A DNA stretch of 53,827 nucleotides from positions 1-53,827 of the IMG/VR virus record IMGVR_UViG_3300031694_000009, one strand, 5' to 3'. Positions within the stretch are counted from its first letter, which is position 1, and every line of letters begins with the position of its first letter. Under the pieces are notes generated by a model that was given only the letters and a program-made list of their open reading frames with translations, had not been told where the DNA came from and ran no database searches. Below, piece after piece: positions 1 through 53,827 of this stretch. Position numbers and translations under genes: made by a program. This DNA comes from a virus (lineage: Duplodnaviria; Caudoviricetes).

Positions 1-135
1 TAAATAATTAACCACCCCACCTCAGCGTAGGGTACAAGCCTTTTAACGCCGCAGCGGGCAAACGCGGCACGAGACAAAGAGATTAGCGTGGGAGCCACGG
101 TTGTCCACAAAGGCATTTTGCTATAAACTGGCTTT
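1..135. repeat. Terminal direct repeat (left copy); circular assembly overlap
   Basis: 1-135 equals 53693-53827 except position 9 (T vs G at 53701). Confidence 0.95.
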
Positions 136-150
136 TATTATTATATTAAT

Positions 151-447
151 ATGATAACACCCGTGAAAGAAGTCATAGAAAGAATCACCACGCTACAAAT
201 AAACCTTCGCGCAGAAGTTGCCCGGCAAGTGGAACACGGCGCAACCCGACAAGACACATACGAGGCTATGTCGGATACCATCTTGGATAAGTTTAAAACG
301 CACGTGTCTCCCGCATGGCTGGCGGGTATCAACCGCAGTACCCCACGATCCTCGTCCCACGCATCCATTTCGAGGATCACGGCTGTCGAGGCGCTGCTTT
401 CGGGGAAGCATCGAATATGGTCGTCCGCGGCTCACGGAACAAATTGA
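151..447 (+). CDS. hypothetical protein
   Basis: 98-aa ORF after an AT-rich leader; overlapping alternative ORFs exist and no family is recognised. Confidence 0.45.
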   Translation: MITPVKEVIERITTLQINLRAEVARQVEHGATRQDTYEAMSDTILDKFKTHVSPAWLAGINRSTPRSSSHASISRITAVEALLSGKHRIWSSAAHGTN

Positions 448-499
448 ACGCGTTATGTGTATATAGGATCTCAACTCCACCTCTCGGAAAAAAATAAAA

Positions 500-720
500 T
501 ATACCCGTAACCAGTGTAACGGTGTAACTTTCACTAACAAAGCTATTGTGTATAAGGGTTTCAGAGATAACATAAGTTCATTTCTAAAATGTAACGTACA
601 AATGTTTATGTAACCCTTAAATCGAAAAGTGCGTTAAGGGGGTCTGAGTTTTTTTTTCAGTAAAAATATTTTCAGATCCTATATAGACAGAACGGCTGTT
701 TAGTAATAAACTACCTCTTA
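500..720. other. AT-rich non-coding region with GTAAC repeats; candidate replication origin or packaging site
   Basis: GTAAC at 507, 516, 524, 591, 610 plus poly-A/T tracts, directly upstream of terS. Confidence 0.4.
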
Positions 721-737
721 ATAACTGGATATAAAAC

Positions 738-1373
738 ATGCCTACAAAGAACACCTCTAAAACCATACCCGCTGTTGTTAAGCGGACACGCGGACGCCCC
801 CGGGCTACCGCAGCACAGCAACTAACCCGACGACAGGAACTGTTTGTGAAAGAACTGGTTTCTAAGGACGGACAGATAACGATGCGGGAAGCTGCCGTTA
901 ACGCGGGATATCCTGTCAGCTCAGCGCATACTCGAGCTTATGAACTAACCAACCAACATATTAGCCCGCATGTTGTTCATGCTATTAGAGCTTATCGACA
1001 AGAGTTGGACGAAAAGTTTGGAGTAACATACCAACGACACCTGCGGGATTTGCAATCCATTCGAGACATGGCTTTGACTAATGGCGCCTATTCAGCCGCC
1101 GTTCAAGCCGAGTACAGGCGAGGGCAAGCGCAAGGTGACATCTACGTTAGCAAAAGCGAAATAAGAACAGGCAGTATTGACTCCATGAGTAAGGATGAGG
1201 TAATGCTTGCACTAAAAGAGATTAAACAAACTTATGCCCCGATCACTGTCGACATTACTCCCGAAAGAGAAAGCAATACCCAGAACCGCAACAAAGCGAG
1301 AAGCCGACTTATGGAGGCTGATGAAGGCGGGGATAGCGAAGAACCCGAGGACGTGGAAAGCAACGCGGATTGA
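738..1373 (+). CDS. terS: terminase small subunit
   Basis: LTRRQELFVKE...AAVNAGY...AHTRAYEL HTH-type TerS pattern; N-terminal AT-hook-like RGRPR. Confidence 0.8.
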   Translation: MPTKNTSKTIPAVVKRTRGRPRATAAQQLTRRQELFVKELVSKDGQITMREAAVNAGYPVSSAHTRAYELTNQHISPHVVHAIRAYRQELDEKFGVTYQRHLRDLQSIRDMALTNGAYSAAVQAEYRRGQAQGDIYVSKSEIRTGSIDSMSKDEVMLALKEIKQTYAPITVDITPERESNTQNRNKARSRLMEADEGGDSEEPEDVESNAD

Positions 1374-1695
1374 AACGTGGGCGATGCCCGGCATTCCCGA
1401 CGTTTTACTTTGTGACGACGCGGGACACTTTCATTTCATTGAACTCAAAGCCACCAGTGGCAACGCCGTGGATCTCCGACCACACCAAGTAGCGTGGTTA
1501 ACCAACCACAGTGCGGCAAGTGTTTGGGTATTGGTTCGCAAGCTGGCGACTAAAACTTACCCACAAAAGTTTTATCTGTACCACGGAAACCTCGCTATGG
1601 ATTTAAAGATGGAGGGTCTGAAGGTGCCATCACTTTATTATGCGGAGGAAGATTTCGACTGTGACGCTGTTTTGGGGTTGATATCTCCTAGATAA
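1234..1695 (+). CDS. VRR-NUC/Holliday junction resolvase-like PD-(D/E)xK nuclease
   Basis: RIETWAMPGIPDVLL...FIELK...LRPHQVAW motif; start uncertain, overlaps 3' end of terS. Confidence 0.8.
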   Translation: MPRSLSTLLPKEKAIPRTATKREADLWRLMKAGIAKNPRTWKATRIETWAMPGIPDVLLCDDAGHFHFIELKATSGNAVDLRPHQVAWLTNHSAASVWVLVRKLATKTYPQKFYLYHGNLAMDLKMEGLKVPSLYYAEEDFDCDAVLGLISPR

Positions 1696-1743
1696 TCGCA
1701 TACTATTCTATATTCCAAACTTAACTACGAATAAGGGTATAGA

Positions 1744-1980
1744 ATGAAAACAGTAATACACGTTAACCAACACAACATTAAAGCCAACGCCAAGGGTGCG
1801 AACCTCCCGGTGTTGACTGTCAAAGATTACAAGCAGAACCGAAAATGTAATGCGGCTTTTATTAAAGACGAAACAGGCGTCATCATTGCCAAGCTCGTCT
1901 ACCTGCCAAACAAACCACTGTCGTGTGGTGCTAAGGTTTGGATAGAAACAGAAATGGTTGTAGAAACGGTGAGGGTTTAA
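1744..1980 (+). CDS. conserved small phage protein
   Basis: IHVNQHNIKAN...KPLSCGAKVWIET pattern recalled from phage proteins; leader ACTTAACTACG. Confidence 0.75.
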   Translation: MKTVIHVNQHNIKANAKGANLPVLTVKDYKQNRKCNAAFIKDETGVIIAKLVYLPNKPLSCGAKVWIETEMVVETVRV

Positions 1981-1982
1981 CG

Positions 1983-2096
1983 ATGTTCTTTATTGGATGG
2001 ATATATAGAGTGTTGTATGGTAAGGACGCAGCCGACGCTCTGGACAGACCGCCACAAAAGCGCCCGCCAAAGTCAAACCGTAGACGAAAAAAGTAA
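1983..2096 (+). CDS. 37-aa basic peptide (MFFIGWIYRVLYGKDAADALDRPPQKRPPKSNRRRKK), below ORF-track cutoff
   Basis: Translated by hand; GAGG SD upstream, terminator directly after. Confidence 0.6.
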   Translation: MFFIGWIYRVLYGKDAADALDRPPQKRPPKSNRRRKK

Positions 2097-2102
2097 AACA
2101 CT

Positions 2103-2130
2103 AGCCCGCCAATAGAGCGGGCTTTTTTTT
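2103..2130 (+). terminator. Rho-independent terminator
   Basis: AGCCCGC-loop-GCGGGCT + T run. Confidence 0.85.
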
Positions 2131-2243
2131 GCACGGCAATAAGAGTAGTTAAAAAAGTAAAATATTAGCTTGCAAGATATACAATTATCTGCGATATTAT
2201 AAGAGAGGCGCAATTAAGCGTCTATCCTACGGAGTAATACCTT

Positions 2244-2396
2244 ATGAGCGAACTACAATACAACCAAGAATGGCAGACACAAGCACGGGGCACGAACGCT
2301 CAAGAGTACCAGATCTATCTAGCCACCTCAGATAGCCGTGGTAACGACATCGCAGGCAACCCTGTTAAAACCTATGATGAGTGGCTCAACTCATGA
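2244..2396 (+). CDS. 50-aa early protein (MSELQYNQEWQTQARGTNAQEYQIYL...KTYDEWLNS), below cutoff
   Basis: Hand translation; CTACGGAGTAATACCTT leader identical to that of 2599. Confidence 0.75.
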   Translation: MSELQYNQEWQTQARGTNAQEYQIYLATSDSRGNDIAGNPVKTYDEWLNS

Positions 2397-2572
2397 TGAC
2401 GGTAAACGAGATACTTGCCGAGCTGGAGAAGAAGCAACAAGAGTTGCAGCATGCTATAGGGCTGTTTAATGGAACGCGGCACCAACATGCACTCAACACC
2501 CAAGCTAAATTATCAGCGAAAGAGGTCAAGGTGCGGTGCGCCATTGCAGCCTTAATCGCCCCATCCTTGTAA
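2393..2572 (+). CDS. small coiled-coil hypothetical protein
   Basis: ATGA overlap with the upstream stop. Confidence 0.6.
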   Translation: MMTVNEILAELEKKQQELQHAIGLFNGTRHQHALNTQAKLSAKEVKVRCAIAALIAPSL

Positions 2573-2598
2573 ACAACAACACTACGGAGTAATACCTT

Positions 2599-3792
2599 AT
2601 GACTACTTATAAAACAAACGCACTTGAACACGGCATTGGAAACTCGGCGGTTTCCTCAAATTGGTACAGCCGTCCAGATGACCAGAAGTTTTTAACGCTC
2701 GATGACATGCTCGCCTATAAGAAGATAGATGCGCAGCGAATGACATCACGCACTGTTGATACCCACAAGATTAAAATCATAGGGGAATTCGACGAAGCCA
2801 ACCCAAGCCGTGGCAATCTTAGTGTTCAGTATCTCGATGATAATCAACGCGAGCATAACAACATCCCAACAAACTGGTCATTCGGCCAACTATCCCAACT
2901 GGCGGGGGCGCCCTCTGGCTATATGCGAGACCTACCCGCACCTCTTGCAGCGGACTGTTTAGAGTGGGGATTGAAATATAACCGAGGTAAAGAGCTGATA
3001 AAGGTTTACGGTAACCATACCGACGGCGGCGAGTTGAGGGCCGCAACGGGTCCAGAGTATGGCCGCATTTACGACTGGGAAATATTAGAACCTGTGAAAC
3101 AATTGGTGGACGCTTCTGGCGGACGTTGGAAAGTGCCCGGCATGATGACTGGAAGTAGCGGAGGCATGGCCGTCTATGATCCTGAAGTTCCTGTTTCACT
3201 GGACACCACCACATTGTTTGCAAGTGACCGAGACGTTTTTGTATTCTTAGTGGACGACCGAAACCCTATAGAAGTGGGGAAGCTCGCCAACGGCGAGCCT
3301 GATCTAATGTTCCGAGGGTTCTATGCGTGGAACTCTGAAACGGGATCCAAGACTGCAGGCATTGCCGCGATGTATCTGCGAGGCGTATGCATGAACAGAA
3401 ACCTTTGGGGCGTCGAGAATTTCCACGAGATAAAGATAAGACACACCAAGTTTGCGCCTGATCGTTTTGCGCAGGAAGCACGGCCTGCTTTGCAGTCGTT
3501 TGCCAACGGTGCAACATCTACTTTTGTGGAAGGTGTGATGGCCGCAAAAGCAGCTAAGATTGCAAAGGATGATGATGACCGTCTGGACTTTTTAACCAAG
3601 CGAGCAGGGCTATCTGGACGCATGGCAAAAGCAGCCAACGCTAGACACCTCGTAGAAGAAGGCCGACCTGTTGAAACTGTTTGGGACGCAGCACAGGCGA
3701 TCACTGCAATTGCTCGGGACATTCCACACCAAGACGCTCGCATAGACATGGAACGAAAAGCAGGCGCGTTACTGGATAAGGTAACCGCGTGA
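2599..3792 (+). CDS. DUF932/DUF945-like protein
   Basis: VSSNWYSRPDDQKFL, WSFGQL, FASDRDVFVFLVD, RGFYAWNSETGSKT, RGVCMNR match plasmid/ICE DUF932 proteins as recalled. Confidence 0.8.
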   Translation: MTTYKTNALEHGIGNSAVSSNWYSRPDDQKFLTLDDMLAYKKIDAQRMTSRTVDTHKIKIIGEFDEANPSRGNLSVQYLDDNQREHNNIPTNWSFGQLSQLAGAPSGYMRDLPAPLAADCLEWGLKYNRGKELIKVYGNHTDGGELRAATGPEYGRIYDWEILEPVKQLVDASGGRWKVPGMMTGSSGGMAVYDPEVPVSLDTTTLFASDRDVFVFLVDDRNPIEVGKLANGEPDLMFRGFYAWNSETGSKTAGIAAMYLRGVCMNRNLWGVENFHEIKIRHTKFAPDRFAQEARPALQSFANGATSTFVEGVMAAKAAKIAKDDDDRLDFLTKRAGLSGRMAKAANARHLVEEGRPVETVWDAAQAITAIARDIPHQDARIDMERKAGALLDKVTA

Positions 3793-3965
3793 GTGGCTTA
3801 AATACGGAGCAGCGTAAATCACTGCATCGCAAGTGGGTCCAAAACGGCCAAGGCCTGACCTATCTACAATTCAGGCGGACGGTAGTACAAGGGTTTGATT
3901 GTGTGATGGTTCGATGGTGTGGCATGTGGTTGGGTATAGAAACCGACGGATTCACGCACAGTTAA
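3789..3965 (+). CDS. 58-aa small phage protein (...YLQFRRTVVQGFDCVMVRWCGMWLGIETDGFTHS), below cutoff
   Basis: Hand translation; GTGA overlap with upstream stop; terminator follows. Confidence 0.7.
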   Translation: MSGLNTEQRKSLHRKWVQNGQGLTYLQFRRTVVQGFDCVMVRWCGMWLGIETDGFTHS

Positions 3966-3983
3966 CAGCAACCTTTATAACTG

Positions 3984-4008
3984 GCCCGCTTAACAGCGGG
4001 CTTTTTTT
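3984..4008 (+). terminator. Rho-independent terminator
   Basis: GCCCGCT-TAAC-AGCGGGC + T7. Confidence 0.85.
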
Positions 4009-4010
4009 GC

Positions 4011-4091
4011 TTGCACTATCTTATAATATTCTATATCCTTCTATATGCGGTGGGCAAACAGCCGCTTAACTTAACTTTACGGAGTAACAAG
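4011..4091 (+). promoter_or_regulatory. early cassette leader: sigma70-type promoter, 5' hairpin and RBS
   Basis: TTGCAC-17-TATCCT; hairpin with GGGCAA in the loop; ACTTAACTTTACGGAG. Confidence 0.75.
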
Positions 4092-4289
4092 ATGACCATT
4101 GTAAAAAAGCCAGAAGACTTGAAAGAGCGGTTTGACTTAAAGATACTATCAAACTGCTGCGGTGGCCGCGTATACCTGCGGCTTTATAGCGACAATTTTG
4201 ATCGGGATCTAAACGCTTACATAGACGAGATAGACGTGCTTTGTAATAGATGCGGGTGCGAGTGTGAATACAGTGAGGAATCCCAATGA
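4092..4289 (+). CDS. small Cys-rich (Zn-ribbon-like) protein
   Basis: SNCCG...CNRC; start reassigned to ATG 4092 by GGAG RBS. Confidence 0.7.
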   Translation: MTIVKKPEDLKERFDLKILSNCCGGRVYLRLYSDNFDRDLNAYIDEIDVLCNRCGCECEYSEESQ

Positions 4290-4900
4290 ACAGAAAAAAC
4301 TTAACACCTCAGCATGTCTTCTCGGCACTGTGCGTTGCCGAGCATGTACAGTACACTCGTGACCGTGACGACAAAACCGAGCGCAATCCGTGGTCAGAAT
4401 ATGAAGGCCGAAACGGATCCATAAACCTTAAAGACTTAATTGCAGCACTGGGTGTTGCCATCGATGACCAGTACCACAATTACCGTGGTGATGCCAAGAC
4501 GGGAGTGGTTGGGGTTTTTGAAGGCGTGGCATACGATTACGAAGTAGTGCCCGCTATTGTCGACGCACTTGGTGCCAAGTACCTACCTTCCCGAGCATCT
4601 TTACTGGAGTTATTTGTGCACGGTGATAGAGTTATATCACGGGATTGCCATAAGGCGCACACGTCAATTGAGAGGTGCATTACTGTCACGTTGGGAGAGA
4701 TAGCTCGCCGCAACATGGGGGACCACCGCATGAAGGAGCACGACCACGTGAATGCACTGGCCACCTTGATAGGTATTGATGCCGCCGCGACAGCCGCGAC
4801 GCCTTTGGAACACGCCGTCGGTGGGTATTTAATATGGGGGTATTGGGAAAGCGAATACTACGGCGAGCCTGTGGTATTACTTGGAGAGGGGATTAAATAA
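4286..4900 (+). CDS. hypothetical early protein
   Basis: 204-aa ORF, GAGG RBS, ATGA coupling. Confidence 0.75.
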   Translation: MNRKNLTPQHVFSALCVAEHVQYTRDRDDKTERNPWSEYEGRNGSINLKDLIAALGVAIDDQYHNYRGDAKTGVVGVFEGVAYDYEVVPAIVDALGAKYLPSRASLLELFVHGDRVISRDCHKAHTSIERCITVTLGEIARRNMGDHRMKEHDHVNALATLIGIDAAATAATPLEHAVGGYLIWGYWESEYYGEPVVLLGEGIK

Positions 4901-4919
4901 AGCTTATCACTCCTTAACA

Positions 4920-4945
4920 GCCCGCTTGACTGCGGGCCTTTTTTT
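4920..4945 (+). terminator. Rho-independent terminator
   Basis: GCCCGC-loop-GCGGGC + T run. Confidence 0.8.
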
Positions 4946-4992
4946 ACCTAGAATATACGCTTTATCGCATATACAATATAAAGGGCAAAATT

Positions 4993-5697
4993 ATGTTAAA
5001 AACAGTAGAGAATAGCGCAGCAACAAAAACCAGAGGAATCGCGGTCACATATAGAGCGGGCAATAAAGAGATGTACGGGACCTGTCCCGCATCATGTGAG
5101 CTGAACTGCAGTGGCAAAGGATCGCAGAAAATAGATCACGACTATTTTGATGCACTACTTGCTGCAGTACCTAGGGGAGGGATATCTTTTACTTACACGC
5201 ATTTTGACTGGTTCAACTGGTGTGATAAAGCCAACAAAGAAACGACGGGCCAAACCGTGGTCAATTATTCGGCCAGTACTTTATCTAGCGCCGTGGTAGC
5301 TTCTCGCGTGGTCCCCACCGTCGTAGTAGTGGGGGAAGATCTTTGGGCGAACGGCAAAGTTTTCAGCACCGACGCCGTGCCAGTGGTTCGATGCCCCGCC
5401 GAATATAGGGAGAAGTTTTCTTGTGCAGACTGCGGTAATGGTATCCCCTTATGTGCCCGGCGAAACCGTGATTACATAATTGGCTTTACAGCGCATGGGT
5501 CAGGAAAGAAAAAAGCTGCGGATCCTGAAACGGTTGGCGGCTGTTATGCAGACGGTGGTCGCGTTCGACTGCATTGGAATGCCACGGCCAACAGTGACCA
5601 GAACACAGAAACCGACGGCGAAAAACTGAAACGGTTTGCTGAGGGCCTTCGAGCGGGCTCGATTATTCGTCATCATGTTGCGGGCGATATAGGGTAA
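4993..5697 (+). CDS. Cys-rich GP88-like phage protein
   Basis: TCPASC, FTYTH, VVNYSA, VRCPAE...CADCG...LCAR...IIGFTAHG, GGCYA motifs. Confidence 0.6.
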   Translation: MLKTVENSAATKTRGIAVTYRAGNKEMYGTCPASCELNCSGKGSQKIDHDYFDALLAAVPRGGISFTYTHFDWFNWCDKANKETTGQTVVNYSASTLSSAVVASRVVPTVVVVGEDLWANGKVFSTDAVPVVRCPAEYREKFSCADCGNGIPLCARRNRDYIIGFTAHGSGKKKAADPETVGGCYADGGRVRLHWNATANSDQNTETDGEKLKRFAEGLRAGSIIRHHVAGDIG

Positions 5698-5702
5698 GCG
5701 CC

Positions 5703-5792
5703 TTGTGTTATCTAATAATGTTCTATATCCTTCTATATAGCAGCGGGCAATTGCTGCTATAACTTTTAACTTAACTACTACGGAGTAACAAC
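5703..5792 (+). promoter_or_regulatory. early cassette leader: promoter, 5' hairpin and RBS
   Basis: TTGTGT-17-TATCCT; AGCAGC-GGGCAATT-GCTGCT; ACTTAACTACTACGGAG. Confidence 0.8.
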
Positions 5793-6221
5793 ATGACAGA
5801 TTTAAATATACGTGCAGCGGATCTTATACTTGATAGAGTTTTAAACCCCACCAAGGCGGCTGAACTTGGTGCCGCAAAACCTTCGGCCCTTGTTGAAGCT
5901 TGCGGTTTGATTCCTGACTTTTTTGCAGACGCATGCATCACACTTGCGCTTGGTGTGGAAGGCTCGACACAATCGGCATTGGATGATATCGCGGACCGAA
6001 TGGATGCCGTTTATGGGTGTGGCGGTTTTGGTTCCTACCCTTTCGACGGAACCCTTTCGAGTGATGGAACGTACGTGAGTCCGCATGAAGATGACGCAGA
6101 TTTGCCACCACTTTGTCGGTTTGGTTTTAAGGGCACATTCCATTGCTTTGTTTATCAGTACGGCATCACGGCAATCAGGGACAACACCACTGGAGAATTT
6201 AAGATAGCTCGATTCGACTAA
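5793..6221 (+). CDS. hypothetical early protein
   Basis: 142 aa; own leader and terminator. Confidence 0.8.
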   Translation: MTDLNIRAADLILDRVLNPTKAAELGAAKPSALVEACGLIPDFFADACITLALGVEGSTQSALDDIADRMDAVYGCGGFGSYPFDGTLSSDGTYVSPHEDDADLPPLCRFGFKGTFHCFVYQYGITAIRDNTTGEFKIARFD

Positions 6222-6238
6222 GTAAACCCACCCCAACG

Positions 6239-6268
6239 AAGGCCCGCTAAATAGCGGGCCTTTTCTTT
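6239..6268 (+). terminator. Rho-independent terminator
   Basis: AAGGCCCGCTA-AA-TAGCGGGCCTT + TTCTTT; identical to 6963. Confidence 0.85.
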
Positions 6269-6355
6269 GCCCTAATGCATAAACTTCTATATACTTCTAT
6301 ATAGCAGCGGGCAATTGCTGCTATAACTTTTAACTTAACTTTACGGAGTAACAAT
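6267..6355 (+). promoter_or_regulatory. early cassette leader: promoter, 5' hairpin and RBS
   Basis: TTGCCC-17-TATACT; ~56 bp near-identical to 5721-5776. Confidence 0.8.
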
Positions 6356-6943
6356 ATGAGTAACTTTATAGAACACCAAAAGCGCGAAGGAAACCAGTTT
6401 GTTGCATGGTCCTTACTAAATGAATCGGGCGAACCTGTGAAGGTCGGAACCATCTTTGTAAAAGATGGCCGCAGCTTTAAGATCACCGATGGCGCAGCAC
6501 CCAAGCACGAGGCCAGCACGGGGCGGGTTTATGGCGAATGGACCGATGGCGACAATACGCGGGAATATTTTCCCAACGTTTTCGACTGTAAATGGGTGAA
6601 GGTTGAGAAGTCTATTAAACTGGTCCAGCCCACCGTTGAGCCTGTCGACGCGTTCACCACTGCACTCACTGCGATGGTCCGCGATCTGGTAAAGGTGCAG
6701 CTTGTTGATGTAGTCCAAGCGACTATTGAACAACTGGCCACCGATGGCGAATTGAATGCGACATTCGAGGAAGTGATCAGCCAAACGCTAGACGACGGCG
6801 GCTACCTTAGCGCACATGAGTTTGATGTGTCGGATTATTTTGACGAGATCCGCGACGGTTTTAGCGAGGACATGCGCCGCGATGTTGAGAGCGTTATAAA
6901 AGAGATGATTCACGACGATAGCTTGGTGATCCGTCTAGTCTAA
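6356..6943 (+). CDS. hypothetical early protein with acidic C-terminal half
   Basis: N-terminal PKHEASTGRVY...EYFPNVF module then D/E-rich helical region. Confidence 0.8.
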   Translation: MSNFIEHQKREGNQFVAWSLLNESGEPVKVGTIFVKDGRSFKITDGAAPKHEASTGRVYGEWTDGDNTREYFPNVFDCKWVKVEKSIKLVQPTVEPVDAFTTALTAMVRDLVKVQLVDVVQATIEQLATDGELNATFEEVISQTLDDGGYLSAHEFDVSDYFDEIRDGFSEDMRRDVESVIKEMIHDDSLVIRLV

Positions 6944-6962
6944 CCGCTAGCCACCCCCAACG

Positions 6963-6992
6963 AAGGCCCGCTAAATAGCGGGCCTTTTCTTT
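6963..6992 (+). terminator. Rho-independent terminator
   Basis: identical hairpin to 6239. Confidence 0.85.
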
Positions 6993-7072
6993 GCAATATT
7001 CTATAAACTTCTATATCCTTCTATATAGCAGTAAACAATTTACTGCGACAACTTAACAACGGAGTTAACAAC
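6991..7072 (+). promoter_or_regulatory. early cassette leader: promoter, 5' hairpin and RBS
   Basis: TTGCAA-17-TATCCT; GCAGTAAA-CAA-TTTACTGC; ACTTAACAACGGAG. Confidence 0.8.
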
Positions 7073-7360
7073 ATGGGCACAATCTACAACATGAAAACCC
7101 GCTCAGGTAATGCGGCCGCTAATCAGTTTATAAACACTGATGCAACTATCAACGGCGTACATGGCGAGCTGTTCCAGTCGTACAGCTCAAACATTGCGCT
7201 AAAACCTAGCGACGGAAGCACCGCAATACTAGATGCTAATTACTGGGATTACAGCGTTACAACGGGACAATATAGAAACGAGTTCCTTGGTGAAGGCATA
7301 GCAGAAACCCGCGACAAGATCGCCCAAGGCGCCTACTTGCTGCGAGATCTGAACAGCTAA
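7073..7360 (+). CDS. conserved phage hypothetical protein
   Basis: FQSYSSNIA...YWDYSVTTGQYRNEFLGE pattern. Confidence 0.8.
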   Translation: MGTIYNMKTRSGNAAANQFINTDATINGVHGELFQSYSSNIALKPSDGSTAILDANYWDYSVTTGQYRNEFLGEGIAETRDKIAQGAYLLRDLNS

Positions 7361-7377
7361 CACCACCCACCCCAACG

Positions 7378-7406
7378 AAGGCCCGCCATAGAGCGGGCCT
7401 TTTTTT
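7378..7406 (+). terminator. Rho-independent terminator ending the early array
   Basis: AAGGCCCGC-loop-GCGGGCCTT + T run. Confidence 0.85.
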
Positions 7407-7429
7407 ATGCCTGTTGTTTATAGCAGTTA

Positions 7430-7910
7430 AACTGGCCGTGCCGCGTGTCGCGGGCCGTGGTCCAAACCTCTCAGGCCGTGGATCGTTGGCCGTGGATCGT
7501 TGGCCGTGGTCCGATTGTCGCGGTAGGATTCCACCGGCACAAACTCCGATGGCATCGGCGACGGATCTTGGGACCGTCGCAGCGTTGGAAGTTAAACGCG
7601 AGCAGTGGAAGTTAAACGCGGACCATTTGGAAGTTAAATTAACCAGGACAAAAACAGGACATCTCGAGAGCCGTGGACCGCGGACCGCGGACCAAGGGCC
7701 GCGAATAATTCGCTCGGGTCCCTCGGATATCGGGTCAAGATCCAAGGGCCAGAGGCCAAAAAACGTGATTTTCGGGCCGACGGGCCACGGCTCGGGCACA
7801 GCACCAAGGTCCATGTTTCTCTCAAATATTCATCATGAAAATGAAATGAGCATTAACTGTCTTATAAAAGCGTGTAAAATCGCATATAATCGTGGTCCGT
7901 GGTCCGTGAT
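7430..7910. repeat. non-coding short-repeat block
   Basis: GGCCGTGGATCGTT tandem; heptamer CCG(T/C)GG(A/T) arrays; TGGAAGTTAAA at 7586, 7606, 7628; CAGGACA x2. Confidence 0.85.
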
Positions 7911-7928
7911 ATGTTCCACGTGGAACAT
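7911..7928. promoter_or_regulatory. parS centromere-like site
   Basis: perfect palindrome ATGTTCCACGTGGAACAT containing TGTTCCACGTGGAACA, the chromosomal ParB/Spo0J parS type. Confidence 0.8.
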
Positions 7929-7963
7929 TATAAATCGTCGTTACATAACTAACTGGGAACCCT

Positions 7964-9427
7964 ATGAGTAGAGCCACAAATCCTGCTGTTGAGGAAAAGG
8001 CATTGAAGCTTGAATTGCGATTAGCGCAGCTCGAGAAGAATGAAGAATGCCAGAATAATTTTTTAAAATTTGTGAGAGCTATGTGGCCGGAGTTCATTGC
8101 TGGTAGGCATCACAAAATAATCGCGGACAAGTTAGAGAGGGTCGCGAGCGGCGAGTTAAAGAGATTGATTATTAACATGGCACCGCGGCACACGAAGAGT
8201 GAGTTTGCGTCTTTTCTTTTTCCTGCGTGGATGATGGGAAAGAATCCGAAGATGAAGATTATTCAGGCGACGCACACGACGGAGTTGGCTGTTAACTTTG
8301 GACGTAAGACGAAGAACCTTTTGGACGTGGAAGATTACACGAATATATTTCCTGACGTAAAGTTGGCTGCGGACAGTAAGGCCTCGGGCCGTTGGGACAC
8401 GAGCGCGGGTGGTATGTATTATGCCGTGGGCGTTGGGTCGAATTTGGCGGGACGTGGTGGTGATTTAATTATTATTGATGATCCTCACTCGGAGCAGACG
8501 GCGATGTCGGCGGCTGGTTTTGATGATGCTTGGGATTGGTACACGGGCGGTCCTCGTCAGCGGTTACAGCCGGGCGGTTCGATTGTTATTGTACAGACGC
8601 GTTGGTCGGAGAAGGATTTGACGGGTCAGTTATTGCGGTCGATGGCCAAGGACCCTTTGGCAGATCAATGGGAGGTAGTTGAGCTTCCGGCCATCTTTGA
8701 GGACGGCACTCCATGTTGGCCAGAGTATTGGAGTCTTGAAGATTTAGTCGCGGTCCGCGCATCGATACCGACGAGCAAGTGGAACGCGCAGTATCAGCAG
8801 AATCCTACGGGCGAGGAGAATGCGATCATTAAGCGTGAGTGGTGGCGTGTGTGGGATAACCCAAAGGTACCCCAGTTAGAATTTGTGATTCAGAGTTACG
8901 ACACGGCTTTCTCCAAGAAGGAGACGGCAGACTTTAGTGCGATAACGACGTGGGGGGTATTTTATCCTAATGAGGGTGGGAGTGGACCCAATTTAATTTT
9001 ATTAGATAGTAAAAAGGGACGGTGGGATTTTCCTGAGTTGAAGGAAAAGGCATTGGAGTTGTATAATTTTTGGGAGCCGGATACGGTTATTATTGAGGCG
9101 AAGGCGAGCGGTACCCCCTTGACACAAGAATTACGTGCGCAGGGTATCCCGGTTGTAAATTTCACTCCGAGTCGTGGTAACGACAAGTTAACGAGGGTGC
9201 ACAGTGTGTCACCTTTGTTTGAAGCGGGTATGGTTTGGGTACCTGACGAGACTTGGGCGGACGAGTTGGTAGAAGAGGTTGCGGCCTTCCCTAATGGAGA
9301 GTTTGATGACTTGGTGGATAGTATGACTCAGGCGCTCATGCGTTATCGGCAAGGTAATTTCGTTCGGTTGCCCTCAGATGACTGTGAAGATGATGAAATT
9401 TCTGCTAAAGTACGAGTGTATTATTAA
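7964..9427 (+). CDS. terL: terminase large subunit
   Basis: INMAPRHTKS Walker A, IIIDD Walker B, QSYDTA and FDDLVDS nuclease acidic residues. Confidence 0.95.
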   Translation: MSRATNPAVEEKALKLELRLAQLEKNEECQNNFLKFVRAMWPEFIAGRHHKIIADKLERVASGELKRLIINMAPRHTKSEFASFLFPAWMMGKNPKMKIIQATHTTELAVNFGRKTKNLLDVEDYTNIFPDVKLAADSKASGRWDTSAGGMYYAVGVGSNLAGRGGDLIIIDDPHSEQTAMSAAGFDDAWDWYTGGPRQRLQPGGSIVIVQTRWSEKDLTGQLLRSMAKDPLADQWEVVELPAIFEDGTPCWPEYWSLEDLVAVRASIPTSKWNAQYQQNPTGEENAIIKREWWRVWDNPKVPQLEFVIQSYDTAFSKKETADFSAITTWGVFYPNEGGSGPNLILLDSKKGRWDFPELKEKALELYNFWEPDTVIIEAKASGTPLTQELRAQGIPVVNFTPSRGNDKLTRVHSVSPLFEAGMVWVPDETWADELVEEVAAFPNGEFDDLVDSMTQALMRYRQGNFVRLPSDDCEDDEISAKVRVYY

Positions 9428-9451
9428 CCGTATAGAAGGGAAAGCCTGCGT

Positions 9452-10252
9452 ATGAACAACAATGCAGTGAATCTTGGAGCAGGCGGCTTTGTCTCTTATT
9501 ACGAGAACGGCGGAGCCACTGTTGTTTTAGACCCGTCCGTCGAGGAGTATCAAGAGGGCTTTGAGGAGCCTGATTATTCCGAGCAAGGTGTCGGGTCCTT
9601 TTTAGCTGATCAGTTTATGTCGATGGTGTCTGACGCAGAGGGCTTCCCTTCGGACGAGATCCGCAAGTCGGGTCGTACCAACACGCCAAACCGTGACGAA
9701 TATTACCCAGAGGGTCAGACGTTCTTTGAGTCGTTGGCCGATGACTATGGTTATCCCGTCGACCGGTTGGAGGATGGTAGCAGGGGCATTGCGCCTTTAG
9801 CGGGGAAGCACCGCATGGGCGTTCCGCGCTCTGATCTACCGAAGGCACAAGAATTAGAAGACGCACGGGGCCACATGTTGGCATCCGCGATGGCGGCCAG
9901 TGCCTATGGTCCCGAGACAGCGTCGTCGATTGGTAACCTAAACGAATATAAAGACGTGTTAACCCCGTTCGGTAATTCCCAGCATAAGGTAATGGACACG
10001 CGCAACAATGCGGTAGGGATCAGCTTGTTTAAGAAAGCGGGCATTGGTGCTTCTACGGCGCAACTAACCGAAATGGTTGATAAGCGTATTTTCGATCAGT
10101 TGAATGTAATTCTAGGCAGGACACCGGAAGAACGCGAAGCCCCGGCGGCAAACCCGAAGTGGCGTAAAAATTTCCGCAGTCCCAAGGAGGGTCCTGATGT
10201 ATACTTCCCTCGAGAAAAATCCGGTCATTTCGTAAAAGACCACAAATTTTAG
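9452..10252 (+). CDS. hypothetical virion-associated protein with DUF6973/SAA-like helical domain
   Basis: DARGHMLASA...GNLNEY...MDTRNNAVGI motif; N-terminal YENGG. Confidence 0.55.
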   Translation: MNNNAVNLGAGGFVSYYENGGATVVLDPSVEEYQEGFEEPDYSEQGVGSFLADQFMSMVSDAEGFPSDEIRKSGRTNTPNRDEYYPEGQTFFESLADDYGYPVDRLEDGSRGIAPLAGKHRMGVPRSDLPKAQELEDARGHMLASAMAASAYGPETASSIGNLNEYKDVLTPFGNSQHKVMDTRNNAVGISLFKKAGIGASTAQLTEMVDKRIFDQLNVILGRTPEEREAPAANPKWRKNFRSPKEGPDVYFPREKSGHFVKDHKF

Positions 10253-10260
10253 GAGCGTCC

Positions 10261-12711
10261 ATGGCAAACGGGAAAACAAATGCGGGGTTGATGGATAGGA
10301 ACATTCCATCTCAGATGAACATGGAAGACATGTCAGCTGAGGTCGAGCTAGAACTCCCTTCTTCACAAAACGACGTTATGGCAATGCTTGGGGCGGACGA
10401 ACCCGAAGGCATTGAGATCACCACCGAAGACGACGGTGGTGTAGTTATTGATTTTGATCCTACCGATCAACGGGGAGAGAGCCTTGAGTTTGAGGCTAAC
10501 CTTGCGGAAGAGATTCCGGATCGTGAGCTACAGAGGATATCCTCTGAGCTGTTGGGCGAGTTTGATGCTAACAAAGCCAGTCGCCAAGATTGGGAAGAAG
10601 CGTATTCCGACGGCCTCGAGCTATTGGGGTTTAGTCACGAAGAGCGCACACAGCCTTTCCGTGGAGCCTCGGGTGTTACTCATCCTCTATTGGCAGAAGC
10701 CGCAACTCAATTCCAAGCACAAGCGTTTAATGAATTACTTCCTGCGTCGGGTCCTGTTCGGACTGTCGTTATGGGAAAGAACACGTCTGCCAAGACACAG
10801 CAAGCGCACCGCGTTAAACAGTTCATGAACTACTACATTACTAACGTGATGGAAGAGTACACGCCTGACATGGATCAGATGTTGTTCTTCTTGCCGTTAG
10901 CTGGTTCTACTTTTAAAAAGACCTATTACGATGACACGCTCGACCGAGCGGTGTCTAAGTTCGTTCCTGCGGAGAACTTAGTTGTTCCGTATGAGACCGC
11001 GGACCTCGCTACATGTCCTAACATTACCCAAGTGGTTCGCATGTCGTTAAACGATTTGCGTAAACGACAGGTAGCGGGACTGTACTTAGATGTTGAAGTT
11101 ATTCCGGCACAGAAGGAATTGACTTCGCTCACGGGTGAGATGGACCGTATTGAAGGAATTGACCCCAACCAGATTGATTATGACTGCACTATATTAGAGT
11201 GTCATGTTGATTTGGACCTTGAAGGCTACGAAGATATTGACGCGGAAGACGAGTTTACGGGAATTAAAATCCCCTATATTGTCACTATTTCCGAGGACAA
11301 CGGACAGGTTTTGTCTATTCGTCGCAACTATCTCGAAGAGGACATCCTCCGTAAGAAGATCAGTTATTTCACACACTACAAGTTTTTACCGGGCTTCGGC
11401 TTCTACGGTCTAGGCTTGATCCACACTATTGGTGGTTTATCCCGAACGGCGACGTCTGCACTTCGACAGTTGATCGATGCAGGAACGCTCTCTAACCTAC
11501 CCGCTGGTTTCAAGGCCCGCGGACTACGGATCAGGGATGACGACGAGCCGCTACAACCCGGAGAGTTCCGAGATGTGGATGCGCCCGGCGGTGCAATTCG
11601 CGACAGCCTTATGCCTTTACCCTTTAAGGGTCCTGATCAAACATTGTTCCAGCTACTGGGCTTTGTGGTCGATGCCGCACAACGGTTTGCCACGATCACT
11701 GATCTTAAAGTAGGGGACGGTAATCAGCAGGGCGCCGTTGGTACGACGATGGCGATGATGGAACAAGGCGCACGAGTAATGAGCGCGGTCCATAAGCGTT
11801 TGCATTATGCTATGCGTCAAGAATTTAAAATTCTAGCACGAGTGATGTCGGAGAGTTTGCCGCAGGAGTATCCGTATTCGGTTCCCGGCGGTGATGAAAC
11901 GATCATGCGTGAGGATTTTGATGACCGCGTAGACGTTATCCCGGTTAGTAATCCTAATGTGTTTAGTCAAGCACAGCGTATTATGTTGGCTCAGACTAAA
12001 ATGCAGCTCGCGGCACAAGCGCCCGAAATACATAACATTCACGAAGTTTACCGTGATATGTATGAGGCGTTGGGTGTTGCGGACGTGGATCGTATAATGA
12101 AGTCGGTGCCGGTGGAAGACCCCGTACCTATTGATCCCGCGCAAGAGAACATAAATGCGTTAGACATGTTGCCGTTGAAAGCCTTTGAAGGTCAGGATCA
12201 CGAGGCGCATATTAAGGCGCACTTGATTTTTGGCGTCAGTCCTATTGTGGGCGGAATGCCTCCAGTGGCGATGACGGTTCAAAAACATGTTATGGAACAC
12301 GTACAAATTGGAGCACGAGAAAAAGCGGCCGTGGCATACTTGCAGCAGGTTAATCAATCGGGTGGTAAACCCGCCGACGAAGAACAGATGCTAGAAGTCG
12401 AGAGACTGACAGCACAGTTTATTGCGGAAGGCCTACAAGGTGTGAAGGACTTATCGAGTGAACTATCTGGTGCGGGTGCTCCTGATCCTTTAGTTGAATT
12501 GAAAGAGAAAGAGATTCAAGTTAAGGCAGAAGGAGACGCAGCTGACAACCAGATTGATCAAGCTAAGCTTCAGCTAGACGAACAGAACCAAGCAATGCGC
12601 TCTGAACAATTCGGTGAGCGGATCGCGGCACAAGAAAGACAAACATCAGCTCGTATCCAAGCCGCGATGGATAGAGAACTTGTTAAACAACAGGATCGAG
12701 GAGATTCATAA
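10261..12711 (+). CDS. portal protein
   Basis: 816 aa after terL; HPLLAEAATQFQA, GSTFKK, GFYGLGLIH, LIDAGTLSNLP podovirus portal motifs. Confidence 0.9.
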   Translation: MANGKTNAGLMDRNIPSQMNMEDMSAEVELELPSSQNDVMAMLGADEPEGIEITTEDDGGVVIDFDPTDQRGESLEFEANLAEEIPDRELQRISSELLGEFDANKASRQDWEEAYSDGLELLGFSHEERTQPFRGASGVTHPLLAEAATQFQAQAFNELLPASGPVRTVVMGKNTSAKTQQAHRVKQFMNYYITNVMEEYTPDMDQMLFFLPLAGSTFKKTYYDDTLDRAVSKFVPAENLVVPYETADLATCPNITQVVRMSLNDLRKRQVAGLYLDVEVIPAQKELTSLTGEMDRIEGIDPNQIDYDCTILECHVDLDLEGYEDIDAEDEFTGIKIPYIVTISEDNGQVLSIRRNYLEEDILRKKISYFTHYKFLPGFGFYGLGLIHTIGGLSRTATSALRQLIDAGTLSNLPAGFKARGLRIRDDDEPLQPGEFRDVDAPGGAIRDSLMPLPFKGPDQTLFQLLGFVVDAAQRFATITDLKVGDGNQQGAVGTTMAMMEQGARVMSAVHKRLHYAMRQEFKILARVMSESLPQEYPYSVPGGDETIMREDFDDRVDVIPVSNPNVFSQAQRIMLAQTKMQLAAQAPEIHNIHEVYRDMYEALGVADVDRIMKSVPVEDPVPIDPAQENINALDMLPLKAFEGQDHEAHIKAHLIFGVSPIVGGMPPVAMTVQKHVMEHVQIGAREKAAVAYLQQVNQSGGKPADEEQMLEVERLTAQFIAEGLQGVKDLSSELSGAGAPDPLVELKEKEIQVKAEGDAADNQIDQAKLQLDEQNQAMRSEQFGERIAAQERQTSARIQAAMDRELVKQQDRGDS

Positions 12712-12929
12712 TGAAAGATCGTAAAATAAAAGTAAACGGGTCTGCGCCCGGCAAGACACCAAAGGCGGTTGGCTACGCCGACATTAAAGGCCAAGGCCGT
12801 GTTCCTTATGGAAAAACAGCTCCGGCGCCCTGCGCTGGTGGTCTTACGGATTTTGATAACACGTCTCGTAAAGTAAAGACACGTGGCACGGGTGCCGCGA
12901 CTCAAGGCTGTTACCACATGGGTTACTAA
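12711..12929 (+). CDS. small basic protein
   Basis: 72 aa, K/R-rich, TRGTGAAT C-terminus; translational coupling. Confidence 0.75.
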   Translation: MKDRKIKVNGSAPGKTPKAVGYADIKGQGRVPYGKTAPAPCAGGLTDFDNTSRKVKTRGTGAATQGCYHMGY

Positions 12930-12930
12930 G

Positions 12931-13053
12931 GTGCTTTTGAAAAAGTGTCCTAAAAATAAAACTAAGCGTAAGGTGGTTAAAAAGCCAAAGGCGGGAGCGA
13001 TTAAAAGCTTTAGCCCTATAGCGAGACCGCAGCGGTTTGATGGGGTGTACTAA
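12931..13053 (+). CDS. 40-aa basic peptide (...FSPIARPQRFDGVY), below cutoff
   Basis: Hand translation; fills the gap exactly; TAATG overlap with next gene. Confidence 0.55.
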   Translation: MLLKKCPKNKTKRKVVKKPKAGAIKSFSPIARPQRFDGVY

Positions 13054-13820
13054 TGTATCTTAATTTTGATAACATAAACTTTGATCCGGGTGCTGTTAAT
13101 GACCTAGGCTTAGACGAGGGACCTCCCGCGCCAGCCCCGCAGGGACTACCGCAAGTTCCCCCCGTACCACCACAAGTTTCCCCGGGACAGCCCGAAGTTT
13201 CCCCGGGACAGCCCGGAGACAACCTCAGGAACAGTCCCGGTGCTAGTATGGAAGGGTTTGATTTCTCGACTCTTCCGAACTACAACGATCCACCCGGGAG
13301 CTATGGGGATGTGCTTACGCAGGAGGGGCCCTACTATAACGGGGACCCTGAGGGCAACACCGCCATCGGTTATGATCGCGGCTTTGGGCGTTTTTCTTTC
13401 GGTGGAGGCCAAACTGGCGGCACCTATGATGCCGAGGGTTACAACGAGCACGGAGTTAACTCCGGGGGACTTAGCCGTTCCGAACAAGAGAGGGTAAATC
13501 AGTTCATGGCGGAAACCGAAGAAAACGGGTGGGATTTTGAAAACCCTTTTTTCGACGTTTATGGCGGAGGTGGAGGCCCACTAGGCGGCAGCTTCGGGGG
13601 CGGTTTTGTCCCCGGAAGTGAAGGCGGCCTACCCGGGCTCCCCGTAACCCCGTGGGAAACCGTCGGGGACCTAGGTCCGCAGAAGGGAGGCGACACTTCT
13701 TCGAACGCCGCTACTGACTACGCATGGAGTCCCCCTGCAGGACCGCCTGCGAATCCAAACCCCTTTGACCGACCTCCTCCCGAGGAAGGCGGGATAGCGA
13801 CATTAGCCGGGGGTGGCTAA
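13053..13820 (+). CDS. Gly/Pro/acidic low-complexity protein
   Basis: 255 aa; 21-nt tandem duplication (VSPGQP x2); C-terminal GGIATL. Confidence 0.65.
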   Translation: MYLNFDNINFDPGAVNDLGLDEGPPAPAPQGLPQVPPVPPQVSPGQPEVSPGQPGDNLRNSPGASMEGFDFSTLPNYNDPPGSYGDVLTQEGPYYNGDPEGNTAIGYDRGFGRFSFGGGQTGGTYDAEGYNEHGVNSGGLSRSEQERVNQFMAETEENGWDFENPFFDVYGGGGGPLGGSFGGGFVPGSEGGLPGLPVTPWETVGDLGPQKGGDTSSNAATDYAWSPPAGPPANPNPFDRPPPEEGGIATLAGGG

Positions 13821-13823
13821 GTA

Positions 13824-14207
13824 TTGTTTAGCCTAAGTAAAAATAGCAAAAAGAACGTAACCGGCGTAGACGCCAGACTCACTGAAATTGTTGAGCTGGC
13901 CCTTACCCTGTCTAATGTTGATTTTGGTATCCCTAGCACGGGTGGCTTGCGAACCGCCGAAACGCAAGCCCGGTTGTTTGAAGAGGGTGCTTCAAAAAAA
14001 GACGGCGTTAACCACGTGTCCTACCATCAATCAGGCAAAGCACTCGATGTGTACGCTTACGTTGACGGGAAAGCCTCTTGGGATAAATTAGACCTCGCGC
14101 TTGTGGCCGCAGCTATGCTACAGGCCGCAGCGCAATTGGGTCATCCGTTGAAGTGGGGTGGCCTGTGGAAGTCATGGCAGGATTACCCGCATTTTGAATT
14201 AAGGTGA
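13824..14207 (+). CDS. endolysin, peptidase M15 (L-Ala-D-Glu peptidase)
   Basis: GLRT..Q, SYHQSGKALD, WGGLW...DYPHFEL zinc-peptidase motifs. Confidence 0.9.
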   Translation: MFSLSKNSKKNVTGVDARLTEIVELALTLSNVDFGIPSTGGLRTAETQARLFEEGASKKDGVNHVSYHQSGKALDVYAYVDGKASWDKLDLALVAAAMLQAAAQLGHPLKWGGLWKSWQDYPHFELR

Positions 14208-14210
14208 GAT

Positions 14211-14654
14211 ATGAACCCGTTTATTAGTTTTTTACGTCCTATTGTCAATTTAGGTAGCACTTACCTTGAGGGTAGGAATCAGGTTGCGATGGCGAAATCC
14301 GCCGCAGCTATTGTAATGATTGAAGCCGAGGCCGACGTTAAAGTGGCCGGCGCCATAGCCGCGCACAAGTTGGCGGATAGCGGACAGACGCAAGACTTTA
14401 ATTTAGACCTTGTCGCCATGCAGCAGATGAACAAGTCCTACCTTGATGAGGTAATGATTGGTTTACTGTTGATCCCTATTGCTGCCTCTTTTGTAGGGTA
14501 TCAAGACGAAGTCACCTCCGCCTTTGAATCCTTTTCCGCCATGCCCGACTGGTACCAGTACCTAGTTATTGGTGTGTATGTGGTTAAATTCGGGATGCGC
14601 GGGTTACTGTCTAAGGTTACCACGGGCCGACTACGCGCCCTGAAGCTTAAATAG
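14211..14654 (+). CDS. putative holin
   Basis: hydrophobic segments, SYLDE...MPDWYQYL pattern, adjacent to endolysin. Confidence 0.7.
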   Translation: MNPFISFLRPIVNLGSTYLEGRNQVAMAKSAAAIVMIEAEADVKVAGAIAAHKLADSGQTQDFNLDLVAMQQMNKSYLDEVMIGLLLIPIAASFVGYQDEVTSAFESFSAMPDWYQYLVIGVYVVKFGMRGLLSKVTTGRLRALKLK

Positions 14655-14749
14655 AAAACATCGCATATTTCTTTATTTTGTTCTAGCCCCTCCCATATGA
14701 GTTGTGATACGATTATATCCAACAATGTTTGATTATATGCGAGGAGTAG

Positions 14750-14944
14750 ATGGACGAAATTCATGTGGCCGAAGCCGTTTTTAGAATCGTGAGAGACAGG
14801 CGGCAAGGTGTAATAGACCAGATGATTTACGGAAACGTAAAGTCAATGGAACAATATCGTGGGTTAATGGGTAATTTAGAAACCCTTGCTCACGTGGAAC
14901 AGGAACTCAAGAGCCTGCTAGATAAACAGGAGCAATCATTATGA
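14750..14944 (+). CDS. small conserved head-module protein
   Basis: GAGGAG RBS; position before GroES. Confidence 0.75.
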   Translation: MDEIHVAEAVFRIVRDRRQGVIDQMIYGNVKSMEQYRGLMGNLETLAHVEQELKSLLDKQEQSL

Positions 14945-15492
14945 TTAGCGAAGAAGAACAGAAATTTGACTTGAAAATAGCTGCCACCCCTACCAAAGTG
15001 GTTTACAAGAAAACCGCAAAGGAGCTTGCTAACGAAGTAAGGGCCAGCACCAAAGCAAAAGAAGCTGCGGAAAAGGAAAAAGAACAAGCACAAAGTCTTG
15101 CCGACGCTTACGTGGCGAAACCACGCCTTAATCCCGACTCTATCGGGAAAACTCTCTTAGACAGGATGCCTAACCCTACGGGCTGGCGGATTTTGATCTT
15201 ACCCTACCAAGGCAAAGGCCAAACCGCGGGCGGTATTTTTCTACCAACTGAAACGGTGGAAAAAAGCCAAATCTCTACCCAAGTCGGTTATGTACTTAAA
15301 GTGGGCCCTCTGGCCTACAAAGACACCGACAAATTCCCAACTGGAGCATGGTGCGAAGAAAAGCAGTGGGTTATGTTTGCCCGTTATGCGGGTTCGCGCT
15401 TCCAGATAGACGGGGGAGAAGTCCGAATACTTAATGACGACGAGATACTGTCGACCATTTTGGACCCCGAAGACATTCATCAATTAAATTAA
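14941..15492 (+). CDS. groES: GroES-like co-chaperonin
   Basis: PTGWRILI...TAGGIFLP...VLKVGP...FARYAG...ILNDDEIL Cpn10 motif; N-terminal extension. Confidence 0.9.
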   Translation: MISEEEQKFDLKIAATPTKVVYKKTAKELANEVRASTKAKEAAEKEKEQAQSLADAYVAKPRLNPDSIGKTLLDRMPNPTGWRILILPYQGKGQTAGGIFLPTETVEKSQISTQVGYVLKVGPLAYKDTDKFPTGAWCEEKQWVMFARYAGSRFQIDGGEVRILNDDEILSTILDPEDIHQLN

Positions 15493-15502
15493 GGAGAGTT
15501 AT

Positions 15503-16387
15503 ATGTCTGACAACAATACTGTCGAACTAGACGTCGGCGATGCGGAAGAAGTAGAAATCGAGGTTACGGAAAGTCCCGGGGCCGAAGAAGAAAGTTCTAC
15601 TGACGCGGAAGATCAGTTTTCCAAAGCTGAGAATTCCACGCAAAAGCGCATTAGCCGTCTTACGAAAAAAATGCGAGAAGCGGAGCGCCGTGAGCAAGAA
15701 GCTATTAAGTATGCTCAAGCGGTTCAAGGCGAATCGAACAACCTAAAACAACGGATGTCTAGCTTAGACACCAGCTATGTCGCGGAGTATAGCAACCGCG
15801 TTAACACACAGATATCCCAAGCGGAAGCCAGCCTAACTCGCGCCATTGAGTTAGGGGACAGCCAAGCAACTGTTGAGGCGCAACGCGCTCTTACCAGTTT
15901 AGCCATCCAGCAGGACCGTGCTGAGCAGGCAAAGCTGCAAACGCAGCGTCAGCAACAGCAGGCGCAAGCGGCACAACAGCAGGAAGAGGCCGCGCAACAG
16001 CACCAAGCTCGCCAGCCAATGCCTGCGCAACAGCCGAAAAGACCCGACCCTAAAGCAGAGGCTTGGGCCGTGCGCAATAGTTGGTTTGGCTCAGACCAAG
16101 CAATGACATATGCAGCCTTTGGGTTACACAAGAAATTAGTTGAAGACGAAGGGTTTGACCCGAGCGGCGAAGAATACTATACTGAACTAGATCGCCGTAT
16201 TCTGGACAAGTTCGGGAACGGCGCAAACGGCACCAACAGACGGCCCGCTCAGACAGTCGTTGGCGCTTCAAGAACACCATCTGGGCGCAGTAGTGGGAGA
16301 AAGGTTCGACTCACCCCGAGCCAAGTCGCAATTGCGAAAAAATTGGGTGTGCCGCTTGAAGAATATGCGAAATACGTGAAGGAGTAA
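15503..16387 (+). CDS. capsid scaffolding protein
   Basis: acidic N-terminus, coiled coil, C-terminal LTPSQVAIAKKLGVPLEEYAK. Confidence 0.75.
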   Translation: MSDNNTVELDVGDAEEVEIEVTESPGAEEESSTDAEDQFSKAENSTQKRISRLTKKMREAERREQEAIKYAQAVQGESNNLKQRMSSLDTSYVAEYSNRVNTQISQAEASLTRAIELGDSQATVEAQRALTSLAIQQDRAEQAKLQTQRQQQQAQAAQQQEEAAQQHQARQPMPAQQPKRPDPKAEAWAVRNSWFGSDQAMTYAAFGLHKKLVEDEGFDPSGEEYYTELDRRILDKFGNGANGTNRRPAQTVVGASRTPSGRSSGRKVRLTPSQVAIAKKLGVPLEEYAKYVKE

Positions 16388-16393
16388 AAGAAA

Positions 16394-16882
16394 ATGACTG
16401 AACAAGACAATCAGAAAGGTAGTTCGGCTATGAACCGTACTTCTCGCGCTAACCAAACTCGGGACAAACAGGCTGTTCGTAAGCCTTGGGCTCCCCCGTC
16501 TATGCTAGATGCACCACCTGCCCCCGATGGCTTTAAGCATCGTTGGATTCGCGCCGAAACGCGTGGTTTTGATGATACGAAGAACATCAGTGCTAAATTA
16601 AGGGAAGGTTATGAGCTGGTCCGAAAGGACGAGTACCCAGACTTTGAAAGCCCTACGATAGAAACAGGTAAATATGAAGGTGTTTTTGGAGTTGGCGGAT
16701 TGCTTCTCGCTCGGATTCCGGTCGAAACTGTGAACGAAAGGACTAATTACTTCGCGGGTCGAAGTAAAGACCAGATGGACGCAGTGGATCACGACATGAT
16801 GAGAGAGAATGCACATTCATCGATGACGATCAGCAAACCTGACCGTCAAACTCGTGTAACTTTCGGCGGCCCACAAAAATAA
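16394..16882 (+). CDS. conserved head-module protein
   Basis: WAPPSMLDAPPAPDGFKHRWIR motif; between scaffold and capsid genes. Confidence 0.8.
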   Translation: MTEQDNQKGSSAMNRTSRANQTRDKQAVRKPWAPPSMLDAPPAPDGFKHRWIRAETRGFDDTKNISAKLREGYELVRKDEYPDFESPTIETGKYEGVFGVGGLLLARIPVETVNERTNYFAGRSKDQMDAVDHDMMRENAHSSMTISKPDRQTRVTFGGPQK

Positions 16883-16912
16883 AAGGGCTGCCTCTTTTAG
16901 GAGAAAACTACA

Positions 16913-17560
16913 ATGGCAAATCTAAATACTGCCTACGGTCTTCGCCCTATTGGGTTAGTTGGCAGCGGTACTAATTCTACTGGGGTAACTCAGTATGAAA
17001 TCGCTTCCAACAACACCAATGTGATTTATCAGTATGCTATATGTGTACCGCTTGCCGCGGGAACCATTGATCAGGCTGGTAGCACAGCAGGCGGCACAAC
17101 GCCTGCACTTGGTGTCCTGATGGGCGTAGAATACGTTGACTCGGTTTCAAAGAAACCAACTTGGGTAAGCTACTGGCCCGGTTCTGGCTCTGTAAGCGTG
17201 GATACTAATCATCCTGTAAAAGCTTTCGTTGCTGACGACCCCAACCAGTTGTTTAAAGTCGCGTCTGACGCTTCACTGACTGATCGTGCTACGGCACAAG
17301 CAGCAGTGTTCTCGAACGCATCGTTGGGAACTTCCGCTCGAGCTGGCTCGAGTATAGGTAACTCAACATCCGCCTTGGGCGTGTCCACAATTGCAGTTAC
17401 GGCAACTTTGCCGTTGCGTATTGTAGGCATACAGGACGACGCAGGAAACACCGACTTCGCAGCCGCTGGTATCCCGCTAATCGTTCGTATCAACGCTCAT
17501 TACAATTCCAACACAAGCCGCTTCGATTCGCAGACTACTGCGACATCGTTAGGCCTATAG
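16913..17560 (+). CDS. putative capsid decoration/minor capsid protein
   Basis: MAN...YGLRP, VADDPNQLF; directly upstream of the major capsid gene. Confidence 0.65.
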   Translation: MANLNTAYGLRPIGLVGSGTNSTGVTQYEIASNNTNVIYQYAICVPLAAGTIDQAGSTAGGTTPALGVLMGVEYVDSVSKKPTWVSYWPGSGSVSVDTNHPVKAFVADDPNQLFKVASDASLTDRATAQAAVFSNASLGTSARAGSSIGNSTSALGVSTIAVTATLPLRIVGIQDDAGNTDFAAAGIPLIVRINAHYNSNTSRFDSQTTATSLGL

Positions 17561-17572
17561 GAGGGTTAGACC

Positions 17573-18484
17573 ATGGCAATTTCTCGCGCACAACTAGCGA
17601 AAGAGCTTGAACCCGGCCTAAACGCCTTGTTCGGACTTGAATTTAATCGCTACGAAAATGAGCATGCTGAAATCTTTGAGGAAGAGTCTTCGGACAGAGC
17701 CTTTGAAGAGGAAGTAATGCTTGGTGGTTTCTCAACAGCACCTGTTAAAAATGAAGGTCAATCCATCAGTTTTGACGACGCTCAAGAGACGTACACCGCT
17801 CGTTACACTCACGAAACCATTGCGCTTGCGTTCTCAATTACTGAGGAAGCAGTGGAAGACAATCTGTATGATCGTCTTGCATCGCGCTACACCAAAGCTC
17901 TGGCCCGCTCTATGGCCCAGACTAAGCAAATCAAAGCAGCAGCTATCCTGAACAATGCGTTCGCGACAGGTGTTAATGCGATTGGCGATGGTGCAGCACT
18001 TTGTTCTGCGGCTCATCCGTCTCTTTCTGGTAACCAAACCAATGTCTTGGCAGTTGCTGCCGACCTCAACGAAACTTCGTTGGAGCAGATGTTGATTGAC
18101 GTTGCTGGTATGACAGATGAACGTGGCCTCAAAATCGCAGTTCGCGGCATGAAGCTTATTATACCTAAAGAGCTTCAGTTCATCGCAGAGCGAGTTATCA
18201 ACTCGAACCTGCGCTCTGGTACTGCGGATAACGATAATAATGCAATGAAGTCTATGGGAATGCTCCCTGACGGTGCGGTGGTAAATCACTTCCTCACTGA
18301 CACAGATGCTTTCTTCATTAAGACTGACGCACCAAACGGCTTCAAATTCTTCAACCGTTCAGCCATTAAAACGGCAATGGAAGGGGATTTTGACACCGGC
18401 AACATGCGCTTTAAAGCACGTGAACGTTACTCTTTCGGTGTATCCGATTGGCGTTGTGTTTACGGTACTCCCGGCGCTGCGTAA
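17573..18484 (+). CDS. major capsid protein
   Basis: MAISRAQLAKELEPGLNALFG...DFDTGNMRFKARERYSFG; strong RBS and downstream terminator. Confidence 0.9.
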   Translation: MAISRAQLAKELEPGLNALFGLEFNRYENEHAEIFEEESSDRAFEEEVMLGGFSTAPVKNEGQSISFDDAQETYTARYTHETIALAFSITEEAVEDNLYDRLASRYTKALARSMAQTKQIKAAAILNNAFATGVNAIGDGAALCSAAHPSLSGNQTNVLAVAADLNETSLEQMLIDVAGMTDERGLKIAVRGMKLIIPKELQFIAERVINSNLRSGTADNDNNAMKSMGMLPDGAVVNHFLTDTDAFFIKTDAPNGFKFFNRSAIKTAMEGDFDTGNMRFKARERYSFGVSDWRCVYGTPGAA

Positions 18485-18508
18485 CCTCACGGAAACGCGT
18501 TGTATAAG

Positions 18509-18534
18509 AAAGGGGGCTTCGGCCCCCTTTTTTT
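18509..18534 (+). terminator. Rho-independent terminator
   Basis: AAGGGGGC-TTCG-GCCCCCTT + T run. Confidence 0.9.
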
Positions 18535-18543
18535 ATCTTAATA

Positions 18544-18572
18544 TTGACAGGGAAAAGGTACAATGTTATCTT
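18544..18572 (+). promoter_or_regulatory. sigma70-type promoter
   Basis: TTGACA-17-TATCTT with extended -10 TG. Confidence 0.7.
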
Positions 18573-18664
18573 GAACCAATCGGGAAATATTCCGGTGAAT
18601 CTGACAGACCCGACTGACGATATGCAGACAGATTCCCCTTAAACTCGCATGTGAGGAAAGTATT

Positions 18665-19171
18665 ATGGGCGCTACAACCTTTTCAGGTCCCGTCAAATCT
18701 CTAGGTGGATTCATTTCCGCAGGGTCTGGCAACGATATCAACATCACGGCTGATGACACTCTAACGGTACAAGGTTTTGCAGGACGAATGCTTCGTGTAA
18801 ACGACGCTGACTGTAAGATCACACTACCTACTATTGTGGCCACAGCCCCCAATGACCCAACTGCCCCTGATCAGGCAAACAATATTGGCGCTTCTTTTAG
18901 CTTTTTTATTGAAACAACCGCTACTGACTTAGATATTAAGACAGACGGTACTGACAAGTTTGTTGGTGGTCTTTATACCGGTGTTACTAACGCTACTGGT
19001 AAAACGTTTATATCTGGTGCGGCGAATGACGTCATCACTTTAAACGGTACCACTAAAGGCGGTCTTGCCGGTTCTACCATCACCGTAACGGCTATCGCTT
19101 CAGCAAAATACGCTGTAACAGGCATTACGTTGGGTTCTGGTACGCTAGTTACGCCTTTCGCTGACTCGTAG
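18665..19171 (+). CDS. virion structural protein (head fibre/decoration-like)
   Basis: MGATTFSGPVKS N-terminus, beta-rich. Confidence 0.7.
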   Translation: MGATTFSGPVKSLGGFISAGSGNDINITADDTLTVQGFAGRMLRVNDADCKITLPTIVATAPNDPTAPDQANNIGASFSFFIETTATDLDIKTDGTDKFVGGLYTGVTNATGKTFISGAANDVITLNGTTKGGLAGSTITVTAIASAKYAVTGITLGSGTLVTPFADS

Positions 19172-19188
19172 TAGCAGGGGAGTATCTA

Positions 19189-19461
19189 ATGTCAGGCTCT
19201 GATGTAAGATCAACACGTCTAACAGGGGCAGGATCGGCAGCTGTCGGCCCTGCTCGTATTAGGCAACTCCAAATAAAGACGACTACGGGGACGCCCCGCC
19301 TTACTTTTAGTGATGGCGACGGTGGAGCTGTGATTCTGGATATGGACTTAAATGTATCCACGACACACTCGGTTAACATTCCGGGTGATGGTATCCGAGT
19401 TTCAGATATCTTCATCTCGACCTATACCGCCTGTACGTCGGTTACTATTTTTTACAGTTAA
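19189..19461 (+). CDS. small beta-rich structural protein (paralog of 19476)
   Basis: aligns end to end with the next ORF. Confidence 0.75.
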   Translation: MSGSDVRSTRLTGAGSAAVGPARIRQLQIKTTTGTPRLTFSDGDGGAVILDMDLNVSTTHSVNIPGDGIRVSDIFISTYTACTSVTIFYS

Positions 19462-19475
19462 AAAGGGTAAACGTC

Positions 19476-19745
19476 ATGGCATCTGATGTAAAAGCAACCT
19501 ATCTGACCGCCTCCGGGAGTGTTTTCGCGGGTCGGTCTAGGATAAAAGCAATCCATTACCAAGCGGGGACATCTCCGACTCTGGTTCTTAAGAATGGTGG
19601 TTCCGGTGGAACGACCTTATTGACAATGGCTTTTGTTAACGCCACTGACGACAGTATTTATATCCCCGATGAAGGGATGTTGTTCGACGAAGGCTGTTAC
19701 GCCGTACTAACTAATGTGACAAGTGTCACTGTTTTTTATAACTAA
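19476..19745 (+). CDS. small beta-rich structural protein (paralog of 19189)
   Basis: SDVK...R.RI...IP.EG...TSVTVFY shared pattern. Confidence 0.75.
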   Translation: MASDVKATYLTASGSVFAGRSRIKAIHYQAGTSPTLVLKNGGSGGTTLLTMAFVNATDDSIYIPDEGMLFDEGCYAVLTNVTSVTVFYN

Positions 19746-19751
19746 GGCGCG

Positions 19752-20010
19752 TATGGACATGTCTACAACCTCGCCCCTTGCAGCTAAAGCGCCTAAAAAG
19801 GAGAAATCTTGGCGCGAAGAGGACGCGATGAGAATGACGACCGTATTGTCGAAGCTGGAAAAGCATGAAGCCGAATGCACCCTACGCTACCAACGAATTG
19901 ATGAAAGGTTAGGTGAGCAGAAGCTTGCTTTGAGGGCCTTGGACATTAAAATATGGGGACTAGCCGTGTTAATAGTAGTAGCCCCCTTGGTGCATAAATT
20001 ATTGGGGTGA
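19752..20010 (+). CDS. coiled-coil membrane protein
   Basis: HEAECTLRY..I..RL followed by a C-terminal TM helix; start uncertain. Confidence 0.6.
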
Positions 20011-20113
20011 CCTAACTCATACTTTCGTAAGTTGCAACAAGCTGCAGACAAGCGGGATTAAAAAGGCTATTATACCTCTATTATGCCGAATATAATGCAG
20101 TAAGGAACGCCTT

Positions 20114-20782
20114 ATGACTACCTCCGCAAGCAAAGATTTTGAGCTAGACGTCGCCGAGTATGTCGAAGAGGCGTTTGAGCGGTGTGGTCTGGAAGTTCGG
20201 ACGGGTTACGACATGAAATCAGCTAAAAGGTCTTTGAACCTTTTGCTGGCAGATTGGGCTAACCGTGGTCTCAACCAATGGACTATCAAGCAGCGCACTC
20301 TTGCAATGGTCGCCGGGACAGGTGAGTATTCCATAGGCACCGACGTCATTGACGTCCTATCTGTAGTAGTCCAACGAAACAATACCGACTATTCTTTGTT
20401 AAGGTTGAGCCGTGACGGTTTTTTGACCATCCCCAACAAGACTACCCAAGGCCGTGTCAACCAGTTTTTCTTGGACAGACAGGTCTCCCCTAATTTAAAG
20501 CTGTGGCCCGTACCGGATAACAGCACTGACGTTGTTTATTACAACGCTTTAACGCGCATGGACGACGCGGACACCTACACTAACACCATGGACATGCCTT
20601 TTAGGTTTTATCCCTGTTTAGCTGCAGGTTTAGCGTATTATATTGCGCTAAAACGCGCTCCAAACCGTGTTCAGATGCTGAAAGCCGCATACGAAGAGGA
20701 GTTTGAACGAGCTGCCATAGAGGATCGAGACCGCTCGTCCTTTAACGTTGCGCCTAACTTTAGTTATTACAGGAACAGCTGA
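20114..20782 (+). CDS. head-tail adaptor protein
   Basis: EEAFERCG...ARRSL-like...WANRGLNQW...LWPVPD pattern; position. Confidence 0.65.
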   Translation: MTTSASKDFELDVAEYVEEAFERCGLEVRTGYDMKSAKRSLNLLLADWANRGLNQWTIKQRTLAMVAGTGEYSIGTDVIDVLSVVVQRNNTDYSLLRLSRDGFLTIPNKTTQGRVNQFFLDRQVSPNLKLWPVPDNSTDVVYYNALTRMDDADTYTNTMDMPFRFYPCLAAGLAYYIALKRAPNRVQMLKAAYEEEFERAAIEDRDRSSFNVAPNFSYYRNS

Positions 20783-21084
20783 TGAGTAAGTTCGCTGCCG
20801 GAAAAGAAGCATGGGCTATATCAGACCGATCTGGTTTTCGCTACCCTTACCGGTTAATGAAGAAAGAGTGGAACGGCCTTTTGGTTGGTCCAGACGAATA
20901 TGAGCCGAAACAGCCCCAGTTGGGACCGTTTCGTAAGGTAGTTGACCCTCAAGCCCTTCAAAACGCCCGTCCTGATCGCGTAGAGCCTTTAGACGTTTAT
21001 GTGGGGCTGCCTTTAGTGGTTGCACCTAATCTTAGGCCTGTACAGGGCTTCGGACAAGCCGGAACGGTAACGGTGACTACATGA
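20782..21084 (+). CDS. tail-associated protein
   Basis: AISDRSGFRYPY...EWNG...EPKQPQL...DPQAL..ARP. Confidence 0.7.
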   Translation: MSKFAAGKEAWAISDRSGFRYPYRLMKKEWNGLLVGPDEYEPKQPQLGPFRKVVDPQALQNARPDRVEPLDVYVGLPLVVAPNLRPVQGFGQAGTVTVTT

Positions 21085-21731
21085 GCTTTACGTATGCGCA
21101 GTTAAAACAAGCTATTCAGGACTACACGGAGAACGATGAAACGACTTTCGTGAACAATCTGCCTATCTTTATTACTCAGGCAGAGGAAAGAATCCTCAAA
21201 ACTGTCCAATTAAGCCTGTTTAGGAAGAATGTAAGTGGCGCAATGGCCGCGAGTAACCGTTTTTTGGCTGCTCCAAGCGACTTTTTAGCCCCTTATTCGC
21301 TATCTTTTGTTGATTCGAGCAGTAATCACGTGTTTTTACAGTTTAAAGACCCGGATTTTGTCCAAACCTTTAACCCAAAGTCCGCTACTACGGGTGATCC
21401 TAGGTTTTATGCGGTTTTTGACGTAGATAACTTTATTCTAGGCCCTACCCCGGATGGCGCGTATGCGGTAGAATTACACTATTTCTACCGCCCGGACAGC
21501 TTGACTGCCGGTGCGGAAAGCGGCACAACATGGCTAAGCACAAACGCTGAGATTGCTTTGTTGTACGGTTGCTTGATGGAAGCGTACATTTTCATGAAAG
21601 GGGAACCTGATATGATGGCTATGTATGAGAAACGTTTCGCGGAGGCTATTACGGGCATGAAGATGTTCGGTGAGTCTAAAGAAGTAACGGATGAGTACCG
21701 CACCGGGCAAATAATAAGGCCTAAACAGTGA
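21081..21731 (+). CDS. tail adaptor/tubular protein
   Basis: TYAQLKQAIQDY...LGPTPD..Y..ELHYFYRP...LLYG.L.EA. Confidence 0.7.
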   Translation: MSFTYAQLKQAIQDYTENDETTFVNNLPIFITQAEERILKTVQLSLFRKNVSGAMAASNRFLAAPSDFLAPYSLSFVDSSSNHVFLQFKDPDFVQTFNPKSATTGDPRFYAVFDVDNFILGPTPDGAYAVELHYFYRPDSLTAGAESGTTWLSTNAEIALLYGCLMEAYIFMKGEPDMMAMYEKRFAEAITGMKMFGESKEVTDEYRTGQIIRPKQ

Positions 21732-22021
21732 GCGCCCCGGCTATAGAGGCATTACCTGTAATGAAGGTGGACGTACACACCACTCGTGGACGAGGATTTA
21801 CTCCAGAGGAAATTGCGGAGAGATGCGCGAATAAGATTATCGCGATATCTGATGACGCAAACCCTGCTATTAGGGCACAAGCTCACGCTTTTCGTGGGCA
21901 GCTACTAAAAACACTAGAATTTTACATGCGAGAAGCTGTCAAGTCTGATAGAACGACGGTGTGTAACGCTTTAACCGACGCAGGCCAGACAGACCTTGCT
22001 AAACTTATAAGGAGACTGTGA
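21728..22021 (+). CDS. conserved hypothetical protein
   Basis: TT..RGFTPEE.A; coupled on both sides. Confidence 0.75.
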   Translation: MSAPAIEALPVMKVDVHTTRGRGFTPEEIAERCANKIIAISDDANPAIRAQAHAFRGQLLKTLEFYMREAVKSDRTTVCNALTDAGQTDLAKLIRRL

Positions 22022-22476
22022 CCATGGCCTTTTCCGGAAACTACATGTGCACCAGCTTTAAGAAAGAATTGCTGTATGGTGCCCACGACTTCGACGCTTC
22101 TAGCGGCGATACATTTAAAATTGCGCTTTATACGAGCTCTGCGACGCTAACTGCGGCGACGACTGCGTATTCGGCAACTAATGAAACTAGTGGTACTAAT
22201 TATACCGCGGGCGGCGGGACATTAACCCCCGTTGATCCTACGGCGTCGGGTACTACCGCGTTGACGGATTTTGCTGATGAAACGTGGACAAGTGCTACGA
22301 TCACGGCCCGTGGTGCGCTAGTTTACAACACCACTCCTAATACCACTTCTATCTCTCTCACCAATCCTGCGGTAATCGTATTGGATTTTGGTGCAGACAA
22401 GATCGCAACAGCCGGGGACTTCACAGTTGTGTTCCCTACCGCGGATGCGAGCAATGCGATTATTCGTATAGCGTAA
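22018..22476 (+). CDS. tail structural protein
   Basis: CTSFKKELL.G.HDF...FKIALY...TARGAL.YN...VLDFG.DK. Confidence 0.75.
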   Translation: MTMAFSGNYMCTSFKKELLYGAHDFDASSGDTFKIALYTSSATLTAATTAYSATNETSGTNYTAGGGTLTPVDPTASGTTALTDFADETWTSATITARGALVYNTTPNTTSISLTNPAVIVLDFGADKIATAGDFTVVFPTADASNAIIRIA

Positions 22477-22661
22477 TGACCTCCGTTGTCGTTAACGTGG
22501 TTGGGGTAACTTCAACGAGTAGCGTTGGACAAGCCCTTGTTTACGGACGTATTGTGCCGGACCAGAATCCGAACTATACTCAGATAACACCAAGTCAATC
22601 GCCAACGTGGTCGGAGGAAGTGCCAACCCAGAGTGCCTTTTGGACAAAAATAGCAGCGTGA
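22476..22661 (+). CDS. short tail-fibre-associated protein
   Basis: 61 aa; TAATG coupling; Trp-spaced C-terminus. Confidence 0.65.
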   Translation: MTSVVVNVVGVTSTSSVGQALVYGRIVPDQNPNYTQITPSQSPTWSEEVPTQSAFWTKIAA

Positions 22662-22671
22662 GGAATTAAAA

Positions 22672-25600
22672 ATGCCCAGTACCTATACAGTCAACCTCGG
22701 TATTGAAAAGCCGGCCACCGGTGAACAGTCGGGAGCGTGGGGCGATACCGTCAACGAAAACTCTAATATATTAGATGAGGCCATTAACGGCGTCGTTACA
22801 ATAACGCTCACCTCCGCGGGTTCGTCAGGCTCTCCCAACCAAATTGCCATCACTAACGGTTCCTCGTCTACAGGACGTAATAAATGGATCGAATTTGACG
22901 ACGGTGGGAATTTAGGCGCGTCGGCTTATGTGGAATTGATTCCAAACGACGCTGAAAAAATATGCTTTATCCGGAACAGCCTTTCGGCCAGTCAGTCTAT
23001 CTTCCTTTTCCAAGGTACTTATAGCGCAAGCAACGATCTTGAGATCGCGGCGGGCACTGACGTGGCGGTTAAGTTTAGCGGCACTGGAACAGGCGCGACC
23101 GTAGCAAACATCAACGCCAACTTGAAGGTTGACGGGATTGTTGCAACGACGGCTGACATTAATGGCGGCACAATAGATGCCACTGTAATAGGTGGTTCAA
23201 CCGCTGCGGCTGTCACAGGTACTACTGTTGTTGCAAACACCAGTGTTAATATTGCAGGTGACGGCGCGACCGTCACCGGGATAAAAGACGAAGACAACAT
23301 GGCGAGTAACTCCGCCGTCAAGCTTGCCACTCAGCAATCTATTAAGGCCTATGTTGACTCCCAAGTAGCTACCGTTGATACGCTTTCAGAAGTTCTTGCC
23401 ATTGGTAACACTTCAGGCAGCTCCGATATTGATATGGACGCGGCACAGAAAGTTCAGTTTCGCGATTCCGCCATCTACATAAACTCCAGTGTTGACGGGC
23501 AGCTAGACATTGTTGCCGACACTGAGATTCAAATTGCGGCCACTACGATTGACATTAACGGCGCTATTAACGCCAGCGGTGAGATCATTGCGGCTTCGCT
23601 AGATATTTCTGGCAACGTCGACATCGACGGAATTACTAATTTAGACGCTGTTGATATAGACGGCGCTGTTGATATAACGGGAACCTTGGACGTAACGGGT
23701 GACGTTACAGTGGGTGTTGACGGGACAGGTCATGACGTTAAGTTCTTCGGAGACACCTCTGGCAACTATGTTCTCTGGGACCAGTCTGCTGATGATTTGA
23801 TACTAGCCGGGACTTCCTCTCTTGCTGTTGGCGGCGACGCCGCTGTCACTGGAGACTTAGATGTCGACGGCACGATTGAATTTGATGCTTTATCGGGTAC
23901 TGGCTCAGTAGCAGTAACGGACATTAAAGACGAAGACAACATGGCTTCTGATAGCGCCACGGCGCTTGCCACCCAACAGTCTATTAAGGCTTACGTTGAC
24001 GCTCAAGTCGACACGGTTGACACACTTTCAGAAGTTCTTGCCATCGGCAATACCTCGGGAAGCACCGACATCAGCATGGACACTGCACAGAAAGTGCAGT
24101 TTCGCGATTCTGCTATCTACATTAACTCCAGCGTTGACGGTCAGCTCGACATTGTCGCAGACACTGAAATTCAGATAGCTGCCACTACGGTTGATATTAA
24201 TGGCGCAATTAATGCCAGTGGCGAAATAATTGCAGCCTCGCTAGACATCTCGGGCAACGTTGACATAGACGGGATTACTAATTTAGACGCCGTTGACATA
24301 GACGGTGCGGTTCAAATTGATGCCGCAGTAACCGTGGGTGTTGATGGGACGGGCCATGACGTTAAATTCTTTGGGGACACCTCGGGGAATTACGTACTTT
24401 GGGACCAGTCTGCTGACGATTTGATACTAGCCGGGACTTCCTCCCTTGTTGTAGGCGGAGACGCCTCGGTCACGGGAGACTTAGATGTTGACGGCACTAT
24501 TGAATTTGATGCTTTATCTGGCACAGGCTCAGTAACCGTCACGGACATTAAAGACGAAGACAACATGGCGTCTAACAGCGCCACTATGCTGGCTACGCAA
24601 CAGTCCATTAAGGCGTATGTAGACTCTGCCGCAGGCACAGACACGCTTGCTGCCGTCCTCGTCGAGGGCAACATAACGGGCGGCACGGATTTGGATTTCT
24701 CCATTGGCGATGACCTGACCACGTTGACCGCGGGCACCAGCAACTTCCGCGCAGGTGTTAACGCGGGTGCCAGCATTGCCTCGGGGGGTAACTACAACAC
24801 GCTGGTAGGCGATGGCGCCGGAACAGCTACCACCACAGGCGATGCCAACACGGCAAGCGGTTATAATGCTTTCTCGACTAACACCACCGGCGGCAACAAC
24901 GTCGCAATAGGCCATCAGGCTTTACGTGATAGCACCACGGCCCAGCAGAACACGGCCGTCGGCTCCAACGCTTTATCCTTGGCCACCACGGGCGGTTCGA
25001 ACACGGCAACCGGGTATTCTGCTTTAGCGGCCAACACTACGGGCGGTTCGAACACGGCCGTCGGTACGCAGGCGTTAACCACTAACACCACCGCATCGGC
25101 CAACGTCGCAATAGGCCATCAGGCTTTGGGCCTTAACACCACGGGCAGTTCTAGCGTAGCAACGGGTTATATCGCACTAGGTGCTAACACTACAGGTAGT
25201 AACAACACCGCAACAGGCTATCTGTCTTTAGGTGCTAACACTACGGGCACTAACAACACCGCAAGCGGCTATGAGGCGCTAAAAACCAACACCACCGCTT
25301 CTAACAACGTCGCAACCGGGTATTCTGCTTTAAACGCTAACACCGTGGGCGCTAACAACGTCGCCGTCGGAACGAACGCGTTAAAAGACAACACCACCGC
25401 TTCTTTCAACGTCGCCGTCGGCTATAGCGCGTTATCGGATAACACCACCGGGTATTACAACACCGCCCTCGGTTACGGAGCGTTAAAAGACAACACTACC
25501 GCTTCGGGCAACACCGCAATAGGTTATAACGCGTTATCGGATAACACTACAGGCGCGGGCAACACGGCAACCGGGTATTATGCCTTAGACGCTAACACCA

Positions 25601-27144
25601 CCGGCGCTAATAATACCGCCTTCGGCTATTTTTCCTTAGACGCTAACACGACTGGCTCTAGCAACATAGCAATCGGTACCTTTTCGTTATCTGCTAACAC
25701 TACAGGTGTTCAGAACACCGCAGTCGGTATTCAGGCGTTACTAGTCAACACCACGGGCGCTAACAACGTAGCCATCGGAGCGCAATCTTTACAGGCCAAC
25801 ACTACAGGTTCTTACAACGTAGGCACGGGCACGGGTGCGCTAGCCGCGAACACCACGGGCGCTAGCAACGTAGCCATCGGAACGCAATCTTTACAGGCCA
25901 ACACTACAGGCTATTCCAACGTAGCAATGGGCGCACAGTCGCTAACCGCCAATACCACGGGCACTGACAATACAGCAGTCGGCGCGATATCTCTGCAAAC
26001 CAACACTACAGGCTATTACAACGTAGGGGTAGGCAGAAGCACGTTAAATGCTAACACGACAGGCGTTCAGAACACGGCAGTCGGTACGTTGGCTATGGGC
26101 GCGAACACTACGGGCAATAACAACGCGGCCTTCGGGTGTTATGCTTTAGACGCAGCCACGACAGCGAGTAATAACACCGCAGTTGGCTATGGTGCGTTAA
26201 GTGCTAATACTACCGCCCCCAACAACACCGCAGTTGGCTATCTCGCATTAAACGTTAACACTACAGGTGATAACAACGTAGCAATTGGCGTGAACGCCTC
26301 AAGACTTGCCACCACTGCTTATGCCAACATAGCGGTTGGCAGAAATGCCTTAGAAAGCCACACCACGGGGCATAGCAACGTAGCAGTGGGCTACCGCGCT
26401 ATGGCGCTTAGCACCACAGGATTCTACAATGTAGCAATCGGGAGGGATGCTATGGATGCTGCCACCACTGCCACTAGGGCGGTAGCGGTAGGCAACGGCG
26501 CATTAGGGGTCTTGACCACGGGGCATTACAATACAGCAGTTGGTGAGGTGTGCTTACAGAGTCTTACTACTGGACAGTACAATACGTCAGTAGGTAGATC
26601 AGGCGCAAGCAACCTAGTAACAGGAAGCTACAACACCTGCCTAGGCTATTACGCAAGGCCGGGCTCAACCTCTACCAGTAACGCGGTGGTACTCGGGTAC
26701 TATGTGTCAGGCAGCGCGAACTACACCACATTAGGGGACAGCGGGTCGGACATTAGAGCAGCACACGGTAGTACAACATGGTCTACGGTGTCGGATATAA
26801 GGTATAAAAAAGACATTACCGACTCGACAGCAGGGCTTGATTTTGTAAATGCCCTACGCCCAAGGACTTGGAAATACAAGACGCTAGGCGACCTGCCTGA
26901 AACCTTTAGTGCTTATAAAAAGGGCTCAACGGAAGTATTTAAAAATACCCAAACAAACCACGGGTTTATAGCGCAAGAAGTTAAATCGGCAATTGAGGCG
27001 GACGATAGCCTCAAAGACGGTTTTAAACTATGGGATGACCGTGAAGACGGTTCTCAAGAAGTAGCAGAAGCGGCGCTAATACCTGTATTAGTCAAAGCAA
27101 TCCAAGAGCTAACCGCTCGTTTAACAATCTTAGAAGGAAGCTAA
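22672..27144 (+). CDS. tail fibre/spike with internal duplication, 14-aa solenoid repeats and C-terminal S74 chaperone
   Basis: ATGEQSGAWG anchor; repeats at 23281/23923/24547; NTTGxxNxAxGxxAL repeats; SDIRYKKDI...GFIAQEV...LVKAIQEL. Confidence 0.9.
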   Translation: MPSTYTVNLGIEKPATGEQSGAWGDTVNENSNILDEAINGVVTITLTSAGSSGSPNQIAITNGSSSTGRNKWIEFDDGGNLGASAYVELIPNDAEKICFIRNSLSASQSIFLFQGTYSASNDLEIAAGTDVAVKFSGTGTGATVANINANLKVDGIVATTADINGGTIDATVIGGSTAAAVTGTTVVANTSVNIAGDGATVTGIKDEDNMASNSAVKLATQQSIKAYVDSQVATVDTLSEVLAIGNTSGSSDIDMDAAQKVQFRDSAIYINSSVDGQLDIVADTEIQIAATTIDINGAINASGEIIAASLDISGNVDIDGITNLDAVDIDGAVDITGTLDVTGDVTVGVDGTGHDVKFFGDTSGNYVLWDQSADDLILAGTSSLAVGGDAAVTGDLDVDGTIEFDALSGTGSVAVTDIKDEDNMASDSATALATQQSIKAYVDAQVDTVDTLSEVLAIGNTSGSTDISMDTAQKVQFRDSAIYINSSVDGQLDIVADTEIQIAATTVDINGAINASGEIIAASLDISGNVDIDGITNLDAVDIDGAVQIDAAVTVGVDGTGHDVKFFGDTSGNYVLWDQSADDLILAGTSSLVVGGDASVTGDLDVDGTIEFDALSGTGSVTVTDIKDEDNMASNSATMLATQQSIKAYVDSAAGTDTLAAVLVEGNITGGTDLDFSIGDDLTTLTAGTSNFRAGVNAGASIASGGNYNTLVGDGAGTATTTGDANTASGYNAFSTNTTGGNNVAIGHQALRDSTTAQQNTAVGSNALSLATTGGSNTATGYSALAANTTGGSNTAVGTQALTTNTTASANVAIGHQALGLNTTGSSSVATGYIALGANTTGSNNTATGYLSLGANTTGTNNTASGYEALKTNTTASNNVATGYSALNANTVGANNVAVGTNALKDNTTASFNVAVGYSALSDNTTGYYNTALGYGALKDNTTASGNTAIGYNALSDNTTGAGNTATGYYALDANTTGANNTAFGYFSLDANTTGSSNIAIGTFSLSANTTGVQNTAVGIQALLVNTTGANNVAIGAQSLQANTTGSYNVGTGTGALAANTTGASNVAIGTQSLQANTTGYSNVAMGAQSLTANTTGTDNTAVGAISLQTNTTGYYNVGVGRSTLNANTTGVQNTAVGTLAMGANTTGNNNAAFGCYALDAATTASNNTAVGYGALSANTTAPNNTAVGYLALNVNTTGDNNVAIGVNASRLATTAYANIAVGRNALESHTTGHSNVAVGYRAMALSTTGFYNVAIGRDAMDAATTATRAVAVGNGALGVLTTGHYNTAVGEVCLQSLTTGQYNTSVGRSGASNLVTGSYNTCLGYYARPGSTSTSNAVVLGYYVSGSANYTTLGDSGSDIRAAHGSTTWSTVSDIRYKKDITDSTAGLDFVNALRPRTWKYKTLGDLPETFSAYKKGSTEVFKNTQTNHGFIAQEVKSAIEADDSLKDGFKLWDDREDGSQEVAEAALIPVLVKAIQELTARLTILEGS

Positions 27145-27146
27145 CT

Positions 27147-27470
27147 ATGGCTATCACATACACTTGGACAATTGAAAGTATGTCCGTATTACAGACCCCC
27201 GAACCGGACTTCGTTGTCGATGCGAATTGGCTATGCAGCGGTACCGACGGCACCAATGTTGCGGAGACCATGGGAGACTCGACCTTTACGGTGCAAGAAG
27301 GTCCTACGTTTGTCCCTTACGCGAGCCTAACAGAAGCGCTTGTTTTAGGGTGGGTTACTGCCGAGCTGGGTGTAGACGGGGTGTCTAATGTAGAGGCTTC
27401 CGTGGAAGGACAGATCAACTCAATTGTCACGCCTCCCGTATCACCTACCTCTGAACCACTACCGTGGTAA
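27147..27470 (+). CDS. tail fibre assembly/accessory protein
   Basis: TYTWTI...FVPYASLTE..VLGWV...LPW; follows the fibre. Confidence 0.7.
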   Translation: MAITYTWTIESMSVLQTPEPDFVVDANWLCSGTDGTNVAETMGDSTFTVQEGPTFVPYASLTEALVLGWVTAELGVDGVSNVEASVEGQINSIVTPPVSPTSEPLPW

Positions 27471-27520
27471 ACGAGTAGGTCACGATTTTAAAGAAACCAC
27501 TTAATTAGTGACAGGATGCT

Positions 27521-29446
27521 ATGCCCCTTACTAAGTTACAGTTCCGACCGGGAGTAAACCGAGAGACCACTTCGTATTCAAACGAAGGGGGTTGGTACGA
27601 CTGTGACAAAGTGAGATTCCGGTTCGGCACCCCTGAAAAGATAGGCGGATGGGAGAAACTATCCAACAAAAGCTTTTTAGGAACAGCCCGTGCACTTCAC
27701 CCGTTTGTTGCTTTAGACGGCAGCGGCTACATAGGTGTCGGAACTCACCTCAAGTATTACATTGAGGAGGGCGGGGGCTATGCCGATATAACCCCTATAC
27801 GCGAAGTAACTGCCGCGGGCGACGTCACGTTTTCCGCGGCCAACGGCTCATCTACTCTCACCATAACAGACGCTGATCACGGGGCTACTGAGAACGATTT
27901 CGTTACGTTTTCAGGCGCTGTGTCATTAGGCGGTGTCATCACTGCCGTAGTGTTGAACCAAGAATACCAAATTGTAGGCGTTCCAAGCACGGACACCTTC
28001 ACTATTGTCGCCAGAGAAGTGGGCACGACGGACAGCATCACCGTCGACGGGCAATACACCCCTGTCCCGGTCGTAGCAAACGGGTCAGACACCGGGAACG
28101 GTGGTGGTTCTGTTGTAGGGGAATACCAAATTGTAACGGGCTTGGACACAACCGTTTCCGGAACAGGTTGGGGAGCAGGATTGTGGGGCCGTGGCACGTG
28201 GGGCTCAGGTTCTAGCCTTACAGTGGTTGGCGACATCCTGCGTATCTGGTCTAACGACAACTTCGGTGAAGATTTAATAATTAACGTCCGCAATGGTGGT
28301 ATCTACTATTGGGATAAATCAACCAGCTCGGCTCCCTTTGAGCGGGCCGTGGCGCTTTCCTCGTTAGCGGGAGCTGACTCCACAACGCCAACGATAGCCA
28401 AACAGGTCTTAATTTCAGATCGCGACAGGCACGTTATTGTGTTTGGGTGCGATGCTCAGAATGATATTGGCGTCCAAGACCCTCTTTTGATCCGTTTTTC
28501 AGACCAAGAAAACCCCTTAGCGTGGTCGGCGCAAGCTACTAACACCGCAGGCGATCTACGTATTGGTACCGGTTCCGAGATTATCATGGCGGTTGAAACA
28601 CGCCAGCAAATTCTTGTGTTCACAGACCGCTCGCTACACGCGATGCAGTACTTAGGCCCTCCTTTCACCTTTGGTATTAGTTTAATATCTGAAAACATCA
28701 CCATTGCCAGCCCGCTTTCAGCGGTGGCTGTAGACGACATGGTGTTTTGGATGGGTGACGAGGACTTTTACCTGTACTCAGGACAGGTGCAAAAATTACC
28801 TTGTTCGGTAAGATCCTATGTTTTTGGAGACTTTAACCTTTCTCAGTCGGAAAAAGTAACCTGCGGCGTAAACTCTAGCTTTTCGGAAGTATGGTGGTTT
28901 TACCCCTCCGCAAGTTCAGAAACCATTGACAAATACGTTATTTACAACTACCAAGAGAAGGCGTGGTACTACGGTAACCTCGACCGGTCCGTTTGGGTGG
29001 ACCGCGGGATAGCGCAATACCCTGTTGCTGCCTCTTTAAACGGGTATTTGTACTACCATGAATTTGGACAAGATGACGGGAGTGCTAATCCACCCGCGGC
29101 CATCGCTTCTTATATTGAAAGTAGTCAGATGTCGATTGGTGCAGGAGACAATTTCGTCTTTTTAACCAAATTGATCCCAGATATCACGTTTGACGGGTCT
29201 AGTTCGCCTTCACCGTCCGTATCAATGACATTAGAAGCAAGACAATTCCCCGGGACAGCGTATACTAGTACCCAAAGCAACACGGTAACCCGATCTGCAA
29301 CTGTTCCGGTTGAACAATTTACGGACCAAGTTTTTGTTAGATTACGGGGCCGGTCTTTTGCTTTTAAGATTAATTCTTCAGACACTGGAGTGGAATGGCG
29401 TTTAGGCACACCGCGGGTTGATTTAAGACCGGACGGCCGACGATGA
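27521..29446 (+). CDS. tail nozzle/stabilisation protein (P22 gp10-like role)
   Basis: LQFRPGVNRETT...LLIRFSDQE...RLRGR...PDGRR; beta-propeller-like. Confidence 0.7.
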   Translation: MPLTKLQFRPGVNRETTSYSNEGGWYDCDKVRFRFGTPEKIGGWEKLSNKSFLGTARALHPFVALDGSGYIGVGTHLKYYIEEGGGYADITPIREVTAAGDVTFSAANGSSTLTITDADHGATENDFVTFSGAVSLGGVITAVVLNQEYQIVGVPSTDTFTIVAREVGTTDSITVDGQYTPVPVVANGSDTGNGGGSVVGEYQIVTGLDTTVSGTGWGAGLWGRGTWGSGSSLTVVGDILRIWSNDNFGEDLIINVRNGGIYYWDKSTSSAPFERAVALSSLAGADSTTPTIAKQVLISDRDRHVIVFGCDAQNDIGVQDPLLIRFSDQENPLAWSAQATNTAGDLRIGTGSEIIMAVETRQQILVFTDRSLHAMQYLGPPFTFGISLISENITIASPLSAVAVDDMVFWMGDEDFYLYSGQVQKLPCSVRSYVFGDFNLSQSEKVTCGVNSSFSEVWWFYPSASSETIDKYVIYNYQEKAWYYGNLDRSVWVDRGIAQYPVAASLNGYLYYHEFGQDDGSANPPAAIASYIESSQMSIGAGDNFVFLTKLIPDITFDGSSSPSPSVSMTLEARQFPGTAYTSTQSNTVTRSATVPVEQFTDQVFVRLRGRSFAFKINSSDTGVEWRLGTPRVDLRPDGRR

Positions 29447-29739
29447 GTAGGGGGCTAGTACAACCTTTATTCCCAATTCCACCTGAGGCCTATGACCAAC
29501 GCTATCAAGCCGAGGTAATGCGCGCCTTTTCAGTGTTTCTGCTACAGGTGAACAATCCGGGACCTTGGCAAGCCTCTGCGCTAACACTGCCGAACCTGCA
29601 AACAGACAACTATGATCTTCCGCTAGGCGGTATTTTTCAGTATGGTGATGAGTTACGAATTACAGTGGCCAACTTACCCTACGTCAGAGGATCTCAAGCA
29701 ACGGGGGACGTGGGTCAAACCACAGTAACGATAACATGA
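29443..29739 (+). CDS. tail-associated protein
   Basis: 98 aa; coupled on both sides. Confidence 0.7.
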   Translation: MSRGLVQPLFPIPPEAYDQRYQAEVMRAFSVFLLQVNNPGPWQASALTLPNLQTDNYDLPLGGIFQYGDELRITVANLPYVRGSQATGDVGQTTVTIT

Positions 29740-29885
29740 CTATTTTAATAATGCCTGACGGCAGCCGATGGGACTCTTCTAGCACGGACATCATCATTTG
29801 CTGTTCTTCGTGGACTGGCGAAGAGAAGCAAAGTACAATCATACGGGTGACCTTGCCTGAAAGTATTACTGGTGGAGCAGGATAA
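29736..29885 (+). CDS. 49-aa protein (MTILIMPDGSRW...TLPESITGGAG), below cutoff
   Basis: Hand translation; ATGA and TAATG overlaps at both ends. Confidence 0.6.
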   Translation: MTILIMPDGSRWDSSSTDIIICCSSWTGEEKQSTIIRVTLPESITGGAG

Positions 29886-31738
29886 TGACAGCATTAGCAG
29901 AAAAGATTGAAGTAATCGTTAAAGAGCCGGAAGTAACCATTGAAGCGACTGACGTTGTCGAGGACAAGACTGACGACGAAATAGACACCTCCGTGGAGCT
30001 AGAAGTTCCGGAAGGTGGTATCGGTGGTTTTGTCATGTCGGAAGAAGACATCTCAACTCTTGAGGCGGAAGAAGCCAAGAAAGAATTCGGCGATGGTGGT
30101 TTGGCACAGTTCACGGCGGTTGCTAAAAAGATGGCGGGCCACGGTCGCTTTGGCGATGACAGTGTTGCACACATACAAACGGGGGAAATTGTTATCCCTC
30201 TAACGCTTCTCGAAAGCAATCCCAAACTAAAAGAACAGATTTTAAAGCAATTACTCGAGGACGGCATCGAAGACCCGGAACAGTACGTTGTGGGTAGTGA
30301 CGCCAACAGTATTAACCCTGAGACGGGATTAATGGAGTTTGGCGCCATTTCCAAGATCCTGAGGGGTATTGCTAAGGTTATCAAGAAAGTTATTCCAATC
30401 GTCCTGCCTATCCTACTGGCTATGACGCCGCTGGGACCGATTTACGGTGCGGCGTTGGGCTCTGGTATCGGAACGCTCATAAATGGCGGTGATCTTGGGG
30501 ACGCCTTCAAGTCCGCCCTTATTGCGGGCGCGATGGGCGCCGCAACCACCGGCCTTACCGGCGGCGACGTGGGGGAAGCTTTCGCTGACCCCGGTGCCCG
30601 CTTTGGGCAAACACTGGAAGGTGCTAACTCGAGCTTTTCGGGTGCGGGCTGGAAAGGCGAGGGTAACTTATTCAGTGATTATGTTCCAACCGCCTCCGCA
30701 GAAATTGTAAATGCAACGGCAGGCGCAAGCCCCACCCCATTGGACTCTGCTGCAGTAATTCCGGAGGCCCCTGTTGTGGGCACGGGGCCCGCCGCTCCTG
30801 TTGAACCCTTGGGAACAGCCACCACGCCTGACGGAGCCGTCGTAACAGGTGGTGAAGGTACGACTCTTACGCCTATTGTGGACCCGCTGGTGGACCCACT
30901 TGCGGGGACTACGACTCTTACGCCTGCTGTGGATCCCGTTACGGGCATTAAGACCCTTACGCCTCCCGTGGACATAGAGCAGTCCGTACTCGATAAGGCA
31001 GGCAATTTCATGTTCCGCGGTGGTCAAAGCAAAGCTGAATTACTCGCCGCCGGAACTAAGTCGCAAAACGCCTACATGGCAAGTATGAAGGCGCAAGGCC
31101 TAAGGCCTACCGAAATGGGCTTTAACGCCGCATTCCAACGGACGCAACCCGGGTTGCTTGCTCGGTATGGGCCTTCCCTCGCGGCGGCTTCCGCCGTCGG
31201 CGCCGCGACAGGAGCCTTCGACGACCCCAACGAGGGTGGAGCGTCGATCTTGGATCTTAACGCCGACGGTAGTGTGGTCACAGGTGTTGACCTTCTGGCT
31301 GCCGACCCTTCTAAATATTTAGTTCATGACCTCGGGGCTTCTCGTTTAAACGTAGAAACCGGGGAATATGAAGACGTTGCGCCCGAGTCCGATGATACCG
31401 ATTACAGCGTATCCACCAACTTCCCTATGACGTATACTAAACCGTCCGTCATTTCACCCTCGGATTACCTGCTTGCCAGTGACCCCGACGGTCCTTTCTC
31501 ACGTCCTTATGTGCAGAAGGCAGACGGCGGTCCTATCTACCCGCGCCGTAATGGCGGCGTAGCACCGAGTGAAGGTGTTCCGGGACAAGACAGCGTCCGA
31601 GCAATGTTAATGCCCGGTGAGTTCGTAATGACCACCGATGCAGTACGAGGCTTGGGTAAAGGAAACCTAGATAACGGTATCAAGAGCATGTATTCTGTCA
31701 TGCGAAATCTTGAAAGCCGTGGGAGGGCTATAGCGTAA
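29885..31738 (+). CDS. internal virion/ejection protein
   Basis: GRFGDDSVAH..GE...INPETGLMEF and DSVRAML..GEFVMT..AVRG motifs; hydrophobic Gly-rich segment. Confidence 0.7.
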   Translation: MTALAEKIEVIVKEPEVTIEATDVVEDKTDDEIDTSVELEVPEGGIGGFVMSEEDISTLEAEEAKKEFGDGGLAQFTAVAKKMAGHGRFGDDSVAHIQTGEIVIPLTLLESNPKLKEQILKQLLEDGIEDPEQYVVGSDANSINPETGLMEFGAISKILRGIAKVIKKVIPIVLPILLAMTPLGPIYGAALGSGIGTLINGGDLGDAFKSALIAGAMGAATTGLTGGDVGEAFADPGARFGQTLEGANSSFSGAGWKGEGNLFSDYVPTASAEIVNATAGASPTPLDSAAVIPEAPVVGTGPAAPVEPLGTATTPDGAVVTGGEGTTLTPIVDPLVDPLAGTTTLTPAVDPVTGIKTLTPPVDIEQSVLDKAGNFMFRGGQSKAELLAAGTKSQNAYMASMKAQGLRPTEMGFNAAFQRTQPGLLARYGPSLAAASAVGAATGAFDDPNEGGASILDLNADGSVVTGVDLLAADPSKYLVHDLGASRLNVETGEYEDVAPESDDTDYSVSTNFPMTYTKPSVISPSDYLLASDPDGPFSRPYVQKADGGPIYPRRNGGVAPSEGVPGQDSVRAMLMPGEFVMTTDAVRGLGKGNLDNGIKSMYSVMRNLESRGRAIA

Positions 31739-34425
31739 TGGCTGAAACATCAACCCAGATTATACGGGAATCCCCCGAGATTGAGGCAGCCAAGCTAGGC
31801 CTCTTAGCTTCGGCTAAACAACTTGCAGACAAAGGTATTCAGATACCGGCGCATATGGTCGCCGAAATGTCGGGGATGCAGCTTACTGCAATCGATATGG
31901 CGAAAGCGGGTATAGGTGGTTATCAGCCTTACTTAGAGGAAGCTGGTTATACTTTAGGTGACGCCTACGAATCGATTAACAGTGTCATGCCCAATGCGGA
32001 AGCGTACCAAGACGAGGCGGGCGGTTTAATGCGCGATGCCGCGGGCGGCGTTGCAGGACAAGTGCAGGGCGCTCAAGAAGGCATACAAAACGCAGTAAAT
32101 TATGGTGGCGCCGCTACTGGAATAGCCACCGAGGGCCTAGGAACGGCTGCCGCTGGCGCACGGGCCGAGGCCCGTGCAGGACAGGCCGCTTTAAATAACG
32201 CCTCGGGACAGATCCCGGGCGTCGTGGGCACCGCACAACAGAGTACTGACGCCGCGTTGGCTCAAGCACAACAAGCGATGGCCGCGGCGGGACAAACCGG
32301 TGTTGGCACAACGCTGGGTGAAAGTTTAGCAGAATCCAGTGCCGCGGGCCGAGGCTCAGCGTCGCAAGCAGGTGATGCGGCTTTAAATGCTGCCGCCAAC
32401 TCACAGGCGGGTATGAATGCTGCCAGTGCGCTCGCAGCACAGCAATCCGCCACAGGACAAACCGGACTAAACGCTGCCGCGCAAGGCGCGTTATCTGGAC
32501 GAAACATAGCAGGTCAAGCAGGTGCCGGAACAGCCGGGGCTATCAATGCAGCACGAAATGCTGCCGCAGGCGGTTCAGGTGCACTAGCACAGGCGGGGCT
32601 TAGTGGGGCGGATATTGCGGCGCAAGCTGGATTAGGTGCTCGATTAGGTGCCGCTCAAACAGGTTCAAACATTGCCTCCTCGACGGACGCAGCACGGGCC
32701 GCGGCACAAGCGTCAGGTGTGGGCGGTATCGGTGCTTATGAAGCCGCTGCCAACCAAACTGCAGGTGCTGTCCAAGGTGCTCGTGGAATCACAAATACAG
32801 CCGCGAGCGCTTTGCAACAAGCAGGCGCATTTGGCACACAAACGGCCCAACAGGGTATTGCAGGTTTAGCGGGCACGACTGCCGCATATGATCCTGCCAG
32901 TGCAGGTTCTTACATGAATCAGTACGAAGATGGGGCGGTTCAGCAGGCGTTAGCCGATGTTCAACGTGCCGGGGACATACAACAACTTGGTTTGGACGCA
33001 CAAGCAGTAAGCTCTGGCGCCTTTGGCGGGGCTCGCCAAGGCGTTGCGCAGGGCGAGTTGACTCGAAATGTTCTGGAGCAACAAGGTCGCACGGCGGCTG
33101 GCATGCGTCAGCAAGGTTTTGAAAGCGCGTCTCAAAGGGCTCAACAAGCTTTTGAATCCCAACAAGGTCGTAGTCAGCAAGCCGCACAGCTTACTGGCGC
33201 TATTGGTGCGCAAGGTGCTCAATCTGGTATTGCCGCAGCAACCGCTGCAGGTCAATTAGGACTATCTGCCGAACAATTAGCCGCTCAAACTGCGCAACAG
33301 CAGGGCCAGTTAGGCTTATCTGCCTATTCACAGCAGGGTCAGCAAGCTATGAGTGCCGAGCAGTTGGCGCAAGCGGGCGCAATGAATGCCGGGAATTTAT
33401 CTCAATCCGCCGAGCAGTTGGCAGGGCAGCTTGGGATGACGGGTGCTCAGTTACAAGGTCAGTTGGCAGGGCAAGCCGCTCAAATGGGTATTTCAGTTGA
33501 GCAGTTGGCGGGTCAGTTGACTCAACAGCAGGCCGCAACCGGGATGTCCGCGGAGCAGCTCATTGCTCAGTCGGGACTAACGGCAGCACAGCAAGGGTCC
33601 CAGTTAGGTATGTCCGCCGCTCAAATGGGCCAAGCAGGCTACCAAGCCGGGGGTCAAATGGGTATAAATGCCGCTCAAATATCAGGTCAGTTAGGCATGT
33701 CTGCCGAACAGATGGCCGCGGCCAACGCACAAGCTCTTGCCCAAACAGGCATGAATTTACAGCAGCTTCAAACACAAACAGGTATGTCGGCGGCTCAATT
33801 AAGTGGCCAGCTAAGCGGACAAATGGGACAGTTAGGTATGTCCGGAGCGGCGCAACAGGCCAGTATGGCACAACAGGCCGCTCAAATGGGCATCTCTGTC
33901 GAGCAATTGGCCGGGCAACTTGCAGGACAAGCCGGTTCGCTCGGTCAAAACCAAGCGCAGCTAGGTATGCAAGGTTCTCAACAGGCGGGTGCGTTGGGTA
34001 TGCAGGGCCAAGAACTGAAAGGCCGGATCGGTGAAGGTATCGGAGCTCTCGGAAATACATACGGGCAGCTTGGGCTGGCACAGGGTGAAGCTATGAGCCA
34101 ATTGGGCCTACGCCAAGGTGCACTTGGCGAACTTGCCCAGAACCTAGGGCAGAAAGATGCAGGCTTCGTGTTCGACATGGGCAAGCAACAGCAAGGCCAG
34201 CAGCAAGCTGAACTGGAAGCACAACGTCAAACAGAAATGGCGCGACTTTATGAACCATATCAACGTGTCGGGTTCTTATCCGATATTTACAAAGGTGCCC
34301 CGAGTAGTCAGATGGCCATAACAGCCGCCTCCACTCCGAGCACTTCAACTGCCCAACAAATTCTGGGCTTGGGCGTAGCAGGGTTGTCCGCAGCCGCCGG
34401 CGCTCAAAAAGCGGGGTTATTTTAA
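31738..34425 (+). CDS. Gly/Ala/Gln-rich internal virion (DNA ejection) protein
   Basis: YMNQY, GAFGGARQ, GQLGMSAEQL repeats, hydrophobic C-terminus. Confidence 0.75.
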   Translation: MAETSTQIIRESPEIEAAKLGLLASAKQLADKGIQIPAHMVAEMSGMQLTAIDMAKAGIGGYQPYLEEAGYTLGDAYESINSVMPNAEAYQDEAGGLMRDAAGGVAGQVQGAQEGIQNAVNYGGAATGIATEGLGTAAAGARAEARAGQAALNNASGQIPGVVGTAQQSTDAALAQAQQAMAAAGQTGVGTTLGESLAESSAAGRGSASQAGDAALNAAANSQAGMNAASALAAQQSATGQTGLNAAAQGALSGRNIAGQAGAGTAGAINAARNAAAGGSGALAQAGLSGADIAAQAGLGARLGAAQTGSNIASSTDAARAAAQASGVGGIGAYEAAANQTAGAVQGARGITNTAASALQQAGAFGTQTAQQGIAGLAGTTAAYDPASAGSYMNQYEDGAVQQALADVQRAGDIQQLGLDAQAVSSGAFGGARQGVAQGELTRNVLEQQGRTAAGMRQQGFESASQRAQQAFESQQGRSQQAAQLTGAIGAQGAQSGIAAATAAGQLGLSAEQLAAQTAQQQGQLGLSAYSQQGQQAMSAEQLAQAGAMNAGNLSQSAEQLAGQLGMTGAQLQGQLAGQAAQMGISVEQLAGQLTQQQAATGMSAEQLIAQSGLTAAQQGSQLGMSAAQMGQAGYQAGGQMGINAAQISGQLGMSAEQMAAANAQALAQTGMNLQQLQTQTGMSAAQLSGQLSGQMGQLGMSGAAQQASMAQQAAQMGISVEQLAGQLAGQAGSLGQNQAQLGMQGSQQAGALGMQGQELKGRIGEGIGALGNTYGQLGLAQGEAMSQLGLRQGALGELAQNLGQKDAGFVFDMGKQQQGQQQAELEAQRQTEMARLYEPYQRVGFLSDIYKGAPSSQMAITAASTPSTSTAQQILGLGVAGLSAAAGAQKAGLF

Positions 34426-36752
34426 TGAATAGAGAAGTAATGGGGCGTCAAATGTTCGCCCAAGGTGGTCCAGCCTATCCAATGCAGGACGGTGGGATGG
34501 CCCCTATGGTCGCACCACAAGGCCCCGCGCCAACAATGCCCGGTATGCCGCCAGCAGAGATGGCGGGCGTCGACATGGACCAAGCGGCTCAAGCGGCAAT
34601 GGCAAAGGGGATAGACCCCGCTGTTCTGGAGGGTATGCTAGGTCAGTATTCCCAGCAGATAGACGACTTGAGCAACGCCGAGGACTACGAAACAGCCATT
34701 AACAGTATCCGCGGTGATCAATTCCCAATGGACGCTCGTTATGCCGAGCTGGCAGAAATAGTCGGCCCCGAAGACGCACAGTCTACCCCGGAGTCGGTAC
34801 TCACTTTGATACAACCTGTGTTGCAGATGGCCGCAGTCGATCAAGGCATCGGAGGCCTCGCGCAAGACGCGATGTCTGCGCCTATCGAAGGCGAGCTGGC
34901 CGGTGGCATTATGTCCACGGTCAATATGGGCGAGCCGGAGGGTCCAGCTCCTGTAAATTTTAACCAAGGCGGCGCGGTCCAGTATATGGCTCCGGGCGGT
35001 GTCGCCATGCCCCCCGTACCCGGTGCTGCCTTGAGTCCTTTGCACCAGAGGTTTAACGATCGACAGGGTTTATACAACAGTATTATTGGGCCGCCCTCTT
35101 ACGACGAAGCTGATATCGAAGAGGAACGGCGCATGAACCAAGCTCAGATGCTGTTTGACGTGGCGGGCACGGCCTTGGCCTTTGCTACCCCCGGCGATAG
35201 ACAGATGAGTGCAGCACAGCGGTTGGCACAAGCGGCCACCGAGACGCAGTTGTTTGACAAGATAGGCGCCCGTGCGGCAAGCCAACTTGCAACGGATCGA
35301 ACACGTAAGAAAGACACACGTGACGAGAAAATGAAAATAGATTTAATGGCTCTCCAAAGTGCGGAAACCATGTCACTGCAAGACTCAAAAAACCGAGCCA
35401 CGTCTTCGGCTAGAGTCCCAAAACCGCAGCAATTCCTGAATAAAAAGACCGGCGACACCGCGAAAGCTCTCGCGGGAACCACGAAGTACTATAAGCTTAT
35501 GGCGGACGATAACTTTTCGCTGGCCGGGAACGACTCCATAAAACCACCGTCGACGGATCGTATAACCCTTTACCACAGGGGCGATGACAAAACAATGTCC
35601 GTTTTGGCGTCTGACCCGAACATAGAGCACCTTACAAAACATGAGGGCTTTACCGTAGTAACCACTCCGTCGAGGGATTCACAACCTAAGCTTGATGCAC
35701 AGACCATTTTTGTTTCAGACGCAGACCGTTTAGCTGCTTATGGCGGTGGGTATCTGAACGCTACGGAAACCGCGCAGCTGGAACAGGTTATTGGTGAAAT
35801 GCAACTACCTACGACCACGACGGTCAATGGTAAAACAACTACTGTGGGGGCTAAACCCCTAAATAAGCAGCTATTAGATGCTATACGGGCCCGAAAAAAA
35901 GGCCGTTTTGATACAACTGATTTCGGTATCCCCGAAAAGCAAAAAACGGAACCCAGTGCGCTTCGAGTGATTGGTTCCTTGCGAAACCCTGACGGCACGG
36001 CTAATACAGGGGCTCAATTAACGGCTTTCCAAGATTATCGAAACACTAACACAGGCACCCTGAAAAGAGGGCTTCTGGATTCACCGGTGTTTAAGCAGAC
36101 GCTACTTAACGAGGGCGGGACAGTCGACCTGTCGTCAGAAGCGTGGCGAATGGTTCCTACTCAGATTTACAAGGCGGGCGTTAATTACGACATGGCACGT
36201 GGTTTATCTACGATCCCCGATCGAGTGGCCTCCGTCTTTAATGAAGTTCTACGAGACAGTGTCGGCGGGCGTGTTAGCGCAGAGGGTCTCATGATATACC
36301 AAGCGGACAACGACTTTAACGCGTTGAAAACCTTGACGATGGGTACTATCGCGGATGCGATAACCGACGACAGGGTGTTAAAAGTTGTTCAAGACCAGAT
36401 CATGGCAACCTTAAAGCCTGCCACAGACACGGGCGTCTTGATGTTTGACGCAAAAGCGAGAACCGCAATACAATCTGTGGCCGGGATCTTGGCTACTTCG
36501 TTAGACGAAAAAGTTGCAATATTGCCGGAATACGGCGGCAACCCACAATACTACTCGGACACAGAAATCAGAGACGCTAGAAAGGGCGCTACAAAACTGA
36601 GAAGCCTTCTTGCGGAGTATGTCCAATTTGGTGATCAGATGGATATGTTCTTGAGTGGAGAGCAAGGCGTTGGTGGCAGAGTGGGGGAACCTACCGTTCA
36701 GCAAAACCGTAACGTTCTTTACACCGAAGCCCAACGACAAACAGGAAACTAG
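34425..36752 (+). CDS. internal virion/ejection protein
   Basis: RQMFAQGG N-terminus; large, in the ejection cluster. Confidence 0.65.
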   Translation: MNREVMGRQMFAQGGPAYPMQDGGMAPMVAPQGPAPTMPGMPPAEMAGVDMDQAAQAAMAKGIDPAVLEGMLGQYSQQIDDLSNAEDYETAINSIRGDQFPMDARYAELAEIVGPEDAQSTPESVLTLIQPVLQMAAVDQGIGGLAQDAMSAPIEGELAGGIMSTVNMGEPEGPAPVNFNQGGAVQYMAPGGVAMPPVPGAALSPLHQRFNDRQGLYNSIIGPPSYDEADIEEERRMNQAQMLFDVAGTALAFATPGDRQMSAAQRLAQAATETQLFDKIGARAASQLATDRTRKKDTRDEKMKIDLMALQSAETMSLQDSKNRATSSARVPKPQQFLNKKTGDTAKALAGTTKYYKLMADDNFSLAGNDSIKPPSTDRITLYHRGDDKTMSVLASDPNIEHLTKHEGFTVVTTPSRDSQPKLDAQTIFVSDADRLAAYGGGYLNATETAQLEQVIGEMQLPTTTTVNGKTTTVGAKPLNKQLLDAIRARKKGRFDTTDFGIPEKQKTEPSALRVIGSLRNPDGTANTGAQLTAFQDYRNTNTGTLKRGLLDSPVFKQTLLNEGGTVDLSSEAWRMVPTQIYKAGVNYDMARGLSTIPDRVASVFNEVLRDSVGGRVSAEGLMIYQADNDFNALKTLTMGTIADAITDDRVLKVVQDQIMATLKPATDTGVLMFDAKARTAIQSVAGILATSLDEKVAILPEYGGNPQYYSDTEIRDARKGATKLRSLLAEYVQFGDQMDMFLSGEQGVGGRVGEPTVQQNRNVLYTEAQRQTGN

Positions 36753-36755
36753 CAA

Positions 36756-39700
36756 ATGGATACACCTTCTTTAACTCCTTTAGCTCCGGAAATCGAGACG
36801 GATGTTCCCGTGGCCTCGAGCCCGGTAGATATTCCCGCGGCCGCTGTTTCCGCGCAGGTGCCCGTGGCCGCTCAGCCTTCACCCCTTCCCGAGGAAGAGG
36901 TGGTATCTGAAGACCTGCCACCTCTGTTCTCTTTCGGGGACAGGGAGATGCTCAAGCAAAAACTGGAAGAAAAAGGGATGGAGGGTGTAACACGAGACGT
37001 TGTTGGTATCGTAAAGCAGCAGCTCCCGCACTTTAAGTTCACCTACGAAGACTTAAGAGACGGTTCCGCGGACGTTTTAGACCTCGTGAACCCAACAGAG
37101 CTACCGTCGCAAGTCAGGGCTATGTCCGACGAAGCTATCTTGGCGATGTTTACCGATTTAGAAGATTATGGGAAGTATGATCCCCCTGTTCAAAAAAGAA
37201 ACCCCGATGGGACCCCGGCCTTAGACGAAGCGGGGAAACCTGTCTTTGAAGAAAAACATTACAACCTTTCCGCCATCGCAGGCGGCGCTCGAAACACCGC
37301 AGTAGATGCGGGGTTCATGACGATAGGTGGTTGGCAGGGCGCTCGATTAGGGGCCGCCGCGTACGCGGCAAGGTCGCCTCACACAGGCCTAAGACCGTTA
37401 GACGTGGGCGGTAAGCTGGTCGCGAGCGGAATAGGCGCGATAGTTGGTTCAGGTATCTTGATGCCTGCCGCGGATTACGTTAACGAGTGGTTATTTGATG
37501 AGCCGGACCCTATTGTGGTGCCCAGTCTACAAGCCGCCTACAACGCCGGGGAAACCGCGGCCTACGGACTTACTTTCTTAGCCGCCCCTTGGGTCGGAAC
37601 TAAATTAGCCGCAAAACCTTTGGGCGAGGCCTTTAATGCGGCAAAAACCCTAGAAAACTTTGCAACAATCGCGTCCAGTAAGTTTAAGCCGGCCGAACTG
37701 GTGAAATTATACGGGAAAGACTTAACGGCCCGGGCCAGTGCCGCGGGTACAAAACAAGCGGCGAAAGGCCGTGTTCGGTCCGCGCTCACCCCTAATATGG
37801 CGAAAGGCCCAACCGCCGCTCGCATTGCCGACACTCTTGCGCGAGGGGGTCAAGATGCGTTAAAGAAGGGCGCCGAAAACCCGGGCGCATGGCTAGGCGT
37901 AGAAGCGTTAGTAACGCTCGGAATGTCGGGCGCTGCGTATAACGCGGAGAAACTAGCTCCCGGCAGCGAGGGTGTTCGTTTAGCAATGGAGTTGGTGTCC
38001 GCACCCGTCTCATTACTAATGGTTAAACCGGTACTGGCTGCTACAAAAGCCACCCTCAACGTCGTAAAGAGCGTTTTGGAGGGCAGCGCGGGGGCTAAGG
38101 GTCAAGGCCTTTTGACTGATGCCATCACCCAAGAGGGTGGACGCCGGATTACGCAAGAATTACGAGAAAGTCCAGAATACCTAGCCTCCGAAAGCCCCGA
38201 AGATGAGTTAGACAAGCTGATAGAGCTTTTATTAAAACAGCCTGTCGAAGGTGACGAAACTCAGTTACCTTCCGCGGTACTAACAAAGGCCGGTTCGCGT
38301 TTAGCCCCTGCCGTTGCGCGGACCGAGGGCCAAGTGGCGACTCGGGTAAGCGACTTATCGGTGGCAACTGAGAAAGGACGAGAGCGGTTTGTTGCGGACT
38401 CTAAAGAAGCAATTTTGGAGCTACGTAAGTCAAATACTCCCGAAGGCATGCAGTTGGCTGCGGCCATTGAACAGCGGCTGGTAGAGCAAGAAGCAATTGA
38501 CGTGCTTGAGGCCGGGAACACCAAGTTGATAGCGGCTACGGTAAAAGTGTTTGGGAATGATGACGTTATCCCACAAGACGCGGCCCTCGGAGAAAGGTTT
38601 TACGACCTCCAGCTGCAGCTTGTTGCCAGCCTGAAAAGCAAGCGCGACAGGTTGTACAAAGCGGTACCCGATTTCGATGTAAGACAGTTTAGTACGGCAG
38701 ACGGCACTAAAGTAGACCAACCAAACTCCCTTACTATTTTTGATGTCCCGGTGTCACAAGGCGGCTTGAAATTCAGTAGTAAAGGCGCCGAAACCGAATT
38801 TAATACTATATTGGGGGGCTATAAAGACGACTTTAGGGCCATGAACGATTATTACAACCCTAAAATGGGTGACGACGGTCTTCCCATCTCGGTAGATTTT
38901 CCGGTCCAGTTTAGCCGGTTGCGTGAAATGTCGGCTCATTTTAAGTCCTTGAAAGCAGCTCGGCAACGCGTTAATCCTATGGACAGCATGGCCACTCATC
39001 TCGAAAGCCTGTCTAAAGCGTTAAATCAGGACATGACGGGGATGGATGCCGACGGGATGTTCATGACCCCCGCGGGAGAGCTTTTAACCACAAATCAAGC
39101 TAAAATCGTAGAAGCTTACACCAAAGCAAAAGCGTTTACGTACGGCATGCACAACGTGATTTCGAGAACATTTGTCTCCGAAACCTCTAAAGTAAATGCG
39201 CAAAGAGGAATGGTTTTAGACCCTTTAGACGCAGTGAAAGCTGTTAAAAAAGGTGATGACATCCCCCTAGCCCGCATAAACCAGATGCAGTCGGCTGTAA
39301 ATTTCTTACGCAAAGAAGCGGGTGACGTAAAGAGTATTTCCTACACCAACAAGAGTACGGGCCAACGGCACAACGACGTTGATTTTGACGCGGAACAAAC
39401 AGGCACCGAGCTTAACGAGATATTTGAGTTGATCATACGAGATGGGCGTAAAAACATCATGGACACCACTGTGGACAAAAACGGTGAGATAATACGCAAG
39501 GTCAACCTGAAAAAATTAAACGAATATAAGTCGCGTCCAAACAGTAAGCAGCTTTTTGCTATTTTCCCGGGGTTAGCCCGAGACTTAGATAGTGTGGAAA
39601 GTGCCCAAAGACTGATGTTAGAGTCTATGGACCAAGCCGCGGCGCTGAAGAACACAGACGAGCAAAAAGCGTTCTCATGGTTTTTACAAAGGCCCGAAAG

Positions 39701-40826
39701 CGCCACTCATGTTATTGGTCAAATTGTTTCGGGGGAGGGTAAAATAGCCCCTCGCAAAGCTTTGCAAAGCATGGTTGATAAGATAAAGAACAGAGGCAGC
39801 TACACGGATAGCGAGACAGGTGCCGTGTACACGTCTGATCAAGTATTAGACGGCATGCGAGCGGCCATATCAAACTACGGTGTAACAAAGGCGGGCGGAC
39901 CAGGATTCGCGTTCAGTCCCACCATTTATTATGACACGTTGTTTGCCGACCTGAAAAGTGTCGACGCAACCTCCGCCGGCGGTGGTTTAAGATTGATAGA
40001 CTTTATGAAGGATAACGGCATCGTTGATAAAGTCTATGTTGAAAACCTGCAAAAAGCCCTTAACCAAATGCGTAATGTCGAAGAAGGCATAGCAAACAAC
40101 GAGCTTTCGGGGGCCTTGTTTAAACGTCCCAGTATTGCCAGCCTCGGCATGTTAAGAGTGGGTGGTTCGATGCTTGCGGGCGCCTCCCTTAATCGCTTCA
40201 AAAGCTTATTAGCTGCCGTAGGATTACAGGATTTTGGCGTAGGTGCGAGCATAACGGCGGGTGAAGAGGGTGCAAAGGCCGCAACACGTTTTGTGCTAGG
40301 CCCGGAAACCTTGGTGGTCAACAACATGTCCCGGATATTAGCTGACCCAGAAATGTTAGCACACGCGGTAAAAGAAACCCGAAGCGCAAGCGATCTGGAA
40401 AGAGAACTTACTATGCTACAGAAACTCTTGGGTGCCCAAACAAATAGAGTGGCGACCAAATTAGCGCGTGATGTCTTCTCGGAAGAAAGTTTTATTCGAC
40501 CCGGCGAGATGGGCGACCGAGAGGCCGACTACAGTAAGCAGAAACTGGCCTTCCCGCCCGTGACACTACCTTCACCCGCGGCAACAAAGCCGCCCGTGAC
40601 ACTACATCCCCCTAGTAATACTCAGGGGGTAATGCCTCCGCCCAACGTGGCTCCCACCAACGTTGGCGGTTCTGCGCCTAGCCCCGTCCAGCAGTCTCCT
40701 GCGGCCCCGCAAAGGCCACCTGTTAGTAATCAGTCAGGCCCTGTGGACCGGGCTAGGTTTGCAGCTCTTTTTCCAGAAGATCGTGAATTAATGGGTATTG
40801 GAAGTTTGATGGGGGGTAATGCGTAA
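36756..40826 (+). CDS. large internal virion/ejection protein
   Basis: 1356 aa, helical, C-terminal RARFAALFPED..GIGSL. Confidence 0.65.
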   Translation: MDTPSLTPLAPEIETDVPVASSPVDIPAAAVSAQVPVAAQPSPLPEEEVVSEDLPPLFSFGDREMLKQKLEEKGMEGVTRDVVGIVKQQLPHFKFTYEDLRDGSADVLDLVNPTELPSQVRAMSDEAILAMFTDLEDYGKYDPPVQKRNPDGTPALDEAGKPVFEEKHYNLSAIAGGARNTAVDAGFMTIGGWQGARLGAAAYAARSPHTGLRPLDVGGKLVASGIGAIVGSGILMPAADYVNEWLFDEPDPIVVPSLQAAYNAGETAAYGLTFLAAPWVGTKLAAKPLGEAFNAAKTLENFATIASSKFKPAELVKLYGKDLTARASAAGTKQAAKGRVRSALTPNMAKGPTAARIADTLARGGQDALKKGAENPGAWLGVEALVTLGMSGAAYNAEKLAPGSEGVRLAMELVSAPVSLLMVKPVLAATKATLNVVKSVLEGSAGAKGQGLLTDAITQEGGRRITQELRESPEYLASESPEDELDKLIELLLKQPVEGDETQLPSAVLTKAGSRLAPAVARTEGQVATRVSDLSVATEKGRERFVADSKEAILELRKSNTPEGMQLAAAIEQRLVEQEAIDVLEAGNTKLIAATVKVFGNDDVIPQDAALGERFYDLQLQLVASLKSKRDRLYKAVPDFDVRQFSTADGTKVDQPNSLTIFDVPVSQGGLKFSSKGAETEFNTILGGYKDDFRAMNDYYNPKMGDDGLPISVDFPVQFSRLREMSAHFKSLKAARQRVNPMDSMATHLESLSKALNQDMTGMDADGMFMTPAGELLTTNQAKIVEAYTKAKAFTYGMHNVISRTFVSETSKVNAQRGMVLDPLDAVKAVKKGDDIPLARINQMQSAVNFLRKEAGDVKSISYTNKSTGQRHNDVDFDAEQTGTELNEIFELIIRDGRKNIMDTTVDKNGEIIRKVNLKKLNEYKSRPNSKQLFAIFPGLARDLDSVESAQRLMLESMDQAAALKNTDEQKAFSWFLQRPESATHVIGQIVSGEGKIAPRKALQSMVDKIKNRGSYTDSETGAVYTSDQVLDGMRAAISNYGVTKAGGPGFAFSPTIYYDTLFADLKSVDATSAGGGLRLIDFMKDNGIVDKVYVENLQKALNQMRNVEEGIANNELSGALFKRPSIASLGMLRVGGSMLAGASLNRFKSLLAAVGLQDFGVGASITAGEEGAKAATRFVLGPETLVVNNMSRILADPEMLAHAVKETRSASDLERELTMLQKLLGAQTNRVATKLARDVFSEESFIRPGEMGDREADYSKQKLAFPPVTLPSPAATKPPVTLHPPSNTQGVMPPPNVAPTNVGGSAPSPVQQSPAAPQRPPVSNQSGPVDRARFAALFPEDRELMGIGSLMGGNA

Positions 40827-41710
40827 TGCCCATATTTGATTCGTATGGGGGCCGCTCCAGCCTACTTACGGCTGAAGAATCCGACAGGCTTAATAACCCC
40901 GGGAAGTACGATTACGACCAAGAAAAATACGATCAACTTGTCGCGGTCCTCTTACCTAAAATAGCCGCTCGACGAGCAGCGGACAGGACGTCACGCGAAG
41001 TTGTTTCCTCTTCTTACGCGGCCTTTGGGCCTACCGTTCCGGGAGGCGCGGGTATGAGCACAAAACCGCTCTTCAGCCTTGCGGGAAGGTCTGGCCACAC
41101 CAGTGGTGGCCTTGCGGGGTCCTCCTCGGAACTCGAATACGCGGAGGGCGGCGTTGTTGAGGCGCCCGATAATTTTGTAAAAAGGTACGATCAAGGTGGC
41201 CCTGTGCCACAGGTGCAACATATGAAAATGGGTGGAATGGCTTCTCCGTATGCCACGTCAATGAGAACGGGTCCAGCGCAGCAAACATTCACGGTTCCCG
41301 TCCCCGCGCCGCAGTTAAGCGAACAGCCTCTTGGCCCCCTCGGACAAATGGGTGGACAACAACAAGGTGTCGGCGGCTTATTTGAGCGCCTACCCCAAAA
41401 CCAAATGGGTATGATGCAGGCCCAAATGGGTGGCGCCCCTCTCGAAGTTTACGGCAACTACCTAAACAACACATACACGGCTCCCGCAGCAGAAACGTCT
41501 CAAACGAAAGTTACTGAATTTATCGATCTAGTCGACCAAGCCGAACGAGCGCATTTTGGCGCGGAAGAAAGCTTCGGCTACGGCGGTGGTTCTTACCAGC
41601 AAGGTCTCTTAGCCCAGTACGCCCAACAGCCCTCGCAACCGACTGGCCAAGGCGCGACAAGTTTTACACCCACGTCACAGGCAGACCTTGAGCGTTTTCG
41701 GGTTTACTAA
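40826..41710 (+). CDS. low-complexity protein with xxxGG motifs; probable virion cargo
   Basis: YAEGG, YDQGG, MKMGG; last gene of the late operon. Confidence 0.6.
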   Translation: MPIFDSYGGRSSLLTAEESDRLNNPGKYDYDQEKYDQLVAVLLPKIAARRAADRTSREVVSSSYAAFGPTVPGGAGMSTKPLFSLAGRSGHTSGGLAGSSSELEYAEGGVVEAPDNFVKRYDQGGPVPQVQHMKMGGMASPYATSMRTGPAQQTFTVPVPAPQLSEQPLGPLGQMGGQQQGVGGLFERLPQNQMGMMQAQMGGAPLEVYGNYLNNTYTAPAAETSQTKVTEFIDLVDQAERAHFGAEESFGYGGGSYQQGLLAQYAQQPSQPTGQGATSFTPTSQADLERFRVY

Positions 41711-41714
41711 GCTG

Positions 41715-43163
41715 TTACCGAAGCCACCCTTTAGTGTCTTCGCCCAAAACCTGCCCCGCAATATCAATCTTGTTGCGCAGAGCTTGTAGTATTTTCACGT
41801 CAATCGTCCCCGGCGACACTAAATCAATGTAAGTTACCTTATTAGTCTGACCGATCCGGTGTGCCCGGTCTTCGGACTGTAGCCTTATCTCCAAGTCATA
41901 GCTGTTACTGTAATAGATGACCGTAGTCGCTGCCGTCAAAGTGATGCCATACCCCCCTGTTCTCGGCTGACCCACGAAAAACCTTAAAGGGCTCTCAGGA
42001 TCTTGGAAATCGTTAACAATCTCTTGCCTTTCGTCTTGTGGTGTATCCCCGTAATAGGTTGCGACCGAATCTGGACCAAACCGCTCGCGCAGGGTTGCGG
42101 CTATCTGTTGTATGTCGTGTGTGTACGTCGCCCAAATAATGGCTTTTCCCTGTAACTCTTCTGCCACGTCCAAAAGCTCTTTTAAGCGGTTGTTCTTTAT
42201 TAGCTGTATTTCCCCGTCGTCAGGCATTAAGTGACCGCAGCAAATTTGTTGAAGTCGCATAATCTGAGTCAACACACTCGCCGTGGTCGCTAATTCGCCA
42301 TTCTCGAGCTGTGCCAACGCTAACTTTTGCATCTGCCCATACAGTTTTGCCTGCTCGGGCGTCAGTGCTACGTCTCGCTGGATATACACCTTCGGAGGCA
42401 GGTCTAAACAGTCTACTTTTAGTACCCGGTTACTGAACCGATCTAACTTTTCAGAAAGTTCGTCCAAACGCCGGTATCCCGTGATTTGCTGAAAACTGCG
42501 ATGACCCATGGTCCGTTGTTGGATATTCGCGTACCGTGCTTGAAAGGCATAGTAGGAATTAAAGCCAAGTGACTTCTCTGCTAGAAAACCGCATTGGCTG
42601 AACAAGTCCATAGGGCTTTTGGTGATGGGTGAACCCGTTAATATTCGGCGATACTTAGACCGCTTCTGTAAGGACATGATGTTCTTGGTTCTAGCAGCCT
42701 TACGGTTCTTTATAGTAGTAGACTCATCCACTATCACCATGTTGTCGGGGTTTTGGTAAAGGAAAGCAGTTGCTGCGTTAGAGCCCCTAGTGCTGGAAAA
42801 AGCTTCCACGTTCATGACAAATATCTTTAGGAAAGGCTCCCTGTCAACAATGAAACCCGTAAGTTCTTCCTCAAAACGCTTCGTCTTGGAAGGTATCCAC
42901 CGACATATCTTACGCGGAATGCGCTTGGGTAAATGGATAGGTATCTCACCTCGCACCCAGTTGTCGTAAACACCTTTGGGCGCTATAATCAAAGCCGCTT
43001 TTAGCTTCCCAGCTTCATACAATATGGCCATCGTATCGATAGCCACCTTGGTTTTACCTGTACCCATTTCCATGAATAGCGCGTAGTATTCCGCGGACCA
43101 TGATTCTTCTAGCGCCACTCGTTGGTGGTCATAAGGGGTGGTCTCGTATTGGTAGTTCAGCAT
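41715..43163 (-). CDS. SNF2-family (SF2) helicase
   Basis: MEMGTGKT, IVDES, LTGSP, GGYGITLT, QSEDRAHRIGQ. Confidence 0.95.
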   Translation of the reverse strand: MLNYQYETTPYDHQRVALEESWSAEYYALFMEMGTGKTKVAIDTMAILYEAGKLKAALIIAPKGVYDNWVRGEIPIHLPKRIPRKICRWIPSKTKRFEEELTGFIVDREPFLKIFVMNVEAFSSTRGSNAATAFLYQNPDNMVIVDESTTIKNRKAARTKNIMSLQKRSKYRRILTGSPITKSPMDLFSQCGFLAEKSLGFNSYYAFQARYANIQQRTMGHRSFQQITGYRRLDELSEKLDRFSNRVLKVDCLDLPPKVYIQRDVALTPEQAKLYGQMQKLALAQLENGELATTASVLTQIMRLQQICCGHLMPDDGEIQLIKNNRLKELLDVAEELQGKAIIWATYTHDIQQIAATLRERFGPDSVATYYGDTPQDERQEIVNDFQDPESPLRFFVGQPRTGGYGITLTAATTVIYYSNSYDLEIRLQSEDRAHRIGQTNKVTYIDLVSPGTIDVKILQALRNKIDIAGQVLGEDTKGWLR

Positions 43164-43267
43164 TTTTTCCTCTTTTTTTCAAAATCGCTTGACTTGTGTA
43201 GGATATAAGATAATATCTACATTTGTCAAGGCCCAAAAGGTGCCTTTAACCACGAAGGAGTAATAGT
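43164..43267. promoter_or_regulatory. divergent promoter region (helicase / replication operon)
   Basis: TTGACT at 43189; TATAAGAT box; AAGGC-loop-GCCTT hairpin before AAGGAG RBS. Confidence 0.55.
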
Positions 43268-43849
43268 ATGAGTAACGAACTAGCAAAATTGATGGAATCC
43301 GACTTTGAAGAGAAGAAGGCCAACTCCGTTGAAAAGATAGACCAACAAGGCCTTACTTCGGTAGCCGGGTTGGCCCGCCTAATACGGGACAAAGCGGTGC
43401 AGATAGAAGCACTTGAGGCTGATCTCAAGTATTCTAAGAAAGAACTGCAGACGCTCACGGACGAAGAAATGCCCGCAATGCTTGCGGAAATGGGTATCTC
43501 TTCTTTTGCCCTCGACGATGGTTCTACCATTGAGGTCAAACAGACGTATGGAGCCTCCATACTCGTTAAAAACCGTCCAACCGCTTACGAGTGGCTACGT
43601 GACCATCAGTACGACGACATAATTAAAAACACTGTCTTGTGCCAATTTGGTCGGGGTGAGGACGAGCAAGCAAACGCCTTTTCTACGTTCGCGGAAACGC
43701 AAGGTTTTGTACCACAGCAGAAAACCGAGATACACCCACAAACGCTACGTGCATTTGTGAAAGAACGGTGTGAGGCAGGTGAGGAATTCCCCATGGAGTT
43801 ATTTGGGGCTTGGGTAGGTCAACGTGCAGTTATTAAGAGAGGAAAATAG
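43268..43849 (+). CDS. conserved replication-module protein
   Basis: coiled coil + AYEWLR....DIIKN...IHPQTLRAFVKE. Confidence 0.8.
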   Translation: MSNELAKLMESDFEEKKANSVEKIDQQGLTSVAGLARLIRDKAVQIEALEADLKYSKKELQTLTDEEMPAMLAEMGISSFALDDGSTIEVKQTYGASILVKNRPTAYEWLRDHQYDDIIKNTVLCQFGRGEDEQANAFSTFAETQGFVPQQKTEIHPQTLRAFVKERCEAGEEFPMELFGAWVGQRAVIKRGK

Positions 43850-43850
43850 A

Positions 43851-44630
43851 ATGACAACTTCAAAAGCAGTAGCAACAAAGAACAGTAGTGACGTGGCGGT
43901 CTTTGACCCGGCCATGTTTGAGGCCGATGCGGGCCAAGGCATGGAGAACATGGGACAAGAAGACTTAGCTCTTCCTTTTCTTAAAGTTCTTTCCGGTAAT
44001 GACCCTATCTTGGACGAAAACGAGGAAGCTCGTAAAGGTGACATCTACAACACCGTAACGGGTATAGCTTATAAAGGTAAAGAGGGGATCCGAGTGGTTC
44101 CTTGCGCATACCAGCGTCGCTTTATTCAGTGGGCACCTCGCGGCGTGGGCAGCGGTGCTCCCACGGCAATTTATGAGCCGGGCGAAGTGCGTCCCGAAAC
44201 ACAACGCTCTCCCGACGACAACAAAGACTATGTTGCGGACGACAGTGGCGAGTATATCGAGGAAACACACCAACACTTTGTGCTGATAGTTGGCGAAGAC
44301 GGTAGTGTCGAAACGGCTTTGATTGCGATGAAGTCTACGCAGCTCAAGAAGTCGCGTAAGTGGAACAGCATGATGGCGTCGCGATCAATGCAAGGCGCTA
44401 ACGGGCCTTTCACGCCACCCCGCTTCTCGCATGTTTACCACATGAAAACGACCTCTGAGGAAAACTCTAAGGGCTCGTGGCACGGTTGGGAAATGTCGTG
44501 TGAAGGCCCTATCGCGGAGCCTAGCTTATACGTCCGCGCTAAAGCGTTTGCCGACAGTATTACCCTCGGTGACGTTGTTGTTAAGCATACGGATGACGAA
44601 GATCCGAACGGTACTAAAATACCGTTTTAA
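43851..44630 (+). CDS. putative single-stranded DNA-binding protein
   Basis: EDLALPFLKVL...ALIAMKSTQLKKSRKWNS; acidic tail ending IPF; start reassigned by RBS. Confidence 0.7.
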   Translation: MTTSKAVATKNSSDVAVFDPAMFEADAGQGMENMGQEDLALPFLKVLSGNDPILDENEEARKGDIYNTVTGIAYKGKEGIRVVPCAYQRRFIQWAPRGVGSGAPTAIYEPGEVRPETQRSPDDNKDYVADDSGEYIEETHQHFVLIVGEDGSVETALIAMKSTQLKKSRKWNSMMASRSMQGANGPFTPPRFSHVYHMKTTSEENSKGSWHGWEMSCEGPIAEPSLYVRAKAFADSITLGDVVVKHTDDEDPNGTKIPF

Positions 44631-44641
44631 GTTAGTATCTA

Positions 44642-44671
44642 GGCGGGGCACAGTGCCCCGCCCTTTTTTTT
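44642..44671 (+). terminator. Rho-independent terminator
   Basis: GGCGGGGCAC-A-GTGCCCCGCC + T run. Confidence 0.8.
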
Positions 44672-44689
44672 CCGCATGGGGGGCAGGTA

Positions 44690-46228
44690 ATGTCGTTAGA
44701 TAAGTTTATGGGCATCTTTGAAGGCCTGAAAGTAGCACACGGCTACTTCAAAATAGAAAAGACAGGAGCAAATGGTAAAGCTCAAGGTAAAGCAGGCGTT
44801 CTTCGCGAACCACAGACGCCAAAGCTGTGGGAAGACCACTTAACCGGTACGGGCAGCGGTCTTGGTATCGTACCCATCAACGAAGAGAACAGTTGCAAAT
44901 GGGGCTGTATTGACATAGACCAGTACCCCCTCGATCACAAACTATTGGTGGATAAGATCCGCCGTATGAAATTACCCCTTGTTGTGTGCCGGTCTAAGTC
45001 GGGTGGCGCCCACTGCTTCCTATTCACCACCGCGTGGACCGAAGCCCGGGACATGCAGAAAGCTCTTCAATCCATGGCAGCCGCATTAGGCTACGGTGAG
45101 AGCGAGATTTTCCCGAAACAAATAAAGCTTAATTTAGACCGCGGAGACGTCGGTAACTTTCTTAACCTGCCTTACTACAACCACGAAGAAGGGCTACGTT
45201 ACGCCTTCTTGGATGATGGCACCTCCGCCACGCTAGACGAGTTCATTGCACTCCACAAACAGTACGCTCAAACACCCGAAGAAGTTGTTAAGATACAAGT
45301 CGTCGGGGCGAGTGAGACAAAACTGCTTCAAGATGGTCCACCTTGCCTACAAATACTCTGCAAGCAGGGTATTAGCGAGGGAGGACGTAATAATGGTTTA
45401 TTCAATATTGGTGTTTACCTGCGGAAAGCCTTCCCCGACAGTTGGGAGTCAGAAATCCTTCGGTACAACATGGACTATATCTCCCCACCCCTCCCTCTTG
45501 GTGAGGTGAACGTTGTTGCCAAACAGGTAGAGCGAAAAGAGTACGCCTACAAATGCTCTGACGCCCCCATCAACTCCCACTGCAACAAAGACCTTTGCCG
45601 TACACGTAAGTTCGGGATTGGTGCTGCTATTGCAGGGGCCACCATCGCTAACCTTCGTAAGTATAACTCCACGCCACCGGTTTGGTTCATGGACGTGAAT
45701 GGCGAACCTTTGGAGATGGACACGGATGCGCTAATGAACCAGATGACCTTTCAGAAGGCTTGTATGGAGCAACTTAACTTCATGCCAAGGTCCGTAGCCA
45801 AGCAACAGTGGGAGAGCCGTATAAGCACCCTTCTCAGCGAGATGAAGGAGAACGAAAGCGCCATTATAGAGGTAGCGGTTGACGCCAGTACAAGCGGACA
45901 GTTTTATGACTACCTTGAAGAGTTTTGCCGCCACCTACAGGTTGCGCAGGACAAAGAAGAAATACTGCTGCGGCGTCCTTGGACGGATGAAGAGCAGGGC
46001 CTTACCTACTTCCGTCTGAAAGACTTCGAGAACTTCCTAAAGAAGAATAAGTTCTTTGAATACAAGTCTCACCGAATTGCTCAACGCCTACGTGACATCA
46101 ATGGCTTAAGTGTTGTTCTAAAGATCAAAGGACGCGCTGTTCGCGTTTGGAAGATACCTTCCTTCAACACGGCAGACATTGATATCGATACACCTAAGTT
46201 TGGTGACCATTCAGGAGCTGCTTTCTAA
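44690..46228 (+). CDS. AEP-type primase with PriCT-like domain
   Basis: WGCIDID, RSKSGGAH, GNFLNLPY, PPCL...EGGRNN. Confidence 0.85.
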   Translation: MSLDKFMGIFEGLKVAHGYFKIEKTGANGKAQGKAGVLREPQTPKLWEDHLTGTGSGLGIVPINEENSCKWGCIDIDQYPLDHKLLVDKIRRMKLPLVVCRSKSGGAHCFLFTTAWTEARDMQKALQSMAAALGYGESEIFPKQIKLNLDRGDVGNFLNLPYYNHEEGLRYAFLDDGTSATLDEFIALHKQYAQTPEEVVKIQVVGASETKLLQDGPPCLQILCKQGISEGGRNNGLFNIGVYLRKAFPDSWESEILRYNMDYISPPLPLGEVNVVAKQVERKEYAYKCSDAPINSHCNKDLCRTRKFGIGAAIAGATIANLRKYNSTPPVWFMDVNGEPLEMDTDALMNQMTFQKACMEQLNFMPRSVAKQQWESRISTLLSEMKENESAIIEVAVDASTSGQFYDYLEEFCRHLQVAQDKEEILLRRPWTDEEQGLTYFRLKDFENFLKKNKFFEYKSHRIAQRLRDINGLSVVLKIKGRAVRVWKIPSFNTADIDIDTPKFGDHSGAAF

Positions 46229-46395
46229 TGGCTGACAAAATAACTTTGGAAGAATGGATTAAAAGCCGCAATACCATGATCGTCAAAATGATTGACGAGG
46301 ATCGTATGACCATGACCGCCGTCGCCCGGTGGTTTTCTATCTCCAAGCAGCGTGTTAAACAGGTCTACGACAGGGAGAAAGAGAAAGATGTTTAG
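46228..46395 (+). CDS. 55-aa HTH protein (...MTAVARWFSISKQRVKQVY...), below cutoff
   Basis: Hand translation; HTH pattern; coupled to both neighbours. Confidence 0.7.
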   Translation: MADKITLEEWIKSRNTMIVKMIDEDRMTMTAVARWFSISKQRVKQVYDREKEKDV

Positions 46396-47905
46396 GATCT
46401 TTGGGCCCCCGGGAACAGGCAAGACCACCACGCTGTTAAACATGGTCGATGACGCCTTAGAAGCGGGCACACACCCGCACCGCATAGCCTTCCTAGCATT
46501 TACGCGCAAGGCAGCAACCGAAGCCAAAGAACGAGCGGCTGAACGTTTTAATCTCAACCCCAAAACAGACTTAATCTACTTCCGTACACTTCATTCTCTC
46601 GCCCTGACGATGACGGACATTAGGCCCGAACAAGTGATGCAAGAGGCCCACTTCCGAGAGTTGAGTCGGTCAATAGGTGTCACGCTCGGCGGATCAAAAG
46701 CAGGCAGCTTCGACGACGACATACCTTCTATGGTTGCCAGTAACGATCCCGTTCTCGGACTGATCAACCTAGCTCGCTTGAGACAGGTATCGCTGCGAGA
46801 CCAGTACAACCATAGCGACATCGACAGTGACTGGAACACCGTCAATTACGTGGACAAGTGTCTCCGTGAATACAAAGACAGTATGGGTCTGTACGACTTC
46901 ACCGACATGTTGGCGGAGTTCGTTAAAGGCTCCGACGTGTTCTGCCCCGAGTTCGACCTGTGCTTCCTAGACGAGGCGCAGGACTTAAGTCCACTGCAAT
47001 GGGAACTGGCTCACGCTATCGATGGTCACTCCAAGCGTATGTACTGTGCCGGAGACGACGACCAAGCTATCTATCGATGGGCGGGTGCCGATGTGGATCA
47101 CTTCATTAACTTGCCGGGCGGGTCTGAAACATTGTCTCAGTCCTACCGTATACCTAAACTGGTTCACAGCCTCGCGGAGAGTGTCGTGCGTCGTATTACA
47201 CGTCGTTTCCCCAAGAGCTACGAGCCAAAAAAAGAATTAGGTAACGTGACGCGGATTAATAGTATCGCGGCACTAGACATGTCCGAAGGGTCATGGCTAA
47301 TATTAGCGCAAGCGGGTTATCACCTACAGCCCGTGGCGAGTGACCTCAAGTCGAGCGGACACCTGTTCAACTACCGCGGACATCGGAGCATTAGCGAGAA
47401 GCTGTCCGACGCGGTCAACGGTTGGGAGCAGCTGCGCAAAGGCAAAGAGATCACCGGGGAAGTTGCTCGGAAGATATACAGCTTTATGTCGACAGGGACA
47501 CGTGTGGTCCGGGGCTATAAAAAGCTAACAGGCCTCGATGATCACGACCTGATCACCATGGGTACCTTAGTTGACAGCTACGGCTTGAAAGCGGATAAGA
47601 CAATGATCTGGTCCGAAGCCATGGACAAACTCCCGGAGACAGATCGAGCCTATATCACGGCACTGTTACGGCGGGGCGAGAAGTTTAATGGCATACCCCG
47701 TATTACGGCGTCCACGATCCACGGATCAAAAGGGGGAGAGGCGGATAACGTTGTGTTGTTCACGGACCTAAGCCCGGCCGCCGATAACGAGATGAGACTT
47801 AATCCAGATGATATGCACCGCGTGTTTTACGTAGGTTTAACACGCACGAAACAAAACCTATTTATTGTTGATGCCGAAGATGTGACGAGGAGTTACGAAT
47901 TATGA
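46388..47905 (+). CDS. UvrD/Rep-like SF1 helicase
   Basis: GPPGTGKT, LDEAQD, GDDDQAIY, QSYR, TIHGSKGGE, FYVGLTR. Confidence 0.95.
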   Translation: MFRIFGPPGTGKTTTLLNMVDDALEAGTHPHRIAFLAFTRKAATEAKERAAERFNLNPKTDLIYFRTLHSLALTMTDIRPEQVMQEAHFRELSRSIGVTLGGSKAGSFDDDIPSMVASNDPVLGLINLARLRQVSLRDQYNHSDIDSDWNTVNYVDKCLREYKDSMGLYDFTDMLAEFVKGSDVFCPEFDLCFLDEAQDLSPLQWELAHAIDGHSKRMYCAGDDDQAIYRWAGADVDHFINLPGGSETLSQSYRIPKLVHSLAESVVRRITRRFPKSYEPKKELGNVTRINSIAALDMSEGSWLILAQAGYHLQPVASDLKSSGHLFNYRGHRSISEKLSDAVNGWEQLRKGKEITGEVARKIYSFMSTGTRVVRGYKKLTGLDDHDLITMGTLVDSYGLKADKTMIWSEAMDKLPETDRAYITALLRRGEKFNGIPRITASTIHGSKGGEADNVVLFTDLSPAADNEMRLNPDDMHRVFYVGLTRTKQNLFIVDAEDVTRSYEL

Positions 47906-48081
47906 AAGAGTTAAAAAAAACGACGTGGAAAGAGTGGGTAAGCAATGTCGCCCAAGATGTGAAAGAAGACCCTATGTTTGCTTCGGCGGGGAAAACGACA
48001 ACGGAGGGCCTAACATTTGATTGGGACAGCGACGCGAATGACTACGTGGCAACAGGCCACCTCAATAAGAAAGTTCACTGA
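47902..48081 (+). CDS. 59-aa hypothetical protein ending KKVH, below cutoff
   Basis: Hand translation; GAGGAG RBS; ATGA overlap. Confidence 0.65.
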   Translation: MKELKKTTWKEWVSNVAQDVKEDPMFASAGKTTTEGLTFDWDSDANDYVATGHLNKKVH

Positions 48082-48093
48082 AGGGGGAACATA

Positions 48094-48342
48094 ATGCTGA
48101 GAGCAGACGGTTTTAACGACGCCATCATGGGGGTTGTCCAAAGGTTCGGGCAAGAGGCTGTGATTCTGTATGACACCGACAAGCTTCTGGACATATTAGT
48201 CACACGTGACGAGATGACCTATGAAGAGGCGGTAGAGTTTTTCGAGTTCAACATTCTAGGTTCATGGGTCGGGGAAGAAACACCGGCCTTCTTTTCAAAA
48301 TCCAGCTTAGAAGACTTACTAGACGAAGAGGGTTTGATATGA
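48094..48342 (+). CDS. conserved phage protein
   Basis: ADGFNDAIMG...MTYEEAVEFFEFNILGSWVGE.TP. Confidence 0.8.
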   Translation: MLRADGFNDAIMGVVQRFGQEAVILYDTDKLLDILVTRDEMTYEEAVEFFEFNILGSWVGEETPAFFSKSSLEDLLDEEGLI

Positions 48343-48527
48343 ACGGAACAATGAAAGCAGAAGCAAATCGCACCCCAAGCCAACTAGACCAAGCTATTGC
48401 TCTTGTTGAGGAGTACACAACCCAATGCACTCAAGTCGAATCAGAGAGCCATCAATCAGATACAGGAAAATTAGTAGCATCAATCACTATCTTGAAGTTA
48501 CTTAAAGCACTAAAGGAGACACAATGA
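48339..48527 (+). CDS. hypothetical protein
   Basis: start reassigned to the ATGA overlap at 48339. Confidence 0.55.
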   Translation: MNGTMKAEANRTPSQLDQAIALVEEYTTQCTQVESESHQSDTGKLVASITILKLLKALKETQ

Positions 48528-48937
48528 TGAGAGAGATTAAATTTAGAGCGTGGAATCCGTTGGTAAGCAAAATGGTTGACCTAAAGCTAAACACCCAGTT
48601 TGCTGTAGGCGATGTTTTTACCGCGATGCAACCAGATGGTCTTTACCTACCTTTGGGTACTGAGTGGATAATTGAACAATACACGGGCCTGAAAGATAAG
48701 AGCGGCGTTGAAATTTACGAGGGCGACATTGTTCGATCTGTTTCTCTGGCGAATGATTGCCACCAAAAAGGCGCAACGGATGATGAGCTGCAAGTGATGT
48801 TTAATTGGGGCAGATTTACGCTGTCTTTGGACGGTGTATCCCACCACGTCCCAATATTTCCGTTCGTGGTTACTTCATCACTTGAAATAATCGGTAACAT
48901 TCATGAAGGCGTTAAAGCACTAAAGGAGACAGCATGA
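48524..48937 (+). CDS. YopX family protein
   Basis: MREIKFRAW...QYTGLKDKSGVEIYEGDIV...EIIGNIHE. Confidence 0.9.
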   Translation: MMREIKFRAWNPLVSKMVDLKLNTQFAVGDVFTAMQPDGLYLPLGTEWIIEQYTGLKDKSGVEIYEGDIVRSVSLANDCHQKGATDDELQVMFNWGRFTLSLDGVSHHVPIFPFVVTSSLEIIGNIHEGVKALKETA

Positions 48938-49218
48938 GCAAAAAGACTGAGTTCAAGGGTATCAAATACCCTGTTATCAAAAACGTAGTGGATCCCATGG
49001 TTGACCAGCCGAGCCACTATGCCAACAGCGACATAGAATGTATTGACGCAATGGTTGCAGCCTTCGGACAAGATAAGGTTAATACCTATGCCGCGATAGC
49101 TGCCTTTAAATACATCTGGCGTATGGACAAAAAAAGTATTGAGTCCACGCAAGATAAACAAAAAGCCGTTTGGTACTTACGGTATTCAATGGGCGACGAC
49201 CCGAGGATTAAAAAATGA
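48934..49218 (+). CDS. DUF3310 family protein (T7 gp1.7-like nucleotide kinase domain)
   Basis: VDQPSHY...IECIDAM...KYIWR...K...QD..KAVWYL. Confidence 0.85.
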   Translation: MSKKTEFKGIKYPVIKNVVDPMVDQPSHYANSDIECIDAMVAAFGQDKVNTYAAIAAFKYIWRMDKKSIESTQDKQKAVWYLRYSMGDDPRIKK

Positions 49219-51107
49219 GTTTACAAATGGCGATGTTTGCGAGAAAGAATGAGTGGGTTCCACCTTTAGAACTACCCGACATTACCGGTGCGTCTAAAAT
49301 TGCAATCGACGTGGAAACACGCGACCCGAACCTTAAGAACAGTGGCCCGGGTTGGCCAACAGGCGACGGGGAAGTGGTTGGTTACGCTGTCGCAATCGAC
49401 GGCTGGTCTTGCTATATACCTATCCGTCACTTCGGGGGCGGTAACCTTGACGAGAAAATCGTCAACCGGTGGCTTAAGAAAGTATTCGAGTGTCCTGCAG
49501 ATAAGATCATGCACAACGCACAATATGACTTGGGTTGGATTAAACAAATGGGGTTCACGGTCAACGGACGTATTATCGATACCATGATCGTCGCCTCACT
49601 GCTTGATGAAAACCGTTTTAGTTACAGTTTGAATGCGCTTTGTTACGATGTACTTAACAAAACGAAGTCGGAGAAAGCGTTAGTCGAGGCTGCCCGGGAG
49701 TTCGGAGTCGATCCCAAAGCTGAGATGTGGAAGATGCCCGCTATGTATGTCGGACCATATGCTGAAGCGGACGCAGAGCTTACCCTTGAACTCTGGAATT
49801 ACTTTTCCGTTAAGATAGGCCAAGAGGACTTGTGGAGCATCGTTAATCTCGAGCTTGACTTGCTGCCATGTCTCGTCGACATGACTATGCGAGGCGTCCG
49901 AGTCGACGTCAACCGGGTAGAGCGAACTAGGGACAGCCTCCTTAAAAGGGAGCGGGATGTCTTGAAGGAGTTGAAGCGAGTCGCGGGCCCGGGCGTTGAA
50001 ATCTGGGCGGCTCAATCGCTTGCAAAGTCCTTCGACAATCTCGGAATCCAATACCCAAAGACCGAGAAAGGCGCACCGTCCTTCACTAAACTCTTCCTGC
50101 AAGAGCATGATCACCCCGTCGCGAAGCTCATCGTCGAGGCGCGGAATCTGAACAAAACATCCGGGACCTTCATCAACTCCATCATGAAACACTGCCACGC
50201 TGATGGTCGAATACATAGTCATGTTAATCAACTCCGGTCTGATGATGGGGGAACTGTGTCGGGACGCATTTCAATGCGCAACCCTAACTTACAGCAAATT
50301 CCGGCGCGAGATCCTATTTATGGACCTATGATTCGTTCACTATTCCTGCCAGAAGAAGGAGACCAGTGGGCGGCGATTGACTTCTCGCAACAAGAACCAC
50401 GGATCTTGGTACATTATGCACATGTATACGGTAAAACGCGAGGAATACCACTAGAGGGTGCGGCGGACTTCGTTACCGCCTATAACGAGAAACCGGAAAC
50501 AGACTTCCATAGTCTAGTGGCCGAGATGGCCAAAATTCCCCGGAAACAGGCCAAGACAATTAACTTGGGTTTGATTTATGGCATGGGTGTTAATAAATTG
50601 GCGGCAGAGCTCGACACCTCCGTCGAGGAAGCCAAGGGCTTGGTCAAGCAATACCACGCCCGCGTACCTTTTGTTAAAGGACTAATGACCGGGGTGATGA
50701 ACCGCCTAAACGATAAGACTTCGGGGGGTGCGTTACGTTCCCTAGAAGGAAGGAAGTGTCGTTTTGATATGTGGGAACCCGATACGTTTGCCATGAACAA
50801 AGCTATGTCGTACAAAGAAGCGGTTGCGGCCTACGGACCAACGACCAGACTCAAACGAGCGTTTACCTATAAAGCACTCAACAGGCTCATCCAAGCATCT
50901 GCCGCGGACATGACTAAGAAAGCAATGGTCAATCTTTATAAGATGGGAAAACTCCCCATGCTGCAGATCCATGATGAACTGGCGATGTCGGTAAAGAACC
51001 TTGAGGAAGCTCAAGAGGTTGCACGGGTAATGGAAAGTGCGGTGCCTTTAGAAGTCCCCAACGTTTGCGACGTGGAAATAGGCCCTTCGTGGGGAGAAGC
51101 GAAATAA
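49215..51107 (+). CDS. polA: family A DNA polymerase with 3'-5' exonuclease
   Basis: DVET/HNAQYD/YAEAD exo motifs; DFSQQEPR motif A, RKQAKTINLGLIYG motif B, QIHDEL motif C. Confidence 0.95.
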   Translation: MSLQMAMFARKNEWVPPLELPDITGASKIAIDVETRDPNLKNSGPGWPTGDGEVVGYAVAIDGWSCYIPIRHFGGGNLDEKIVNRWLKKVFECPADKIMHNAQYDLGWIKQMGFTVNGRIIDTMIVASLLDENRFSYSLNALCYDVLNKTKSEKALVEAAREFGVDPKAEMWKMPAMYVGPYAEADAELTLELWNYFSVKIGQEDLWSIVNLELDLLPCLVDMTMRGVRVDVNRVERTRDSLLKRERDVLKELKRVAGPGVEIWAAQSLAKSFDNLGIQYPKTEKGAPSFTKLFLQEHDHPVAKLIVEARNLNKTSGTFINSIMKHCHADGRIHSHVNQLRSDDGGTVSGRISMRNPNLQQIPARDPIYGPMIRSLFLPEEGDQWAAIDFSQQEPRILVHYAHVYGKTRGIPLEGAADFVTAYNEKPETDFHSLVAEMAKIPRKQAKTINLGLIYGMGVNKLAAELDTSVEEAKGLVKQYHARVPFVKGLMTGVMNRLNDKTSGGALRSLEGRKCRFDMWEPDTFAMNKAMSYKEAVAAYGPTTRLKRAFTYKALNRLIQASAADMTKKAMVNLYKMGKLPMLQIHDELAMSVKNLEEAQEVARVMESAVPLEVPNVCDVEIGPSWGEAK

Positions 51108-51169
51108 CGCGGTTGAACCTTGCATTCTTGCATATGTTCCTATAATATCTTAGATAATTGGAGAGAAAA

Positions 51170-51385
51170 ATGGATACAACACGTTGGAAAAGCATCCTCG
51201 TACCGCGAACCGTGTACGAAGAAATTAAAGAACTGTCAAAAGCCGAAGGCCGTACAATCGGTGGGCAATTACGCCTTGTTTTTGACTGGTATAAAGAAGA
51301 GCAAGGGGGAAGTAATGCCGCTAGAAAGCAAAGAGCCGGGGGAAATACACAAAAGACTGGTAATAAACCAGTGTCCAAAGTGTAA
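51170..51385 (+). CDS. ribbon-helix-helix-like regulator
   Basis: WKSILVP..VYEEIKELSKAEGRTIGGQL; GGAGAG RBS before ATG 51170. Confidence 0.65.
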   Translation: MDTTRWKSILVPRTVYEEIKELSKAEGRTIGGQLRLVFDWYKEEQGGSNAARKQRAGGNTQKTGNKPVSKV

Positions 51386-51506
51386 ATGCACCCTCGATAT
51401 AATTGAAAAAACGGTAGAGACGTTAGTCCGGCGGTGTGGCGCCTGCCGACTCACGATCTCCGACCAGATTGCGGGAGCCGAGTTCCCAATAAGTGTATGC
51501 GATTAA
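51315..51506 (+). CDS. small Zn-ribbon protein
   Basis: CPKC...CGAC; GGGGGA RBS before ATG 51315. Confidence 0.6.
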   Translation: MPLESKEPGEIHKRLVINQCPKCKCTLDIIEKTVETLVRRCGACRLTISDQIAGAEFPISVCD

Positions 51507-51509
51507 GTG

Positions 51510-51537
51510 TTGCTTATCCCATATCACTGTGTATAAT
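51510..51537 (+). promoter_or_regulatory. sigma70-type promoter of the putative sRNA
   Basis: TTGCTT-16-TATAAT; flanked by TATGCGAT/ATCCCATA boxes. Confidence 0.7.
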
Positions 51538-51543
51538 GATACC

Positions 51544-51616
51544 GAGCATGGCAACATGTTCTCCGTAGTTAAGTACCGCCCCGAACTCGGTTGCCCCCGA
51601 GCCGGGGCATTTTTTT
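51544..51616 (+). ncRNA. putative trans-acting antisense sRNA against early-gene leaders
   Basis: promoter, GNRA-capped 5' hairpin, CTCCGTAGTTAAGT linker, terminator with TTGCCC loop and T7 tail; no ORF inside. Confidence 0.7.
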
Positions 51617-51628
51617 ATAAGGAGAGTA

Positions 51629-51841
51629 ATGATGGATAAGATTTTTATAAATGGTCTGATGGCCAAGAAGCCAAACGACAATTCCCCTGAATGGGTTAAG
51701 TGCAATATTAGTATAAAGCGCGAAGAACTTATTGGGTGGCTAACCGAACAAACAGATGAGTGGATCAACGCCCAAGTTTGTGAAAGCAAAGGCGGAAAAT
51801 GGTATGCGGAGGTCGACACGTGGAAGCCGACAAACGGGTAG
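51629..51841 (+). CDS. conserved small phage protein
   Basis: KIFINGL..K.P....PEWVK...ESKGGKWYAEVDTWKP; AAGGAG RBS. Confidence 0.8.
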   Translation: MMDKIFINGLMAKKPNDNSPEWVKCNISIKREELIGWLTEQTDEWINAQVCESKGGKWYAEVDTWKPTNG

Positions 51842-52119
51842 GCAGCGAATCCTCCGAGGATGAGGACAAAGCACAAGCCGACTTCTTCACGGCTGCCAGA
51901 ATGATGGTGTCCGTGCTAGAAGAGTTCGAGTCACAGGAACTGCACGTAGGTGCCTCCGTCGGGGGCGCCCTAACACAGCTTATCTCACACCTTATACAGG
52001 TGTCGCCAGACACCCCAACCGCATTCGGCCTGCTTTCCTCGTGCATGTCAAAAGCTGCTTACCAACACGAAGTACCCACACTGTCCCCCGACCTACCGGA
52101 CGATGGGCGAACACACTGA
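51799..52119 (+). CDS. hypothetical protein
   Basis: helical, ends GRTH; start uncertain. Confidence 0.65.
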   Translation: MVCGGRHVEADKRVGSESSEDEDKAQADFFTAARMMVSVLEEFESQELHVGASVGGALTQLISHLIQVSPDTPTAFGLLSSCMSKAAYQHEVPTLSPDLPDDGRTH

Positions 52120-52185
52120 CGCCACCGTCTGGACACTTAATATACAAGTGCATATACTCATAGCAAAATGAACCCGGAGAACAAC

Positions 52186-52590
52186 ATGAAAAACCTTATC
52201 AGCCTCGACGACGTCTGCCGCAAGGCAAACTGCTCACGACCCACGATCTATCGCCGACTTAAAACAACCGACTTCCCTAAGCCGCAGAAAGTAGCTGCAA
52301 CCGAAGACCGCGGCCCGCGAACCGTTCACCGCTGGGATGGAGACCAAGTCGTGGCGTGGCTGAAAAAAGAAGAGAAGCGCATCAAAGCCCGGGACAAAGC
52401 GCGAGAAAAAGAAGCGTGGCTGCAAAAAGAAAAATGGATCGTCAAAGAAGAATGGGCTGAAAAAGAACGCGCCGGGACAGAAAAACCCGAGACCCTCGTC
52501 ACATGGTACAAGAAAAATGAATTTATTATCCACGCCCTCGTAGGGGGACTACTTGCCGGACTCGCAGTCCAGTTCCTCGGCACCCGATAA
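52186..52590 (+). CDS. AlpA/Xis-like HTH protein with charged linker and C-terminal TM helix
   Basis: LISLDDVCRKANCSRPTIYRRLK..DFPKP...RW....V.AW; CGGAG RBS before ATG 52186. Confidence 0.75.
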   Translation: MKNLISLDDVCRKANCSRPTIYRRLKTTDFPKPQKVAATEDRGPRTVHRWDGDQVVAWLKKEEKRIKARDKAREKEAWLQKEKWIVKEEWAEKERAGTEKPETLVTWYKKNEFIIHALVGGLLAGLAVQFLGTR

Positions 52591-53531
52591 TGCATATACT
52601 GATCATGGCCATAATAATTATATTAGCCCTTATACTGGGCTACGCTCTTTACGGGAAGAAAAAAGATAAACCGACCCAGCACCCCAACCCCTTCCCCACA
52701 ATCGATAAGCCAAGAATGCCGCCCACGGGAAGATATATAATTCTGAATGACTTCCAACACAGTCTCACCTCAACAGGGAGCGGTGACCCAGACTCCGCAC
52801 AAGACTTTGCGTTCCAGATCGCCTTAATGTTCCAACACAGCCTCGTGCCCATAGCCGTCGGCGCCACTTGGATGGAAGGCCAACCCGCAGGCACTATCCC
52901 TCGCAAACTACTTTCCCTTTCAAAACTGGACGTACCTGTCCTTTTAGGATCAGCCAACAAGAGGGGCGGACCGTCCGAGTTAGCCAACTTGATTATCAAC
53001 GAATCCAAGAAGCGCAGTGCCGGGGAGCTTCATCTCGTGGTTGGCGGCACCACCGCCGATATCCGATACGCTTTCCAGAACGGAGCGGATGCACTCAACG
53101 TCATACTCTACCTTACACCCAATACGTGGAACTCCAATAACTCCGAAGGCGCGACCGAGTTCATCATGCGTAAAGCTAAACGAGTCAGTACCATACCACC
53201 CGAGCATTTGTGGCACGACCTCGGCACTAAAGGGGGGAGCCTTAAAATACTAGGCCTAGCTCCCTACGTTTGGATTAACAACAAACGACACAACGCTATG
53301 TGGGAGGCTGGCAACAAAGCCGACAAACTACACCAAATAAGAGCAATGAACACCCAGATGGGATCCACACAGAGTGAACACCCCCTACGAGCAGCGGACT
53401 ACAGACACCTCGCCGACTTCTTTAAGCTGCCCAGCGGTAACCACGACGAAATACACAGACACGTGGATAACGGCATAAAGATACTCGACGGCGTACTGGC
53501 GGCTCGACTAAGCATCTTCGGCGGTCAATAA
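52590..53531 (+). CDS. membrane-anchored protein with nucleoside-hydrolase/DUF1593-like N-terminal motifs
   Basis: N-terminal TM; IILNDF...GDPDSAQD; SELANLIINES...LHLVVGGTTADI. Confidence 0.5.
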   Translation: MHILIMAIIIILALILGYALYGKKKDKPTQHPNPFPTIDKPRMPPTGRYIILNDFQHSLTSTGSGDPDSAQDFAFQIALMFQHSLVPIAVGATWMEGQPAGTIPRKLLSLSKLDVPVLLGSANKRGGPSELANLIINESKKRSAGELHLVVGGTTADIRYAFQNGADALNVILYLTPNTWNSNNSEGATEFIMRKAKRVSTIPPEHLWHDLGTKGGSLKILGLAPYVWINNKRHNAMWEAGNKADKLHQIRAMNTQMGSTQSEHPLRAADYRHLADFFKLPSGNHDEIHRHVDNGIKILDGVLAARLSIFGGQ

Positions 53532-53560
53532 CCAACCACTTAAATACGAAAGGCTACAAC

Positions 53561-53695
53561 ATGAAAAAACTTACAATCATTAGACATAAATTTGTCGGAA
53601 TCGGCGTTGGATGGGAAAAATATAGAAATGGTTATGCCATCACAATATCGCTACCACTGCTGGCGGTTTGCATAATGGTGGGCGACTGGCGGTAA
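53561..53695 (+). CDS. 44-aa hydrophobic peptide, below cutoff
   Basis: Hand translation MKKLTIIRHKFVGIGVGWEKY...; AAAGG RBS. Confidence 0.55.
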   Translation: MKKLTIIRHKFVGIGVGWEKYRNGYAITISLPLLAVCIMVGDWR

Positions 53696-53827
53696 ATAAT
53701 GAACCACCCCACCTCAGCGTAGGGTACAAGCCTTTTAACGCCGCAGCGGGCAAACGCGGCACGAGACAAAGAGATTAGCGTGGGAGCCACGGTTGTCCAC
53801 AAAGGCATTTTGCTATAAACTGGCTTT
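53693..53827. repeat. Terminal direct repeat (right copy)
   Basis: matches 1-135 with one mismatch. Confidence 0.95.

Follow-up and report, generated by a model that had tools for sequence, protein, structure and literature searches.

The window, that is, the whole 53,827-nt stretch of phage DNA analysed here, contains at 51510-51616 a short plus-strand unit that runs from a sigma-70-type promoter to an intrinsic terminator, with a small gene upstream and a conserved gene of about 70 aa downstream (Table 1). The original prediction had read here a promoter, a 5' hairpin, a terminator whose tail has seven T and, between the hairpins, an unpaired linker (CTCCGTAGTTAAGT), and all of these elements are present on the plus strand where it had placed them. 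Transcription would start near 51544 and give an RNA of 73 nt. This RNA is predicted to fold as two hairpins (-29.9 kcal/mol, z -4.19; none of 200 shuffles was equally stable), a structure that is both the minimum free energy fold and the centroid, with an ensemble frequency of 0.53, and no competing antiterminator fold was found in the predicted fold of the 73-nt RNA. The core of the unpaired segment, CTCCGTAGT, is complementary to the leader/Shine-Dalgarno motif ACTACGGAG. The absence of an ORF from the unit, also part of the original prediction, was borne out: no conserved ORF lies inside the RNA, and its sole ATG yields six codons within a co-varying hairpin.

The RNA promoter was not listed by a promoter scan of the window, because its -35 hexamer matches at only three of six positions and falls below the threshold of the scan; the terminator was listed. 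In an alignment of 36 distinct homologous regions the -35 and -10 positions are kept and the spacer sequence is variable, the -35 hexamers being of TTGNNT type and the -10 hexamers TATAAT, TATACT or TATAGT. Two operator-like half-sites, TATGCGAT and ATCCCATA, are near-invariant in the same alignment, and the former overlaps the final codons and the stop of the ORF 51315-51506. The same 8-nt units (ATCGCATA/ATCCCATA) occupy the spacer and the -10 region of target promoters in relatives. A protein presumably binds these units. The product of the upstream gene 51170-51385 is a candidate binder; its match to Pfam RHH_5 is weak (E 0.0055, 16.9 bits, under the 26-bit cut-off).

The 70-aa gene was detected by tblastn in 50 of 80 loci. 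As in the window, its ribosome site adjoins the T-run in all type-1 relatives with no promoter between the two, and the gene, lacking a promoter of its own, would therefore need read-through of the terminator. Since the terminator in the window would also gate this gene, the RNA is not strictly stand-alone: judged from the arrangement of its signals, the unit is also a putative leader and attenuator of the 70-aa gene and is inseparable from that 5' leader. The description as a stand-alone RNA, as first proposed, fits only a distant subgroup (L065, L069 and L075), in which the 70-aa gene has a separate promoter after the RNA unit, plus a TTACGGAG leader. These loci belong to the more distant type-2 relatives (L065, L069-L073, L075), where only the core is kept, at the tip of a hairpin GTGC-TCCGTAG-GCAC, which is preceded by a promoter of its own and followed by a terminator unlike that of the window.

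Table 1 Features of the RNA locus and of the predicted target leaders (coordinates of the window; ddG and rank from the cofold screen of 66 gene starts).
Feature	Coordinates	Strand	Details
Upstream small gene, ribbon-helix-helix-like	51170-51385	+	71 aa; own promoter ~51120-51147
Two operator-like half-sites	51496-51523	+	TATGCGAT 51496-51503, ATCCCATA 51516-51523; imperfect inverted repeat flanking the -35 hexamer
RNA gene, promoter to terminator	51510-51616	+	RNA ~73 nt; predicted ends ~51544 to T-run 51610-51616
Sigma-70-type promoter TTGCTT-16-TATAAT	51510-51537	+	-35 TTGCTT 51510-51515, -10 TATAAT 51532-51537; read directly
5' hairpin GAGCATG-GCAA-CATGTTC	51544-51561	+	7 bp, loop GCAA; predicted fold
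Unpaired seed CTCCGTAGTTAAGT	51561-51574	+	core CTCCGTAGT 51561-51569
Intrinsic terminator	51578-51616	+	hairpin 51578-51608, apical loop TTGCCC 51591-51596, seven T 51610-51616
Conserved ~70-aa gene, no known family	51629-51841	+	ribosome site 51620-51626 directly after T-run; own promoter absent
Possible weak target, start 1744	1719-1746	+	ACTTAACTACG 1719-1729, upstream of a different ribosome site; 78 aa; ddG -6.7
Predicted target leader, start 2244	2220-2246	+	CTACGGAG 2227-2234, ATG 2244; 50-aa ORF; ddG -7.3, rank 12/66
Predicted target leader, start 2599	2574-2601	+	ACTACGGAG 2581-2589; 397 aa, DUF932 / phrog_1362; ddG -11.2, rank 5/66
Predicted target leader, start 4092	4047-4094	+	GGGCAA-loop hairpin 4047-4065, ACTTAACTTTACGGAG 4069-4084; ddG -16.3, rank 1/66
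Predicted target leader, start 5793	5736-5795	+	GGGCAA-loop hairpin 5736-5761, ACTTAACTACTACGGAG 5769-5785; 142 aa; ddG -13.8, rank 3/66
Predicted target leader, start 6356	6300-6358	+	GGGCAA-loop hairpin 6300-6325, ACTTAACTTTACGGAG 6333-6348; 195 aa; ddG -12.3, rank 4/66
Predicted target leader, start 7073	7027-7075	+	hairpin without GGGCAA, ACTTAACAACGGAG 7051-7064; 95 aa; ddG -15.0, rank 2/66

Conservation of the RNA gene

More than 600 polA relatives were found, 80 of which were examined. A covariance model of the RNA (R1) matched 50 of these 80 polA-linked loci with E values of 3.3e-8 or lower, each of them with one match on the same strand as polA; the one match in the window lies at 51540-51616 (73.3 bits). 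A blastn search with 51400-51700 gave matches in 48 of 81 loci. Pattern searches with regular expressions missed homologs of the L002, L056 and L057 types, which the covariance model recovered. Among 114 new loci with pattern matches in the collection, 73 are without the full architecture; these are mostly chance matches in coding DNA, with a few operator variants and eight reversed leaders, the two-module RNA pattern having retrieved, in reverse, true leaders of the 5793 homolog in eight loci. The family of uncultured marine phages that carries the RNA gene is abundant in marine viromes.

The sequence changes among the homologs follow the predicted structure. In alignment A2, 14 of the 17 base pairs show compensatory changes, and 91.9% of the paired cells can pair, against 71.7% in shuffles (none of 500 reached the observed value) and 33-47% when the partners were slid. 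A 5' hairpin that has 5 bp or more and stops no further than 2 nt ahead of the core is present in 48 of 50 distinct homologs and in 20.5% of shuffles; it occurs in 41 distinct sequences, and compensatory changes were seen at all seven of its pairs. For the terminator stem they were seen at seven of ten pairs, both by RNAalifold and on alignment A2. The unpaired core CUCCGUAG is almost invariant: in alignment A1 each of its columns is conserved to 90% or more, up to invariance, and lies outside the consensus base pairs, and the core and the terminator loop are the most conserved columns. All 50 aligned homologs have a T-rich tail, the T-run being often interrupted in relatives. The plus strand is indicated as the transcribed one by the promoter positions and the T-run, which are conserved there, and by 45 G.U against 22 A.C. 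Thus the comparison of relatives indicates that 51510-51616 is a conserved RNA gene with a structured non-coding product, in agreement with the promoter-to-terminator unit first proposed; it is this conservation, rather than the window by itself, that gives the decisive support.

At gathering score, Rfam placed no family at the RNA locus in a search of the whole window, and no Rfam riboswitch was found there. A permissive search of 51450-51680 gave only four matches (E 1.7-7.7), far under gathering and taken as noise. Neither megablast nor blastn of the RNA locus against deposited phages gave a match. The PolA protein is only 57-50% identical to those of Phage DSL-LC04 and the Pelagibacter phages HTVC023P/027P, which are too distant to help.

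Predicted target leaders and seed changes

The original prediction proposed that the reverse complement of the linker corresponds to the Shine-Dalgarno region of a set of distant leaders. This correspondence is real, the near-invariant unpaired core mirroring the CUACGGAG motif of separately transcribed genes. The individual matches quoted at the time are all present in the window: the one at 1719 (11/11, after which the sequences diverge), CTACGGAG at 2227, ACTACGGAG at 2581 and also at 5777, 13 of 14 positions at 7051, ACTTAACT-tt-ACGGAG at 4069 and 6333, and ACTTAACT-act-ACGGAG at 5769. The complementarity of seed and leaders extends over 8-14 nt, and the predicted targets share the strand of the RNA, 4-9 kb away around the circular map. 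With up to three mismatches the seed 14-mer has 10 matches in the window against 4.27 expected, a number that none of 100 shuffles reached; on its own this excess is modest. The heptamer TACGGAG occurs seven times on the plus strand of the window, and six of these copies, located from 2.2 to 6.4 kb, precede a start codon by no more than 12 nt. Moreover, the terminator loop UUGCCC is complementary to the GGGCAA loops of some leader hairpins, a match that had been missed at first.

Pairing was ranked by cofolding the RNA with the 66 gene starts of the window, which replaced a genome-wide duplex scan that was too noisy to rank the leaders first (leaders at -20.8 kcal/mol, unrelated sites at -21 to -25.6). 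As expected from the original prediction, leaders take ranks 1-5 of the 66: the starts at 4092, 7073, 5793, 6356 and 2599 reach -16.3 to -11.2, the next best start has -9.6 and the median is -4.75. Start 4092 encodes 65 aa and is followed by a 204-aa ORF at 4286. Two other leaders fared less well. The leader at 2244 is a weak candidate because it ranks only 12th of 66, and the site at 1719, upstream of start 1744, is unsupported as a target (rank 17/66). The AACATG starts at 5790 and 7070, which had been suggested to pair with the CATGTT of the 5' hairpin, are present; such pairing is not conserved in relatives and would be lineage-specific at best, because that hairpin arm co-varies freely.

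Leaders of this kind accompany the RNA in related genomes. In G002, CTACGGAG has five forward copies, all of them downstream of the RNA and no more than 5 kb from it, and the single reverse copy is that in the RNA; in G008 there are five forward copies and one reverse copy, one forward copy lying upstream of its RNA. Among loci with at least 3 kb of sequence after polA, one or more leaders of this kind are present in 22 of 26 RNA-positive loci (51 of 218 GGAG leaders), L002 being counted as RNA-positive by the covariance model, and none of the five RNA-negative loci has one (0 of 35 GGAG leaders). The 18 distinct leaders orthologous to that of 5793 have a GGGCAA-type loop in 16 cases and the core in 17. 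Overall, a GGGCAA-loop hairpin is found in only 14 of 52 distinct type-1 leaders, and type-2 RNAs lack the UUGCCC loop, so that a contact between the loops can at best be optional. The cofold screen gave mixed results in 18 relatives: leaders rank top in L024, L037, L049 and L044, starts of long ORFs in L056, L012 and L043, and in L026 the start of an unclassified 184-aa ORF, with a 512-aa ORF second. In most relatives the core match covers 8-10 nt, the 14-nt match being special to the lineage of the window. In the leaders of L042 and L056 these two complementary motifs are employed in cis.

The seeds of the relatives fall into the classes UCCGUAGU, UCUGUAGU, UCUAUAGU, UUCGUAGU and UCCGUUGU, plus type 2. 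C-to-U substitutions in the seed give G.U pairs, fitting pairing with the leaders. In the clade with seed UCUAUAGU (12 loci) the leaders have 0 C to 4 T, versus 107 C to 62 T for UCCGUAGU, and the resulting series C-G, U.G, U-A rests on this one clade. When energies were compared between own and other combinations of seed and leaders, the own seed ranked 1-12 of 13 with a mean of 5.2 (naive p 0.047, the lineages not being independent). Lineage-specific co-variation of seed and leaders, proposed at the outset as a check, thus appears marginal.

Proposed function, alternatives and known systems

Taken together, these data suggest that the RNA probably acts in trans as an antisense RNA that would block ribosome binding on the leaders 2599, 4092, 5793, 6356 and 7073, and perhaps on 2244. 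Host RNA polymerase would start near 51544 and stop at the intrinsic terminator, releasing an RNA of about 73 nt made of the 5' hairpin, the single-stranded core CUCCGUAGU(UAAGU) and the terminator hairpin with its apical loop UUGCCC. The core is predicted to pair with (A)CUACGGAG, that is, with the Shine-Dalgarno sequence and the four to five bases before it, a motif that in the phage family marks a class of genes each with a separate promoter and terminator. Because this pairing covers the ribosome binding site, binding of the 30S subunit and translation of the target mRNAs would be blocked together; the duplex may also attract cleavage. In the original prediction the targets were putatively early genes, and the RNA a putative early-to-late switch, superinfection-exclusion factor or carrier-state repressor. 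The CUAC beyond GGAG could provide selectivity over ordinary GGAG sites. Where a leader begins with a GGGCAA-loop hairpin, pairing might start between this loop and that of the terminator, at a site colinear with that of the seed, and in the window the terminator would additionally gate the promoterless 70-aa gene. We infer the transcript ends, the pairing in vivo, the repression, its timing and any protein cofactor.

The close association with the 70-aa gene raises the question of a device that acts only in cis. The promoter and its proximal terminator would then be an attenuator for the downstream operon, from the 70-aa gene onwards, in the manner of lambda PR'-tR', with the short transcript as a by-product and the core serving an antitermination factor or a pairing in cis. 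The position of the promoterless gene behind the T-run in type-1 loci fits this explanation, as do the interrupted T-runs of relatives, which suggest leaky termination, and boxA-like leader elements elsewhere in relatives, according to which processive antitermination may exist in the family. However, L065, L069 and L075 conserve the core although their 70-aa gene has a separate promoter, the fold offers no alternative antiterminator pairing to the two-hairpin structure (a protein-dependent mechanism being possible), and the mirroring of the leader Shine-Dalgarno region by the core would be left unexplained. Furthermore, the genome has no match to PF06530 or PF03589, so that no Q-type protein was found and a Q-dependent late promoter appears unlikely, an unrelated antiterminator being possible; boxA-type sites in the window are not above chance (9 matches, 8.2 expected). 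A purely cis-acting role is thus unlikely.

It is also rather improbable, as we see it, that the RNA is a genuine small RNA with host mRNAs as main or additional targets, the match to phage leaders being secondary since any CUCC seed pairs with GGAG. Against this, the conserved complement reaches beyond GGAG into CUAC, which is common to phage leaders, and relatives without the RNA are also without such leaders. Chaperone-dependent trans-acting RNAs are commonly built as a seed, an A/U-rich stretch, a terminator and a U-tail, and the RNA described here has this layout, which would suit host targets. So would the conserved UUGCCC loop, for which roughly three of every four leaders have no partner, and the observation that the phage and prophage small RNAs known so far mostly act on host mRNAs, as stated in PMC12197685.

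The resemblance could instead lie in the DNA, either as an inverted, degenerate copy of the leader cassette or because ACTACGGAG is a double-stranded site for a phage protein in either orientation, without antisense pairing. The reverse complement of the RNA body does read as a generic leader, with a GGGGGCAA-loop hairpin, ACTTAACTACGGAG and then AACATG, at which a minus-strand ORF of 44 aa begins (51557 to 51423), and the type-2 core lies within an inverted repeat GTGC...GCAC, a possible dimer site. Nevertheless, the minus-strand start codon is not conserved, since that arm co-varies as a hairpin, and promoter and T-run are conserved on the plus strand only, where all 50 of the 50 model matches lie; a minus-strand leader or ORF was rejected for these reasons. 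In addition, the leader motif is fixed at 5-12 nt from the start codon and variable in its distance to the promoter, which points to translation rather than DNA binding. We regard explanations at the DNA level as very unlikely. As a point against the antisense reading, part of the complementarity could go back to a leader that was duplicated in inverted orientation.

The preferred reading, a trans-acting antisense RNA, has a more far-reaching version that we put forward only tentatively. Here a kissing contact of UUGCCC with the GGGCAA loop at the 5' end of the mRNA, together with the seed over CUACGGAG, would shut off a class of phage units, either at a set time of infection or in a superinfecting genome. 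Hundreds of marine phages would then share a co-evolved pair of RNA and leader cassette, which in some has been remodelled so that a hairpin loop presents the seed. If antisense action is true, a whole regulon of the phage could be governed by one RNA, through a leader cassette repeated at the ribosome binding sites. If confirmed, it would do with RNA what some protein systems do in silencing early phage mRNAs, and would explain the conserved bases before GGAG in the leaders. With sigma-70 promoters, an RNA of 73 nt and leaders of 40 nt the system would be small, easily transferred and suited to work in laboratory strains, and a new RNA family model could annotate many genomes.

No description of the RNA was found in the literature searched. 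The P1/P7 c4 RNA and the related P4 CI are phage-encoded antisense small RNAs, according to PMC12197685. The RNA of the window is similarly phage-encoded, small and structured, with repeated ribosome-site targets as predicted. In contrast to c4/CI, it is bounded by a promoter and a terminator of its own, and is not expected to be cut from the transcript of a target operon. In c4 and CI short exposed segments pair around a ribosome binding site and block the translation of phage genes, the target sites being repeated. The phage small RNAs studied to date act for the most part on host genes or on a single neighbouring phage operon. Whereas c4/CI control one operon, the RNA described here has at least five predicted targets, all in separate transcription units and 4 kb or more away. 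The lack of resemblance to c4 and CI, anticipated from the start, was confirmed: a genome-wide search with RF01695 (C4) gave nothing at E <= 1.

Other phage RNAs share some of these traits. In the lambda PR'-tR' 6S RNA and in StxS of Shiga-toxin phages a promoter-proximal terminator gives rise to a short RNA, and StxS regulates in trans. The unit described here is likewise predicted to give a short terminated transcript ahead of a promoterless gene, but the Q antiterminator family was not found, distant relatives uncouple the RNA from the 70-aa gene, and leaders of the phage itself are the predicted targets. Lambda OOP and P22 sar are small terminator-ended phage RNAs, opposite and fully complementary to a single target. 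Our RNA resembles them in its size, phage origin, intrinsic terminator and proposed mRNA pairing, and differs in that its predicted targets are distant genes of the strand that encodes it, with 8-14 nt of complementarity. A cis-antisense RNA of the OOP/sar type was rejected, the opposite strand holding only the non-conserved 44-aa ORF. The RegB endoribonuclease of T4 inactivates a class of phage mRNAs at the GGAG of the Shine-Dalgarno sequence; it is a protein nuclease, whereas here an RNA is proposed as the recogniser, and it is a functional analogue only.

Small RNAs that pair through terminator loops are known from PMC11979758, and the terminator loop of the RNA described here may similarly be a second pairing site. 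The RNA described here appears matched to a repeated phage leader cassette. Chromosomal RNAs of the RsaE/RoxS type use C-rich seeds to mask the Shine-Dalgarno sites of several mRNAs and regulate host metabolism. The likeness is that of one exposed C-rich motif facing several GGAG-type sites; unlike in the RsaE/RoxS type, regulator and predicted regulon are here both borne by the phage, and the regulon is defined by the repeated leader cassette.

Architecture and genomic setting of the RNA

The predicted small RNA gene (51510-51616, + strand; transcript of ~73 nt) contains all the elements of the original prediction, namely a promoter, a 5' hairpin, a linker and a terminator, each where it had been placed (see table). 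The 73-nt RNA folds into exactly the 5' and terminator hairpins (-29.9 kcal/mol, z-score -4.19), and none of 200 shuffled sequences was equally stable. The unpaired linker, referred to here as the core or seed, is the reverse complement of the extended Shine-Dalgarno region of phage leaders. Directly after the T-run lies a 70-aa gene (51629-51841, +) that has no promoter of its own in the window, and the terminator of the RNA appears to gate this gene as well.

Features of the RNA, operator-like units and leaders in relatives
Feature	Position	Strand	Basis
Promoter (TTGCTT, 16-nt spacer, TATAAT)	51510-51515 (TTGCTT), 51532-51537 (TATAAT)	+	read from sequence
5' hairpin GAGCATG-GCAA-CATGTTC	51544-51561	+	read from sequence
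Linker/seed CTCCGTAGTTAAGT	51561-51574	+	read from sequence
Terminator (GC-rich hairpin, then A and seven T)	51578-51608 (hairpin), 51610-51616 (seven T)	+	read from sequence
8-nt units	window 51496-51523, 51120-51150; relatives, e.g. L026 ~9905-9950, L095-type leaders
GGGCAA-loop hairpin with CGCTCTTT/TGTTCTTTAACAA-type leaders	L044 ~10225-10266; L018 ~5320-5363; L045 ~5895-5938; L065 ~9310-9356

The window is a full IMG/VR virus record (53,827 nt), and its map is effectively circular, since its last ~130 nt (53697-53827) repeat the first (1-131) with one or two differences between the copies. These direct repeats suggest that the genome, whose completeness is estimated at 94%, is probably complete, with either circular permutation or terminal redundancy, despite its linear label. 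On this circular map the predicted targets are 4-9 kb downstream of the locus. The + strand carries nearly all long ORFs; the sole long minus-strand gene (41715-43163) of this otherwise unidirectional genome encodes a SNF2-family helicase (SNF2-rel_dom E 9.5e-24; Helicase_C E 7.5e-15). PolA (49215-51107) is only 57-50% identical to those of Phage DSL-LC04 and Pelagibacter phages HTVC023P/027P, and no nucleotide match to the locus was found among deposited phages. A 63-aa ORF (51315-51506) has two CxxC pairs, zinc-ribbon-like by eye, and no family match; its 3' end falls within the first operator half-site. It is missing in type-2 relatives, where the RNA directly follows a ribbon-helix-helix-like gene.

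Conservation of the unit in related phages

A scan of IMG/VR for PolA relatives returned at least 600 stretches, of which the best 80 loci were used. By blastn, 51400-51700 was matched in 48 of 81 loci, with an abrupt onset of similarity at ~51494. In an alignment of 36 distinct homologous regions, a near-invariant pair, TATGCGAT and ATC(C/G)CATA, flanks the -35 hexamer TTGNNT, and the -10 hexamer keeps its position behind a variable spacer. The 5' hairpin drifts freely in sequence and retains its pairing, the block C-TCCGTAGT is almost invariant, and in the terminator the outer stem co-varies, the loop region GGTTGCCCCCG is conserved and the tail is rich in T. Of 50 distinct homologs, 48 form a hairpin of five or more base pairs that ends no more than 2 nt before the core (20.5% of shuffled sequences), with 41 distinct 5' hairpin sequences among them. 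RNAalifold recovered the terminator, seven of its ten pairs being compensatory.

A covariance model, R1, was built from 50 sequences; its E-values are rough. It matches the window once (51540-51616, + strand, 73.3 bits) and 50 of the 80 PolA loci once each (E <= 3.3e-8), always on the PolA strand, although many of these contigs are fragments and the lineages are related, so that the counts overstate independence. The proposed comparison with related genomes thus reveals a conserved promoter-to-terminator unit. On the R1-guided alignment, which is structure-fitted and biased towards structure, 91.9% of paired cells are pairable against 71.7% after shuffling (0/500 reach the observed value) and 33-47% with slid partners, and 14 of 17 pairs show compensatory changes. 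G.U pairs outnumber A.C pairs (45 versus 22); this excess, combined with a promoter and a T-run on the + strand, fixes the transcribed strand, as read from sequence, as +. Scans of the window and locus found no matching Rfam family, and the locus is not C4 or CI, in keeping with the original view. Two divergent matches were also seen: in L010 8210-8287 (E ~2e-8) the promoter differs and the core, CCTCGTTGTG, is divergent, and L078 3866-3941 (E ~0.08) carries CTCCCGTTGATGA; no matching leaders were recognised within their short flanks.

Seven more distant relatives (L065, L069-L073, L075) carry a different architecture, type 2, at the equivalent position between a small ribbon-helix-helix-like gene and the 70-aa gene. 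It comprises a promoter of its own, a hairpin GTGC-TCCGTAG-GCAC that displays the core at its tip, and a terminator unrelated to that of type 1 (the window-like RNA) and lacking the TTGCCC loop; R1 matches L069-L073 weakly (E 0.04). Here the 70-aa gene has a separate promoter after the RNA unit and a leader with TTACGGAG. Since the core alone is kept, selection acts on the core itself and the RNA can stand alone. The predicted "stand-alone" character therefore holds for type-2 loci and is only partly right in the window, where the promoterless 70-aa gene follows the terminator.

Many sigma-70-type promoters of the phage family contain the 8-nt units ATCGCATA/ATCCCATA (inverse TATGCGAT) in their spacer and -10 region, and these units also flank the -35 of the RNA's promoter, which suggests that one DNA-binding regulator could be common to the RNA and its predicted targets. 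For the adjacent 71-aa gene (51170-51385), a ribbon-helix-helix match was obtained that is weak and below cut-off (E 0.0055).

Predicted target leaders

Small genes without a known function occupy the region 2.2-7.4 kb one after another; only DUF932/phrog_1362 and DUF7227 were recognised among them. Most carry a terminator and a promoter-like region of their own, and several a 5' hairpin; their leaders end in (ACTTAACT..)ACGGAG, 5-9 nt upstream of ATG. All leader matches originally quoted are real. Of seven + strand copies of TACGGAG, six are at such gene starts; the reverse complement is found three times, once at the RNA. When the RNA was cofolded with 66 gene starts (-60 to +15; crude calls from ORF and ribosome-site heuristics), the predicted leaders ranked as the best five, as anticipated: 4092, 7073, 5793, 6356 and 2599 (-16.3 to -11.2 kcal/mol; next -9.6, median -4.75), these leaders being paralogous and hence few independent observations. 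The screen was mixed in 18 relatives: leaders came top in L024, L037, L049 and L044, long-ORF starts in L056, L012 and L043, and in L026 an unclassified 184-aa start preceded a 512-aa ORF. CTACGGAG occurs in the related contig G002 five times forward, each copy following its RNA by no more than 5 kb, and once in reverse, as the RNA itself; G008 has five forward copies, one upstream of its RNA, and one reverse (backwards-read controls, 0-1). Target promoters in relatives are clear (TTGACA-17-TATAGT/TATAAT, with ATCGCATA/ATCCCATA units in the spacer). There the leader motif lies at a constant distance from the start codon and at a varying distance from the promoter, which points to a role in translation. 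The nonamer TTAACTTTA, identical to the T7 gene 10 leader's translational enhancer, directly precedes the Shine-Dalgarno in leaders at 4071-4079 and 6335-6343.

Where the sequence extends at least 3 kb beyond polA, a class leader (CTA(C/T)GGAG or TTACGGAG) is present in 22 of 26 loci with the RNA (51/218 GGAG leaders) and in none of five without it (0/35 leaders, inspected), these five being also the more distant ones, so that the co-occurrence is not phylogenetically independent. By regex the counts had been 21/25 (50/212) and 1/6 (1/41); the apparent exception, L002, has the RNA according to R1.

The anticipated seed/leader co-variation is only marginally upheld. Seed variants are UCUGUAGU, UCUAUAGU (12 loci), UUCGUAGU, UCCGUUGU, UCCGUAGA and the divergent one in L010; C-to-U changes retain pairing as G.U, and in one orthologous leader (...CTACATACTA[C/T]GGAG) the pair goes from C-G through U.G to U-A over three seed classes. 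In class UCUAUAGU, a single clade, the 4 leaders are all T-type and none is C-type, versus 107 C-type and 62 T-type leaders in class UCCGUAGU. A neutral own- versus other-lineage test of seed regions against intergenic leaders was marginal (own-seed mean rank 5.2 of 13, naive p 0.047). In the L042 and L056 lineage, the leader of a helix-turn-helix gene (L042 3141-3165; L056 8936-8965) has both a CTATGGAG or CTATGAAG of its own and, ahead of it, a copy of the seed, CTCCGTA(A/G). For L042, this copy is predicted to fold onto the ribosome site CTATGGAG as a cis anti-Shine-Dalgarno hairpin (-12.4 kcal/mol, z -2.17), and such a cis use of the pair is supportive.

A further match, absent from the original prediction, involves the terminator apical loop TTGCCC (51591-51596), complementary to the GGGCAA in loops of 5' leader hairpins at 4047-4065, 5736-5761 and 6300-6325. 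Scanning the collection for the core, gap and loop pattern returned 41 further RNA loci and, on the opposite strand, 8 loci in which the match was a true leader of the 5793 homolog. In 18 distinct orthologous leaders of this homolog, whose stems co-vary, the GGGCAA-type loop is kept in 16 and the core in 17. The core and loop matches are colinear, as an origin of the RNA from an inverted leader would predict. Because the hairpin is confined to 14 of the 52 distinct leaders of type 1 and 0 of the 11 of type 2, paralleling the missing loop of type-2 RNAs, the loop-loop contact is a hypothesis for a subset of targets. An additional GGGCAA-loop hairpin, GCCGC-AGCGGGCAAAC-GCGGC, lies in the terminal repeat (48-68 and 53740-53760) upstream of ORF 151-447; the CUACGGAG motif is absent after it. 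In several relatives a GGGCAA-loop hairpin leader is followed by CGCTCTTT(A/G)ACAA or else by TGTTCTTTAACAA and a second hairpin, an arrangement that resembles a boxA/boxB (nut or rrn) antitermination signal. The window has 9 boxA-like matches (8.2 expected) and nothing comparable to these leaders.

Interpretation and known systems

We consider it reasonably probable that the core of this small non-coding RNA pairs with a class of phage leaders at their extended Shine-Dalgarno region, and that the RNA would thereby block their translation. That it is purely a cis attenuator is unlikely: the type-2 loci count against this, no alternative fold was seen and no Q proteins were found in the genome. 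It is likewise unlikely that its targets are host mRNAs. A DNA-level site or the relic of an inverted leader is more unlikely still; the strand-specific signals and the lack of conservation of the minus-strand start count against it. Transcription from the minus strand only was rejected, given the + strand promoter, T-run and G.U excess and a minus-strand start codon that is not conserved.

No RNA of this kind was found described in the literature searched. It represents a new RNA family that is widespread, and for which a multi-target role on the phage's own genes is plausible but unproven. It bears comparison with the T4 RegB nuclease and with C-rich-seed RNAs. The position resembles that of lambda PR'-tR' and StxS, but without Q. 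The general mode is already known from P1/P7 c4, where short exposed segments mask the ribosome site (PMC12197685). The RNA is alike in this proposed masking; it differs in that it lies outside the c4 family, is equipped with a separate promoter and terminator, and has several distant transcription units as predicted targets.

Follow-up and report, generated by a model that had tools for sequence, protein, structure and literature searches.

A candidate antisense RNA of an uncultured marine phage may contact the phage's own leaders through an anti-Shine-Dalgarno seed and a terminator hexaloop

Positions 51,544 to 51,616 (+ strand) of the window, i.e., the whole stretch of 53,827 nucleotides of phage DNA analyzed here, appear to encode a trans-acting antisense RNA of ~72 nt that reads as an antisense mirror of the modular leaders of the same phage. 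This candidate small RNA (sRNA) would expose two elements: a seed, CUCCGUAG(U..), and the hexaloop of its terminator, UUGCCC. The leaders seem to offer the complements in matching order, first GGGCAA and then CUACGGAG, which contains the Shine-Dalgarno (SD) sequence. GGGCAA would be displayed in the six-base loop that caps a hairpin at the extreme 5' end of the mRNA or, for some genes, in the spacer between SD and AUG. Pairing of the seed would cover the ribosome-binding site and thereby block translation, and a 6-bp loop-loop ('kissing') helix would form a separate second contact, which may allow faster docking and add specificity for the phage's own leaders. We regard this two-site antisense repressor, with its seed on the SD and its loop kiss, as the best explanation of the data and, taken as a whole, as moderately probable. 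The window comprises the complete genome (~53.7 kb) of an uncultured marine phage.

The putative sRNA promoter consists of TTGCTT (51,510–51,515) and TATAAT (51,532–51,537) on the + strand, separated by a 16-nt spacer. It is absent from the list produced by a consensus promoter scan of the window, because its -35 hexamer fits at only 3/6 positions. This -35 is spanned by an inverted repeat that was read from the sequence of the same strand (TATGCGAT at 51,496–51,503 and ATCCCATA at 51,516–51,523) and represents a possible operator. Relatives share the layout of the repeat (TATGCGAT-N12-ATCGCATA or ATCCCATA) and also retain the block TTGCTTATCCCATA with a -10-like hexamer. The start of the RNA is placed by its distance from the -10 and its end by the U-run. 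Folding of the RNA (51,545–51,616; 72 nt) predicts a 5' hairpin and a terminator joined by a largely unpaired middle, at -25.9 kcal/mol (z -2.76; 3 of 200 shuffles are as stable). The predicted 5' hairpin (ACAUG/GCAA/CAUGU; 51,546–51,559, + strand) has arms that change jointly in relatives, for instance to GUGAC/GUCAC, UGCAG/CUGCA or GAGG/CCUC in an alignment read by eye. A minus-strand reading of the locus as a leader with a 44-aa ORF (51,423–51,557) was rejected: its ATG falls inside this covarying hairpin and is lost in relatives. The single-stranded anti-SD seed, CUCCGUAGUUAAGU (51,561–51,574, + strand), is delineated by conservation and by complementarity to the leaders. Its columns C19–T27 (numbering of the first alignment row) are either invariant or conserved to at least 90% among 45 sequences, and it is complementary to (C/U)UACGGAG at positions 2227, 2582, 4077, 5778 and 6341.

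A covariance model of the element, R1, has one sole match in the window, at 51,544..51,616 (75.6 bits; E = 1.6e-15). No Rfam family reaches its gathering score anywhere in the window, and the best Rfam scores around the sRNA element are 8.8–13.6 bits against cut-offs of 37–57.6. Comparison of the sRNA region with catalogued phages by DNA similarity gave no match. The best cultured relatives, as judged from the DNA polymerase protein, are DSL-LC04 (57% identity) and HTVC023P (50%), and R1 finds nothing in either of them at E up to 0.1. The sRNA and the leader cassettes are kept in well over 100 environmental contigs of the phage group, and the relatives that were compared have polymerase identities of 78–93%.

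The terminator hairpin (51,578–51,608, + strand) comprises an outer stem (51,578–51,583/51,603–51,608), an inner stem (51,586–51,590/51,597–51,601) and, as the central element of this study, the hexaloop UUGCCC (51,591–51,596). The original prediction spelled the hairpin as GCCCCG-AA-CTCGG-[TTGCCC]-CCGAG-C-CGGGGC; the letters are exactly so, and seven T residues follow in the DNA, giving the U-run (51,610–51,616, + strand). The loop is exactly TTGCCC in 42 of 45 distinct sRNA homologues; in the model-based alignment, 36 of 39 genuine distinct rows have it. The stems underneath covary: 93.1% of the cells are paired, compensatory changes are present at 8 of the 11 pairs, and covariation scores 0.437 compared to 0.161 in shuffles (0 of 500 as high) and at most 0.098 in slid controls. 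Even the loop-closing pair differs across homologues (GC 33, CG 7, AU 4). A broader scan for loop variants, based on the promoter box plus the seed pattern, retrieved 108 new loci, of which 61 have TTGCCC, one has ATGCCC and six belong to a divergent clade, the rest being chance pattern matches. Variant sRNA loops are AUGCCC in L005, L008 and L272 (a terminator scan for this variant gave five contigs, none of which reaches a leader, L272 having been found later) and a different loop in L061; these four contigs are too short and come without leaders. The comparative data thus support the terminator loop as a selected, sequence-specific element. Second, weak R1 matches in three contigs (L049, L050 and L092) correspond to the polymerase terminator and were discarded as second sRNAs.

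In the window, three leaders on the + strand hold GGGCAA within a 5' hairpin that begins ~7 nt past a -10-like hexamer. The first (4047–4094) has its hairpin at 4047–4065 with GGGCAA (4052–4057) in the loop, UACGGAG at 4078–4084 and the ATG at 4092. The second (5739–5795) has its hairpin at 5739–5758, GGGCAA at 5745–5750, UACGGAG at 5779–5785 and the ATG at 5793, and the third (6303–6358) is a duplicate of the second, with its hairpin at 6303–6322, GGGCAA at 6309–6314, UACGGAG at 6342–6348 and the ATG at 6356. The hexamer had been predicted to occupy the hairpin loop in all three. It does lie within the hairpins at 4052, 5745 and 6309, but in their minimum free energy fold the 5739 and 6303 leaders form 8 bp of stem capped by a GCAA tetraloop, with GG wobble-paired to UU, so that the hexamer is only partly exposed in these two copies. 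Kissing at these two leaders would require the opening of two G.U pairs. In addition, the copies at 5745 and 6309 are not independent, because both are part of a duplicated module (families D5, D7 and D12). Two other + strand leaders have no loop match and might, purely speculatively, be under the graded control that was proposed for them: 7028–7075 (5' hairpin with a CAA loop, AACGGAG at 7058–7064, ATG at 7073) and 2206–2246 (5' hairpin with the loop AAUUAA, UACGGAG at 2228–2234, ATG at 2244).

Three further start sites on the + strand carry one of the two sequences outside a 5' hairpin. CUACGGAG occurs at 2582–2589 ahead of ATG 2599 of a phrog_1362 gene, without a hairpin (2582–2601). As predicted originally, GGGCAA is found just before ATG 4993 of a DUF7227 gene (4983–4995), where it occupies 4983–4988 in the spacer, 4 nt ahead of the start and in no hairpin. 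GGGCAG lies 3 nt ahead of the primase ATG at 44,690 (44,681–44,692) and could pair with UUGCCC via one G.U. Six copies of UACGGAG are present on the + strand between 2228 and 6342; five precede a gene ATG by 7–9 nt, and no clear start follows the sixth (3803). Among the hexamers preceding 1543 distinct starts of the relatives, ACGGAG ranks first (n = 156; 27.7-fold). The remaining GGGCAA site that had been proposed as a hairpin loop, at position 56, does sit in the 11-nt loop of a 5-bp hairpin, though one of unremarkable stability (z -0.54), and it falls in the 135-bp terminal repeat instead of in a leader. Together with the two GCAA-tetraloop copies, it weakens the five-site list put forward at first. 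Across the whole window and both strands, GGGCAA is not enriched (30 observed compared to 35.8 +/- 7.0 expected); the case therefore rests on context, not on count.

The relatives supply such a context and make the case much stronger. GGGCAA is the commonest loop (n = 55) among 999 distinct hairpin modules located at most 60 nt upstream of an SD-ATG, followed by TTGACT (n = 15). The 67 modules of the GGCAA/GGGCA type display 30 different 5' stem arms and are positioned ~7 nt past a TATAAT-like -10, ahead of CUACGGAG or CUAUGGAG. Of 875 distinct contexts of GGGCAA, 127 place it in a hairpin loop closed by a stem of 5 bp or more, compared to 0.3–3.2% for 12 control hexamers. On the gene-sense strand, 159 hairpins with a GGGCAA loop are found as opposed to 13 with a TTGCCC loop, a strand bias that hints at an RNA feature rather than a DNA feature. 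The two partners also co-occur in the same genomes: when loci with an sRNA and at least 7 kb of downstream sequence are considered (n = 20), 14 have a leader with a GGGCA[AG]-loop 5' hairpin, in the other six the motif is confined to a start site, and no locus is without it. The divergent clades (G001–G003) keep the seed but have neither UUGCCC as terminator loop nor GGGCAA as leader hairpin loop. The two loops thus show joint conservation and joint absence but no compensatory change, and both patterns could reflect one evolutionary event. Two variants keep pairing through G.U, namely GGGCAG in a leader (L119) and CUAUGGAG at the SD. A loop match is not obligatory, since some leaders carry a GGGCCG loop, and two contigs (L111 and L112) combine an UUGCCC sRNA with leader hairpins that have other loops. 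A GGGCAT-loop leader occurs as a single case in leader context (L024, upstream of an RHH-like gene), with an UUGCCC sRNA.

A fixed loop on variable stems is the classic mark of hairpins that are recognized by proteins, such as lambda boxB and the MS2 operator. The GGGCAA hexaloop might hence be a protein site, either for N/boxB-like or put-like antitermination or for a translational or stability factor, with the sRNA loop competing for it or serving another partner and loop-loop pairing not being the main role. Antitermination would make sense for leader units that are arranged in tandem and are each closed by an intrinsic terminator, and the GCAA in the window fold is a GNRA-type tetraloop. 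Terminator loops are, moreover, described as having effects without direct pairing in SdsR, RseX and ArrS (PMC11979758). Nonetheless, we deem a protein site unlikely, as it explains neither the exact complement and equal conservation of the sRNA loop nor the order of the two sites, which mirrors the leader. The ORFs near the sRNA yield only sub-threshold RHH and zinc-ribbon hints and no candidate RNA-binding protein, and GGGCAA is also present without structure in SD-AUG spacers.

These unstructured copies may, alternatively, be the real targets of the loop (DUF7227 at 4983, primase at 44,681 and GGGGGCAACC in L111). The loop would then act as a second seed that blocks the ribosome, and the hairpin copies would be secondary. 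The start sites of the relatives lend this some weight. GGGCAA, which ranks 20th of all hexamers in the interval -15..-1 of the 1543 distinct starts, is the first one that is not SD-like (40 observed compared to 9.6 expected). Of 43 distinct DUF7227 starts, 33 have GGGCAA at most 7 nt from the ATG, and of 24 distinct primase starts, 13 have GGGCA[AG] at such a distance. The leaders of L111 and L123 read GGGGGCAACC-ATG, which complements 10 nt made up of the sRNA loop and flanking bases. However, the DUF7227 motif lies 3' of the seed target and overlaps it by one base; this order is opposite to that in the sRNA, so both sites cannot pair there in a simple collinear way. The same motif may be a mere part of a conserved ribosome-binding module, and in 5 of the 24 primase starts it is replaced by GGGGGCAC. 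Start sites as the real targets are therefore distinctly unlikely in our view, and they are compatible with, not exclusive of, the two-site repressor.

The pairing sites of the two-site repressor are collinear and antiparallel, as had been claimed: the order of the loop pair and the seed-SD pair mirrors the leader, and R1 matches the reverse complements of leaders (~20 weak minus-strand matches, E = 0.002–0.09, of which 13 were matched to leader-module coordinates). The proposal that pairing zips from the loop onto the SD is not supported, since the intervening 20–30 nt are not complementary to the sRNA. With only 6 nt and a separate seed complementary, no zipping is expected and at most two separate helices can form. 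By our own reasoning, exact complementarity of two independently conserved hexaloops is unlikely to arise by chance (~1 in 4096). Actual pairing of the loops is presumed, as are repression as the direction of control and its timing. The predicted energy of the 6-bp loop helix is ~-8.5 kcal/mol, and the predicted gain from seed pairing is ~14 kcal/mol on the four main leaders of the window; the second site is not needed energetically, because the seed alone gives a stable duplex. Co-evolution of the seed flanks was considered and found unconvincing, as cognate and non-cognate sRNA-leader pairs differ little in their pairing fractions (e.g., 0.56 vs 0.39 at -1 and 0.44 vs 0.37 at +10), with duplex energies of -17.1 vs -15.7. 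Agreement of the sRNA loop and the leader loop in their closing pairs was likewise dismissed as a rule, having been seen in one clade only. Single cases of extended seed pairing are striking: L129 shows a perfect match of 16 nt, and G003 combines CUCCGUGUAG with ACACGGAG.

The resemblance of the sRNA to a reverse-complemented leader also invites the view that it arose as an inverted leader copy and that the loop match is a functionless relic of descent or chance, in line with the lack of window-wide enrichment of the hexamer. Over the polymerase identities covered by the relatives, however, the stems beside both loops have diverged and covary and the loops are fixed, whereas neutral relics should decay as fast as stems. 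We consider a relic highly improbable.

Downstream of the terminator, an ORF (51,629–51,841) starts with an SD at 51,620, 4 nt past the U-run, and an ATG at 51,629. No promoter follows the terminator, so this ORF must be expressed by read-through. Its 70-aa product belongs to no family; the nearest named lead in the atlas is an Enc34 ssDNA-binding protein (score 0.82), to be read as a lead only. The terminator must be leaky, given that the next ORF lacks its own promoter and that the U-runs of several relatives are poor or interrupted. One metatranscriptome run matched, with 0.05 of the words, and it contains one 233-nt contig that stems from a relative, is <90% identical and spans from before the promoter over the terminator into the next gene; this contig shows neither ends nor strand. 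The element could accordingly act mainly in cis, as a leader or attenuator for the ORF that follows, with the short transcript as a by-product and the loop kept for termination or for a read-through factor. The layout is identical in all relatives, the RNA contig bridges the terminator, and, as read from the sequence, the downstream SD contains GGAGAG, to which UUCUCC in the seed could pair. Yet the conserved GUAGU beyond the CUCC of the seed has no complement near that SD and matches many distant leaders, and the seed variant CUCUGUAG (L036 clade) retains an AGGAG SD downstream. Other phage terminators have other loops (TTGACT, TAAATA), which argues that UUGCCC is not needed for termination. 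Attenuation in cis is thus quite improbable. That the sRNA of the two-site repressor exists as a discrete species is presumed.

According to the account in PMC12197685, there are few cases in which a phage regulates its own genes by a trans-acting sRNA, and the majority of those known come from temperate phages and have one gene as their target. The comparative data presented here suggest a single RNA together with a family of leader cassettes. Tentatively, a widespread clade of marine phages may possess its own post-transcriptional regulon governed by a 'two-key' riboregulator, in which an anti-SD seed is combined with a hexaloop kiss and the loop may also reach the starts of primase and DUF7227; if true, such a loop contact would link early-gene shut-off to replication control. 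The two-site repressor, if correct, would provide a compact natural case of kissing-loop specificity on top of an anti-SD seed, and would extend terminator loops as conserved recognition elements beyond enterobacterial sRNAs. It would also be a ready test case, as both loops are exact, swappable hexamers, and the combination of seed, loop and leader cassette would serve as a marker for regulon annotation in marine viromes.

Among the closest known systems is OxyS-fhlA of E. coli, in which translation is repressed through two contacts, one of them a kissing complex with the terminator loop (PMC11979758, citing Argaman and Altuvia 2000). The proposed sRNA likewise would act in trans through two separate contacts, one via its terminator loop, as far as that account describes OxyS. 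Complementary sequences are present in loops of both RNAs, narrowed to GCAA at 5739 and 6303, and the collinear seed/SD pair would provide a second, separate contact on the same target. OxyS, however, belongs to the stress sRNAs of the host, with a single such target and a second site in the coding region. The RNA considered here is phage-encoded; the loop that it would meet is carried by 5'-terminal hairpins of many leaders, and a linear seed directed at the SD would make the other contact. The absence of an Rfam match gives no sequence relation to OxyS. The element also shares parts of the layout of enterobacterial Hfq-type trans-acting sRNAs, with a Rho-independent terminator and U-tail (the U-run being weak in some relatives) and a conserved unpaired seed complementary to several mRNAs near the ribosome-binding site. 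The c4 RNA of P1/P7 is a ~77-nt phage RNA that acts in trans on the icd-ant leader around the ribosome-binding site, through short complementary stretches that are thought to be displayed in loops (PMC12197685). Both are phage-encoded RNAs with the phage's own mRNA as (proposed) target and short stretches of complementarity, in so far as c4 is characterized in that source. Nonetheless, c4 serves one operon and immunity in a temperate phage, whereas here many monocistronic leader modules are addressed and no lysogeny genes are seen near the element; neither the c4 model nor any other Rfam model shows homology at gathering score in the window. Recognition that begins at complementary hairpin loops is well known from CopA-CopT (R1), RNAI-RNAII (ColE1) and TAR-TAR*, and fully paired loops of 6–7 nt are sterically possible. 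The plasmid antisense RNAs are cis-encoded and fully complementary, and their kissing can spread into a long duplex, as opposed to 6 nt plus a separate seed here. The phage endoribonuclease RegB of T4 silences a set of the phage's own mRNAs via GGAG in the Shine-Dalgarno; it is a protein that cuts RNA, whereas an RNA cover over the Shine-Dalgarno is proposed here. Finally, lambda N-boxB and HK022 put provide conserved-loop hairpins near the 5' end of early transcripts, but the leader loop described here differs from these in being a hexaloop whose complement is conserved in a second RNA.

The terminator of the sRNA, a candidate RNA of about 72 nt at 51544-51616 (+), reads exactly as in the original prediction and folds as drawn there, with UUGCCC (51591-51596) as its loop; the fold energy of the sRNA is -25.9 kcal/mol (z -2.76). 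The complementarity of this loop to the GGGCAA of leader hairpins is confirmed. A promoter-like TTGCTT, 16 nt, TATAAT (51510-51537) lies upstream of the terminator, and the sRNA further comprises a small 5' hairpin (51546-51559) and an unpaired stretch CUCCGUAGUUAAGU (51561-74). An inverted repeat overlaps its promoter and an RHH-like gene adjoins. Directly upstream, two small ORFs overlap: 51170-51385 gives a sub-threshold ribbon-helix-helix match (RHH_5; E 0.005, 17 bits vs a cut-off of 26), and 51315-51506 carries a zinc-ribbon-like CxxC...CxxC pattern. The RHH-like gene is kept in relatives, its end falls inside the inverted repeat, and its product may act as a transcriptional regulator of the sRNA. 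Our guess on sRNA timing takes into account that the gene stands at the end of the replication block, with its promoter under the inverted repeat beside the RHH-like gene. The next ORF, at 51629, lacks its own promoter. Some transcription must therefore pass the terminator, and the RNA of this locus may be both a leader and the source of the sRNA. A purely cis-acting attenuator would account for this layout, but it leaves the loop and the GUAGU part of the seed unexplained and is considered improbable. The sole expression datum is one 233-nt contig of a relative from a marine metatranscriptome (run X1), which bridges 51479-51705, its ends and strand not being resolvable and its origin possibly DNA. 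This contig has a GTA insert after 51564, giving CUCCGUAGUAGUU, which is perfectly complementary to the leader variant AACUACUACGGAG (5773-5785); a 3-nt difference among leader copies thus has a counterpart among sRNA variants. Rfam contains no family for the sRNA element.

A 135-bp direct repeat occupies the termini of the window (1-135 and 53693-53827, 99% identical), which is an entire phage genome of ~53.7 kb, either terminally redundant or with an assembly overlap; the completeness estimate of the virus record is 94%. Catalogued phages give no nucleotide match to it. Compared by polymerase protein, DSL-LC04 (57%) and the Pelagibacter phages HTVC023P and HTVC027P (50%) come closest among named phages, and polymerase relatives are encoded in at least 600 IMG/VR stretches, the best 80 of which are 78-93% identical. 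Nearly all genes lie on the + strand. A terminase small-subunit-like gene comes first, then a cluster of small genes (about 1.7-7.4 kb). Beyond these lie the terminase large subunit and structural genes; the replication block follows, with a helicase on the - strand, a primase (44690-46228), a helicase (46352-47905) and a family-A DNA polymerase (49215-51107). Near-identical intrinsic terminators (GCCCGC-loop-GCGGGC-T run; repeat families D8 and D9) occur at 3984-4010, 4920-4946, 6242-6268, 6966-6992 and 7381-7407, some preceded by a conserved box CCCCAACGAAG. As every small-gene unit is closed by its own terminator, the region is a tandem array of monocistronic promoter-leader-gene-terminator cassettes. 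Elsewhere, a 1490-aa ORF (22672-27144) contains an extended series of tandem repeats with a 51-nt (17-residue) unit; a 43-nt core recurs 27 times at 60-84% identity, and there are larger duplications of 624-642 nt. The product resembles a repetitive fibre or surface protein.

In most relatives, a homologous sRNA element lies downstream of the polymerase. When 45 distinct copies are aligned, the columns that are invariant or at least 90% conserved are those of the seed (C-UCCGUAG-U) and the loop (UUGCCC); variation falls in the stretch that separates the two, in the 5' hairpin and in the stems of the terminator. The terminator is recovered by RNAalifold, with compensatory changes in 8 of 11 pairs (the loop-closing pair is GC in 33 copies, CG in seven and AU in four), 93.1% of the cells of the named terminator structure are paired, and the covariation score is 0.437 vs 0.161 in shuffles (0/500 reach it) and at most 0.098 with partners slid. 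Stems that decay and covary beside fixed loops contradict a neutral relic, which we regard as highly improbable. Of the 45 copies, 42 have precisely TTGCCC in the loop, two (L005, L008) carry ATGCCC and one (L061) has another loop. A covariance model built from this alignment finds a single strong + strand match in 51 of 81 polymerase-set sources, the window's only match among them, and a strong match in 24 of 89 further sources. TTGCCC occurs in 36 of the 39 genuine distinct rows of the model-based alignment; a 40th row was a spurious polymerase terminator and no second sRNA. A pattern scan of the relatives added 61 TTGCCC copies and one ATGCCC copy, and no other loop variant.

On the target side, the word GGGCAA itself is not enriched in the window (30 on both strands vs 35.8 expected). 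Its copies at 4052, 5745 and 6309 do lie inside hairpins, which begin ~7 nt past a -10-like hexamer, i.e., where the mRNA is predicted to begin, and are followed by ..ACUUAACU..UACGGAG, 7 nt and ATG. These leader modules are repeats of one another (families D5, D7 and D12). The hairpins at 5745 and 6309 are identical, and in their minimum free energy fold the stem grows by two G.U pairs, which reduces the loop to a GCAA tetraloop, so the hexamer is less exposed than originally assumed. The copy at 56 sits in a hairpin, albeit a weak one in the terminal repeat and not in a leader; that at 4983 stands 4 nt before ATG 4993 as described, and is unstructured there. In the leader promoters of the window, the -10 and the start site are spanned by a tandem direct repeat, TTCTATAT(A/C)CTTCTATAT (4027-4046, 5719-5738, 6283-6302 and 7007-7026). 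Most relatives have TTATCGCATATAATC(G/C)CATA in the same place, two copies of a ATCGCATA box that also makes up the inverted repeat at the sRNA promoter.

Across 160 loci plus the window, hairpins (stem of at least 5 bp, at least three G-C pairs, at most 60 nt upstream of an SD-ATG) yielded 999 distinct modules. The most frequent loop is GGGCAA (n = 55), followed by TTGACT (n = 15) and TGAC (n = 14), which belong to upstream terminators. The 67 rows with a GGCAA/GGGCA loop have 30 different 5' arms (e.g., GACGGC, CCGGGC, CCGCGG, AAGGCAGC, TGGGGC), and these hairpins start ~7 nt after a TTTACT..TATAAT-type promoter, ahead of CUACGGAG or CUAUGGAG. GGGCAA is found in a hairpin loop (stem of at least 5 bp) in 14.5% (127/875) of its distinct contexts, vs 0.3-3.2% for 12 control hexamers. 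The gene-sense strand has 159 GGGCAA-loop hairpins vs 13 with TTGCCC, a strand-specific feature, as RNA would be. A protein reading the hairpin in a boxB-like manner would account for this target side but leaves the equally conserved complementary sRNA loop unexplained, and is an unlikely alternative to RNA pairing. On the minus strand, the covariance model gives ~20 weak matches (E 0.002-0.09), 13 of them assigned to leader modules; formally, the sRNA is therefore a reverse-complement look-alike of a leader. A conserved MSE.. gene absent from the window also has a GGGCAA-loop 5' hairpin (L129, L014, L119, L132), and the match between its SD region and the cognate sRNA seed extends over 12 nt, or 16 nt in L129 (sRNA 5746-5818, leader downstream).

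The motif also occurs at start sites. GGGCAA stands 2-5 nt ahead of the DUF7227 ATG in 33 of 43 distinct starts in relatives, often as CUACGGAGGGCAAACC-AUG (window copy at 4983; start region, 4983-4995), and GGGCA[AG] 2-5 nt before the primase ATG in 13 of 24 (window motif GGGCAG, 44681-44686; start region, 44681-44692). The sRNA loop may act directly on both starts, and this would connect the sRNA with replication. Among hexamers at -15 to -1 of 1543 distinct ORF starts in relatives, ACGGAG ranks first (n = 156, 27.7-fold over background), above AAGGAG and AGGAGA. The usual anti-SD does not account for its AC before GGAG, which suits the sRNA seed; ACGGAG also resembles an A-N-GGA CsrA-type site. 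GGGCAA comes 20th (n = 40, 4.2-fold), ahead of every other hexamer without SD likeness. Two relatives (L111, L123) have a start reading GGGGGCAACC-AUG, which is complementary over 10 nt to the sRNA loop plus its flanks. Given such open start sites, the loop may serve as a second seed there as well as on hairpin loops.

Among 20 loci in which the sRNA is followed by at least 7 kb of sequence, 14 carry one or more leaders with a GGGCA[AG]-loop 5' hairpin, six have the motif only beside a start codon, and none is without it. Leader variants GGGCAG and CUAUGGAG retain pairing via G.U. Counter-cases exist: L111 and L112 combine a UUGCCC sRNA with other loops on both visible hairpin leaders, and GGGCCG leader loops are also found. 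Every contig with a variant sRNA loop ends before the leaders, and seed-flank pairing in bulk differs only slightly between cognate and non-cognate pairs. In one relative (G003), the seed is CUCCGUGUAG and two leaders read ACACGGAG; here, the putative seed and its predicted target have changed in step. Divergent contigs retain the seed, with differing terminator loops and leader hairpin loops AUGGU, GAUUUAC and AAUUAA. In G001 and G002, the seed is displayed in a 5' hairpin loop (GUGC-UCCGUAG-GCAC), not as a linear stretch. This clade comprises L162-L164 (the G001/G002 contigs), L179, L209, L230, L255 and L275. Its terminator loop differs (e.g., UUAGACUAU), its leaders keep UACGGAG, and it possibly uses a different second site, sRNA GUGGU / GGUAA against the 3' arm of the leader hairpin.

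The best reading is a trans-acting antisense RNA that would make two contacts, through its seed and its hexaloop. The seed would cover the Shine-Dalgarno of the leader, from which we infer repression; the cofolding gain is ~14 kcal/mol on the leaders at 4047, 5739, 6303 and 7027 and ~10-11 on those at 2205 and 2570. The hexaloops would add a helix of their own, 6 bp long and worth about -8.5 kcal/mol. The originally proposed zipping from the loop onto the SD is unlikely because the stretch between both sites is not complementary. That interpretation is supported in part: the second recognition site very probably has a function, with GGGCAA as its probable partner. A kissing contact on the 5' hairpin loop is the favoured, still hypothetical, reading. 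Full-text literature searches listed no paper describing the sRNA element. The geometry proposed here for the phage sRNA is that of OxyS-fhlA, in which the sRNA terminator loop kisses its target (PMC11979758), or that of the c4 RNA of P1/P7 (PMC12197685).
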